NCBI GenBank assembly: GCA_002269645.1
Contig: NIVC01001010.1
Span: 1-64,000, forward strand
DNA from: Macrostomum lignano
Lineage: Eukaryota
Reading direction: 5' to 3'
DNA length: 64,000 nt
In this document: positions 1-64,000 of the stretch, one piece after another
Numbering within the stretch: the stretch's first letter is position 1
How the letters are laid out: each line of letters begins with the position of its first letter
Notes under the pieces: model-generated
Told to the model about the DNA's origin: nothing
Database searches by the model: none
What the model saw: only the letters and a program-made list of their open reading frames with translations
Program-made: the position numbers and the translations under genes

Positions 1-860
1 GTCAGCCAGTGACACAGTCATCCAGACACAGTCAGCCCAGTGACACACAGCGTGACAGTCAGCCAGTGACACAGTCAGCCAGTGACACAGTCAGCCAGTG
101 ACACAGTCAGCCAGTGACACAGTCAGCCAGTGACACAGTCAGCCAGTGACACACAGCCAGTGACACACAGTCAGCCAGTAGCCAGTGACAGTCAGCCAGT
201 AGCCAGTGACACACAGTCAGCCAGTAGTAGCCAGTGACAGTCAGCCAGTAGCCAGTGACACACAGTCAGCCAGTAGCCAGTGACACACAGTCAGCCAGTA
301 GCCAGTGACACACAGTCAGCCAGTAGCCAGTGACAGTCAGCCAGTAGCCAGTGACACACAGTCAGCCAGTAGCCAGTGACACACAGTCAGCCAGTAGCCA
401 GTGACAGTCAGCCAGTAGCCAGTGACACACAGTCAGCCAGTAGCCAGTGACACACAGTCAGCAGATAGCCAGTGACAGTCAGCCAGTAGCCAGTGACACA
501 CAGTCAGTCAGTAGCCAGTAACAGTCAGCCAGTCAGTAGCACAGTGACAAGTCAGCCAGTAGCCAGTGACACACAGTCAGCCAGTAGCCAGTGACACACA
601 GTCAGCCAGTAGCCAGTGACACACAGTCAGCCAGTAGCCAGTGACAGTCAGCCAGAGCCAGTGACACACAGTCAGCCAGTAGCCAGTGACACACAGTCAG
701 CCAGTAGCCAGTGACACCAGTCAGCCAGTAGCCAGTGACAGTCAGCCAGTAGCCAGTGACACACAGTCAGCCAGTAGCCAGTGACAGTCAGCCAGTAGCC
801 AGTGACACACAGTCAGTCAGTAGCCAGTGACACAGTCAGCCAGTAGCCAGTGACACATAG
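1..860. repeat. Minisatellite, 18-25 bp unit (CAGTCAGCCAGTAGCCAGTGACACA and variants), overlapping the SETD9 stop codon
   Basis: Direct tandem repetition. The terminal unit reads on - as the last codons and TGA of SETD9. Confidence 0.97.
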
Positions 861-2166
861 GCAGACAGCAGCTCCTCCCCAGCTTTGACGTCCCGGCAAG
901 CCACCAGAGCCACCAGCGGCACCAGGCCTGCGCCGACTGTCCACCGCCTGCAGGCCTCGGCACTGTAGAAGGCGCACGGCAGGCTGGCCAGCATCCGGAC
1001 ACCCTCGCGTCCGGCTGGCACCGGCCAGGCGAGCTCCCGGTAGCGGACATTTGCTGGCCGATCTTCGCCAGTCTCATTGTTAACAATATGCCCTGTTGCT
1101 AAGGCGTTGCTAGCATAGTCGCTGGCCGAACGCGCCGAGCACTGAGCCAGGCGGACCCGGCCGGCTCCCAGCCGATGAGACGGTCGCGGCCGGCGCAGGA
1201 CCGGAACACGGACCGGCCCAGCCAGGAGTCGCCAGCGTCAACCAGGATGCCGTCGGCCCGCCTCAGAATGAACTGGTTGCCAATGGAGACGATCATGGCC
1301 GGATCGCCCTGGCAGTAGATCGTGCTGGATACAGGCCGAGCTGGGGGGGGGGGGCAAGAGACAGACAGAGGGGGAATTATTGGCGCCAATACTGGTACGC
1401 AGGCACGCACTCATTCGCACGCTCACACTCACACAGGGTGTACAGCAGCCCTGGCTTTCTTGCATCGCCAGGATGACTTTCACATGTCACACACTCGATG
1501 TCGTAACTTCTCGTAAGGCCTTAGGGATTGACCTTTTTATTGTGCACTTTGTCAGACATCAGTCATTTCAACAAGGACACCTGATTCCAAAGCACGTAAC
1601 AATATGGAACTGTTTATACACATGAATGAAATCCTTTCCATTCATTCAATACTTAATTCTTAAAAGATTATATTGTCGACTTACTACTTCTCTCATCATG
1701 AGTAGTATAGTCACGACATAATTTTTTTAAATTTCATGGTATTTCAAATAATAAATATACCCCTTACCAGTGATCCCGGACCGGCGCGACCCTCAACCAA
1801 GAAGACGCCGAGCCCGGCACCTCCTGGCAGGCTGCTGGGACCGAGACCCAGCCGGTAGCCGAAAAGTCGACTTAGACCATCGTTGCCATGGCAACTGTTG
1901 CCATTGTTAACCAGACAGCGAAGATAGCGAGTCATCTGGTCGCACAGGTGGGCGTGTAGTTCAGACTCGGAACTGAACCCAGCCAGCTTGGCTGTTGGCA
2001 GGTCGCTGTCACTGGCTAGCAGACGACGGAAATGTGAATCGCTTGATGACCCAACATCTCCTGGCAGCTGCTCAGATGCTTCGGATGACTGGCGCCCAGC
2101 AGTGCGGACAAGCCAAGGCACAAATCTGTAGCGGTAGGAGCGCCACCAGGACTGCCAGCTTGGCAT
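836..2166 (-). CDS. SETD9: SET domain-containing protein 9; exons 2166-1768 and 1340-836; two apparent frameshifts in exon 2
   Basis: WRSYRYRFVPW, LGPSSLPGGAGLGVF, LYP(G)TIY..SIGNQFILRRADGILVD, SCAGRDRL, NALATGHIVNN..ANVRYRE and LVALVACRDVKAGEELLSAY follow SETD9 motifs as I recall them. GT donor at 1767, CAG acceptor at 1343-1341. The frame breaks near 1325 and at about 1110-1150. Confidence 0.88.
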
Positions 2167-4029
2167 GGCAATCGTGCCACTTAACAAGCCTTGTTTTGTT
2201 ACAATGTGAATCTCACTTGTGACTAAAAGCTCTGCTGAAGCGATGCAGTGAGTGATAGTAATAATCGGACTATCAATTCCTATTAGAAATTAGATAGACT
2301 TTAAAAGACTGTAGTTCGGTGCAAACAAACACATCAAAAGCTGGTTCTCATTACTACCAGTAGGTATACTGGTCAAATATTACTCAAGTCAATTTTTAAA
2401 CGGGTCTAAACCAATTTTTTATCGATTTTAGCAATCTTTGACTCATGGAGCCTTATAAATTTCTATTGCTTTATAAAATAAATGTATACCACTTAACATT
2501 TAGCAAAGATAGTAAATCAAAAACATGAATATTTTGATATGATAAGTTAATAACAAATTTTTATCTATTCATCTACAAAACTAAGTTTTGTACTTTGAAG
2601 TATGGTACTTTGAAGTACATCAAGTAGTAATAAATTCTTAAATAGTAATAAAACTACGAAGTAGTAAATTAGATAAACTATAAGTGTAGTTAAACTATAA
2701 AGTGTAGTGTAGCTTAAAAAGTTGTTCTATGAGTGGTTATTTATGTAAAAAACAATATTATTCAGTAAAAAATGCAAGAATAAAACTAATTTAAAATTAA
2801 GCTACAATTTAAAGCCATTGACTAGCACGCCTAATGGAAATTAGAGAAATCATTAACTTTTTAAAGCCCTCTAGCCAGCCTTGCAACAAGCACTGTTTCG
2901 CTGAAAATGTCAACTTTATATTTTCGCGAATGTACAATAGCCAGTATAACGAACAGTAGTTTGATTTTCTTTACTAATATGCAAAGCTGTAGGGAAAAAG
3001 ATCAACATATTCATTTCTGGTTTAGGCTTTAAATCCTATAAATCTGAATATAGCATGGTTTTAATTTTTCTGCTCACCTGTCAAGCTCGAATTTTCAGAG
3101 TTTTCCTTATTTGAATTTTTAAAAGTTTTCGTGCACAGCTTACGCAGACAACAACAAGTCCTATCTATGCGAAAATGTAGTATATTTATTTAGTATGTTC
3201 TGAGTATAGACGACGATAGTATTTACTATGATTCGTTATTTAGGTTAGGTAACATAGCAGATATGGAAATAAAATGTTTTTTTTTATATTTACATGAGAA
3301 AAAAATTGTTTTTGAATGAATCATTTGATTTATAAAAAACTATTGTAGTTCAGGGCCATGAATCTATGTACACTTTGGTATTTATTTCAAGTTTTGCTTG
3401 GTTTTTATAAGTGCTAGTGCGGGGACTCTAAAGCTTTATATATGAATTTGATTCATATACTCTCTATATATACAGTGAGTAGACCTGTTTAAATTTCTTG
3501 TTGCATGGTGACTTTTTGCAAAATAAAAAGTTGAGCTAAACCTCATCTTTAAGCCAAACTTGTTATATTTTAAATAAAAAGTTTTTTATATCTAGTTTCA
3601 ATTTAAAGTAAATGTGTAATTAATGTAATTTGTATGTGTTCAATAGAAGGATCAGTAGATAAAAAGTAAATTGTCTTCTATGTGAAGTTTATAACTAATG
3701 TCAGAAAAATTGGAATGGCTAAAATGAAAAATTTAAGTAAGGTGGTCATTTAAAATTTAAGCTCACTAATTTAAGTCCTTGGGTTGAGCTTAGGTTGAAT
3801 ATACCTGAATTATTAACCATTTTCATTATGTCAATCAGCCAATTTCACAATGCTTAATAAAACATTATATAGTCAGATTTTAATTAATCTTAGTGACCAA
3901 TATTATCAATATTGTATGCTATGCTATTTTAGACTACTATCTGTCCATTTTAATGATAGCTTGAATAAATTATAATTGTTATCATAGTTAAATCTGATTG
4001 AGCAAATAAAAAACAAGTGCACACTTTTC

Positions 4030-5055
4030 ATGCATTGTGAAAATATGTCTCATGAATCTAATCGTCCACTAATTGGTAGCCACTTTGGCCAGGTGGCCCA
4101 GATAACTGAGCACGTCTTTCTGAGCAGTGCTCAACCTCTACAGGACCCTCGAATTGATGAAATGAGATTTGATTTGGTTATCAGTGCTACCTTGGAGCCA
4201 CCAGTCCATTTAAAACTGACAGAATCATTTCCTGTAAGTAAGAGGTGTCAAGATCTTATTGACTTAGAGGCGTAGTTGGTCTACTGAAGTTAGGGTAGAA
4301 CTGCAGTGGTAGTCTACTGAAGTTAGGGTAAGAACTGCAGTGGTGGTCCACTGAAAGAAGGGTAGAACTGCAGTGGTAGTCTACTGAAGGAAGAGTAGAT
4401 CTGCGGTGGTAGTCTACCGAAGGAAGGGTAGAACTGCGAGTTAGTCTACCGAAGGAAGCGTAGCTCTGCGGTGGTAGTCACTAGAATTGTTCATCTCTTC
4501 AATCAATCAAAACCACCTAAAAAGTTAGTGGTTACCACTAAAAAATACAAACAGGAGACGTCAGAGTTGACCATGAGTACGTAGCTGAATAACCTGAGCT
4601 GCAATTCACCCTGCTACAGGAATACAGGAAGGATTACAGACAAAAAATCCGCTTTCAATTCGCAGATCTCGGTGGACGACAATCCTCAAGCTGACATTGG
4701 GCAGCACTTTGACGCAGTGGCCGATCGAATCAACTCGGAGGCGTTGAACGGCCGTCGCGTTCTGGTCTACTGCAAAGCCGGGGTGTCGCGCTCGGCCACC
4801 CTAGTGCTGGCCTACCTGGTCAAGCACGCGGGCCTAAGCCTGCGCGAGGCGCACTCTGTCTGCAAGCGTCGGCGGCCGTTCATCCGGCCGAATGCCGGCT
4901 TCTGGCGACAGTTGTGCACCTTCGAGCTGTCGAGGCGAGGCGAACAGTCCGTCAAGATGGTTCAGTCAGCCGAGGACGGCCTGATTCCCGATCTCTATAA
5001 AGATGAACTGGCTAGCGGTTCCGCCGGTGGTCTGTGCTGGATTGCGCTGAAATAA
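4030..5055 (+). CDS. Atypical dual-specificity protein phosphatase (DUSP14/18/21-like); exons 4030-4233 and 4666-5055, about 197 aa
   Basis: QITEHVFLS, ISVDDNP..IGQHFDAVAD, VLVYCKAGVSRSATLVLAYL and RPFIRPNAGFWRQL are DSP-fold motifs. GTAAGT donor at 4234 and CAG acceptor ending 4665 join in phase 0. Confidence 0.9.
4272..4480. repeat. Intronic 33-bp tandem repeat, about 6 diverging copies
   Basis: GTAGTCTACTGAAGTTAGGGTAGAACTGCAGTG repeated inside the DUSP intron. Confidence 0.85.
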
Positions 5056-7243
5056 ATGCGGCAGTTTATTCCTTTGATGTACAGTTTAATGCATTTTATT
5101 TCCAACTAAACCTGTTTTAGTTGATGTACCGTATTTGCACACCGTATGCAAACTTAAATAAATGGATTTCTCTGACCGCCGCTCATGATTTGTACTTTTT
5201 TTGAGCGACTGTCCGAACAGTCAATATTATGAGGCAATACATGTAGATTCTTAATACATCAACTGCTATCCAAGTAGATGAAATTTAATTTTTATGTACA
5301 TGTACATGTACCTTGTCTTACAGTATAAAAAAGCGTTGCAGCTCTGTTCAAAATTACCCGCATAAAAATAATATGAAATTCAGAGATGATCAATCATCGA
5401 ACGTACATTCACTTTAGGATTTAAAGAACATGGATATGCGCCATGCTCCATTCAAAAAACGACTAAGTATTATATTTGGCCTATGCACGGGTGTCGCCAT
5501 GGGATTTTATGATGGGGAAGGGAAATTCCTATATTATTTTGGGAATCTTTGTTTGTTATACATGTACTGTATTTTGGCGCCACAGGCACTCATTTTGGCG
5601 CCCTGAAGGTATCAAATGTTTACATTTTCAAGAATCAATTAAGATCTACATACATTTATAGCTTTACTCGTAAGTAACGTACGGCTACATCTGCAAGAAA
5701 ATGCTTACTTTTTTAAATAGCGATCTATCGCTGTTATCAAAAATAACAAATAATTATTAATTAATCAGAAATAATGCACCAAAAATGCATTTAGGAGAGG
5801 GGAAATTCTAACGTACTGTTACCGGCTGAGCGCGCGTTTTTTTATTTTTGCTTTTCGTTCCATTTGGACTGAATCGTTCGACATAGCCTGCTTGCCCCGA
5901 AAGGGATGAAAAAACTAGGCGATATATATACATGTAGAAGTAAATGAGCCGGTTTTGCATTTACCACTGTTTTACTTAGCCCGACAAAAGCAATGCTTGA
6001 CATAACAATTTTTATCAAATTTAATGTATGTTTATTCAAGGTCCTTGCGTTTAGCTGATATTGTCTACATGCAGTGCAATGCAAAAAACACGTTAAAAAT
6101 TAACGTATTTAGCTAAGTATAGCAAAGCTTATTTAATTAGTACTAAATGTTTTTGAGTCATTTACTGAAAATGACATATTAAACTTTCTGCTCACTCACT
6201 ATTTTATGCTGTATGCAAAAGTCTGAAAAGCTGCTAATTTAGGTATTTGTTTGGACTCGCAACGGGGCAAGATTTAATCGAATTTGTTCGTTTGTCACAA
6301 TTTGAAATCATTCTATTGTAATTGTAGCTACAAATATTTTACTGATTAAATATACCGCAGTCAATCAGCCATGACAGATAATGTAAATCTTATGCTAGCA
6401 TTGTACTATGAGCTGAGAGAGTGGATGTAGGTCACTACAGCCAATTCTCCATAAATCTTAATGGTTTACAGAAAAGAATGTTTAATAATGTACCCTAAGG
6501 CCTAATCGCGGCTAATAATATTGCAATTTGCTTGTTTGTTTGTTGCATGTATATATGCAACCAAACTGTATGAATAAATCTACAGATAAGCTAAATTGTT
6601 GCTAGTTATTTCAAAAAGTAAATGATTAACAAAGCTATGTAGTATGTTGAACTGTTTTAAAAATAGTTTTTTTTCTATTTACTTTATAACATTTTTTAAT
6701 TTTATACATTCTAGAATTATCATGTTCTTAAATTATTTCCTATACAACGCTAGCAAGGTTTTAGAGTATTGCTGGCATTCTAGCTGCATAAAATTGTATT
6801 TGTATAGCATAGCTTATTTTACACTTGTCCTAGCAATAGTAATTATTTCAATTGCTAAACACATCAGAGAATTTTTTGTTCTAAATTCAGTTTAACATAT
6901 TTCAAGATGCCTGTATTTAGGTGCTTGAAATTTAGTATGAGCGGATAGAACTGCAAAATTTGTCTGTTTTGTGCATTTCTTTTTTATTTTGATTAGTGTT
7001 TATTCAAATAGAGATGATGGTCATGGAATGTCTTTAATAGAAAAATTAGGCTATGCTGAACAAAAGCATACTGACACCTCAATCCAATGTTTTATAGATA
7101 CTATTTTATAGCTTATAAAGTTACAAAGCATAATAAGAATAGTTCATGAAAACAAAATGTTTATGCTTTCCTACTCAACAAATATGCTTTCATTGTGTCA
7201 ATATTTCATCGTGCCAAGGTCGAAACTCAAGCGAGCGGACTCA

Positions 7244-10200
7244 ATGCTGCCAAGTCCGCGCCCCGACTCCGCCGAGGCCTACAGCGACTACGAAGACTAT
7301 GGCTTCGACAATGTCGAGCAGCGAGTTTACGTCGATTATCCGGGCCAGAGCGACGACGAATTCGACTATCGCTTTATGAGCAGCTGGACAGTCAACAGGT
7401 CAAACGACAGCGCGTGGCAGCCATTTGAGCGAAGCCTCGACAGCGATACCGCCGCAGCCTCCTTCACGTCCCAGCAGCGGCGCGCTGTCGTCTTTGGCCC
7501 TGCCGAGGTGGCCGCCGGCCTCGCCCGCGACTCCGTGGCCGCGGCGCGTGAGCTTCACCAAGAGGCTCAGTACCAACGTCGGCTACGTCGCCGACTCGAC
7601 CGCATCGCTGGTGACCTCGCCGACCTGGAGCGACAGCGGGTGCCACCGCTGGACCTGGTGCAGATGGCGGAGCCCAGCGAGTCCCGGCTGCTCATGCGCG
7701 GCGCCATCGATCTCGACTTTCGATCGTCAGACGGTGAAGAGGCCGATGACGGCGACGGCGACGGTGGCGACGGTCCGGCAACGCCAGGTCAGTTAGCCGA
7801 GCTGAGCCGCCTCCGGCGGGACCTCGACTACGGCGGCGTTGATCGGCCGCCGCCGCCCCAGCCTCCACCCGCGAAGCCGCCGCCCCGATTGCTGCCTCCC
7901 TTGGCTCCGGCGCAGCGCGGCTCCGGCCTGAACCGATCCTGGCCGACGGAGTCCCGGCCGGCGAAACCATCGCCGCCGCTGCCGCCGCTTCGGCCAAGAA
8001 CTCCAACCAAGCTGCTGTCGCAACCGCCGCCGCAGCGTGGTGGCGCATCCGTCATGCCGCGAGTACGCAGCGAGGACTCGCTGGTAAGAATAACTCCAGC
8101 TTTTTATTGGCGCATCATAGTTATTGTATTGGTGCCCCCTCTGTAGCTGACACCCTCTGTAGCTGACACCCTCTGTAGCTGGCCCCCTCTGTAGCTGACA
8201 CCCTCTGTAGCTGACACCCTCTGTAGCTGGCGCCCCCTCTGTAGCTGACACCCTCTGTAGCTGGTGCCCCCTCTGTAGCTGACACCCTCTGTAGCTGACA
8301 CCCTCTGTAGCTGGCCCCCTCTGTAGCTGACACCCTCTGTAGCTGACACCCTCTGTAGCTGACACCCTCTGTAGCTGACACCCTCTGTAGCTGACACCCT
8401 CTGTAGCTGGCGCCCCCTCTGTAGCTGACACCCTCTGTAGCTGGTGCCCCCTCTGTAGCTGACACCCTCTGTAGCTGACACCCTCTGTAGCTGACACCCT
8501 CTGTAGCTGGCCCCCTCTGTAGCTGGCCCCCTCTGTAGCTGGCGCCCCCTCTGTAGCTGACACCCTCTTTAGCTGGCCCCCTCTGTAGCTGGCGCCCCCT
8601 CTGTAGCTGGCACCCTCTGTAGCTGGCGCCCCCTCTGTAGCTGGCGCCCCCTCTGTAGCTGGCGCCCCCTCTGTAGCTGGCACGCTCTGTAGCTGGCGCC
8701 CCCTCTGTAGCTGGCACCCTCTGTAGCTGGCGCCCCCTCTGTAGCTGGCGCCCCCTCTGTAGTTGGCGCTCCCTCCCCTGTAGCTGGCGCCCCCTCCCCT
8801 GTAGCTGGTGCCCCCTGTAGCTGTAGCTGGCGCCCCCCTCTGTAGTTGGCGCCCCCTCTGTAGTTGGCGCCCCCTGTATAGCTGGCGCCCCCTCTGTAGC
8901 TAGAATGTCATTCAGCTGCATCTCTCACCCTTCCAGCCGCAGCTGACTCAGCAGCACCGCCACTCGGTTCCCCCTGAGAGGATGCTTCCGGTTCGAGCTG
9001 CCCCCGCACCGGCCTTCTGGCCCCCGTCTGCCCAGCAACAGGCGCCGGCTTACCTACTCAGCGGTGGCGCTTTCGGCCAGCCAATCATCCTGCCAGTGTA
9101 TCCGCAGGTGCTGCAGCATCCGGCGCAGTCTCCGTTAGTTACCATGCTGCCTTATCAGCAGTTCCAACAGCAGCCGCAGTTGCAGTTTCAGACGCCGCCC
9201 TCAGCGCCGGTGCTGATACAGGTATGGTTGGTATGCTGATACAGGTATGGTTGGTGTGCTGATACAGGTATGGTTGGTAGCAAACCGGAAGTGAGAAAGG
9301 AGACTGGTAACCAACCAGAAGTGAGAAGGTTTCTGGCAACCGGAACTTAGAAGAAAGACTGGTAATCAACCGGAAGTGAGAAGAGAGACTGGTAACCAAC
9401 CAGAAGTGAGAAGGTTTCTGGAAACCGGAACTTAGAAGAAAGACTGGTAATCAACCGGAAGTGAGAAGAGAGACTGGTAACCAACCAGAAGTGAGAAGGT
9501 TTCTGGAAACCGGAACTTAGAAGAAAGACTGGTAATCAACCGGAAGTGAGAAGAGAGACTGGTAACCAACCGAAACTGAGAAAGGAGACTGGTAACCAAC
9601 CAGAAGTGAGAATGTTTCTGGCAACCGGAAGTAAGAAGAAAGACTGGTAATCAACCGGAAATGAGAAGACAGACTGGTAACCAACTAAAGGTGATAAGGT
9701 TTTGGGTTAAAAGCAGAAGTTAAAATGGGCCTGTGAATAACCGGAAGTGATTATGGCACTGAGAAGCAAAGAGATCGATCTATGAGAAACGACAGTTTTA
9801 GCATCAGAGTTTAGCGACAGTTTAGGAAACAAATAAAACGGGAAAAATGGAAAAGATCGATGTCTGATTGTCTGACATTGTCTGAAACCCGAACTGCGGC
9901 ACTCCAGCAGCAGCAGCATCCGCCGCACGGACAGCCGGCGAGTTCAAAGCACCAGCAGCAGCATCCGCACGGACAGCCGGCGAGTTCAAAGCACCAGCAG
10001 CAGACTGCGAGCTCCCTGCCTCCGATAGCTGAGCCTCGGGCTGCTGTCGCCGCCGCTCCGTCTCGACCAACCGCTCAGCAGCCATCGCCTCCTCCTCATC
10101 ACCATCGACAGCAGCCAGTAAGAGCAACAACCAAAATGGCCAAAATGATCGACAGCCGTGAGTTGAACAAGGTGAGACAGATTGGGAAAAGTGAAGAGCT

Positions 10201-13200
10201 CGGGTGCCTTATTGACGTTTTATAAGTTCGAAAGGTCACATGAACTTTCGATCTTGTGAACTTTCGATCTTGTGAACTTTCGATCTTGTGAACTTTCGAT
10301 CTTGTGAACTTTCGATCTTGTGAACTTTCGATCTTGTGAACTTTCGATCTTGTGAACTTTCGATCTTGTGAACTTTCGATCTTGTGAACTTTCGATCTTG
10401 TGAACTTTCGATCTTGTGAACTTTCGATCTTGTGAACTTTCGATCTTGTGAACTTTCGATCTTGTGAACTTTCGATCTTGTGAACTTTCGATCTTGTGAA
10501 CTTTCGATCTTGTGAACTTTCGATCTTGTGAACTTTCGATCTTGTGAACTTTCGAGCTTGTGACCTTTCGAGCTTGTAAACTTTCGAGCTTGTGAACTTT
10601 CGAGCTTGTGAACTTTCGAGCTTGTGAACTTTCGAGCTTGTGAACTTTCGAGCTTGTGAACTTTCGAGCTTGTGAACTTTACTGCCTTTGACAATGTAAA
10701 ACTTTGAACATGTAAATGCATTAGTTTTTTGTCTTCGACTCCGTGGCCGGAGTATGTTTCAGACTCATGCAAACGGAATCAGTGCAAGGATTTGAGCATA
10801 CTGTAATTAACAGTTTTGTTTGCCGGCACTAACAACTGCTCACTGCTGCGATTATTAATGTTGATTGGAATTTGTGCAGATAGGAGCTTCATCAACACTG
10901 ATGATGCATTTTTACGCAATTTCTTGCTGCAGCTCCTCTTGTTATTTGTGTTTATTGACTCCCCTGCTTAACTCGACTTCTAGCCCCCTGTCAACTGCTA
11001 GCCCCTGTTTCCTGCTAGCCCCTTGTCCCCTGCTAGCCCGTGTCCCCTGCTAGCCCCCTGTCCCCTGCTAGCCCGTGTCCCCTGCTAGCCCCCCTGACCC
11101 CTGCTAGCCCCCCTGTCCCCTGCAAGCCCCTGTTCCCTGCTAGCCCGTGTCCCCTGCTAGCCCCCCTGTCCCCTGCTAGCCCCCCTGTCCCCTGCTAGCC
11201 CCCCTGTCCCCTGCTAGCCCGTGTCCCCTGCAAGCCCCTGTCCCCTGCTAGCCCGTGTCCCCTGCTAGCCCCCCGTGTCCCCTGCTAGCCCCTGTTCCCT
11301 GCTAGCCCCTGTCCCCTGCTAGCCCCCTGTCCCCTGCTAGCCCATGTTCCCTGCTAGCCCCTGTCCCCTGCTAGCCCGTGTTCCTGCTAGCCCGTGTCCC
11401 CTGCTAGCCCCTGTTCCCTGCTAGCCCCTGTTCCCTGCTATCCCCTGTTCCCTGCTAGCCCCCTGTCCCCTGCTAGCCCGTGTTCCTGCTAGCCCGTGTC
11501 CCCTGCTAGCCCCCTGTCCCCTTCTAGCCCGTGTCCCCTGCTAGCCCCTGTCCCCTGCTAGCCCCTGTTCCCTGCTAGCCCCTGTTCCCTGCTATCCCCT
11601 GTTCCCTGCTAGCCCCTGTCCCCTGCTAGCCCGTGTCCCCTGCTAGCCCGTGTCCCCTGCTAGCCCCTGTCCCCTGCTAGCCCCTGTCCCCTGCTAGCCC
11701 CCTGTCACCTGCTAGCCCCCCTGTCCCCTGCTAGCCCCTGTCCCCTGCTAGCCCCTGTTCCCTGCTAGCCCCTGTTCCCTGCTAGCCCCCTGTCCCCTGC
11801 TAGCCCCTGTCCCCTGCTAGCCCCTGTCCCCTGCTAGCCCCTGTTCCCTGCTAGCCCCTCTACTAATCACACAACCTACACCTTTAGAGCCGTGATAAGG
11901 TGAATTTAGCTCACATCGCTGCTAAAGTTACTGCGGCACGTTGTAGTAAAATAATGACTGCTTTTTTACACCTGATATCTAATACTCAAAAATGCTCCAA
12001 CACTAACACACGCTACACACATTAGCATCACTACTAACACATGTACAATGAAATGATTTATGTCATATATTATCATCAACTTTTTCCTCAGATTACAAGC
12101 GCAATGGCTGGCGTTGGCTCAAGGCAACCAGCAGGGGGTCACCAGGTACTTGTTGAGCAATTAGTTGTTTTTTATAAGGCCTACTCACCTGCTTACTTCT
12201 TCCACTCTGCACCTATATCAGGCGGCCAGCGGCTTTGGATCCCGGCTCAAGTGGGCGCCTCTTGATGACTCATTCTCGTCTAATGCCAGTTCCGCTGACG
12301 GCAAGGGCTACCTCATGGCGGTGAGACCCTGAAACTTGAATGTCGTCCGATTTCACCCATGAGGGCCAACCCAACAGAGAGTGTACATGCCTGACGATTA
12401 GAAATTCGGGGCTGCTGTACACCCTGTGTGAGCGTGTGTGTGAGTGCGTGCCTGTGTACAGTACAAGGACCACTAGAAGAAGGACGGGACACTTCGTTTC
12501 TTGGAAAATTTATTAAAGGCTGATTTCCACGGAAAAATGCATTAGCGAGATAGGAACTTTTCACTTTTTTCACTTTAAAATGATGATAGCTTTTTATTGG
12601 AAGCAGATACAAAGCTCTTCTTTTGATATAACTTACAAAACATGTTGCTTCAACGGATTTTATAAATATTTTTTTACAATTAATTGATCTTCATATAACT
12701 TTAGTTACTAGCCATATCATGCAGCAATTTTAGTTTAAAGCTAACTAGTGACTAACTTGAATTTTACAATATCTTTTTAATCGAATGTATCTATTTATTA
12801 GCAATATCATAAAAAACAGTTGGCTATAATTATATGCATAGCTAAGGTAGCTAGATAATTAAATACTTATTTTATATGAAAAGTATAAAACTAAAATGAA
12901 TAAGCAGTGAATTGGGCATATAATTATAGCCAACTGTTTTTTATGATATTGCTAATAAATAGATGCATTCGATTAAAAAGATATTGTAAAATTCAAGTTA
13001 GTCACTAATTAGGTTAATAATTAGGTTAATAATTAGGTTAATTAGGTAAATTGGGTTAATTAGGTTAATTAGGTTCATTGGGTTAACTAGGTTAATTAGG
13101 TTAATTAGGTTAATTAGGTTAATTAGGTTCGGTTCGGCAGTCAATCTGTGTCAGTCAACTGAAATACCTGACACTAATAAACAAAGACTATAAAGCCGGC

Positions 13201-13307
13201 AAAACTCTGAATTTCCGCAGCATAATTTGAGCAAATCGCGGCAGCAGAAGCTGAAAGCGAATTCGCGAGGCCATGGTGCACTCGGACAGCCGGGTTCCCG
13301 GAGCTGA
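7244..13307 (+). CDS. Uncharacterised Pro/Gln-rich protein with a short predicted coiled coil; exons 7244-8083, 8937-9221, 9908-10171, 12092-12145, 12222-12320, 13221-13307 (about 540 aa; the start may lie further upstream)
   Basis: GC-rich open blocks. All five introns have GT..AG ends and join in phase 0, ending at TGA 13305-13307. No recognised domain. Confidence 0.7.
8131..8900. repeat. Intronic minisatellite, 16-18 bp (CCCTCTGTAGCTGACA / CCCTCTGTAGCTGGCGCC)
   Basis: Direct tandem repetition. It accounts for the repeat ORFs at 7793-8921 (-). Confidence 0.97.
9211..9700. repeat. 23-bp triplication of a splice donor followed by an approximately 34-bp composite minisatellite
   Basis: TGCTGATACAGGTATGGTTGGT(A/G) x3 at 9211, 9234 and 9257, then AACCGGAAGTGAGAAG..GACTGGTAA units. 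Confidence 0.9.
10240..10680. repeat. 16-bp minisatellite (TTGTGAACTTTCGATC), about 27 copies
   Basis: Direct tandem repetition. Confidence 0.97.
10975..11860. repeat. 17-19 bp minisatellite (CCCCTGCTAGCCCCTGT)
   Basis: Direct tandem repetition. Confidence 0.97.
12746..13007. repeat. Near-perfect 92-bp inverted repeat with a 78-bp spacer, followed by a (TAATTAGGT)n tract to about 13130
   Basis: 12746-12837 is the reverse complement of 12916-13007, with one mismatch seen. Confidence 0.9.
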
Positions 13308-13391
13308 CCGGGTCGAAATCGACTGACTGCTCAGAGGTTTTTGCTAAGACAGAATCTTATCGATTGGTTCCTGCTTCATCTACGAGTAAAT

Positions 13392-13607
13392 CAGAGGTCG
13401 GCAATCCGGCAATAGCAATCCGGTCCGCTCAAGGTTTGTGTCTCTTCTCAGCTCTCTTCTCTCTCGTCTCCTCTCTCTTCTCTCCTCTCTTCACGTCTCC
13501 TCTCTCCTTCATTCCCTTGTCTCTCCTTTCTCCTATTCCTTTTCTCTCTCCTTTATTCCCTCTCCTCTACCCTCTCCTCTCCCTCTCAAAAAATTTGCCG
13601 ACCCCTG
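13392..13607. mobile_element. hAT-like MITE, about 216 bp
   Basis: TIRs CAGAGGTCGGCAA / TTGCCGACCCCTG, which are hAT-type termini. The TSD is not preserved. A related copy starts at 49072. Confidence 0.65.
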
Positions 13608-14760
13608 ATCTAATTGTTTTGCCCAATAATTGAATCTCAGACAGTTAGATGTGCTTCGGACCAGTTCTCTAGTCTATTGTTTCTCTGCGCCTCAACCATC
13701 CTCATTGCATTTTAATCGAAAAGTTTGCTTTTCCTTACATTTTTTATATTTCCGCTATGTACTACTGTAAAGCAGCGATGCTCAGTCATTTTTTGTGTTT
13801 CTTTGATAGATGTTTAATTTAACTGTTTCTGTTTGCAATAAAATCAGCCATGCCGATTGAATGTTGATTTTCAGCGGTACAGCTGGACACTTTGAGTACG
13901 GTGTATACAATATCAATTATTGTACTTTTAGCTTGTAAAATCGATCTATGAACTGCATTGTCCAGGGTGGAGAACTTTTGGCGAAAATTTGCAAAGAGTG
14001 CAGCTACCTTGCTGCAGCTGAAACTGGAAGGCGGAGCCTTTCATCAGAAAATTCCACACAACCTCTACATTTCACAAGCTGGAAATTTATCTCACAGATG
14101 TCGACGTCGTCATGGATTTTATGGTAGTAGGAGCCGGCCGACAAAGCCAAGAATCCTGAATGAAAAATTCCTATATTAAATTGGCAATCGCGGTGTTGCG
14201 ATTGTTGATTTTTGGCGCAGCAGACACTCACTTTGACCCCTGCAGCTTTAGGCACGATTGTTTTGGCGCCACAGGCAAAAGGGGCCGGTCGCCCCCTTTT
14301 TAATCGGAGAACTGAAAAAAACTCGTACCCAGCGCATTTTCGCCCCCTTGGGTCTTTACTATCCAGAATCGCCCCCCTCCTCAACAAATTTCTTGTTGCG
14401 CCAATGTTCTGTTCATATTGTTTGCTCTATTATATTATCCGGGGACTTTGGGGCATAGACAGAAAGAAACGGAAAGATTTTCAAACTTGGACTGGGCCAT
14501 AGAGTGACCCATCTAGTGTTTTAGTATCTGTGGACCGGGCCAAAGAAATGATAAGCCCGGCCAAAGAAATGAAAAAAGCATTGAACCATAGACAGAAACG
14601 ACATTCTTCGGCCCGCGAGTCAAACTGCATTCGCTTCAGTCTAAGTTCAGTGCAAGTCCTGATTCTCGGCCCGCAAGAAAATGGAATTTGTCTATGGCAC
14701 AAAATGCAAACTGTATTTCATTTTAGTTCTGAGCCTAAAAAAGCGACTGACAAAGTAATA

Positions 14761-16543
14761 CACCATTTTACCCTCGATTTTGAACAATGAGAACTTCGAA
14801 ACTGACAAACTCCTCTTCAATATTGACACTCTATGGTCGGGCACTCAAAATCTACAGTCAATATTGACAGATCAAGCTTCAATTTTGACAAACTCTGGTT
14901 CAATTTTGACAATACACGTTTAGTCAACTTCTCCTGGGAGAATTCGGTAACAAAGTAATCAAATGTAAGCCTGAACGGGGCAAAAGTTATCTGTGCAAAA
15001 TCAGCTGATTCTGACTTTTGGGATCTACAAGTATTGATAAAAAAACATTTCTCCATCTTTTTACACACAGAGACTAAAATAGCCTGACTGGTTGGGCCGC
15101 AAAGTCCGATTCTATTTTGACAGAGTTGTTTCAAAACTGACACTCTATGGTTTGTGTACCCAAAACTCCGCTTCATTTTTGACAACTCCTAATCAATATT
15201 GAACAGTTTACAATCAATTTTGACTTTTTGCTTAAGATTTTGACAATTCTAACTAAGAACCCTTAAGCTTGGAAATTTCGAGGCAGTCTTTTGTCTATGG
15301 CAGTTTGTTTTTTGTCCATGTCTTGAGGCAGCCTGTACCTCGAATCTAATTGGCTACGTTTCAGTTTTTATCATAGATGGTTGGTCAGACCAACGTATGC
15401 ACATCTTGTCACGGAGGAATTCAAAAGAGCAGGAAAGCAGTTCTCGCTCTGCTCGTGTTTGTCACTTTTAATCGCTAATCTGAAGCACTTATTTAGTCGG
15501 GAGGATTGATAGCGACGCCACTTAAGGTTTTTTGAAGAGGAGCAGAAACAGCCTGGCCGCCGCGAAAATCGGTCTGTGTCCTTCCAGGACCGACAGCGCC
15601 TGATTTCTGCTTATGAGAACCGAGACGACTTTGTGCACCTGGTGAATCAGTTGGGGATAAAGAGGAGGAGGACCATGGCACATGAAATCGTGCAGGGGGT
15701 GCCGCAAGCTCCCGCCGCCCATGTCCAGATACTTAACTTAGAAATCTAACAAATGCGTGTTATTAAAAATACAAGTACAATACTTCTTTTGAATCTTTAA
15801 CAATGCTACGTGTTTACGGCTTTTTTTCTGAAACATACACAACCAAGAACAGAAGTAATAAGGTAGCAGTCAAAACTGATTGTAAACTGTTCAATACTGG
15901 GCCGCATGAATAAAAAAAAGAAATTTTTTTCTTGCAAGAAATCCAAGAATTTTTTGCGTTTATAAGAATAAAAAACTGCGAGTTTCTTGCAAGATTTTCT
16001 CGCCAAGAATTTTAAACCATTAACAGGGCTACATGTTTATAGTATTTTTCTAAAACAAACACAAATGTAATAAAGTGGCAGTCAAAATTGATTGTAAACT
16101 GTTCAATATTGATTAGGAGTTGTCAAAAATGAAGCGGAGTTTTGGGGTACACAAACCATAGAGTGTCAGTTTTGAAACAACTCTGTCAAAATAGAATCGG
16201 ACTTTGCGGCCCAACCAGTCAGGCTATTTTAGTCTCTGTGTGTAAAAAGATGGAGAAATTTTTTTATCAATACTTGTAGATCTCAAAAGTCAGAATCAGC
16301 TGATTTTGCACAGATAACTTTTGCCCCGTTCAGGCTTACATTTGATTACTTTGTTACCGAATTCTCCCAGTAGAAGTTGACTAAACGTGTATTGTCAAAA
16401 TTGAACCAGAGTTTGTCAAAATTGAAGCTTGATCTATCAATATTGATTGTAGATTTTGAGTGCCCGACCATAGAGTGTCAATATTGAAGAGGAGTTTGTC
16501 AGTTTCGAAGTTCTCCTTGTTCAAAATCGAGAGTAAAATGGTG
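14761..16543. mobile_element. Non-autonomous DNA transposon, about 465-bp TIRs, TA TSD, internal transposase HTH remnant (probably IS630/Tc1/mariner superfamily)
   Basis: TA|CACCATTTTACCCTCGATTTTGAACAA ... TTGTTCAAAATCGAGAGTAAAATGGTG|TA. 15531-15740 (+) reads SFQDRQRLISAYENRDDFVHLVNQLGIKRRRTMAHEIV. Confidence 0.85.
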
Positions 16544-16695
16544 TAATTAGTCTAACTTTTTATTAAAATTTCTGTTAGGCGACATTCAATGTGTTACCGG
16601 TCACCAGAGGACAGAGTCGGTTCAGATGAGGTACACAAAGCGGATCTCACCAGGGAAGAAGCGTCAACTGTCCGATGCTCTGACACTGAATTCTT

Positions 16696-17904
16696 GGGGG
16701 GGGGGGTTTCACAAACTCGAAATTTCACAACGTCGAAAGCACCCTCTTTCATAAGGTCGAAATTTCACAAGGTCGAAATTTCACAACATCGAAAACTTTA
16801 GCAAGAGACTTCATAAGGTCGAAATTTCACAACATCGAAATTTCACAACATCGAAAACTTTGACTTCATAAGGTCGAAATTTCACAAAGTCGAAAACTCA
16901 AATAGCAGCCACTTTCATAAGATCGAAATTTTACAATGTAAAAACTGAGAATTTAGCAGCCTCAAGTATGAAAAGATCAAAATTTTACAATGTTTGGTTC
17001 AGAGAAGTTTTTAATCACCTCTTCTTTAAGTAGTTCAACGTCAAGGAGTGCTGAGTGCTCTGCTAAGTGTCTTATCACTACTGGGACGATGGGTTAGTTT
17101 ACATAAGCTGTAAGTTTAGCTATATAGTTGGGAAGCATTTTGGAATTAGAGCAGTAAAAAGCACCAAAATTTGGTATCAGAAGTATGATAAATTTAGGGG
17201 AAAAGAGAAAAACTTTGAAAAGAGAAAAAAAAGCCCTATAACTTTGGCAATGACTGGTTAGGATAAATTAGACTAAGTGACAAACAGAAAAACACCTACA
17301 ACATATATAGGCCTACTAAACAACAATAGAATATAGAAAAGCCTCGAAGGCTTACAACTATTAAGTCTTCTGCTAGAGTTTTCGATGTTGTGAAATTTCG
17401 ACCTTGCGAAATTTCGACCTTGTGAAAGTGGCTGCTATTTGAGTTTCGATGTTATGAAATTTCGACCTTATGAAAGTGGCTGCTTTTCGAGTTTTCGATG
17501 TTGTGAAATTTCGACCTTATGAAGTCTCTTGCTAAAGTTTTCGATGTTGTGAAATTTCGACCTTGTGAAATTTCGACCTTATGAAAGTGGCTGCTTTTCG
17601 AGTTTTCGATGTTGTGAAATTTCGACCTTGTGAAATTTAGACCTTGTGAAATTTAGACCTTATGAAGTCTCTTGCTAAAGTTTTCGATGTTGTGAAATTT
17701 CGACCTTGTGAAATTTCGACCTTATGAAAGTGGCTGCTTTTCGAGTTTTCGATGTTATGAAATTTCGACCTTGTGAAATTTCGACCTTATGAAGTCTTCT
17801 GCTAGAGTTTTCGATGTTGTGAAATTTCGACCTTGTGAAATTTCGACCTTGTGCAATAATTTGCTTTTCGACGTTGTGAAAGTTCGACCTTGTGAAAGCA
17901 CCCC
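16696..17904. mobile_element. Foldback-like element with TIRs built of 16-bp subrepeats and an 8-bp TSD
   Basis: GAATTCTT at 16688-16695 and 17905-17912. The left arm (about 16700-16990) has AAATTTCACAAGGTCG units; the right arm (about 17380-17900) has the inverse units. Confidence 0.85.
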
Positions 17905-19133
17905 GAATTCTTCACCGCCTGATCCAATCGTTAAACGAGTCACGAGCGAAGTCCCACTTCAATCGCCTGGTTTTAGCGTTGAGCGTGGCAACCTAAATTA
18001 AAAGTATCTGCTGTTGACTGCGAACAAAAAGGACTTTAATGGAGTTCTGCCGACTGCAGTGCTAGAGAAAAACGGATCCCATGTTATATTTTTCCTATAA
18101 GTGAGTACCTCTGAACGCCACTTGGGCATTGAACTACCCTATGTACTGTAAAGACGGCGTGGGTTGCACGACAAGACTTGTATTAAATCGTTACTGTTGT
18201 CCTCTTTGTAATGTTGCACTTTTAACGTTTTAAATACAATCTTTTCGGCTTCGTCTATGGCCCAGCCCGATATCGGGCAGAGAATGGGCCGTTTCTTAAG
18301 CAGTCTTTCCCGCAAAATCAAGCAGGAATATCGCCCCTTGGTGCTGGGCCCCTTTAAGTTACCCCACAAAAGCAAGTCCACACCAACAGTTTTGCATGCG
18401 AGTCCTAAGGCTATGGAACCTTGAAGGAGACATCAATCCATGATCATGGCAGCCTTTAGCTAGCTCGACACGGGTCCAATACAGAAAGATGAGACTCACC
18501 GGCAGATCCCAATACAATGGAACAACACGTACTCAAGGAGTGGTCTAATTTTAGCTTTACATAACATAGACAAATTATATTTGCTTTGAACAGCTGTGAA
18601 CAATAAGTCTGACTGTTTATCTCCTATTTACGAAAATACCTTATTAAAGATATTTATATGCCCATATTTTGCACGCAACTTTTGGTAATAATTTTCCAAA
18701 TATATCGGCATTATTTATTTGGTCCAGCACCAATCAAAAAAGCATGTCAAGAACTGCTGCTGTATCGAAAATTGGCCAGTTTTTAGCCAGTATTTAAAGC
18801 TCTCCGCTCGCTAGATAAGTCAACGCGATCAGAGGTAATAAATAGGACACTGCGTAATATTTCGTAACGTGATTAAATGGCCATTTCGCCGTGAATATTT
18901 AAAACTGCAAAAATTATTCACGTCACGCGGGCCGGTGTCACGCGCTCACGCATAGTCATTACAAAAGGTTAAAGCGGCGTCGCACATATTTTACCACCTA
19001 TTTAATTTCCAAAGTAAACCCTTTAAATTTACACTTTTCGACTTGCTCTGGTATCATTGCAAGGGTCGGGATTAGCCTATATTAGGGATTATAATTACGG
19101 ATTAGGCTACAGCCTACAGTCCAGAGTACAGAT

Positions 19134-19255
19134 GGTTTATGGAATTTTCGTCAACTTTTTTTCGTCAACTTGGTTGACGAATGTTCCAACCCTCATTTCT
19201 GCAGTTGACGAATATTCCAAATCTTCCACTGCCTGTTGACGAAAGTTCCACAGCC
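19134..19255. mobile_element. Tiny MITE-like element, 122 bp, with GG..CC ends and 4-bp AGAT flanks
   Basis: Left GGTTTATGGAATTTTCGTCAAC vs right GTTGACGAAAGTTCCACAGCC. AGAT at 19130-19133 and 19256-19259. Confidence 0.6.
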
Positions 19256-19822
19256 AGATAGGCCCTAGAATATGATGAAATTATGAGATGAAGGTTATTG
19301 ACTGAATGTTTAAATAGACCTTAATTATTAGTCTATAAAGGTTAAGCCATTGGTGTTAAGATAAAGAAAGTGCCATTGTAAAGGACAGTGTATGGGAACT
19401 TGACAATGCCTAATTTGAATAAGCAATAGGGTGGCCTAATAAAAACCTGAAGTTGCTAAACAAAACTGTTGAATAGGCCTAATTTATTTTTTCTTTGTAA
19501 CTTGTAGATATCAAGATATGGGGCCTAATTGTTAGAAAACTTTTTGCTATTTTTTGCATTGTGTGAAATGACATATTATTTTATATACTTATAATAATCA
19601 ATATATCCAATTCTTTTAAGGCTAAGATTAGGCCTTATTAAGCCTTAAACATTATTAGATTTTATTATTTTGCCTAGATTAGGGACTTCATTTTCAGTAA
19701 AATAAATAGAAAATAGAAATGTGACCAAATGAATAAATGTAAAAAAATGTATTTTTTAGTTAAAAAATAACCTAGATAACTAAAAAAGAAAAGTGGGTGA
19801 TATAGCCTAGGAAAAATATTCT

Positions 19823-20125
19823 CATACATGCGCAACCTCCAAAATTCGGTCGGCCATGCGACTTAGTTTTAACAAAAATGCGACATAGTTTTTGGCCAAA
19901 AATGTGACTTACAATTACATGTAAAAAACCCTAACGCAAAATTAACATAACTTTGGGTAAACAGCAAGAGTAACTATGACTGTCTTACTAAGTCAAAATG
20001 CCTCATCAGCTACTTAGTACTACTACATTGGTATTTTTTCGGGTGGGAATTTTTGCAACTTCCTTGGTTGGCCGCCAAATCGGTCGGCCAGATTGGCCAA
20101 ATTGGCCGACTGTTGCGCATGTATG
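19823..20125. mobile_element. hAT-type MITE, 303 bp, 8-bp TSD
   Basis: Perfect 14-bp TIRs CATACATGCGCAAC / GTTGCGCATGTATG. TSD AATATTCT at 19815-19822 and 20126-20133. Confidence 0.85.
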
Positions 20126-20279
20126 AATATTCTTTAGGAAAAATACTTTTTAATAATATAGCACATGATTCATGAATTGATTAGTTGAATAATTGTAAAA
20201 TTAGGCCTATATTTATTTAATTAAACATTCTTTTTAGTAAAAACTAGAAATTGAATCCTACACTTTGGATCATATAATA

Positions 20280-21669
20280 CACCATTATACTCTCAATTTT
20301 GAATAAGAACTTTGAAACTAACCAACTCCTTCAATATTGATACTCTATAGTCGGGCACTCAAAATCTGCAATCAATATTGACAGATCAAGCTTCAATTTT
20401 GACAAACTCTAGTTCAATTTTGACAGTGTACATTAAGTCAATTTTTTATAGGAGAATTATGTAACAAAGTAATCCAATGAAAGCCTTAATAGGACAAAAG
20501 TTATCTATGCAAAATTAGCTCATTCTGACTTTGCTTTCAGGATCTACAAGTATTAATAAAAATGGTTTTTCTCCATCATTTTATACACAGACTTAAATAG
20601 CCTGACTGGTTGGGCCACAAAGTCTAATTCTATTTTGACAGAGTTGCTTCAAAACTGAGATTCTATAGTTTGTATACCCCAAAAGTCTGCTTCATTTTTG
20701 ACAATTCCTTAGCATAATCAATATTGAACAGTTTACAATCAATATTGAACAGTTTACAATCAATTTTGACTAAGAGACTTTTTGACTAAGATTTTAATAG
20801 TTTTAACAAAGAATTGTTAAGCTTGGAAATTTTGAGGCAAGCTTTTGTCTATGGCAGTTTGTTTTTTGTCTATGTCTTGAGGCAGCCTGCGCCTCAAATT
20901 TAATTGGCCACTGCTTCAGTTTTTATCATAGATGGTTGGTCAGACCAACATATACACATCGTGGCACAGAAGAATTCAAAAGAGCATAAAAGCAATTCTT
21001 GATCTGCTTGTGTTTGTCACTTTTAATTGCTAATCTAAAGGACTAATTTATCTAAGATGATTGATGGCAATGCCACTGAAGGTTTTTTGAAGAGGAGCAG
21101 AAACAGTATGCCCACTATAAAAATCAGTCTATATCCTTCTAGGACTGACAGCACCTGATTTCTGCTCATGAGAACCAAGATGACTTTGTGCACCTGGTGA
21201 ATCAGTTAGGGATAAAGAGGATGAGGACCATGGCATACAAAATTGTGCCCGCTATACTACAAGCTCCTACCAGCCACATCCAGATACCTAACCTAACCTA
21301 GAAATCTAACATTTGCATGTTATTAAAAATACAAATACTTGTACAATACTTCTTTTAAACCATTAACAGGGCTACATGTTTATAGTATTTTTCTAAAACA
21401 AACACAAATGTAATAAAGTGGCAGTCAAAATTGATTGTAAACTGTTCAATATTGATTAGAAGTTGTCAAAAATGAAGCAGACTTTTGGGGTAGACAAACC
21501 ATAGTGTCAATTTTGAAGCAACTCTGTCAAAATAGAATTGGACTTTGTAGCCCAACCAGTCAGGCTATTTAAGTCTGTGTGTAAAATGGTAGAGGAAAAC
21601 AATTTTTATCAATACTTTTATATCCCAAAAGCAAAGTTCTCCTTGTTCAAAATTGAGGGTAAAATGGTG
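20280..21669. mobile_element. Second, CpG-decayed copy of the 14761-16543 element, with a deletion in the right TIR
   Basis: TA|CACCATTATACTC ... GAGGGTAAAATGGTG|TA. Colinear with copy 1, with many CG to TG/CA/TA changes. Confidence 0.85.
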
Positions 21670-22299
21670 TATATGTGCAATTAATAAATATATATAGGCA
21701 GTATCCATTTTTTAGACTATTTCAATTTCTTTATGTTCAACTTTGAGATTATTTTTTTTAAGTTTAATTTTACATAGGCAATTTTTTTTAATTTATCTTC
21801 TTTCCTTTAAATATGTACTTTGTACAAAATTTTAGCTATTCCAAACACTTTAATCAAATTGCACATTTATGCACCTAGTTCAACTGCTTTAGACAGCAAA
21901 TTTACTTGTCAAGGGCCAAATGGCACATTTTTAGCACAGTTTTACATTATTATAAATATCTAAAAAGAGCTTAGATGACTGACAATTGTGGCACATTTGT
22001 GGTATAGTATAGTGCACAAGTAAAAAATCTATTTTTGTCATTTAAGCCAAATAGAACAGCTTAGCATAATTATATTTGTGCCAAGCTATGCCACCAATTG
22101 TTGACAACACCAATTTTCTAGATATTTCAACAGTTGTTCTGAGCTCACTCAAATTTATCTTTTGTGCCATTTGATGCATTTAAAATACAATTATTTCCTG
22201 ATAGGAGCCTATCTTAAATAAAATAGCTATAACTATACCTATAAATAAAATATCATCAATCATTGATGATTATGATCCAACTCTATGGCATGTTATTAA

Positions 22300-23103
22300 T
22301 ATAGCTTTTTGCAGCCTATTTGGGCCTACATTCATTGAATTTAATCCAAGATACACTTATAGGTTTGTCAATGCAATGGAGCTTTTGTCTCTAGTAGCAA
22401 GGCTAGCACAGCGGCATTTAATTTGGTCCAAATGCCTGTGAGCTATTTGGCAAATTCTCGCCCTCTCAAAACTATTTTCAGGTTGTTGCATATTGCTAGA
22501 ATATCAGTGTGTCTACCAACAATTTCTAGTCACTTTTCTCAAGCTCTGTCAATAGTCAAAATCTGATAAACATTTGGATCTGTTCCTTCAAAGTTTCAAC
22601 ATATTTATAGATGCTATAAATCATCTTTTCTTTTACATTCAGCAACCTTGCAATGTCCTTTGGGTTCGCAGCTCTGTCGAGTGCTTCGATCACAAGCCAA
22701 TGGCATTTGTTCAACAGCCTAGCATATGGTCCACAATTCTGGGTCTGATCTTCAGGGGCAGCAGAGCCTAATATTTGAGGGGGGCACCGGGCACAGGGCA
22801 AGGGGGGCACATGTACCTTTATAAGCTGCTAATTAGGACCTAAAATCAGAAAAAACACTAAAAATTACCACGTGGACTCATTTTCTGGGGGCCCCTGGTG
22901 CCACAAGCTCCCACCGCTCATGCTGATCTTGCTCTTCCACAGCAGTTGCAAATGAAGCTATGGACCAAATTGATGCTTGTTGGACCAAATTAAATGTCAT
23001 TGTGCCATTCTTGCTACCATAGACAAAAGCTCCATTACATTGACAAACCTATCTTAGATTAGATTCAATGCACATAGGCCCAAATGGGCTGCAAAAAGCT
23101 ATA
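22300..23103 (-). mobile_element. MITE or deleted Tc1-mariner-like element with about 150-bp TIRs and an HTH-like ORF remnant
   Basis: TATAGCTTTTTGCAGCCTATTTGGGCCTA ... TAGGCCCAAATGGGCTGCAAAAAGCTATA. The internal - ORF reads LVIEALDRAANPKDIARLLNVKEKMIYSIYK. Confidence 0.65.
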
Positions 23104-23386
23104 GTTTCAATTTTCTATATTTCCATTTTTTTCTTTTAATTTATTATAATTGTGTTTATACTTTAAACTTCTAATAAAAGATTTCAATGTGAGCTATAGT
23201 TATTATAAAAGTGAATTCTATTTAGGATGAGGTTCTTAAGAGTATGGATTCAAATGTACCTATTTTTTATCATATTAGATATTTTTTAAAAAAAATATGA
23301 GAAAACATTGAATGAAATACAAAGAAATGATAATAACTAAGTTTGTGTAATCTTTCACTAATCTTTCACTAATTTCAGTCTTTGAA

Positions 23387-26300
23387 ATGGCTCCCTCAAC
23401 TTCTACTCAAGCTGAATGCATCAAGTCGTTAATATCAAAATTACAAGACGTTATTAATGCCTATGATGAAGGTAAGATTTTTTGTGTACAATCTTGGGAG
23501 TGTCTGATGGATCTTAAATTGTGTGATTTATATATTTGATTTGCTACCCTATAGTTGGTTGGCAGTCAACTTGCAGTAGTGTGCAAGGTATCGATTAGTT
23601 ATTTCGAATATACTGACCATGAGCATGTATACAGTTGTGTGTGCAACTGCTTACTCATAAATGGTGTGCAGTGGCCCTTGACTTTATCATCATGTTGTAT
23701 GTAACCCATGCTCTACACAATGTTGCTTGAAATCCAAGTCACTGATATTCTGATAATCCAGTCACTGATATTATGATAATCCCATAACTTATAATCCAGT
23801 CTCTGATAATCTAGTCACTGATAATCTAGTCACTGATAATCCAGTCTCTGATAATCCAGGCACTGATAATCCAGTCTCTGATAATCTAGTCACTGATAAT
23901 CCAGTCACTGATAATCCAGTCACTGATAATCCAGTCTCTGATAATCCAGTCAGTGATAATCCAGTCAGTGATAATCCAGTCTCTGATAATCTAGTCACTG
24001 ATAATCCAGTCTCTGATAATCCAGTCACTGATAATCCAGTCACTGATAATCCAGTCACTGATAATCCAGTCTCTGATAATCCAGTCACTGATAATCCAGT
24101 CACTGATAATCCAGTCACTGATAATCCATTCTCTGATAATTCAGTCACTGATAATCCAGTCTCTATAATCCAGTCTCTGATAATCCAGTCTCTGATAATC
24201 CAGTCACTGATAATCCAGTCTCTGATAATCCAGTCTCTGATAATCCAGTCACTGATAATCCAGTCTCTGATAATCCAGTCACTGATAATCCAGTCTCTGA
24301 TAATCCAGTCTCTGATAATCTAGTCTCTGATAATCCAGTCTCCCAATTTCTAGCACCCAATCCGCACTGTCTCCGCCGCTACTCTCGCTTACCGCAGATT
24401 GCCGGCTCCAGGAGCAGCGCCGACAAAGCGAGAAGCTGGAAGAAGAGAGCCGTCATCACTCTGCTCAGGAATCGGCACTAGCAGAGGTGCAGCAGCAGCC
24501 GCAGGCGCGCCAGTCTCTCGCCAGCCTAGACACCTCGATCCCGTCGAGGCTGCCAACAACTCCAGCTAGTGCGCTCTGTCGGCGAAGGCAGCGACGCGGT
24601 CTGCTAGGCCGCCTGCTGCGCCAGTGCCTGCCTGCTGGCAGCGGCGGCGACAGCAACGGCGACAAAAGCGGCGGGTCAAAGATCCAGGTTAGTGTTTGAC
24701 GTTTAATTCACTTTTGTTACTAAGCCGTGCCAAGAGGTGGCATTCACTACTTATGCATGAGCTTTATTGACCCCTCTCTTGGATTGTCCTTGGCTTACGC
24801 TCGTAGTAAGTCCTAATAAAAAGATTAAAAAGATAAAAGGATTGCGGGAAAACCTCGGCGGGCAATTCTTGTGCTCCCGTACACCCTGTGTGAGCGTGTG
24901 TACGAGTGCCTACGTACAGCATTGGCGCTTGTATGTGTTCAGGAGTCAGCTAACAATAATATTATTAATTAGATTCTATTATTAAAACTTCAAAGGTGCC
25001 GCTCGGTTGGGCCTCAGCCGTCACCTTCAACTGGCGTCGTCGCAGTTCAGAAAGCGCCACCGCGGCTGCCGCTGCCGCTGCCGCCGCTTCAACGTCGGCC
25101 ATCGGCAATGCTAAAATTGGCCGCCAGGCTAAGCTACAGAAACGGCTGCGCAAAGGCCTCGGCATTGGCGGACACGAGCCGGTGGTGCTGATCGGCCGGC
25201 GGGCCAGGCACAGCACCATCCTGATGGCGAGGGCGCGTCGGCTACGACGCAGCCTGCCGGCTAAACTCCGTCGCCAGCTGGAAAACCTCGGCGACAGTGA
25301 TGAGGAGGAGGAAGCAACAGATCCAGACGAGGTCAAGGAAGCTGACAGCGCCATGATGCCGCCGCCTGTCTGTATCCCATCATCCTCAGTTGAGACCAAC
25401 GCCGACGTTATTGAAAGCCCCGTCTCCGAGGATCGCGGAGTGCAGCAGCAGGACTCCGAGCAGGTGTCCCTAGTCCTGGCCACACCGCAGCGTCGCGAAC
25501 TGGACGCCGAGGTTCGCAAAATTGAAGAGGAAATAAAAAATGTCCGACAACTGTTGGAGCAGCCGGAGTCCGAATCGCCGCAGATGTCAACTCCGCCGCC
25601 TCCTAGGCCAAGGCGGAGACTGCTGATCACTAGCAGCGGCCTCGATCCAACAGAGGTTGCCCGGCTGAGGCGGCTGTGCGAGGCCCACTCCGGCTGCTGC
25701 GTCTACCAGGCCCGGTTCCAGTTCGATCCCGAACTGCACACTACCCACGTCATCATTAGGGAGAGCTCGTCTATGTCCAGGGTTAGCGAGAGGACGCTCA
25801 AGTATTTCCAGGTAAGCGGTTGCACTGTCCATAGGCCAAAATGGGTCACTTGAAGGTCACTGCAAAGACCGCTTTGGGGCACCCAAACCCTGGCGCAACG
25901 CTATCGACGACATCGTCCCACAATCTATACAAGCGCGCCAAAACTATACGCAGGCACGCGCTCACACAGGGTTTACAGCGGCCCTGGATTTCTAATCGTC
26001 ATGCATGTAACACTGTTTCATCCAATTCTTAATTCTTGAAAGACGAAATCGTCAACTTACTACTTCTCTCATCATGAGTAGTGTAATCAGCGAATAGATA
26101 TGTGTTATTAATTATCTGTGCCTTGGGGGATTAGTTGGTTTTTAATCTATGGCAGAGCCAGCTCTCCAGCTCGCACAGTAATGTCTATGTCCGAACTGCA
26201 TAGCAGGGATTAGACTTACAGACAGAAAGCTGCAGGCAAGGATTGCTGCTCTCAGTTCATCGCAACACCAACAGCAGCAGCAATAACAACAAGAGACACA

Positions 26301-28063
26301 ATGTTGCCGAGTCAGTCAGTCTTGCTGCTTCTAATAGGATTGCTGTCGCTGCTCTCGCTAGTGCCAGCGGCGCCAATGCTATTGGGTGCCGAAGCTGGCC
26401 GACTGTCGCCGATGCAGCGCCGCCTGCTGGCCCGATGGATGTCCGTCAGCGGGGGCGGCGGCGCAGGCGGATTTTACGGGTTCCCCGCCGGCCAGTCGTC
26501 GTCATCAAAAGGAGCAGCCGTGCCGCCGACCGACTGCGCAGTCGCCGCCTCAGACAGCGGCAGGCGACGAGACGCTTGGAAAGTCCGCGTTCGCACAGCC
26601 ACAGCCGCCGCCTCCTCTACCGCTAGCGACAGTTGGACCTTCGCCAATGAACAAAACTTCGACGTCGCCGTCTCGGCCTCGCTCAGCGTCCTGACGCCCG
26701 GCCAAGGCTCGGCGCCCGCTGTCTACCTGAGCGAGCGACTCGGCTGCGCTTTCATTGTCGAACGCATCTGGCCGCCGTTGGGGCTGCGGCACTGCGAGCG
26801 GCTGGAGTTGGACGAATTCAACCGACGGAAAGACTTCGCTATCGGCGTCGACCAGGTCTTGAAGCCGCCCAACCAGCTGCTGCAAGGGCCAGGCCGGTTC
26901 ACCGAGGTGCTGCAGCACGGCTACAGCCGGCAGTGGCAGCTGTGGCTTCGAAGCGATCGCGGCGGCGACTTTGTTGAAGCGCTGGCTGTTCGGGTTCTGA
27001 AGGATGAAGCCGCCGCCAGCTGGGCCTGCTCAGTGGAGCAGCGATGGACTCTATCGTTGAGTGCCGACGGGCACCGCCTGGCAGCCACAATGCAAGAGTT
27101 TCAACGCGACCTTCTCGACTCCCAGGACGAGGTGTTCCGACTGCCAACAGCGTGTCACCGCGTGGAGCTTTAATTTGCATTTCAACGACTCTGATTTGAC
27201 TTTGAATGCTTTTCATTTCAATTAAGTTTTGAAAACCTTTCTGTTTGTAGAAAAATTTATCTGACTTTCAATAAAATTTGATTTACTAATTCAATTGTCA
27301 TTTACCTGTGAGGCTGATCGCTTTCAGTTAGACAACATCATTTTTTGTGTGTAATTTGATGGAGGGGGGAATCTGCATGATCTAAGTGGGAAAGTTCAAG
27401 AGTGGTTCCCTATGCTAATGAACTGGCAATAAAACGAAACAAATTGCCATTTTGGAGCTGAACTGTCTATGGCCAAAACTGGTTCCATTTCTCGTGCGTA
27501 TCCCGCAGGCGCTCGTGTCCGGCGCGTGGCTGCTGAGCTTCGACTGGGTGTCGGAGTCGCTGGCCGCCGGCTCGCTGCTGCCGGAGTCGGACTTCGAGAT
27601 CCAGGGCGACCTGTCGTGCGGCGTGAACCACCTGGGCCCGGCCAGGAGCCGCGGCGGCCGCGACCGCTGCCCCGGTCCGTCCCGGCTGCTGGAGCAGTTC
27701 TGCATCGCTCCTGTGGGCGACTTCGTCAACATGCCGAGCTTCGCCCTGCAGACTCTGGTGCAGCAGTGCGGCGGCCAGTTCGCCGCCAGCCCGGAGTCGC
27801 TGCCTCGCCGACAGGCTGCCGGGTGTCTGAGCGTCGCCGTGGCCGACCAGGACGACGCGAAGTTCAGCGAGGCCCGCTGCCAGGCCATCGCGGCCTCCGG
27901 TGACATCGTGGTGCTGAACAGAGACTGGCTGCTGGACTCCATCAGCAAGTTCCGGGTGCAGCAGCTGGACAGTCCGGAGTACTGCATCGCTCCCGACTGC
28001 TACGACGTGACGGAGATTCTGACAAGGCAGAGAATTCGACTGTCTCTGTTTGATGACTTTTAA
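23387..28063 (+). CDS. BRCA1-like tandem-BRCT protein A (no RING found); exons 23387-23471, 24398-24687, 24996-25811, 27509-28063, about 581 aa
   Basis: ITSSGLDP..TTHVII..ERTLKYFQ|ALVSGAWLLSFDWV..DFEIQGD..NHLGPARSR..GDFVNMP..VLNRDWLLDSI match BRCA1 BRCT1-2 motifs. Splice phases 1, 0, 0 are consistent. Confidence 0.85.
23750..24342. repeat. Intronic 15-bp minisatellite (ATAATCCAGTCACTG)
   Basis: Direct tandem repetition. It accounts for the TGLSV/TGLSE ORFs. Confidence 0.97.
26301..27173 (+). CDS. Intronless 290-aa secreted protein, possibly ependymin-related, nested in intron 3 of BRCT gene A
   Basis: ATG start, hydrophobic signal peptide (VLLLLIGLLSLLSLVPA), GC-rich codon usage, spaced Cys, C-terminal VFRLPTAC resembling the ependymin F-x-x-P-x-x-C end, and AATAAA at about 27270. 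Confidence 0.75.
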   Translation: MLPSQSVLLLLIGLLSLLSLVPAAPMLLGAEAGRLSPMQRRLLARWMSVSGGGGAGGFYGFPAGQSSSSKGAAVPPTDCAVAASDSGRRRDAWKVRVRTATAAASSTASDSWTFANEQNFDVAVSASLSVLTPGQGSAPAVYLSERLGCAFIVERIWPPLGLRHCERLELDEFNRRKDFAIGVDQVLKPPNQLLQGPGRFTEVLQHGYSRQWQLWLRSDRGGDFVEALAVRVLKDEAAASWACSVEQRWTLSLSADGHRLAATMQEFQRDLLDSQDEVFRLPTACHRVEL

Positions 28064-28469
28064 TGAAGCTGGGGGTGTTGACCAAGGCGGCAAATTGGCT
28101 TATTTATGTTCACTCAGTTTGAAATTTTAACTTCAAATTGTTAGCTTTTAGGCCGGGTTAATATCGCCGTATAAGTCTCAATAATTGCATTTTAGTGCAT
28201 TTTTCTGCACGCCGTTTGGTGTGCTTAATATTTTTCTTAGGTTACACGTACTGCTGGTTTTAACCTCCTGGTTTGTATTGCAAAACTTTTATTAACTTAT
28301 ATCTCTATTATATTTTATCTCAATTTGGTGTCTCGTCCATTTGTCCAGGACATTGTAATGCAGTTTTCTACTTTTTAAAGTAAACGCTTAAATCTATATT
28401 TGTCGAGGCTTCTACAGTTGATAGTCTCTGGTGAACTCGGCCTCAACTCATTTCTAGTTCTATAGAATT

Positions 28470-29250
28470 AGGGTCGCACTGACACAGGCATCTAGTAGGG
28501 ACAGCCATATCCTGTTACTAATTACTGAGGCTGAGGTCGCACTGACACAGGCATCTAGTAGGGACAGCAATATCCTGTTACTAATTACTGAGGCTGAGGT
28601 CGCACTGACACAGGCATCTAGTAGGGACAGCAATATCCTGTTACTAATTACTGAGGCTGAGGTCGCACTGACACAGGCATCTAGTAGGGACAGCCATATC
28701 CTGTTACTAATTACTGAGGCTGAGGTCGCACTGACACAGGCATCTAGTAGGGGCAGCCATATCCTGTTACTAATTACTGAGGCTGAGGTCGCACTGACAC
28801 AGGCATCTCGTAGGGACAGCCATATCCTGTTACTAATTACTGAGGCTGAGGTCGCACTGACACAGGCATCTAGTAGGGACAGCCATATCCTGTTACTAAT
28901 TACTGAGGCTGAGGTCGCACTGACACAGGCATCTCGTAGGGACAGCCATATATCCTGTTACTAATTACTGAGGCTGAGGTCGCACTGACACAGGCATCTC
29001 GTAGGGACAGCCATATATCCTGTTACTAATTACTGAGGCTGAGGTCGCACTGACACAGGCATCTCGTAGGGACAGCCATATCCTGTTACTAATTACTGAG
29101 GCTGAGGTCGCACTGACACAGGCATCTAGTAGGGGCAGCCATATCCTGTTACTAATTACTGAGGCTGAGGTCGCACTGACACAGGCATCTCGTAGGGACA
29201 GCCATATCCTGTTACTAATTACTGAGGCTGAGGTCGCACTGACGCAGGTA
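28470..29250. repeat. 63-bp minisatellite, about 12 copies, between the two BRCT genes
   Basis: GAGGCTGAGGTCGCACTGACACAGGCATCTAGTAGGGACAGCCATATCCTGTTACTAATTACT repeated. Confidence 0.97.
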
Positions 29251-29556
29251 TCTGTGCTACCTGTCTCCGAGGCTAAAGTCTATTTAAAAGATGCTTTGAC
29301 AGAAAGGGGTTTCACTGTAAGCTAGTGCTTATGCATGATCTGTGTGTGTGTAAGTGTAATTCTGTGAGGCACACTTTACTAACAAATAATGCGGCATATT
29401 TATATATCATATTCATATGTCTATGGTAGAAGCAGAATGTTAAGGTTCTGACCGCGCGCAGCTAGTGTTAATGGATTATCCACAAGCACGCACAAGTGAA
29501 ACCAATCAGTGCATTTCTCTAATCGAACAGTCCCGCAGTTGGTCACTATTATTGGC

Positions 29557-32500
29557 ATGAGCAGCACTCATCATCAACGCGAGAAGATCAGCAAAATTGT
29601 GTCCCTAATTGAGGACGTTATCGACTGTTACGATAATAGTAAGTTTGATTGAAATATTGCACGTGCTTATTCACTAGGAAAGATTTTAAAATGCGTTTTC
29701 GTGAAACACTTGGGCCATTATTTGTTTTTAATAGAGAAAGCGTCAACCAAATTCGAAGTTCTTCCCACTGAGACAAGAAATCCAGAGGTACGAAGAAGAA
29801 GTGTATATTATTACTTGTTTAATAAGGGGGCCGTAGCCCAGCAACCTAGCGCGGCGCTCATGTGCCAGCGGCCCAGGCTCGATTCCAAGTGCAGTCACAT
29901 TAATTTGTGGGCTAAATTGAAATCTCGGCTTTACTCTGCTCGTGCAATTAACGCCCTTTGAGGGGCAACCCCCAAAGGCACATTGAAGTGTACATGCCTG
30001 ACGATCCGTACTTATCCGCGCGCTTGTGTGCCTGTGCCTGCTCAGGGGAGTCGGCGAAGTTGGCAGTAATGCCTCTAGATGGTTGTGTGACAATACTTAA
30101 CACGCTGTGATTGTTAAGGATAAGACAGTTTATAGAGTAGTTTTATTCACAATTGTAAACACCCATCATGTTAGGCTAAAATCCTGTATTTTCATATACA
30201 TCTATCAGAAGTGTGATAACTGCAGAAATCGGTACAGTAAAAACCCAATAACAATGGCTACATGTACAAGTATTTAGGAAGTCCTACAGTTTGTACTTCG
30301 CTATTATTACTTGACTATTTCCTCGCGTCTCATTTCAGCCATCTCGCGCAGGCTGACAGCTGAACCAGTTGACAACATGGGCGCCGTCGAGGCTAAACAA
30401 ACTAAAGCAACCACAGCAGCAGCAAAAGCAACAATATCTGCCACTGGTTCCCGCCATCCGAATATAGGCGATGCTGAAAACCTATCAACAGCAGTAGTCT
30501 CCACGTCAGATGGTGCTAGGCCGCCTCTGCAGCCATTCAATAAGACTTTGGCCAGGGCGTCTCGCCACTCCGCTGACGCGGCGGTACCTACTGAGCCTCC
30601 GACACCGCCGAAGCGGGCCAAACCGTCAGCCAGGCGCAGCCACCCGGTTGGAGCCAACTCAAATAAAGATGAAGGCGAACTGAAGATGGCCAAATTTCTG
30701 CGCGAGATGGACGAGGTTGAACGATTTGTTCTTGTGATTGAAGAGAGCGGCTGCAAATCCGCTGAAGCGAACGACAAGCAACAAGCCGCCAAGAACAACA
30801 GGCGGCACAGTGCTCCCGCTCAACAGGGGTACGTGCCACTTTTCAGTGTCGAAAATTAGTATGCGTATATAAGAAGACTAGCATATTGCCTATTTTGGGT
30901 GCCTCTGGCAGTGCTAATTTTTTAGTATATAGGACTAGCATGGTTGCCCCCCTTTGGGTATTGCTAATCGTTGATATTCTTTTAACGCGAATATTTCTTA
31001 GAGTTCAGCAAGACAACTTGGCACCGGCTGATGCGGCAAATTCAAAGGCTGCAGATAAAGAAGAAGAGGCTGAACCAAGAGCCAAGCCTGAGAAGGTGGT
31101 AAAATTTGCTGCTTCCGCCGCCTCGGCCAGCAATGTCAACAGCGGCAGCGGCCGGAAGCGTCGCTTAGTTTTGGAAGAGCCGCCAGTAGCGCAAAATTCC
31201 AATGTCGATCTCGATATCCACGTCACGGACGACGAAAACAACGATGAGGAGGAGGAGCTGGATCTATTCGCTGAAGAGGCCGACAACGGCCAAGCCGATC
31301 CTGCGTCGACCTCAACTTCGGCAGTTGGATGCGCGCCAATCCGAGGCGGCTGGAAGGCCACAATGAAGCGATTGAAGCGGCCGTTCGCCCGGCTGAGCCG
31401 GCGAATGCAGACAACGTCTACCGTTGATGACGCTGATCCCGTGGCTGACGCCGGCCCCGTGGTGCTCACCGCGCGGCAGCCGCGTCGCAGCACAGCCATT
31501 TTTCGTCTGTCGCGTCGACCACAGAAGCAGCCGCCACAGCAGCAGCAGGCGACGGCTTTGAAGCGTCGCAGGCAGCCAACGCGTCGATGCAAGCAGGAGG
31601 ACGAGCCGGCGGAGGCCTCGCCCGACAACATCGACGCCGTGCTGGCCGGCATGCCGGAATTCGCCAGCGACTCTTTCCGCGTGCTCACTGGCCGGATGCC
31701 GCCACCGATGGCGTCAGCATCGGACAAGTTAAAGGAGGCGTCGGGGCCTCAGCAGCCGATGTCGCAGACAGCCCACGTGACCAGCAGCGGCCTGGACCCC
31801 GGCCAGGTGGCCGAGCTGAGACGCCTGTGCGAACTGCACTCCGATCGGTGCGCCTATCAGACCCGCTTCCAGTTCGACCCGAACTGTCACACCACTCACG
31901 TGGTCATCAGGGAGAGCTCGGTTGCTAGGGTCAGCGAGAGAACGCTCAAGTATTTTCAGGTAAGCTAATTAAATCTGTATATAGCTCGTAAACTTCTCAA
32001 ACGACTGCAACACGAGAGGCGACTGTGTTGAAAAAGCGCAACACCTGAGCTACAAAAAGTCAACCCATAGTCGTTTCAGAGTCGCAGACAATAAAACGCT
32101 TAAAATTGACTCTTTTAACGACTTTTTGGCGACCCGTGGTGCCCTGACGTCTCGCGGACGTCTCACTTCTTTCCTATTTTACCTGTGTTACCCGCAACGA
32201 CTTTGGGGCGACGCGAGTGACTCTGGGACTCTGGCCTGGGTACCGATTTCAATTCAACAGACATCGTCATGAATTCAGGGCTCTTGATACTCGTAGACAG
32301 TGCGAGCAAAGCTCTGCCGCTTTCCCGCTTTCCCGCAGGCGCTCGTGTCCGGCGCGTGGCTGCTGAGCTTCGACTGGGTGTCGGAGTCGCTGGCCGCCGG
32401 CTCGCTGCTGCCGGAGTCGGACTTCGAGATCCAGGGCGACCTGTCGTGCGGCGTGAACCACCTGGGCCCGGCCAGGAGCCGCGGCGGCCGCGACCGCTGC

Positions 32501-32887
32501 CCCGGTCCGTCCCGGCTGCTGGAGCAGTTCTGCATCGCTCCTGTGGGCGACTTCGTCAACATGCCGAGCTTCGCCCTGCAGACTCTGGTGCAGCAGTGCG
32601 GCGGCCAGTTCGCCGCCAGCCCGGAGTCGCTGCCTCGCCGACAGGCCGCCGGGTGTCTGAGCGTCGCCGTGGCCGACCAGGACGACGCGAAGTTCAGCGA
32701 GGCCCGCTGCCAGGCCATCGCGGCCTCCGGTGACATCGTGGTGCTGAACAGAGACTGGCTGCTGGACTCCATCAGCAAGTTCCGGGTGCAGCAGCTGGAC
32801 AGTCCGGAGTACTGCATCGCTCCCGACTGCTCCGCTGTGAAGACGGTCGTCCTGGCTCAGCTGGGAAGCCTGACTCTGAGCGACTGA
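29557..32887 (+). CDS. BRCA1-like tandem-BRCT protein B (no RING found); exons 29557-29638, 30339-30828, 31002-31959, 32339-32887, about 692 aa
   Basis: Same BRCT motifs as gene A (VTSSGLDP, TTHVVI, ERTLKYFQ|ALVSGAW). Splice phases 1, 2, 0 are consistent, and the first exon is homologous to that of gene A. Confidence 0.85.
29826..30040 (+). mobile_element. SINE-like element with a tRNA-derived head, linked to a dispersed repeat family
   Basis: A-box-like TAGCCCAGC (29834) and B-box-like GGCTCGATTCC (29876). The 3' part, GTGTACATGCCTGACGAT, is shared with the copy at about 12380. Confidence 0.5.
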
Positions 32888-32989
32888 ACAGATTGACTGG
32901 TTCACCTTAATGATTGATTATCGGCTATTTTTATTTTTTCAACTCTTTTGCGAGCATGCAATTTAGTAATGATTTATTGATTTCCATTC

Positions 32990-33430
32990 TGTCAGTGATT
33001 GACAGGTAGGTTAAATTTGATTGGCTGTCATCGTGTCAGTGATTGACACGTAGGTTAAATTTGACTGGCTGTCACCCTGTCAGTGATTGACAGATGGGTT
33101 AAATTTGATTGGCTGTCATCCTGTCAGTGATTGACAGGTAGGTTAAATTTGATTGGCTGTCATCGTGTCAGTGATTGACAGGTAGGTTAAATTTGACTGG
33201 CTGTCATCGTGTCAGTGATTGACAGGTAGGTTAAATTTGATTGGCTGTCATCGTGTCAGTGATTGACAGGTAGGTTAAATTTGATTGGCTGTCATTCTGT
33301 CAGTGATTGACAGGTAGGTTAAATTTGATTGGCTGTCATTCTGTCAGTGATTGACAGGTAGGTTAAATTTTATTGGCTGTCATTCTGTCAGTGATTGACA
33401 GGTAGGTTAAATCTGATCACCCTGTCAGTG
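32990..33430. repeat. 44-bp minisatellite, about 10 copies
   Basis: GTCAGTGATTGACAGGTAGGTTAAATTTGATTGGCTGTCATCCT repeated. Confidence 0.95.
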
Positions 33431-34446
33431 AAGCAAAGGTTGTAAGGCTGCTGTTTATTGCTTACTAACTGTAGCTATACTAATAAATCAACTCGTTACG
33501 ATAAACTGTTTGGTGCTAAACAATTTTCAATAATAAAATTTTAGTATTTGCTTTTTATTTTTGATCGCTCGGTGTCATTTTTGAACAGCTGTCAGTTAAA
33601 TGCTTCTATTTTACTTTCAAACTAATAAACAGTTGGTATTTGTGCGCACTAATTTATTCTCGATGGACACAAAATTTCAGTTTGCATTTGCTTACATTTC
33701 TACTGCTAGTAGGCTACGTAAGTAGTGGCACAGCTTCTTTTCTAGCAGTAGAATTTTTTGTATTATTTTTGCAATGCATTCATTCAAGCTACTAACAGTA
33801 GCGATTTACAAACTGAAGCGTTTAATCTTATTTTATTTTCATTTCACTTCTCTCTCTTTCCGCCTGTTTTGAAGTGTGGCAAACGGACCGTTTATTTTGT
33901 TGAGGTTGTCGAATTTGTTATTTTTCTGACGTATACTTACTTATCTGCTACTAAATTCAGTAGTGCTAGTAGTGTATTTGTGTGCAGCATTTCTGGCTTG
34001 TTTCACTTAGTAGTTCATACTATAAGTTTCGAAGCTATTCTACTAACCATTGTACTTCTAGTAGCGGTAGCGCGTATTGTACAAATACGTAGGCTTCAGC
34101 ATATTACAAATATGTATCCATGTATTTATATTTAGCTTAGTCGCATAATCCTGCGCACTTCCCTGTGTATCCTCCTTTGTTATATATATATATATAATAT
34201 TTAAGTTACGGCAGGCAAGTCTGCCGTAAACTTGATTTTGGTGCTTGAGGTGCGCGTCTGCATGTACAATTATAATAATACATAATGCTAATGCCAATAA
34301 TATTGATATTGCTGCAAAGCACTGGGCCGCTGTCGCCTGTTGTTAACCAATTGAGAATGGCTTCTCAGATTTGTGCCTGTTTTTTCTCCATTTTTAGCTG
34401 TTCCATTTATGCCAATTTGAATCAGAAGTGAGGCATACGGAAGTCA

Positions 34447-36620
34447 GCAGCATGAGCCTGAGGGACTGTGTGAGAAGGAGGGGACAGCATGAGCACTGAG
34501 GGACTGTGTGAGAAGGAGGGGGACAGCATGAGCACTGAGGGACTGTGTGAGAAAGGGGGACAGCATGAGCACTGAGGGACTGTGTGAGAAAGGGGGACAG
34601 CATGAGCACTGAGGGACTGTGTGAGAAAGGGGGACAGCATGAGCACTGAGGGACTGTGTGAGAAGGAGGGGACAGCATGAGCACTGAGGGACTGTGTGAG
34701 AAGGAGGGGGACAGCATGAGCACTGAGGGACTGTGTGAGAAAGGGGGACAGCATGAGCACTGAGGGACTGTGTGAGAAGGAGGGGACAGCATGAGCACTG
34801 AGGGACTGTGTGAGAAGGAGGGGGACAGCATGAGCACTGAGGGACTGTGTGAGAAAGGGGGACAGCATGAGCACTGAGGGACTGTGTGAGAAAGGGGGAC
34901 AGCATGAGCACTGAGGGACTGTGTGAGAAAGGGGGACAGCATGAGCACTGAGGGACTGTGTGAGAAGGAGGGGACAGCATGAGCACTGAGGGACTGTGTG
35001 AGAAAGGGGGACAGCATGAGCACTGAGGGACTGTGTGAGAAGGAGGGGACAGCATGAGCACTGAGGGACTGTGTGAGAAAGGGGGACAGCATGAGCACTG
35101 AGGGACTGTGTGAGAAAGGGGGACAGCATGAGCACTGAGGGACTGTGTGAGAAGGAGGGGACAGCATGAGCACTGAGGGACTGTGTGAGAAGGAGGGGAC
35201 AGGCCGGACAGCATGAGCACTGAGGGACTGTGTGAGAAAGGGGGACAGCATGAGCACTGAGGGACTGTGTGAGAAAGGGGGACAGCATGAGCACTGAGGG
35301 ACTGTGTGAGAAAGGGGGACAGCATGAGCACTGAGGGACTGTGTGAGAAGGAGGGGGCAGCATGAGCACTGAGGGACTGTGTGAGAAAGGGGACAGCATG
35401 AGCACTGAGGGACTGTGTGAGAAGGAGGGGACAGCATGAGCACTGAGGGACTGTGTGAGAAGGAGGGGACAGCATGAGCACTGAGGGACTGTGTGAGAAA
35501 GGGGGACAGCATGAGCACTGAGGGACTGTGTGAGAAGGAGGGGACAGCATGAGCACTGAGGGACTGTGTGAGAAAGGGGGACAGCATGAGCACTGAGGGA
35601 CTGTGTGAGAAAGGGGGACAGCATGAGCACTGAGGGACTGTGTGAGAAGGAGGGGACAGCATGAGCACTGAGGGACTGTGTGAGAAAGGGGGACAGCATG
35701 AGCACTGAGGGACTGTGTGAGAAAGAGGGACAGCATGAGCACTGAGGGACTGTGTGAGAAGGAGGGGGCAGCATGAGCACTGAGGGACTGTGTGAGAAAG
35801 GGGGACAGCATGAGCACTGAGGGACTGTGTGAGAAGGAGGGGACAGCATGAGCACTGAGGGACTGTGTGAGAAGGAGGGGACAGGCCGGACAGCATGAGC
35901 ACTGAGGGACTGTGTGAGAAAGGGGGACAGCATGAGCACTGAGGGACTGTGTGAGAAAGGGGGACAGCATGAGCACTGAGGGACTGTGTGAGAAGGAGGG
36001 GACAGCATGAGCACTGAGGGACTGTGTGAGAAGGAGGGGACAGCATGAGCACTGAGGGACTGTGTGAGAAGGAGGGGGACAGCATGAGCACTGAGGGACT
36101 GTGTGAGAAAGGGGGACAGCATGAGCACTGAGGGACTGTGTGAGAAAGGGGGACAGCATGAGCACTGAGGGACTGTGTGAGAAAGGGGGACAGCATGAGC
36201 ACTGAGGGACTGTGTGAGAAGGAGGGGACAGCATGAGCACTGAGGGACTGTGTGAGAAAGGGGGACAGCATGAGCACTGAGGGACTGTGTGAGAAAGGGG
36301 GACAGCATGAGCACTGAGGGACTGTGTGAGAAAGGGGGACAGCATGAGCACTGAGGGACTGTGTGAGAAAGGGAGACAGCATGAGCACTGAGGGACTGTG
36401 TGAGAAGGAGGGGACAGCATGAGCACTGAGGGACTGTGTGAGAAGGAGGGGGGCAGCATGAGCACTGAGGGACTGTGTGAGAAGGAGGGGGACAGCATGA
36501 GCACTGAGGGACTGTGTGAGAAGGAGGGGGCAGCATGAGCACTGAGGGACTGTGTGAGAAGGAGGGGGACAGCATGAGCACTGAGGGACTGTGTGAGAAG
36601 CGGGCCAGCATGAGCACTGA
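34447..36620. repeat. 37-40 bp minisatellite, about 55 copies
   Basis: CAGCATGAGCACTGAGGGACTGTGTGAGAA(A/GGAG)GGGGA repeated. The three 660-770 aa - ORFs are by-products. Confidence 0.98.
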
Positions 36621-36844
36621 GCAGCCCTAGACGTGTGGTGGCCATTTTAAAAGCAGAGTATTCTCGTGGCATATAAACCACATTTACGAGTCTAGAAATT
36701 TTTGGCTTTAAAACCTCTACGCGGCGTACCAAAAAATGCGTCACACCCTTTGCCGACGGCTGGCTGGCGCGGTTTCGTGCTCAGTGCATGGTGTCCCCCG
36801 TTCCAGACGGCAGCTAGCTCCACGAGTATACCCGTATGTAGTAA

Positions 36845-37740
36845 AGCCGCTTAACCGAAACAGACTTGCTACGTGGGTTGCTGCAACGGGATGTTCTTCT
36901 CACTGGCGCAGTGCGCAAAAACCGCGGCATCCCAAACCTGCTGCAGGCTGTAAATCTGCAGCCAACTTCTTCCGCCTTTGCACGCTCTGGAAATGTGCTT
37001 GCCTGCAAGTTTGTTGACAGGGAGCAGAGTGGCATCAAGACTGTTTTCGTATTGGACACCGCCGGATCTGCCGAATCTAGGCGGATCGTCCCCAAACCGA
37101 CTAGCGTGCTCTCGTACTCTAACAGCATGGGTGGCGTCAACATTGATTCCGCTCTACACCCGTACTTGGCCAATCGAAAAAGCATACAGTGGTTCCACAA
37201 ACTCGAATTTCACCTGATCATGCTGCTCGTTTGCAATGCTTGGATTGTCTGCCAACAGGCAGGTGGCAGCAAAACTTTTCTGCAGTTCTTGAGGCAGGCT
37301 ATTAAGATATTGGTTGAGGATAGCGGTGATGCTAGGCGGAGCCGGCATCGTAGAGTTGTTTTGGACGCCGAAGCGGCAGCAGGTGCGAGTGCCGGAGCGG
37401 CAGCAGGTGCGGGTGCCGGAGCGGCAGCAGGTGCGGGTGCCGGAGCGGGAGCAGGTGCGGTTGCCGGAGCGGCAGCAGGTGCGGTTGCCGGAGCGGCAGC
37501 AGGTGCGGGTGCCGGAGCGGCAGCAGGTGCGGGTGCCGGAGCGGCAGCAGGTGCGAGCGCTCATTTGCCGACTAAGGCGCCAATACAAGAAGCTCAAAGC
37601 CGCCCACGCAAGCGCTGCTGAATGTGCTACCAGCATGGCGTGGTGAAAAGAACATGTCCTGTTAACAGTGACTGTTTGCGTCGCTTTTCGAGGAGTTCCT
37701 GCATTGTGCTTGGGTGCTTGCTTTGCTAGCTGGCACATGG
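36845..37740 (+). pseudogene. Degenerate piggyBac-family transposase, C-terminal half
   Basis: TGAVRKNRGIP, KPTSVLSYSNSMGGV, RKSIQWFHKL..HL..NAW, and a Cys-rich end RKRC*MC..G..KRT..CFASWH with an in-frame stop and frameshifts. The MGGVD aspartate is lost and the N-terminal core was not found. Confidence 0.85.
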
Positions 37741-38479
37741 TTCATCCTAACTGACCATGGTTAGGATGAGCGGCTTTTGTGTTGAAAAAAACTATGAAGA
37801 TTTGGCGGCCCAATGCGCACTTCTATTTATTCATGATCTGAATTCCCTTTTTCTTCACCTATTCAATTATACACAGCTCGTTCTATTTATTAATAGTCAA
37901 GACTACTTCCTAAAAACAATACAGAAAGCATTCTGTTATCAATACAGAAAGCATGATCTACGTTCGTGTTATACTATACTACGTATACGATACAAATTTG
38001 TTAGCTACTTCATATACTAATAATTTGTTTCTAATACACACAGATGTACACTTGGTCCTGGTCTTATAATTCTTGATCTGTGATGATTGCCATAGACAGT
38101 GCCACTTTAACCTATAGGAAAATAAGCAGCTTTCCAACGAAAACGGATATGGCACGTTTATCGTGAAATTCTGCCATCCGTCTTCTGGCGGTTTTAAAAG
38201 CAGACAGATTTTCTGCAAATGCTCTGGGCGCAGCTCTTTAAGTAGAGCCAATTTAAAGCATATTGCGAGACGAAAATTTCACGAGTATTCAGTGCGCATA
38301 TTTCACAACTAACCCTGCGGTTCTCTTGTTGGAGGCTCGATATGAAATGGCGATATTTACTATTAGTGATTCTCTTTCTAATTTGTACCACTTAGCTGTT
38401 GGGCAATGTATGCATGCCGGCTTCATGTCGGCTTTGGTGGCTTGTGAATCTTTAATGACAGATATTGTAGCTTCTCACT

Positions 38480-40340
38480 GGCCCTGCATGACCAGCTGAG
38501 AGTCATTCTCACTGAGCCCTGCATGACCAAATGATTCATTCTCACTGAGCCCTGCATGACTAGCTGAGAGTCATTCTCACTGAGCCCTGCATGATCAGAT
38601 GAGTCATTCTCACTGAGCCCTGCATGACCAGCTGAGCCATTCTCACTGAGCCCTGCATGACCAGCTGAGAGTCATTCTCACTGAGCCCTGCATGATCAGA
38701 TGAGTCATTCTCACTGAGCCCTGCATGACCAGCTGAGAGTCATTCTCACTGAGCCCTGCATGATCAGATGAGTCATTCTCACTGAGCCCTGCATGACCAG
38801 CTGAGCCATTCTCACTGAGCCCTGCATGACCAGCTGAGAGTCATTCTCACTGAGCCCTGCATGATCAGATGAGTCATTCTCACTGAGCCCTGCATGACCA
38901 GCTGAGCCATTCTCACTGAGCCCTGCATGACCAGCTGAGAGTCATTCTCACTGAGCCCTGCATGACCAGATGAGTCATTCTCACTGAGCCCTGCATGACC
39001 AGATGAGTCATTCTCACTGAGCCCTGCATGACCAGATGAGTCATTCTCACTGAGCCCTGCATGACCAGCTGAGAGTCATTCTCACTGAGCCCTGCATGTC
39101 CAGATGAGTCATTCTCACTGAGCCCTGCATGACCAGATGAGAGTCATTCTCACTGAGCCCTGCATGACCAGATGAGAGTCATTCTCACTGAGCCCTGCAT
39201 GACCAGCTGAGAGTCATTCTCACTGAGCCCTGCATGACCAGCTGAGTCATTCTCACTGAGCCCTGCATGACCAGCTGAGCCATTCTCACTGAGCCCTGCA
39301 TGACCAGCTGAGAGTCATTCTCACTGAGCCCTGCATGACCAGATGAGTCATTCTCACTGAGCCCTGCATGACCAGATGAGTCATTCTCACTGAGCCCTGC
39401 ATGACCAGATGAGTCATTCTCACTGAGCCCTGCATGACCAGCTGAGAGTCATTCTCACTGAGCCCTGCATGTCCAGATGAGTCATTCTCACTGAGCCCTG
39501 CATGACCAGATGAGAGTCATTCTCACTGAGCCCTGCATGACCAGATGAGAGTCATTCTCACTGAGCCCTGCATGACCAGCTGAGAGTCATTCTCACTGAG
39601 CCCTGCATGACCAGATGAGTCATTCTCACTGAGCCCTGCATGACCAGATGAGTCATTCTCACTGAGCCCTGCATGACCAGCTGAGAGTCATTCTCACTGA
39701 GCCCTGCATGACCAGCTGAGAGTCATTCTCACTGAGCCCTGCATGACCAGCTGAGAGTCATTCTCACTGAGCCCTGCATGACCAGCTGAGAGTCATTCTC
39801 ACTGAGCCCTGCATGACCAGCTGAGAGTCATTCTCACTGAGCCTTGCATGACCAGCTGAGAGTCATTCTCACTGAGCCCTGCATGACCAGATGAGTCATT
39901 CTCACTGAGCCCTGCATGACCAGCTGAGTCATTCTCACTGAGCCCTGCATGACCAGATGAGTCATTCTCACTGAGCCCTGCATGACCAGATGAGTCATTC
40001 TCACTGAGCCCTGCATGTCCAGATGAGTCATTCTCACTGAGCCCCCCTGCATGACCAGATGAGTCATTCTCACTGAGCCTTGCATGACCAGCTGAGAGTC
40101 ATTCTCACTGAGCCTTGCATGACCAGCTGAGAGTCATTCTCACTGAGCCCTGCATGACCAGCTGAGAGTCATTCTCACTGAGCCTTGCATGACCAGCTGA
40201 GAGTCATTCTCACTGAGCCCTGCATGACCAGTTGAGAGTCATTATTACTGAGCCCTGCATGACCAGCTGAGAGTCATTATTACTGAGCCCTGCATGACCA
40301 GCTGAGAGTCATTCTCACTGAGCCCTGCATGACCAGCTCT
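38480..40340. repeat. 35-37 bp minisatellite, about 50 copies
   Basis: CATTCTCACTGAGCCCTGCATGACCAG(A/C)TGAG(A)GT repeated. Confidence 0.98.
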
Positions 40341-41509
40341 GATTGTTGAAACGATAGCTAAAATAAATTGGGCTTGAAAGAGTTTCAGAAGGCCGCATAG
40401 GAGCAGAAATTTTGTGTGGGGGCGAGCCTGACTATTTGGGTGATTCCGTGTATGGAGAGTGCAGATGGGGAGCTAAATGTATGTGCATGTGAGGGGTGGA
40501 CAGACCCGCTGACAAAAATGCACTTGGATATCTGTGATGTCAGCGCGTACTGTCTGTATGAAGGTTATGAAAGTATCGCGGTTTTTCTAGCCGGGAAGTT
40601 CAGAAATCCCATTGCCTCTTTTTCAAGTACCTCTGAATACTATTGAATCGGAAGCGCATTTACACAAAATTGATTACAGCTAGATGACAACACCATCTAC
40701 TCGTATGTTTAGAAGGGAAACTAATTCTGTTGAAGCTTTGACAGAGAGATCTGATTTTATAAAAAATAAATTAACAATCTTATACTTGATTATGGTCCAC
40801 TTCTTTCCTACAGAGGTCTCCGCGCGTTATCCTTGCTATCTCTTTCTTCCCCTTACCCTCCTTACTCCATCCAAGCCGTAGCCGTTTTCCTCATTTCCTG
40901 GCCTGGCAGAAAGTAACTATATTCTATCAATATATACGCTTTGTACTGTGCCGCATCCTTAACTTGATTCCCCTATCCTAGTTGTCCTCACCCGCTCCTT
41001 ATAGCTTTATAATATTATATAGTTTACTAGACTAGTCTGTGCTTATCTACAGATATATATACAATTTATTCCCACAAGGCATAATCCCAATTTAACTAAT
41101 CCCTACCATCTATAAAATTCATTAACTTTCGGCACGCGTCATTTTTTGTTTTGAAATTTTTGTCAGAAAATGGAGGAGAAAACACGAGTTCTAATAGCTG
41201 CTTATAATATGCGAGCTTTTTTAATCTTGCCTGTGCTCAAATTTTATGTAGCTGCGGCCGGTAGAAATGCGTAGAAATAAAAAAATGCTGATGATCTGGA
41301 ATTCTTAAGCTGTCTGTTTCTATTTGAACTGCTCATCTGCCTGGGATGCATGCCAATACTGGTTTTTTATGTCATATCGTGTGGATCATGACGCATGACT
41401 TTATCCTGAATTGGGACGTCACATTCGGCACCCTGATTTTACCAAGCTAAATGCCATTTAATTTAAGTGTTATACTTTCTGCAATTAACATCTCTCACTG
41501 AAGGATGAC

Positions 41510-42860
41510 CGAAGGATTGGTGGGGGCAGAGGCCCTCGCTGAAGGATTAGACAGGAGGATTGGGGGGCAGAGGCCCTCGCTGAAGGATTGAGGGGCAGAG
41601 GCCCTCGCTGAAGGATTAGACAGGAGGATTGGGGGGCAGAGGCCCTCGCTGAAGGATTAGACAGGAGGATTGGGGGACAGAGGCCCTCGCTGAAGGATTA
41701 GACAGGAGGATTGGGGCAGAGGCCCTCGCTGAAGGATTAGACAGGAGGATTGGGGGGCAGAGGCCCTCGCTGAAGGATTAGACAGGAGGATTGGGACAGA
41801 GGCCCTCGCTGAAGGATTGAGGGGCAGAGGCCCTCGCTGAAGGATTAGACAGGAGGATTGGGTGGCAGAGGCCCTCGCTGAAGGATTGAGGGCAGAGGCC
41901 CTCGCTGGAGGATTGGGGGGGGGCAGAGGCCCTCACTGAAGGATTGGGGGCAGAGGCCCTCGCTGGAGGATTGGGGGCAGAGGCCCTCGCTGGAGGATTT
42001 GGGGGCAGAGGCCCTCGCTGGAGGATTGGGGGGGGGGCAGAGGCCCTCACTGAAGGATTGGGGGCAGAGGCCCTCGCTGGAGGATTGGGGGCAGAGGCCC
42101 TCGCTGGAGGATTTGGGGGCAGAGGCCCTCGCTGGAGGATTGGGGCAGAGGCCCTCGCTGAAGGATTGAGGGGCAGAGGCCCTCGCTGGAGGATTGGGGC
42201 AGAGGCCCTCGCTGAAGGATTGAGGGGCAGAGGCCCTCGCTGGAGGATTGGGGGGCAGAGGCCCTCGCTGAAGGATTGGGGCAGAGGCCCTCGCTGAAGG
42301 ATTGAGGGGCAGAGGCCCTCGCTGAAGGATTTGGGGGGGGCAGAGGCCCTCGCTGAAGGATTGGGACAGAGGCCCTCGCTGAAGGATTAGACTGGAGGAT
42401 TGGGGGCAGAGGCCCTCACTGGAGGATTTGGGGGGAGAGGCCCTCGCTGAAGGATTGGGGGGCAGAGGCCCTCGCTGAAGGATTGGGGGCAGAGGCCCTC
42501 GCTGAAGGATTGGGGGCAGAGGCCCTCGCTGAAGGATTGGGGGCAGAGGCCCTCGCTGAAGGATTGGGGGCAGAGGCCCTCGCTGAAGGATTGGGGCAGA
42601 GGCCCTCGCTGAAGGATTGGGGCAGAGGCCCTCGCTGAAGGATTGAGGGGCAGAGGCCCTCGCTGAAGGATTTGGGGGGGGGGGGCAGAGGCCCTCGCTG
42701 AAGGATTGGGACAGAGGCCCTCGCTGAAGGATTGGGACAGAGGCCCTCGCTGAAGGATTAGACTGGAGGATTGGGGGCAGAGGCCCTCACTGGAGGATTT
42801 GGGGGGAGAGGCCCTCGCTGAAGGATTAGACAGAAGGATGGGGGAGAGGCCCCTGCTGAA
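41510..42860. repeat. G-rich 26-40 bp minisatellite
   Basis: GGGGGCAGAGGCCCTCGCTGAAGGATT(AGACAGGAGGATT) repeated. Confidence 0.97.
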
Positions 42861-44579
42861 GGATGGGATCAGTGACGCTTTAATATTCCCAGATGTGTCT
42901 AAGCATGTATCAGCATTATGGCAGTACTATTGCTACACTGTTATTCATGTGCTCTATAATTAAGTAACGGCATAAAAGTGCAGTGACGGATAATAAATAA
43001 TATATTTTGTTTTACTTGATTTGAACTCTCCCCCCCCCCCAACCAGAGGGGAAATTTTACATCTGTCTGGGGATTTTCGCCGTGTGTTGTTGCAGCAAGA
43101 GCAGCGTCCTTGCAAACTAAAAGCTATCCGTCATAAAACGAGCCTTTCCTGCCTGCCTCATGTGCAGTCATGCAGCATTGGGGTGTTCTATTTTCGATTA
43201 CACTCCCCTGTCCTTCTCATCGGAGTCATCGGATCTCAAATGCCTAATTTCTGATCCCAAATTTGTCGTCCAATTTAGTAATACACGCATTTGGGTAGGG
43301 AATAAACTAGACGACGGGACGGTCTCACTTAAAACTACTTTTTTCCACTGCTCAAAAAGTACAAAACGAAGTTCGCAAAAATTAACAATATTTTTCGAGC
43401 CTATTTAGTGTTCATTTGCATAGCTAAGGCGGAGGAAGGCGAAGCGGCTGTCTCAGCCGATTTTTGTTTGTGGCAATTTGCATGATTGTACATTTACATG
43501 TATATGCATTTTTTAGCCCGAAATTAGTTTATGGAACGATGTTCTATTATAACTTTAGCTTTATTTCAACTCAGCCACCGACTGACTGGTTGGCCTTGTT
43601 GTCTCAGCAAGTTGTACTACATGTATTATATATACTTAAAGTAAAGGAGCTTCCAGCCTTCTACTAAATTGAGGTCAGTGACGTAACTCCACTTCAATAA
43701 GTTTATTGGTTAAAAAATTTAAATGTTTTTTCGCTGTAAAAATACTACGTGCATAAATAAATTAGTCTAAATTAATAATTTGATGCATGCCGTATGACTG
43801 TCTGTCTATGCGTATGCTCAATAGTCTGTTGTCTGTCTGCATCTGTACCCACATACACACAGCATACACACGTCTCTTGACGTCTGACTGTTCAATCCTT
43901 CGATAAAACTCCTCCAATACAAAAATTGCATTTGCGGGATGAGACGGAGGCAGGGGGTGCAATGTGCAATGAATAAAGATGTACAATTAGACGCGTGTAC
44001 TTAAAATCTCTGGCGCTTGAAGTCTTGTACACTGGCTGTTTCTAAAAATAGACAGACCAAGCGTCGGTAGATGGGGGTGGCCGCTGGTTGGCTGGCTTGC
44101 CCCTTCCCCCGGGCCCAGACGCCTCTCCTTTCGCTCGTAAAGATAAAACTTAACCCCTCCACTAGTTCTAAGCCCAAACCCATACACAGCCTTAACTTGG
44201 AGGCCAAGCGCAGCGCAGCGGGAAGCAAGCGCAAAACGAAGCTAGATTCTAGAAGGCCAAGCGAGAGGGCAGGAGTAAAATCTGATACTGACGTACGCAC
44301 GCACAACGCTGCACTTTCGACAACACAAGTCAAGAAGAACACTAGCGCACACAGTGCACAAGGTTGCAGCGCGTCGCAAATACACAGCGCAGTTGCATAC
44401 TAAACCAGAGGAGCCAAGTGAGCTGAATCGTCTAACAACGCCAACGCACAGCGCAAGTAAGAGACACCAGCTTTTTTTAAAAATGTATTTACGTTTGTAG
44501 CACTGAAGCTTCATAGTTTATTATTTTCTGCTATCGTGACGTTAAGTATCGTCATTTTCTTTCCACCAGAAGCGTCGAT

Positions 44580-47500
44580 ATGGACCTAACATTTTTTCTA
44601 TCGGTCGTGCTATTCATCGCTATAGCCCTGCTGCTAGGCTTGCTAGTGTATTCTGGCCTACTGGCAGATATTACCGTGGAAGCGCGCAGATCTCCATACG
44701 ACGAACTGCTAGTGTTCTACAAAAGCCACATCGGGCCCTACTCCAATGTTGGCGACCTATTTCGCGAGACGCAACAACTGGCACCCAACAGCCAGCTCAT
44801 TGGCATCTATCTGGACGATCCAAAGTACACTGTGTCCGAAAATTGCCGCTCGGCCATTGGCGCCATTGTGCCTGATCCAGCTGCCGATTCTGACACTGTT
44901 CAGCGCCTGGAGTCGGCCGGCTATGTCCGCATGACTCTGCCTAAAGCTGACAATGTTGTCTATTGCACCTTTCCTATGATTAACAAGGTGTCCATCTATA
45001 TATCGGTTTGGCGAGTGTATCCCGCCATTCGAGACTATCTCCTTGTGAGTTCGTTTTCTTTTAGTTATGGTCAGCATCTATAGTCTAGTTGGCAGGTAGC
45101 AGCGCTGACTGAAGGACTCTGGGGGGGGGGGCAGGTAGCAGCGCTGACTGAAGGACCTTGGGGGGGGGCAGGTAGCAGCGCTGACTGAAGGACTCTGGGG
45201 GGGGGGGCAGGTAGCTGCGCTGACTGAAGGACTCTGGGGGGGGGGCAGGTAGCAGCGCATGACAACAGCAGGTACTGAAAGCGTATTAAAGTACCAATTT
45301 GGTCTGTCTAAATGACCATATTATATATCGGCAAGGCTATCATATTCGCCCGCAATATTTAAACTAGGAAAAAGGTCTCACCGCCCGGCCGTTCATCGAG
45401 ATTCACGAAGCCGGTCGCATTGTATTCCTGGCTCCGCTGTCTCGCTACGAAGAATTCCAGCCGGACATCTCTGCTCCGGCCGCCACCGCCGCTGCTGCAC
45501 CAGCGCCTGTTCCAGTTCAGTCGCCGCGGCAGGAGAACCCGGCAGAGGCCAGCACAGAAGAGCTAATCAGCGAGGCCGTTGCCGAGAACACGGAATCGGC
45601 TGCCCCGCCGTCTGGGTCCAGATTCGAGCCCAAACCTACAGTTGAAACTTCGCAGAGTAGCGTCGGCGGCGAGGTGGAGACGGTGTTCGAAAATCGACAA
45701 GACCTGCTCGAAGCCATGGCCGACCGTCCAGACGAAGAAGCCGCCACTGAGGCTGTCAAGGAACCGCAGCCGCAGCAGCCTCAAGCTCCACTTGACGATG
45801 CCATTGGCGATGAGGCTGGCGAAGGCATAGACTTCAGCGACGGAGAGGACGCCAACGCTGACAAGAACGCCAACGCTGACAGCTCGGAGCCAGCTGGAGA
45901 AGGCGACGAATCGTTGGAGGCGTTTGAGCAGCGACTCGCCCGTCTAGAGGAGGACCTGACGGACAAGCAGAGCCGGGTGCGCAGCGATGTCAGCCAGTTC
46001 AATAACAGCCTGGCTCTGGCCGAGATTGAGGAGCACCTGAGGCGCACCGCACCGGAGCCGGTAAGCCTGGTGGCACCCTGGCCTGGCCCATTTGTAGTGG
46101 GGCCATTGGGAGGCCCGTTGAAATTGTTACCGTGACAAGAATCGCCTAAAGAGTCATTGCAAACAACTCACTAGTGACTCTAGCCACTCTTACAAGACTC
46201 TTGTGACTTTTTAACGACTCAAGCGACTGCAATGTGACGGAGAGGTGACTGTTTAGTCACGAGCGCATCAAGTTTCTTGTAGAATCGGAAAAGAGTCGTC
46301 TAAGTCATTGTGTTAGCGCTCAACTTTCTACTAACTCAAGTAGTCTAAATAGAGTTGTTATAAACGCGAAATGCGATTCTGATTCATAAAATGACACAGA
46401 TGCGCTTTAAACGCAACTCCATGATTCTTTGGCGACTCTGGCACGCCTCAGATACGACTCCACAGCCCCAGAGTCATAAAAGCGCCCCAGAGTCGTTTGA
46501 GACAATGGAACGCCTTAAATGGACTCTTAGACGACTCTTTAACGACTTTTTTGGGACTTGTGCCGTGACATCTTGATCTCGTCGTTTGGTTCGTCGAGAG
46601 TCGGCTTCTTTTGACTGAGCTGAGTGATTGGGAAGAATATGAGAGTCGGAGACTGAAGAGGAGTATTAGAGACTGAGCTGAGTGATGGAGAGTCAGAGAC
46701 TGGAGAGGGTATTAGAGACTGAGCTGAGTGATGGAGAGTCGGAGACTGGAGAGGAGTATTAGACTGAGCTGAGTGATGGAGAGTCGGAGACTGGAGAGGA
46801 GTATTAGAGACTGAGCTGAGTGATGGAGAGTCGGAGACTGGAGAGGAGTATTAGAGACTGAGCTGAGTGATGGAGAGTCGGAGGCTGGAGAGGAGTATTA
46901 GAGACTGAGCTGAGTGATGGAGAGTCGGAGACTGGAGAGGAGTATTAGAGACTGAGCTGAGTGATGGAGAGTCGGAGACTGGAGAGGAGTATTAGAGACT
47001 GAGCTGAGTGATGGAGAGTCGGAGACTGGAGAGGAGTATTAGAGACTGAGCTGAGTGATGGAGAGTCGGAGACTGGAGAGGAGTATTAGACTGAGCTGAG
47101 TGATGGAGAGTCGGAGACTGGAGAGGAGTATTAGAGACTGAGCTGAGTGATGGAGAGTCGGAGACTGGAGAGGAGTATTAGAGACTGAGCTGAGTGATGG
47201 AGAGTCGGAGGCTGGAGAGGAGTATTAAAGACTGAGATGAGTGATGGAGAGTCGGAGACTGGAGAGGGTATTAGAGACTGAGCTGAGTGATGGGGAAGAG
47301 TAGTATTGCCTTGTCAATGATGAATCAGTTTTACAAAACCATAACTGACTATACCTCAGGGAGAGGAGGAGGCAGCGGCAGCGGCGGAGACGGAGCCTCA
47401 GCAAGCTGGCGCTACATTTGACGTTGAGCAGACTGTGGAAGAGTCCGGGCCTGATAAACAGCCGCAGGTTAGTTTAAAGTTTAAAGTCAACACGATCAAT

Positions 47501-49940
47501 GTTTAACTTACTTCCAGATTTGTATGAAATATCACATCGCTCTGAGATGGGAAGAGCTAGTTTCAGGAATCAACTAACTCGCAGATAATACGTCACTTAC
47601 TCTCCTGAATTTTTAGGGATCACTTATTTTATGAGTCACTTCTCGTAAATCGCATGCAGATCCATTTCCTTTCACGAGTCATTAATTCACACCATTGCAA
47701 CCCTATTCTTGTTATCCCCTATAGGAACCGCAGGAGTCTGCAGACAATGCAGCCACCGAGTTTCTCGTGACATTCTCAGATGACCAAGAACAAGCCAGCA
47801 ATAGCAATCAGGTAAGTTAATGGTCCTCAGCTGAATGTGGTGTTTGAAATAAACAGGAACTAGTGACAGGCCGCTAAAGTACAGGAGGAGCTAGTGGCAG
47901 GCCGCTAAAGTACAGGAGGAGCTAGTGGCAGGCCGCTAAAGTACAGGAGAAGCTAGTGGCAGGCCGCTAAAGTACAGGAGAAACCAGTGGCAGGCCGCTA
48001 AAGTACAGGAGAAGCTAGTGGCAGGCCGCTAAAGTACAGGAGAAACCAGTGGCAGGCCGCTAAAGTACAGGAGAAGCTAGTGGCAGGCCGCTAAAGTACA
48101 GGAGAAACCAGTGGCAGGCCGCTAAAGTACAGGAGAAGCCAGTGGCAGGCCGCTAAAGTACAGGAGAAGCAAGTGGCAGGCCGCTAAAGTACAGGAGGAG
48201 CTAGTGGCAGGCCGCTAAAGTACAGGAGAAGCTAGTGGCAGGCCGCTAAAGTACAGGAGAAGCAAGTGACAGGCCGCTAAAGTACAGGATGAGCTAGTAG
48301 TGGCAGGCCGCTAAAGTACAGGAGAAGCTAGTGGCAGGCCGCTAAAGTACAGGAGAAGCAAGTGACAGGCCGCTAAAGTACAGGATGAGCTAGTAGTGGC
48401 AGGCCGCTAAAGTACAGGAGAAGCAAGTGGCAGGCCGCTAAAGTACAGGATGAGCTAGTAGTGGCAGGCCGCTAAAATACAGGAGGAGCTAGTGGCAGGT
48501 CGCTAAAGTACAGGAGAAGCAAGTGGCAGGCCGCTAAAGTACAGGATGAGCTAGTAGTGGCAGGCCGCTAAAGTACAGGAGAAGCAAGTGGCAGGCCGCT
48601 AAAGTACAGGATGGGCTAGTAGTGGCAGGCCGCTAAAGTACAGGAGGAGCTAGTAGTGGCAGGCCGCTAAAGTACAGGAGGAGCTAGTGGCAGGTCGCTA
48701 AAGTACAGGAGGAGCTAGCGGCAGTTAGAACACTGGAAAACCGCTAGATAATTATCACCCGAACTCTCAACCTCCAGACTCAGATGAGCCCAGAAGAAGC
48801 TAGCGGTCGCAGCCTAGGTGGACCGGAACCGGCTCCAGACTCTGTGCCGTTGATTGTACTTGAGCCGGCTGAACCTCTCGCTCAGGTAGGTTTGCTGCCA
48901 ACGCACTTCCTAGATAACCTACTGTCAGTAGCCAGCCTGGAAAATTTAGATTTTTAATTTCAACGGACTTTTGTAGGCAATGACTTGGAGTTTAGCCATG
49001 GAGATTGATGTGTAGAAAATCACAGAATCAGCCTTATCGTGTATAATCGGTATAAAGATGGGGGTTTAGGGCAGGGGTCGGCGACCTCCGGCCCGCGCGG
49101 CTTCTTTATCTGGCTCTCGGGGTCCTTGTAACTTCACAAAAGCAATCCGGCCAGCTCAAGGTTTTGTGTCTCTTTTCAGCTCTCCCCTCATCTCTGTTTT
49201 TCTCCTCTATCTATTCCTTCTAATTCACTTTGTCACCTGATCCGCAGTCATGAGCTCGATTGTTTATATGGCCTTCGGGGTTAAACGGTTTTAAGGAGAT
49301 GAATTCTGGCACTCCAGATCCTCGCTCTAGGACTCCTTGGCTTAGCCCCCCCCCTCCTCCCGGCCGCTCCTCACAGATTGAGATTGAGGCATCTCTTATT
49401 GGATAGTGCAACGTATATACTCAAGATGCAGATAGTATCTGCTTTATTTTCTAGCAGGAGCAGCCGCAGGAGCAGCAGCAGCCGCAGGAGCAATCACAGG
49501 AGCAGCAGCAGCCGCAGGAGCAGTCGCAGGAGCAGCAGCAGCCGCAGGAGCAGCAGCAGCCGCAGGAGCAGTCGCAGGAGCAGCAGCAGCCGCAGGAGCA
49601 GTCGCAGGAGCAGCAGCAGCCGCAGGAGCAGCAGCAGCCGCAGGAGCAGCAAGAGCAGCAGCCGCAAACAGACGACATGCCAGACGAGAAAGCGGCCGCT
49701 CCAACCGAAGACTCAGCCGACCGCCAGGCTGACGTGGACCCAGCCCAGGTGGACCAATTCGTACAGTCGGTTGTACAGCGCGCCCAGCAGATCTGCGAAC
49801 AGCAAGCCGAAGCTGGCGAGGTGGCCAGGCCAACAGGCGGCGATGACCCGGGCACGGAGAGGCGAGAAAAGCGGCTGCCCTCGCCGTTGCATCATCAGAC
49901 TAGCCGGAGCAGTTTGGACGAGACTAAGCCCGAAGCTTAA
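44580..49940 (+). CDS. TEX264: TEX264 homolog (N-terminal TM + GyrI-like domain) with an extended acidic/Gln-rich tail; exons 44580-45044, 45368-46060, 47360-47467, 47725-47811, 48778-48885, 49455-49940, about 648 aa
   Basis: YSGLLADITV, YKSHIGPYSNVGDLF, IGIYLDDP..CRSAIG, TFP..SI...RVYPAI and PFIEI..RIVFLAPL parallel TEX264 as I recall it. All introns are GT..AG, phase 0. Confidence 0.88.
45085..45260. repeat. Intronic approximately 36-bp minisatellite with poly-G
   Basis: GGCAGGTAGCAGCGCTGACTGAAGGACTCTG(G)n, about 5 copies. Confidence 0.9.
46140..46570. repeat. Dispersed GACTC/GAGTC-rich repeat, related to about 32000-32150
   Basis: Shared segments such as CGACTGCAA..GAGAGG(C/T)GACTGT and GACTCTTT(T)AACGACTTTTT in two different introns. 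Confidence 0.55.
46615..47295. repeat. Intronic 47-bp minisatellite
   Basis: GAGACTGAGCTGAGTGATGGAGAGTCGGAGACTGGAGAGGAGTATTA repeated. Confidence 0.97.
47855..48720. repeat. Intronic 31-34 bp minisatellite
   Basis: GTGGCAGGCCGCTAAAGTACAGGAGAAGCTA repeated. Confidence 0.97.
49072..49220. mobile_element. Truncated hAT-like MITE, relative of 13392-13607
   Basis: CAGGGGTCGGCGACCTCCGGCCCGCG terminus. The internal AGCAATCCGG..CTCAAGGTTT(T)GTGTCTCTT segment is shared with about 13415-13450. Confidence 0.55.
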
Positions 49941-50279
49941 TAATTTTGATTAATATTATGTATTACTATTATTATAATTACTATCTTGATTAATGACTTG
50001 GACTCCCAATTGTATTGCCACATTTATTCGGGCCGAATATTCATATCCATATTTACTTACAGTATCGGGAAGTCTTTGTAATTGACTATCACTGTTCCTA
50101 GCTGAGGGGGGGGCTATTTTTTTACAATTAAAGCACGAGTCAGCTGTTGGGCCGGCAAACTGTTAGCTTACTAATTAACTGTCATTCACTGCTGGGCGCT
50201 TTCCTATTTAGTTTCATAATTCTATTTCCTTTGATTTACTATGCAATAATTACACCTAATTAGTGGCCTAGCACACATT

Positions 50280-50635
50280 CGGCAAGTGGCACAGGTATAA
50301 AACATCACCCCCAAAGTGGCACAGGTATGTATAAAGCATCACCCCCAAAGTGGCACAGGTATAAATCACCAACCCCAAAGTGGCACAGGTATAAATCACC
50401 AACCCCAAAGTGGCACAGGTATAAATCACTAACCCCAAAGTGGCACAGGTATAAATCACCAACCCCAAAGTGGCACAGGTATAAAACATCACCCCCAAAG
50501 TGGCACAGGTATGTATAAAGCATCACCCCCAAAGTGGCACAGGTATAAATCACCAACCCCAAAGTGGCACAGGTATAAATCACCAACCCCAAAGTGGCAC
50601 AGGTATAAATCACCAACCCCAAAGTGGCACAGGGG
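50280..50635. repeat. 30-35 bp minisatellite
   Basis: CCCCAAAGTGGCACAGGTATAAATCACCAA repeated. Confidence 0.95.
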
Positions 50636-51452
50636 TTGGTACTAATATAAAGCACCCATTTCGCTGTGCGCAATAAGCATCAGTAGTGTAAAAATGCATA
50701 AAAAAGCATACACAGATCCATGCACATAATCCGCTACCGCTCCTAGCTGTAATCATTTGGTTGTTTGATCCTCTTTTTTTGCTTTCTCCTCTCGCCTATA
50801 CAGCCCAACGCTCGGGGTAGGCCGTTTGACCTGAATGCCTAATCTAGCATCAATTATAAAATAATATGATATTATTTAGAATACTATACTCTATGGGTTC
50901 AAAGCCTTGGGCTGGCCATTCGGGCATATCGCTTATCGTTATGCTATGCGCTTCCTCGATACCTTGTATATGCTATGCTTTCCCCTAGCCACTGTCTTTT
51001 GCATTCTTTGTTCTCGAGCAATCTTCTGTGTAATTTTCCAGCAATTTTACTTGTTAGCTGGGCGCAAATAAACACTGATTGTTCTCTAGCAGGTATTGAA
51101 TCTTTGACCCGCTAATATTCAAATCCTTTTTTCCTGCACGCTGTACTTTATTTGCTTTGGGCGTTCGGAGTTTGGCCTAAGTGCGCCCGATGCACTTTGT
51201 TAGCCATGTTTAAGAGCGCTCACAAGTGCGCAAGCCCTGTCCTTCAATTTGCGCTCGATACACAGGCGCCAATGTCAAGCCCTGTGTTCAATAAAGAATT
51301 AGCATTCGCAGGGGACTGCGGGCACCCTGGCGCAACGCATTTGGCAACATCGTCCCACAACCAGCGCTGGCGGCAATTCTGCAAATTTTGGCGACTTGAG
51401 CACACTGCCAATACTGTACTCAGGCACTCATACACACGCTCACACAGGGTGT

Positions 51453-51669
<217 letters not shown>

Positions 51670-52733
51670 TACTAGTGTATGTGTGGTTACATAGACCGTT
51701 GTTCTGACAATGCGTTAGGTGGACCAATTAGTTATGGTTAGAAAATCGGGGAACTAGCTTAATTTGAGACGCTTGGAAAATACTGTTGCCTTTTTAATTT
51801 CAAAAGGTCTTCAATTCGAGTAAATTAAACTATTCGAACTATGTTGTTAGGTAGACCAGGTTTAAACGGACCTTTAAGAACATGATGGTGTACGTGGACC
51901 AATATAAAAATCTAGAGCAACAAAGATTTTTAACAGTCGATAGTTATTGTTCTGAACTGCTGTTCAAGTTTTCCTGTAAAGCATGAAAGCGATGTTAAAA
52001 TTTTTATTTGTATTATTTGTTTAAAAAATTTAGCGATGTAGGACTGAGTGAGTAATTATTGTAAAGGTACCGCAATTACATTTGGATCATACGAGCTACG
52101 AGCTATAACTATAAATGATTAACACTCATCAAATATGATGACATAAAGGTGGTAAAATGCTAAATTTGACAAAAATTACTAAACTGCAAAGCAAAACTTA
52201 AACAAAAGAGAATAATTGGAAGTTTTTCGATTTTTTAGACGTGCAGTGCAAAAAATACTGCAGTTTTGACATTCAACAAGCCAGCCCAAGCCAAAGTTTT
52301 TAGATGCATTTATAGTTTAAATTCACAGTTTATAGAAACGTGGGAGAAGCGTTACAAATCAATTGTGAAAATAGTGCGGTATACCGCGACAAATGAATAA
52401 TAGGAAAATTTTCGGGGCTAACTGCCTCCATGTCACTTCGGTAGGCTAAAATTTGAATGAATTTATAATGATGAATGAATGTATTCATCAAATTTTGGAG
52501 AGAGATTAAAAAAAAATTCGGATATTTTGGCACAGAAATTTTTATGGCAAGCTACTTTGTGTCTTGCAAATCTAAAGTTGCTTTCGCTATCGAAGTGACA
52601 TAATATTTAATCAATCTCAGCCACTAATTATAAGGTTAGAGAAAATACATGTATCATTGAACAAAACGTGAGTTCAGTGCAGCAAGGAAAGAGCACCATT
52701 ATAGGTTGGAGACTTAAGCATACTCGTAACCAG

Positions 52734-55700
52734 CTATTTCTTAAATTTCTGCATTTCGTTAAAAAACTTGCTTTTAAGCTTCAGAACAGATCGATCTTTC
52801 AGGGCTGGCTCATCTTGCTTCAGCCTAAGCAGCGCATTTAACCCAGGAACTTTTCCACCTGATTCTTCAAGCATTCTGTCGAAAACACGTTTGAACGCTG
52901 CGTCTTCCTCTTCTGACCACTTGACATGCACCTGCTTCAGTTTTCGGTCTTTCTTTCTGCTGACTTTAGATGGAGGTTCGTAGGAAGGATCATCTTCGGC
53001 GGAATCAGGCGGAGAATGCAGATGCGACTTTGTCTCCGGCTTTCTCTTTTTCTTAGATTCTTTTAATTCCTTCAAAGAGAGAGGCGCACCACGAAAATCC
53101 AGCTGTGTCTGCTCTTCGTCATGATTTTCTGATGCTTCTCCGGAGGATATGCGACATGGACGCTTTGATTTGCTTTCGGTGGAATTAGCTGGTTGTGGTC
53201 GCTTTCTAATCAAACCAGACTTGCTACTCAAAGTTTTGCTGCTGCTTTGTTCATTCTCGTTTGAAAACTTTGCTGACTTCTTTGTCTTGGAAGCAACTTC
53301 GGCCTCATTCGAGTCATCCAAATCGACATCAATGTCATCAACTTCGATTTCCTCCAGTTTCTTTCCTTTCAGCTGATCTAGCTTCCCAGATTCAATCGCA
53401 AGCATCAGCTTACCGACTTTTGCTAGCTCGATTGTTCGCTCGTGAATTCGATAGAACGTATGATGCACTTGTAGGCTGTGGCCTAGATGTCTGGACAGCC
53501 AGCCCAATTCGTTTTCATTCAACTCGAGGATTTGTGATACTGTTGCCACATATTTCCTCAGTTTTGTTGACGTCAAGCGTTCAGGATGTTTGAGATCTGC
53601 ACACTTTGAAGTGACGTTTTGAATGGATTCAAACGGTGATAAATAACGCATTCCATTGAGCATGCCAAAAACGTACTCGTTGCCAGTTGGTGAATGACGT
53701 GTGCTTATGAGCTTATCGATGAGAGTGGCCACCTCTAGTGGCACGAGCAGAGGTACCTTTTTTCCTGCTCGTTTGCCGCGGACATACGGAAGAAACATGC
53801 GCCCTTTAATCTTTAACTCAAGCTCACTCAGTAGAGAGTCAGTAGTGTCGTCATATTCTTGATCGAGCTTTTTTGCTGCTTCCCAGTCTTTAAGCGTCAG
53901 TTTGAAGGTTTCCGACGCTCGCCTTCTGTTCAAAATCATGAGGCGGATTGCAACTAGCTCAGCAACGCTTTTCCAGTAGGCAGGTTCGGATAGATTATCA
54001 TCAACAACCTGTGCCAGCGCCTGCTTTAAATAGCATGTGATGGTTGTAATGTCATCCGTCAAGGGCAGAGTTTCGGCTTTGTCGGCTTTTCTTTCCTTCA
54101 AAGTCAGATGTGCGATCGTAGAAACTTTTCGCTTCCAAAGACTCTCAAAGACAGAAATAAAATTTCGTCTTTCCTCAACCTTTGATAATAGATCACTTTT
54201 TAAGGCGAAAACCATGGAGACTTCGGCAGCCGTCTTGAGACTAAAGCCGATTTTTAGCGCAATGGAAGGAATGTCAAAGCTGTCAGATGTCGCTTCGCTT
54301 TTCTTGCTCATAAATCCTGCGACTGTTCTTGTCGCCTCAACAAGATCATCGAAATGACGAGCGGTTAGTGCATTCTCCAAATCAATGGACGGCTGCTCTA
54401 CACGTTCTCTAAACGCTACTAACAAGCGTGCAAGCTCCCTCATCTTAGTGGAAACAATCTGTCGGCCTGTCTTTCCAGCTGTGTAGCCTTCAAACCAAAA
54501 GTGCCCAAGACTTAAAATTAATTTGTCAGAGCGGACGACAATGGAAAGGTGATCTTTTTTCATTCTGCTGAGCAGGTCTTGATATTCTTCAGGAAACGTC
54601 GAGGGGAGGCACGATGACAGCAGCAGACAATTTCCTTGCGAAGCGGCATTCGAACGACTTGAAGATTTCGAGTTAGATCTAAATTTGCAGCGGTCCCAGT
54701 GGCGACTTATTTCACGTCCGTAAAAAAATCCAAAGCAGTGAACACAAGGAAGATAGGTGTGTACTTCCGTAGACTCCATGGTCACGCTTTTCTCCCGACA
54801 GACAATAATTTTACCGTCCTTTTCATCCTTCAGTACAGCAATATTGTGATGAAAATCGCCTAGAAGTCGCAGTCTGTCCATCTCCCGATTGTAACCTAAC
54901 AGAGAAATTAAAAAAGGCAGCCAATTAAATATAAATCTTTACGATCACAACAAAAAAGAATCAATCGATCTGACAGTTTAAATCATACATATAGAGGCGT
55001 TCTAATAAAACTGTTGTGCCAAACTGAAGCACGAGTAAATTCTGACTTGCTTCAGACAAAATTTGAAAGAATTAGTTTTCATTTTAAAAAACTAAAACTT
55101 AACTATTTAGATCAAACTAGAAATATTCAAAAACTAAAACCAGTGGACTATTTATTCAGTTTTGATGTAAGAAGCATATTCACTTAGGCTTACCATTAGA
55201 ATTAGAACCATAAGATAGCGCGCGCTGCACGTCCACTTGATCACTATGACAACGAATAATATGCCGGCGTATTTTAGAAAACAGCTCATTACAGAAAACG
55301 CAATTATGACGCTTCTTCTCAAATGATCGGCCCTTCATCTTCTTCTGTGCATTCGACTCCAATTTTTCATTTTCGTCAGCAATCATTTGAAGAGCTGGAT
55401 GTAGATCCGACGACAACTCCTCGAGCTCGACGTCACCAAAGTCGAATTCAGGCACATCATCTACATTGCCAGAGGCAGCACTTTCTTCCACACAGGAATT
55501 CATCACCTTCTCAAACTCTACTTCGTCATCGAAATCACTCTCTTCGCTTTCGTTGCTGTCATCTAAGTCAACTTTTAATTTTTTTAATCGAGAACCACCA
55601 AATCGCAACTTATTCATAACACGACTTCTAAGAGCAGACAGCCTTGAATTCGAAACTTCATTCGTCAACGGAACATTCGTCGTCGTAGACTGCTTTAAGG

Positions 55701-55986
55701 GAGAACGTCCGGATGAAGAATTCGGGAGCGCCAAGACACCAGGACTGCTCTTCTTGTCTCCAGGATGATTTTTCCGGGTTTGTCCAGCAGCCGCTGCCTC
55801 TTGAGTAGCTCTCGACACCCTGGCCGATGCTGAGAGCTGTTCACGCGACTTATGAACGGAAGTCGTCTTCTTCGTAGCCGCCTTCTCTACACTCGACTCA
55901 TCGCGAGATGCACACGGTTCGCTGTCGCCAGCGTCAGCATCAGCAGAAGATCCCTCTGCTTGTGGGATGGTCACGTCGCTGCCCAT
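52734..55986 (-). CDS. Tyrosine recombinase protein of a Crypton-like DNA transposon; exons 55986-55194 and 54895-52734, about 984 aa
   Basis: C2H2-like CVFC..RHIIRCH, C2HC-like YLPCVHC..RHWDRC, YR catalytic set NRRRASE / VRGKR / STKLRKY / HLGH / HHTFY, and a Myb/SANT-like KWSEEE tail. A phase-1 intron (GT at 55193, AG at 54897-54896) restores a continuous frame. Confidence 0.85.
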
Positions 55987-55989
55987 CTG

Positions 55990-58900
55990 CACAATGATTG
56001 ATTTTGATGAACTAATGTAAACATATTATGACTCAATGAGGATTCAGCTGGATCCCATGTCTGAAAGTCTGTTTGGCAGTCGGTGCTTGAAGCATCCATA
56101 CTCAATGTGAACGACAATCAATGAGGGTTTAGCTGGACCCCATGTCTGAAAGTATGTTTGGCAGTCGATGCTTGAAGCACCCACAGTCAATGTGAAACAT
56201 TCAATGAGGGTTTAGCTGGACCCCATGTCTGAAAGTATGTTTGGCAGTCGATGCTTGAAGCATCCACACTCAATGTGAACGACAATCAATGAGGGTTTAG
56301 CTGGACCCCATGTCTGAAAGTATGTTTGGCAGTCGGTGCTTGAAGCACCCACAGTCAATGTGAAACATTCAATGAGGGTTTAGCTGGACCCCATGTCTGA
56401 AAGTATGTTTGGCAGTCGGTGCTTGAAGCACCCACAGTCAATGTGAACGACATTCAATGAGGGTTTAGCTGGACCCCATGTCTGAAAGTATGTTTGGCAG
56501 TCGGTGCTTGAAGCACCCACAGTCAATGTGAACGACATTCAATGAGGGTTTAGCTGGACCCCATGTCTGAAAGTATGTTTGGCAGTCGGTGCTTGAAGCA
56601 TCCACACTCAATGTGAACGACAATCAATGAGGGTTTAGCTGGACCCCATGTCTGAAAGTATGTTTGGCAGTCGATGCTTGAAGCACCCACAGTCAATGTG
56701 AAACATTCAATGAGGGTTTAGCTGGACCCCATGTCTGAAAGTATGTTTGGCAGTCGATGCTTGAAGCACCCACAGTCAATGTGAAACATTCAATGAGGGT
56801 TTAGCTGGACCCGCGACAAATATGCTGAAATTTGATTGATTGTGCTGACTTGGCATACGTCATGATAAAGTTTGCTTTTTTACAATCGAAACTAAGACAT
56901 TGAAAGCTGCAGCATATTTTTGGCCCAATAAAAATGATATTCATTAAGTAAAGCGAATGCACTTTTCCAGCGTTAGTGTAACTCAACTCAGCAATGCTCA
57001 CCGATTCAAAATGCTGACGCTGTGGTGACGGTTTCCGGTCTTGTATTTTGTTAGCAGATGACGTGATCATGAGATCAGCAGCACTTGAGTCGGATTCCTC
57101 AACCATAGCATTCTCCTTCGATGACTGGAGCGCCAAGGTACTAGGAGAGCTCTTCTTGTCTCCAGGATGGTTTTTCCGGGTTTGTCCAGCAGCCGCTGCC
57201 TCTTGAGTAGCTCTCGACACCCTGGCCGATGCTGAGAGCTGTTCACGCGACTTATGAACGGAAGTCGTCTTCTTCGTAGCCGCCTTCTCTACACTCGACT
57301 CATCGCGAGATGCACACGGTTCGCTGTCGCCAGCGTCAGCATCAGCAGAAGATCCCTCTGCTTGTGGGATGGTCACGTCGCTGCCCATCTGCACAATGAT
57401 TGATTTTGATGAACTAATGTAAACATATTATGACTCAATGAGGATTCAGCTGGATCCCATGTCTGAAAGTCTGTTTGGCAGTCGGTGCTTGAAGCATCCA
57501 CACTCAATGTGAACGACAATCAATGAGGGTTTAGCTGGACCCCATGTCTGAAAGTATGTTTGGCAGTCGGTGCTTGAAGCACCCACAGTCAATGTGAAAC
57601 ATTCAATGAGGGTTTAGCTGGACCCCATGTCTGAAAGTATGTTTGGCAGTCGGTGCTTGAAGCATCCATACTCAATGTGAACGACAATCAATGAGGGTTT
57701 AGCTGGACCCCATGTCTGAAAGTATGTTTGGCAGTCGATGCTTGAAGCACCCACAGGCAATGTGAAACATTCAATGTGGGTTTAGCTGGACCCCATGTCT
57801 GAAAGTATGTTTGGCAGTCGATGCTTGAAGCACCCACAGTCAATGTGAAACATTCAATGAGGGTTTAGCTGGACACGCGACAAATATGCTGAAATTTGAT
57901 TGATTGTGCTGACTTGGCATACGTCATGATAAAGTTTGCTTTTTTACAATCGAAACTAAGACATTGAAAGCTGCAGCATATTTTTGGCCCAATAAAAATG
58001 ATATTCATTAAGTAAAGCGAATGCACTTTTCCAGCGTTAGTGTAACTCAACTCAGCAATGCTCACCGATTCAAAATGCTGACGCTGTGGTGACGTTTTCC
58101 GGTCTTGTATTTTGTTAGCAGATGACGTGATCATGAGATCAGCAGCACTTGAGTCGGATTCCTCAACCATAGCATTCTCCTTCGATGACTGGAGCGCCAA
58201 GGTACTAGGAGAGCTCTTCTTGTCTCCAGGATGGTTTTTCCGGGTTTGTCCAGCAGCCGCTGCCTCTTGAGTAGCTCTCGACACCCTGGCCGATGCTGAG
58301 AGCTGTTCACGCGACTTATGAACGGAAGTCGTCTTCTTCGTAGCCGCCTTCTCTACACTCGACTCATCGCGAGATGCACACGGTTCGCTGTCGCCAGCGT
58401 CAGCATCAGCAGAAGATCCCTCTGCTTGTGGGATGGTCACGTCGCTGCCCATCTACACAATGATTGATTTTGATGAACTAATGTAAACATATTATGACTC
58501 AATGAGGATTCAGCTGGATCCCATGTCTGAAAGTCTGTTTGGCAGTCGGTGCTTGAAGCATCCATACTCAATGTGAACGACAATCAATGAGGGTTTAGCT
58601 GGACCCCATGTCTGAAAGTATGTTTGGCAGTCGATGCTTGAAGCACCCACAGGCAATGTGAAACATTCAATGAGGGTTTAGCTGGACCCCATGTCTGAAA
58701 GTATGTTTGGCAGTCGATGCTTGAAGCACCCACAGTCAATGTGAAACATTCAATGAGGGTTTAGCTGGACCCGCGACAAATATGCTGAAATTTGATTGAT
58801 TGTGCTGACTTGGCATACGTCATGATAAAGTTTGCTTTTTTACAATCGAAACTAAGACATTGAAAGCTGCAGCATATTTTTGGCCCAATAAAAATGATAT

Positions 58901-61900
58901 TCATTAAGTAAAGCGAATGCACTTTTCCAGCGTTAGTGTAACTCAACTCAGCAATGCTCACCGATTCAAAATGCTGACGCTGTGGTGACGTTTTCCGGTC
59001 TTGTATTTTGTTAGCAGATGACGTGATCATGAGATCAGCAGCACTTGAGTCGGATTCCTCAACCATAGCATTCTCCTTCGATGACTGGAGCGCCAAGGTA
59101 CTAGGAGAGCTCTTCTTGTCTCCAGGATGGTTTTTCCGGGTTTGTCCAGCAGCCGCTGCCTCTTGAGTAGCTCTCGACACCCTGGCCGATGCTGAGAGCT
59201 GTTCACGCGACTTATGAACGGAAGTCGTCTTCTTCGTAGCCGCCTTCTCTACACTCGACTCATCGCGAGATGCACACGGTTCGCTGTCGCCAGCGTCAGC
59301 ATCAGCAGAAGATCCCTCTGCTTGTGGATGGTCACGTCGCTGCCCATCTGCACAATGATTGATTTTGATGAACTAATGTAAACATATTATGACTCAATGA
59401 GGATTCAGCTGGATCCCATGTCTGAAAGTCTGTTTGGCAGTCGGTGCTTGAAGCACCCACAGTCAATGTGAAACATTCAATGAGGGTTTAGCTGGACCCC
59501 ATGTCTGAAAGTATGTTTGGCAGTCGGTGCTTGAAGCACCCACAGTCAATGTGAACGACAATCAATGAGGGTTTAGCTGGACCCCATGTCTGAAAGTATG
59601 TTTGGCAGTCGATGCTTGAAGCACCCACAGGCAATGTGAAACATTCAATGAGGGTTTAGCTGGACCCCATGTCTGAAAGTATGTTTGGCAGTCGATGCTT
59701 GAAGCACCCACAGTCAATGTGAAACATTCAATGAGGGTTTAGCTGGACCCGCGACAAATATGCTGAAATTTGATTGATTGTGCTGACTTGGCATACGTCA
59801 TGATAAAGTTTGCTTTTTTACAATCGAAACTAAGACATTGAAAGCTGCAGCATATTTTTGGCCCAATAAAAATGATATTCATTAAGTAAAGCGAATGCAC
59901 TTTTCCAGCGTTAGTGTAACTCAACTCAGCAATGCTCACCGATTCAAAATGCTGACGCTGTGGGGACGGTTTCCGGTCTTGTATTTTGTTAGCAGATGAC
60001 GTGATCATGAGATCAGCAGCACTTGAGTCGGATTCCTCAACCATAGCATTCTCCTTCGATGACTGGAGCGCCAAGGTACTAGGAGAGCTCTTCTTGTCTC
60101 CAGGATGGTTTTTCCGGGTTTGTCCAGCAGCCGCTGCCTCTTGAGTAGCTCTCGACACCCTGGCCGATGCTGAGAGCTGTTCACGCGACTTATGAACGGA
60201 AGTCGTCTTCTTCGTAGCCGCCTTCTCTACACTCGACTCATCGCGAGATGCACACGGTTCGCTGTCGCCAGCGTCAGCATCAGCAGAAGATCCCTCTGCT
60301 TGTGGGATGGTCACGTCGCTGCCCATCTGCACAATGATTGATTTTGATGAACTAATGTAAACATATTATGACTCAATGAGGATTCAGCTGGATCTCATGT
60401 CTGAAAGTCTGTTTGGCAGTCGGTGCTTGAAGCATCCACACTCAATGTGAACGACAATCAATGAGGGTTTAGCTGGACCCCATGTCTGAAAGTATGTTTG
60501 GCAGTCGATGCTTGAAGCACCCACAGGCAATGTGAAACATTCAATGAGGGTTTAGCTGGACCCCATGTCTGAAAGTATGTTTGGCAGTCGATGCTTGAAG
60601 CACCCACAGTCAATGTGAAACATTCAATGAGGGTTTAGCTGGACCCGCGACAAATATGCTGAAATTTGATTGATTGTGCTGACTTGGCATACGTCATGAT
60701 AAAGTTTGCTTTTTTACAATCGAAACTAAGACATTGAAAGCTGCAGCATATTTTTGGCCCAATAAAAATGATATTCATTAAGTAAAGCGAATGCACTTTT
60801 TCAGCGTTAGTGTAACTCAACTCAGCAATGCTCACCGATTCAAAATGCTGACGCTGTGGTGACGGTTTCCGGTCTTGTATTTTGTTAGCAGATGACGTGA
60901 TCATGAGATCAGCAGCACTTGAGTCGGATTCCTCAACCATAGCATTCTCCTTCGATGACTGGAGCGCCAAGGTACTAGGAGAGCTCTTCTTGTCTCCAGG
61001 ATGGTTTTTCCGGGTTTGTCCAGCAGCCGCTGCCTCTTGAGTAGCTCTCGACACCCTGGCCGATGCTGAGAGCTGTTCACGCGACTTATGAACGGAAGTC
61101 GTCTTCTTCGTAGCCGCCTTCTCTACACTCGACTCATCGCGAGATGCACACGGTTCGCTGTCGCCAGCGTCAGCATCAGCAGAAGATCCCTCTGCTTGTG
61201 GGATGGTCACGTCGCTGCCCATCTGCACAATGATTGATTTTGATGAACTAATGTAAACATATTATGACTCAATGAGGATTCAGCTGGATCCCATGTCTGA
61301 AAGTCTGTTTGGCAGTCGGTGCTTGAAGCATCCATACTCAATGTGAACGACAATCAATGAGGGTTTAGCTGGACCCCATGTCTGAAAGTATGTTTGGCAG
61401 TCGATGCTTGAAGCACCCACAGGCAATGTGAAACATTCAATGAGGGTTTAGCTGGACCCCATGTCTGAAAGTATGTTTGGCAGTCGATGCTTGAAGCACC
61501 CACAGTCAATGTGAAACATTCAATGAGGGTTTAGCTGGACCCGCGACAAATATGCTGAAATTTGATTGATTGTGCTGACTTGGCATACGTCATGATAAAG
61601 TTTGCTTTTTTACAATCGAAACTAAGACATTGAAAGCTGCAGCATATTTTTGGCCCAATAAAAATGATATTCATTAAGTAAAGCGAATGCACTTTTCCAG
61701 CGTTAGTGTAACTCAACTCAGCAATGCTCACCGATTCAAAATGCTGACGCTGTGGTGACGTTTTCCGGTCTTGTATTTTGTTAGCAGATGACGTGATCAT
61801 GAGATCAGCAGCACTTGAGTCGGATTCCTCAACCATAGCATTCTCCTTCGATGACTGGAGCGCCAAGGTACTAGGAGAGCTCTTCTTGTCTCCAGGATGG

Positions 61901-64000
61901 TTTTTCCGGGTTTGTCCAGCAGCCGCTGCCTCTTGAGTAGCTCTCGACACCCTGGCCGATGCTGAGAGCTGTTCACGCGACTTATGAACGGAAGTCGTCT
62001 TCTTCGTAGCCGCCTTCTCTACACTCGACTCATCGCGAGATGCACACGGTTCGCTGTCGCCAGCGTCAGCATCAGCAGAAGATCCCTCTGCTTGTGGGAT
62101 GGTCACGTCGCTGCCCATCTGCACAATGATTGATTTTGATGAACTAATGTAAACATATTATGACTCAATGAGGATTCAGCTGGATCCCATGTCTGAAAGT
62201 CTGTTTGGCAGTCGGTGCTTGAAGCACCCACAGTCAATGTGAAACATTCAATGAGGGTTTAGCTGGACCCCATGTCTGAAAGTATGTTTGGCAGTCGGTG
62301 CTTGAAGCACCCACAGTCAATGTGAACGACAATCAATGAGGGTTTAGCTGGACCCCATGTCTGAAAGTATGTTTGGCAGTCGATGCTTGAAGCACCCACA
62401 GGCAATGTGAAACATTCAATGAGGGTTTAGCTGGACCCCATGTCTGAAAGTATGTTTGGCAGTCGATGCTTGAAGCACCCACAGTCAATGTGAAACATTC
62501 AATGAGGGTTTAGCTGGACCCGCGACAAATATGCTGAAATTTGATTGATTGTGCTGACTTGGCATACGTCATGATAAAGTTTGCTTTTTTACAATCGAAA
62601 CTAAGACATTGAAAGCTGCAGCATATTTTTGGCCCAATAAAAATGATATTCATTAAGTAAAGCGAATGCACTTTTCCAGCGTTAGTGTAACTCAACTCAG
62701 CAATGCTCACCGATTCAAAATGCTGACGCTGTGGGGACGGTTTCCGGTCTTGTATTTTGTTAGCAGATGACGTGATCATGAGATCAGCAGCACTTGAGTC
62801 GGATTCCTCAACCATAGCATTCTCCTTCGATGACTGGAGCGCCAAGGTACTAGGAGAGCTCTTCTTGTCTCCAGGATGGTTTTTCCGGGTTTGTCCAGCA
62901 GCCGCTGCCTCTTGAGTAGCTCTCGACACCCTGGCCGATGCTGAGAGCTGTTCACGCGACTTATGAACGGAAGTCGTCTTCTTCGTAGCCGCCTTCTCTA
63001 CACTCGACTCATCGCGAGATGCACACGGTTCGCTGTCGCCAGCGTCAGCATCAGCAGAAGATCCCTCTGCTTGTGGGATGGTCACGTCGCTGCCCATCTG
63101 CACAATGATTGATTTTGATGAACTAATGTAAACATATTATGACTCAATGAGGATTCAGCTGGATCTCATGTCTGAAAGTCTGTTTGGCAGTCGGTGCTTG
63201 AAGCATCCACACTCAATGTGAACGACAATCAATGAGGGTTTAGCTGGACCCCATGTCTGAAAGTATGTTTGGCAGTCGATGCTTGAAGCACCCACAGGCA
63301 ATGTGAAACATTCAATGAGGGTTTAGCTGGACCCCATGTCTGAAAGTATGTTTGGCAGTCGATGCTTGAAGCACCCACAGTCAATGTGAAACATTCAATG
63401 AGGGTTTAGCTGGACCCGCGACAAATATGCTGAAATTTGATTGATTGTGCTGACTTGGCATACGTCATGATAAAGTTTGCTTTTTTACAATCGAAACTAA
63501 GACATTGAAAGCTGCAGCATATTTTTGGCCCAATAAAAATGATATTCATTAAGTAAAGCGAATGCACTTTTTCAGCGTTAGTGTAACTCAACTCAGCAAT
63601 GCTCACCGATTCAAAATGCTGACGCTGTGGTGACGGTTTCCGGTCTTGTATTTTGTTAGCAGATGACGTGATCATGAGATCAGCAGCACTTGAGTCGGAT
63701 TCCTCAACCATAGCATTCTCCTTCGATGACTGGAGCGCCAAGGTACTAGGAGAGCTCTTCTTGTCTCCAGGATGGTTTTTCCGGGTTTGTCCAGCAGCCG
63801 CTGCCTCTTGAGTAGCTCTCGACACCCTGGCCGATGCTGAGAGCTGTTCACGCGACTTATGAACGGAAGTCGTCTTCTTCGTAGCCGCCTTCTCTACACT
63901 CGACTCATCGCGAGATGCACACGGTTCGCTGTCGCCAGCGTCAGCATCAGCAGAAGATCCCTCTGCTTGTGGGATGGTCACGTCGCTGCCCATCTGCACA
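55990..64000 (-). repeat. Tandem array of 0.9-1.4 kb units, each a 387-nt exon-like segment (MGSDV..HFES) plus an intron containing 83/85-bp minisatellites; continues past the window end
   Basis: Exon ATGs at 57388, 58452, 59347, 60326, 61222, 62118, 63097 and 63993. The spacings of 896, 979 and 1064 (895 at the copy with a 1-nt deletion) differ by 83 or 83+85. Confidence 0.95.

Follow-up and report, generated by a model that had tools for sequence, protein, structure and literature searches.

A coding exon-cassette repeat probably encodes a variable-length linker in a tyrosine-recombinase transposon of Macrostomum lignano

In the flatworm Macrostomum lignano, a tandem array of near-identical exons lies upstream of the zinc-finger/tyrosine-recombinase exons of a gene, raising the question of whether the copies are joined into one protein, act as alternative first exons or are without consequence. 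The window analysed here is a 64,000-nt stretch of contig NIVC01001010.1 (locus L002; 100% identity over 21 kb to the GenBank record; window coordinate = 69328 - L002 coordinate). The array is probably a coding exon-cassette repeat, amplified by unequal exchange, that makes a linker of variable length in a transposon of ~16 kb. Eight of the nine repeat exons of the locus fall within the window, and past its edge the contig holds one further repeat exon, then three chromodomain exons and then the 5′ end of the element. The initial annotation had taken the array for a possible N-terminus of the protein; in the predicted domain order it instead sits between the chromodomain exons (outside the window) and the zinc-finger/tyrosine-recombinase exons. 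No long ORF besides the recombinase gene was found in the element part of the window, leaving a single gene between both ends.

Each repeat exon has an AG/ATG acceptor and a TCG/GTGAGC donor (slashes mark exon boundaries), reads CAG/ATGGGCAGC at the acceptor (TAG in one copy) and is followed by an intron with an 83-bp minisatellite (Table 1). The initial annotation, which counted at least eight copies of a 387-nt (129 aa) phase-0/0 exon with the acceptor directly before Met and a strong donor, agrees with the eight copies in the window and nine in the locus. In the window, seven of eight repeat exons are exactly 387 nt and stop-free, while the other has lost a C from a CCC run (GGG on the + strand), a loss placed earlier at about 59327 and now located to 59325–59327. 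The acceptor change from CAG to TAG at 58452 had also been noticed and is indeed present (TTGTGTAG vs TTGTGCAG elsewhere). The exon at 55986–55194 begins like the repeat, as proposed, though for ~80 rather than ~75 codons (one mismatch in the first 240 nt), and comparison with the repeat exon detects no similarity beyond 262 nt. Units measure 895–1402 bp and differ solely in the number of 83–85-bp satellite copies (3.3 to 9.3). The window, like the genome, is rich in minisatellites, and tandem repeats make up 15% of the M. lignano genome (PMC5730564). Chromodomain exon 1 of this copy is also frameshifted (A7 instead of A8), and the two homopolymer frameshifts, in this exon and in the repeat exon, are either real decay or PacBio errors.

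Table 1. Features of the element in window coordinates; the ATG column gives the minus-strand ATG directly after AG, and the donor column the first G of the intron at GAATCG/GTGAGC.
Feature	Position	Strand	ATG	Donor G	Remarks
(CTGT)n microsatellite on gene strand, (ACAG)n on + strand	51453..51669	-			adjoins element 3′ end; homology among three genomic copies ends here
Right terminal inverted repeat GTCTATGTAACCACACATACACTA	51673..51696	-			imperfect inverse of 5′ end; alignment score vs shuffles
12-bp subterminal motif GGTCCACCTAAC, exact copy	51714..51725	-			1-mismatch copy at 51846-51857
Last coding exon incl. stop codon	52734..54895	-			second zinc finger, tyrosine-recombinase core, acidic/basic tail, C-terminal Myb/SANT-like segment
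Intron GTAAGC...TGTTAG, phase 1	54896..55193	-			basis includes gene model P0001
Exon beginning like the repeat	55194..55986	-	55986		first 262 nt match repeat exon, then acidic linker and first C2H2-like zinc finger
Intronic minisatellite, 83-85-bp units, 9.3 copies	56033..56812	-			each unit contains GGTCCAGCTAAA
Equivalent minisatellite arrays	57435-57874, 58499-58772, 59394-59750, 60373-60646, 61269-61542, 62165-62521, 63144-63417				
Repeat exon, 387 nt, 129 aa, phase 0/0	57002..57388	-	57388	57001	closest copy to last exons; skipped in model P0048
Repeat exon, acceptor TAG instead of CAG	58066..58452	-	58452	58065	present in model P0048
Repeat exon, 386 nt	58962..59347	-	59347	58961	1-nt homopolymer deletion at 59325-59327; P0048 CDS begins directly past deletion
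Intact repeat exon	59940..60326	-	60326	59939	
Intact repeat exon	60836..61222	-	61222	60835	
Intact repeat exon	61732..62118	-	62118	61731	
Intact repeat exon	62711..63097	-	63097	62710	
Intact repeat exon	63607..63993	-	63993	63606	at window edge

The gene resides in a ~16-kb DNA transposon with imperfect 24-bp terminal inverted repeats, with agreement at ~21 of 24 positions between the 5′ end (TAGTGTATGTGTGTTTGCGTAGAC) and the reverse-complemented 3′ end (alignment score 46 vs 23 ± 3.7 for shuffles). Both ends adjoin (CTGT)n, with ~8 to >50 copies of the 4-bp unit. An exact copy of the 12-bp motif lies at the 3′ subterminus, the 5′ subterminus has it in inverted orientation, and every intronic satellite unit contains it once (exact in the 71-bp unit of a paralogue, two mismatches in the 83-bp unit of the window). 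The flanks of three insertions share no similarity, placing the element at three or more unrelated sites, and comparison of these genomic copies gave arrays of 2, 9 and 24 repeat exons, a difference between insertions. The array had been proposed to be length-tunable, and its length is variable in the sense that copy number differs between insertions. Across the three loci, 34 of 35 repeat exons are exactly 387 nt and open with AG/GT splice sites, and these 34 contain six variable sites (one synonymous, five nonsynonymous). Exon variants specific to each locus and a 3-unit higher-order pattern (979/896/896 bp) point to amplification in place. The array has two properties of a coding exon-cassette VNTR of the LPA KIV-2 type, a complete exon repeated with its splice sites and frame (34/35 units) and a copy number that varies between insertions.

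The gene is predicted to encode a single multi-exon protein in which a chromodomain is followed by 129-aa Ser/Ala/Glu/Lys-rich modules in varying number, then by a pair of C2H2-like zinc fingers, a tyrosine-recombinase core and a Myb/SANT-like tail. The chromodomain was recognised by PF00385 (E = 8.6e-7), and a Pfam search with the window protein itself returned no match. A homologue, P0031 (30% identity to the window protein, E = 4e-69), matched PF00589 (27.8 bits vs threshold 27.1, residues 285–406) over a stretch that aligns to residues ~358–479 of the window ORF, and PF00589 was matched by 4 of 45 family members. There is almost no variation among the 45 sequences at the R, K, R, H and Y positions, with NRRRxGE, RGKRGRK, LRK (R442), LGH (H468) and Y477, nine residues past H468, invariant or ≥90% conserved; one canonical position deviates, the His of H-x-x-R being Thr in the family. 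Judged from sequence, the predicted catalytic domain is therefore detectably homologous to PF00589 tyrosine recombinases. For two AlphaFold models (pLDDT ~79), XerA (5hxy) supplied the top Foldseek PDB matches in both searches, with the HP1 integrase catalytic domain (1aih) also present, though these matches were weak (E = 0.44–0.77, TM = 0.23–0.37), and no recombinase emerged when PDB sequences were searched with a profile. A DIRS/Ngaro retrotransposon, which would have reverse transcriptase/RNase H beside its recombinase as well as split or inverted long repeats and an internal complementary region, was ruled out, as no reverse transcriptase/RNase H ORF or Pfam domain was found in the element.

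In the gene models BOX15_Mlig016835g4 and g3 (P0001, P0049), chromodomain exon 3 is spliced to a repeat exon (…QQKTMT/MGSDVT…) and a repeat exon to the last exon (…QRQHFES/MGSDVT…), while model g2 (P0048), from the locus of the window itself, contains two repeat exons in a row and then the last exon. The GenBank models of M. lignano were derived from RNA-seq and de novo transcripts, not ab initio prediction (PMC5730564), and show that both splice sites of the repeat exon are used; the donor GTGAG and acceptor CAG of the array match the cis-splice consensus of the species (PMC8629364). The junctions anticipated by the initial annotation, those of the repeat exons and that into the 55986-type exon, are both present in these models. 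Its suggestion that splicing could build a recombinase with n × 129-aa repeats thus holds for the splice sites, with n reaching only one or two in the models, whatever the genomic count (2, 9 or 24). Short reads cannot count the copies because the repeat-to-repeat junction is identical to the repeat-to-last-exon junction for 240 nt, and one or two repeats per model fit collapse during short-read assembly and skipping of most copies equally well. Presumably, the mRNA takes in most of the copies or all of them. A mutually exclusive exon cluster of the Dscam type, in which alternative exons are divergent and exactly one enters each mRNA, was rejected, since the exons are near-identical and P0048 has two in a row.

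As one exon is 3 × 129 nt in phase 0/0, with the same acceptor and donor in every copy, any copy number could be spliced without breaking the frame. Tandem copies of one exon-plus-intron unit would have arisen in place, most likely through unequal exchange involving the near-identical intronic satellite arrays, and element copies would thus differ in the length of the linker that connects the chromatin-reading domain to the DNA-binding/catalytic part. The length of this linker may set the reach from the chromatin anchor to the recombination site or may serve multivalent interaction, and we infer that it matters for the element. With 4477 cluster representatives at E ≤ 1e-30, the protein family is a large one; its members come from flatworms, molluscs, echinoderms, cnidarians, fishes and at least one insect. 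Repeat linkers of variable length recur in it on the stretch that leads from a chromatin module (chromo, SET or FHA) to the recombinase core and are assembled from whole exons in at least three lineages; the related genes with similar exon arrays belong to a second flatworm family and to a sea cucumber. In a paralogous M. lignano element (L004), introns with a 71-bp satellite alternate with eight phase-0/0 exons of 72/75 aa, four of which model P0003 includes in a row. The gene model of the sea cucumber homologue P0038 takes in all eight of its 99-nt cassette exons, which lie ~760 bp apart. This recurrence suggests recurrent pressure on linker length or valency, for example from target-site choice or escape from host silencing.

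The array might instead be a recent by-product of unequal exchange in the satellite-rich intron of a young transposon, with most copies skipped or their transcripts degraded and copy number without consequence. The near-identical units show no sign of purifying selection, and because they are almost identical their open frames are uninformative on selection; one window unit is frameshifted, the annotated models hold only one or two repeats, and in so minisatellite-dense a window and genome arrays could arise neutrally. However, the same architecture arose with unrelated sequences in the 48%-identical paralogue (four cassettes in the model) and in the echinoderm homologue (eight), N-terminal tandem repeats occur in 31 of 52 family representatives with long N-termini (60%) as opposed to few C-terminal ones, and both splice sites are kept in all 34 units other than the frameshifted one, making an array without consequence unlikely.

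A further possibility is that the intronic satellites consist of arrayed copies of a candidate motif bound by the recombinase itself and that site-specific, not homologous unequal, exchange changes the cassette count. The distribution of the 12-bp motif between both subtermini and every satellite unit fits this, as does the finding that Crypton recombinases mediate rearrangements between target-like sites (PMC9977147). The link was noticed post hoc, however, the 83-bp and 71-bp units have no significant overall similarity, and homologous exchange between kilobase units of 97–100% identity suffices; nor are satellites needed for such arrays, since the sea cucumber array has no intronic satellite. 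Site-specific exchange is accordingly regarded as quite unlikely. It is similarly doubtful that the module is self-adjusting, with the recombinase adding and deleting exon cassettes at its candidate motif to tune its own chromatin-tethering linker, and that, more widely, repeat-expanded N-terminal linkers are under selection in a metazoan tyrosine-recombinase transposon family that is very large and apparently undescribed.

In having its ATG immediately behind AG, as trans-spliced first exons typically do, the repeat exon raises the alternative that each acceptor takes a spliced leader or that transcription begins inside the array. M. lignano trans-splices ~30–39% of its genes with a leader that ends in ATG (PMC8629364; PMC5730564), and the older ML2 models P0050 and P0051 begin at MGSDVT. 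Against this, every internal acceptor has an upstream cis donor, that of the previous cassette, favouring cis-splicing, and the acceptor GTGCAG mismatches the enriched trans-splice motif [T/C]TNCAG (PMC8629364), while an annotation pipeline that cuts at such boundaries did not separate the chromodomain exons from the repeat exon (PMC5730564). A start at an upstream cassette would, moreover, still need cis-splicing of the downstream ones, and alternative first exons are thus somewhat disfavoured and, overall, very unlikely. Expansion of the tandem copies by the PacBio assembler is highly improbable, for although the DNA-level view comes from one assembly, the 33-kb array in locus L003 is longer than a typical read and the two homopolymer indels suggest residual errors, satellite copy number varies non-periodically between units, variants are locus-specific, three loci have different arrays, three tandem starts of the exon occur in P0047, a protein model of the independent ML2 assembly, and similar arrays occur in the paralogue and the sea cucumber genome.

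Eukaryotic tyrosine-recombinase DNA transposons are poorly understood, and the ends and target rules of most are not known; this element supplies defined ends (inverted repeats beside (CTGT)n), a candidate binding motif and very recent copies. Provided that inclusion scales with copy number, the three copies in the flatworm would encode proteins of ~1300, 2200 and 4150 residues from otherwise identical genes, a natural series for probing the role of the linker. A self-adjusting cassette array, if real, would give eukaryotes a parallel to the recombinase-driven cassette systems of bacteria.

Crypton DNA transposons were reportedly treated by Goodwin et al. in 2003. With Cryptons (Kojima & Jurka 2011, PMC3212892) the element shares its nature as a DNA element with a tyrosine recombinase as only enzyme, no reverse transcriptase and introns in the gene, and the same short sequence on both sides (here CTGT units) is compatible with the integration expected there, by recombination between an element site and a matching target. 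The element differs in its 24-bp imperfect terminal inverted repeats, whose absence is a criterion for Cryptons, and in its repeated subterminal motifs, which Cryptons are also said to lack (PMC3212892, PMC13465315). Its flanking repeat is a whole microsatellite, as opposed to the 4–6-bp terminal direct repeats that serve Cryptons as recombination substrate, no PF12012 (DUF3504) match was found in 45 family members even at E ≤ 10, and the family has a chromodomain/SET/FHA N-terminus and exon-cassette arrays. Endogenous nimavirus tyrosine recombinases, from giant viral genomes in crustaceans, insert in telomere or microsatellite repeats, with no exon arrays reported (PMC10871703); compared by description, they share with the element a eukaryotic tyrosine recombinase that bears a zinc-binding domain of C2H2 type, as well as a location in simple-sequence repeats. 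The kringle IV type 2 coding VNTR of LPA has a 5.6-kb unit in 1–40 copies, giving >40 protein isoforms (PMC11462820, PMC6314250). It likewise consists of kilobase-sized, near-identical, frame-preserving tandem units of whole exons and introns whose variable number sets coding length, but it lies in a host gene, with a folded domain and two exons per unit and all units proven included, whereas here a unit holds one exon for a low-complexity linker in a transposon recombinase gene, and inclusion of all units is only presumed. Chromoviruses are Ty3/gypsy retrotransposons whose DDE integrase carries a C-terminal chromodomain. They share with the element a mobile-element enzyme fused to a chromodomain, presumably tethering integration to marked chromatin, whereas here a tyrosine recombinase serves as the enzyme, and a repeat linker separates it from a chromodomain on the N-terminal side.

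The 715-amino-acid open reading frame on the minus strand of the window was 100% identical over its full length to a GenBank model from Macrostomum lignano (BOX15_Mlig016835g4; P0001). The window's own locus (L002; NIVC01001010.1, assembly Mlig_3_7), which carries the related model g2 (P0048), was identical to the window across 21 kb (window = 69328 − L002). A string search of the window returned eight minus-strand occurrences of TTGTG[C/T]AG followed by ATGGGCAGC, the last at the first zinc-finger exon, with a ninth repeat-exon ATG adjoining the window edge and eight minus-strand occurrences of the donor GAATCG/GTGAGC. A unit began with an open exon of 387 nt, followed by ~190 nt of unique intron, a satellite (83–85 bp monomer, 3.3–9.3 copies), and ~50 nt up to the next acceptor, and unit lengths (895–1402 bp) differed solely in satellite copy number. 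With one further repeat exon past the window edge, the locus has nine. The tandem units of acceptor, ATG, open exon, and donor described in the initial annotation were confirmed and extended. The CAG to TAG acceptor change and the 1-nt loss it had listed are both present, the latter leaving an exon of 386 nt. The exon at 55986–55194, described as starting like the repeat and running on into the zinc-finger/YR coding region, has its first 262 nt in common with the repeat exon and diverges completely thereafter. No source of its divergent part was found elsewhere, and the last 125 nt of the repeat exon and the first 190 nt of its intron had no other similarity in the window or in four flatworm loci.

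Three small exons upstream of the array encode a chromodomain (PF00385, E = 8.6e-7) in L002 and in a second M. lignano locus, L001. These exons were absent from the window and from a paralogous element (L004), the copies of the window family being situated just outside the window. Because they are upstream, the array is internal to the gene and is not the gene start, and its proposed placement at the N-terminus was not upheld. Chromodomain exon 1 of L002 has A7 compared to A8 in L001 and a third locus, L003; the resulting frameshift, which may be genuine or an error in the homopolymer, explains why P0048 is 5′-partial.

The M. lignano gene models were built with StringTie/TACO on RNA-seq and a de novo transcriptome, with ORFs from TransDecoder, and are not ab initio predictions (PMC5730564). 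P0001 and P0049 (model g3) have the order chromodomain, MGSDVT...QRQHFES, MGSDVT...(last exons), while P0048 consists of a partial repeat, a repeat, and the last exons; the junctions in all three are exactly those predicted. P0048 begins directly after the frameshift at 59325, takes the two Thr120 exons at 59347 and 58452, and omits the Pro120 exon at 57388. The repeat-to-repeat and repeat-to-last-exon junctions are identical for 240 nt, so short reads are unable to count repeats, and assembly collapse would produce just such one-repeat models at the loci with two and 24 copies. A protein search with the N-terminal 427 amino acids for transcript-derived proteins with more repeats returned solely one old gene model. 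The idea of a recombinase assembled by splicing from n repeats is supported for n = 1–2 in this gene and for n = 4 and 8 in its relatives, and may extend to the full arrays. The donor GTGAG and acceptor CAG are consensus cis-splice motifs of M. lignano (PMC8629364), and the alternative that each cassette takes a spliced leader and acts as an alternative first exon is mildly disfavoured.

The number of repeat exons, for which comparison between genomic copies had been proposed, varied from two (L001) to nine (window locus) to 24 (L003), with 34 of 35 intact across the three loci. Only six of 387 sites vary among the repeat exons (one synonymous, five nonsynonymous), too few substitutions for a selection test; the arrays are very young and their intactness is no evidence of selection. 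Locus-specific variants (e.g., G at exon position 296 in L003 only) and a three-unit higher-order pattern in the window array point to in-place growth of the array through unequal exchange. Larger blocks were also duplicated, as 630 bp of upstream sequence and the three chromodomain exons occur a second time inside the 24-unit array of L003, with 99.3% identity between the two copies. An origin of the array as an assembly artefact is argued against by the older, independent ML2 assembly, in which one gene model has three tandem exon starts.

Neither the window protein nor the family profile had a recombinase match in Pfam, PHROGs, or PDB sequences, and the protein itself had no match of any kind in these three; hundreds of strong animal relatives were recovered. 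One relative (P0031) scored above the Pfam cut-off of the phage-integrase family in a stretch aligning to window residues ~358–479. Of 45 aligned members, four matched that family. In the alignment NRRRxGE, GKRGRK, LRK, and LGH are nearly invariant, as is a Tyr nine residues on, and the His of H-x-x-R is replaced in this family. In Foldseek searches of PDB with two structure models, the top match was XerA, an archaeal recombinase, though without significance. On the strength of the homologue and the motifs, the assignment as a tyrosine recombinase is accepted. No DUF3504 signal was found in the family, and Cryptons are said to lack terminal inverted repeats (PMC3212892, PMC13465315), which the M. 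lignano element has, so no named Crypton group was assigned. No description of the recombinase family, or of Cryptons in Macrostomum, was found in the literature.

The gene occurs at three loci of one assembly (L001, L002, and L003) within a common sequence that starts ~1.2 kb upstream of the chromodomain ATG and is 99% identical over its 3′ 5 kb. The flanks had no similarity at all among the three copies, which rules out a simple segmental duplication. A (CTGT)n run adjoins the common sequence at both borders, and just inside these are 24-bp terminal inverted repeats that match imperfectly, TAGTGTATGTGTGTTTGCGTAGAC at one end and its near-complement at the other (alignment score 46 vs. 23 ± 3.7 for shuffles). 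No other genes were found inside the element. On these features the element is a single-gene DNA transposon that was recently active and that sits in, or brings along, a CTGT microsatellite. In an end-joined circle, the CTGT run would lie between the two inverted repeats, and the joined ends would resemble a recombinase site whose crossover region is the microsatellite, an arrangement that would fit the Crypton integration model (PMC3212892; PMC9977147).

A 12-bp motif, GGTCCACCTAAC, recurs near both ends (chance expectation of the exact 12-mer in the window, 0.008). It is also exact once per 71-bp satellite unit of the paralogue, and every 83-bp satellite unit of the window contains it in the form GGTCCAGCTAAA. 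This suggests that the intronic satellites may be built around a candidate protein-binding motif of the element, a link that is a lead only, as it was spotted after the fact. The 83-bp and 71-bp satellites were not significantly similar (21 of 200 shuffles scored equally well).

Coordinates of features in the window and in related loci
Feature	Location	Remark
Window ORF	52734–54881	minus
Acceptor–ATG occurrences	63097–55986	minus
Ninth repeat-exon ATG	63993	
TAG acceptor	58452	
1-nt loss	59325–59327	
Chromodomain exon 1, A7	L002 2901–2925	~window-equivalent 66,400
Common sequence, 3′ limit	~51670	
(ACAG)n	51453–51669	(CTGT)n border
Inverted repeat near-complement	51673–51696	
Inverted repeats + subterminal GGTCCACCTAAC	51673–51725, 51846–51857; L002 1768–2046	
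GGTCCACCTAAC, 3′ end	51714–51725; 51846–51857	exact; 1 mismatch
GGTCCACCTAAC, 5′ end	L002 1816, 1846; 2035	inverted; exact
Re-duplicated block	L003 15423–16961	
Paralogous element	L004 1513–18223	
14-aa repeat	L004 16697–16873	42-bp repeat
Sea cucumber array	L005 7618–12975	
piggyBac-type fragment	36866–37621	plus
Arrays flanking fragment	34448–36621, 38472–40338	35–37 bp
Minisatellite-dense region	1–50700	periods 15–143 bp
Minisatellite examples	155–872, 8134–8901, 10241–11859, 23774–24340	
Minisatellite examples	28472–29253, 41584–42759, 46641–48724, 50284–50633	

The remainder of the window is dense in unrelated minisatellites, which strong swings in G+C and skew track. An ORF fragment flanked by large minisatellite arrays matches a piggyBac-type transposase over the C-terminal part of the latter (PF13843, E = 4.8e-7).

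Arrays recur in relatives. The paralogous M. lignano element (L004; NIVC01000029.1), whose recombinase is 48% identical to that of the window, shares the layout of the window element, has repeats of unrelated sequence, and is without a chromodomain. It is bordered by (GTCT)n x102 at the 5′ end and only (TCTG)3 at the 3′ end, and its 5′ end is homologous to that of the window element (score 75 vs. 22 ± 4.5). Its array consists of four 72-aa and four 75-aa exons (symmetric phase 0/0, AG/GT sites) with a 71-bp satellite in the cassette introns, and its transcript-derived model (P0003) contains the four 75-aa exons consecutively. Between the two elements, neither the repeat peptides nor the satellites were detectably related. 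A 14-aa repeat also occurs four times at the C-terminus of the paralogue. The homologue from Apostichopus japonicus (P0038; locus L005, CM075707.1) has a SET domain, eight 33-aa repeats, and zinc-finger/recombinase exons, in that order, with each repeat in its own 99-nt exon ~760 bp apart. Exons of this array are less conserved than introns (88.7% vs. 93.1% identity), and codon differences are predominantly nonsynonymous (265 vs. 50 synonymous; pairwise, non-independent counts), which hints, short of a formal test, at diversification of the modules. In an oyster homologue a single exon contains the short repeats, so not every member of the family has exon cassettes. Tandem repeats (periods 8–217 aa) occur in 48 of the 134 family representatives that an exhaustive profile search supplied, and 31 of the 52 members with an N-terminal extension >~200 aa have them before the core. 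The extensions are highly variable, with chromo, SET, FHA, and kinase accessory domains, and the recombinase core family is very large, with 4477 cluster representatives at E ≤ 1e-30 rising to 16604 at E ≤ 1e-3.

The array is best read as a coding exon-cassette repeat, of the known kind to which LPA KIV-2 belongs (PMC11462820, PMC6314250). What is unusual is its location in the recombinase gene of an animal transposon family that is large and seemingly undescribed, and its recurrence there.
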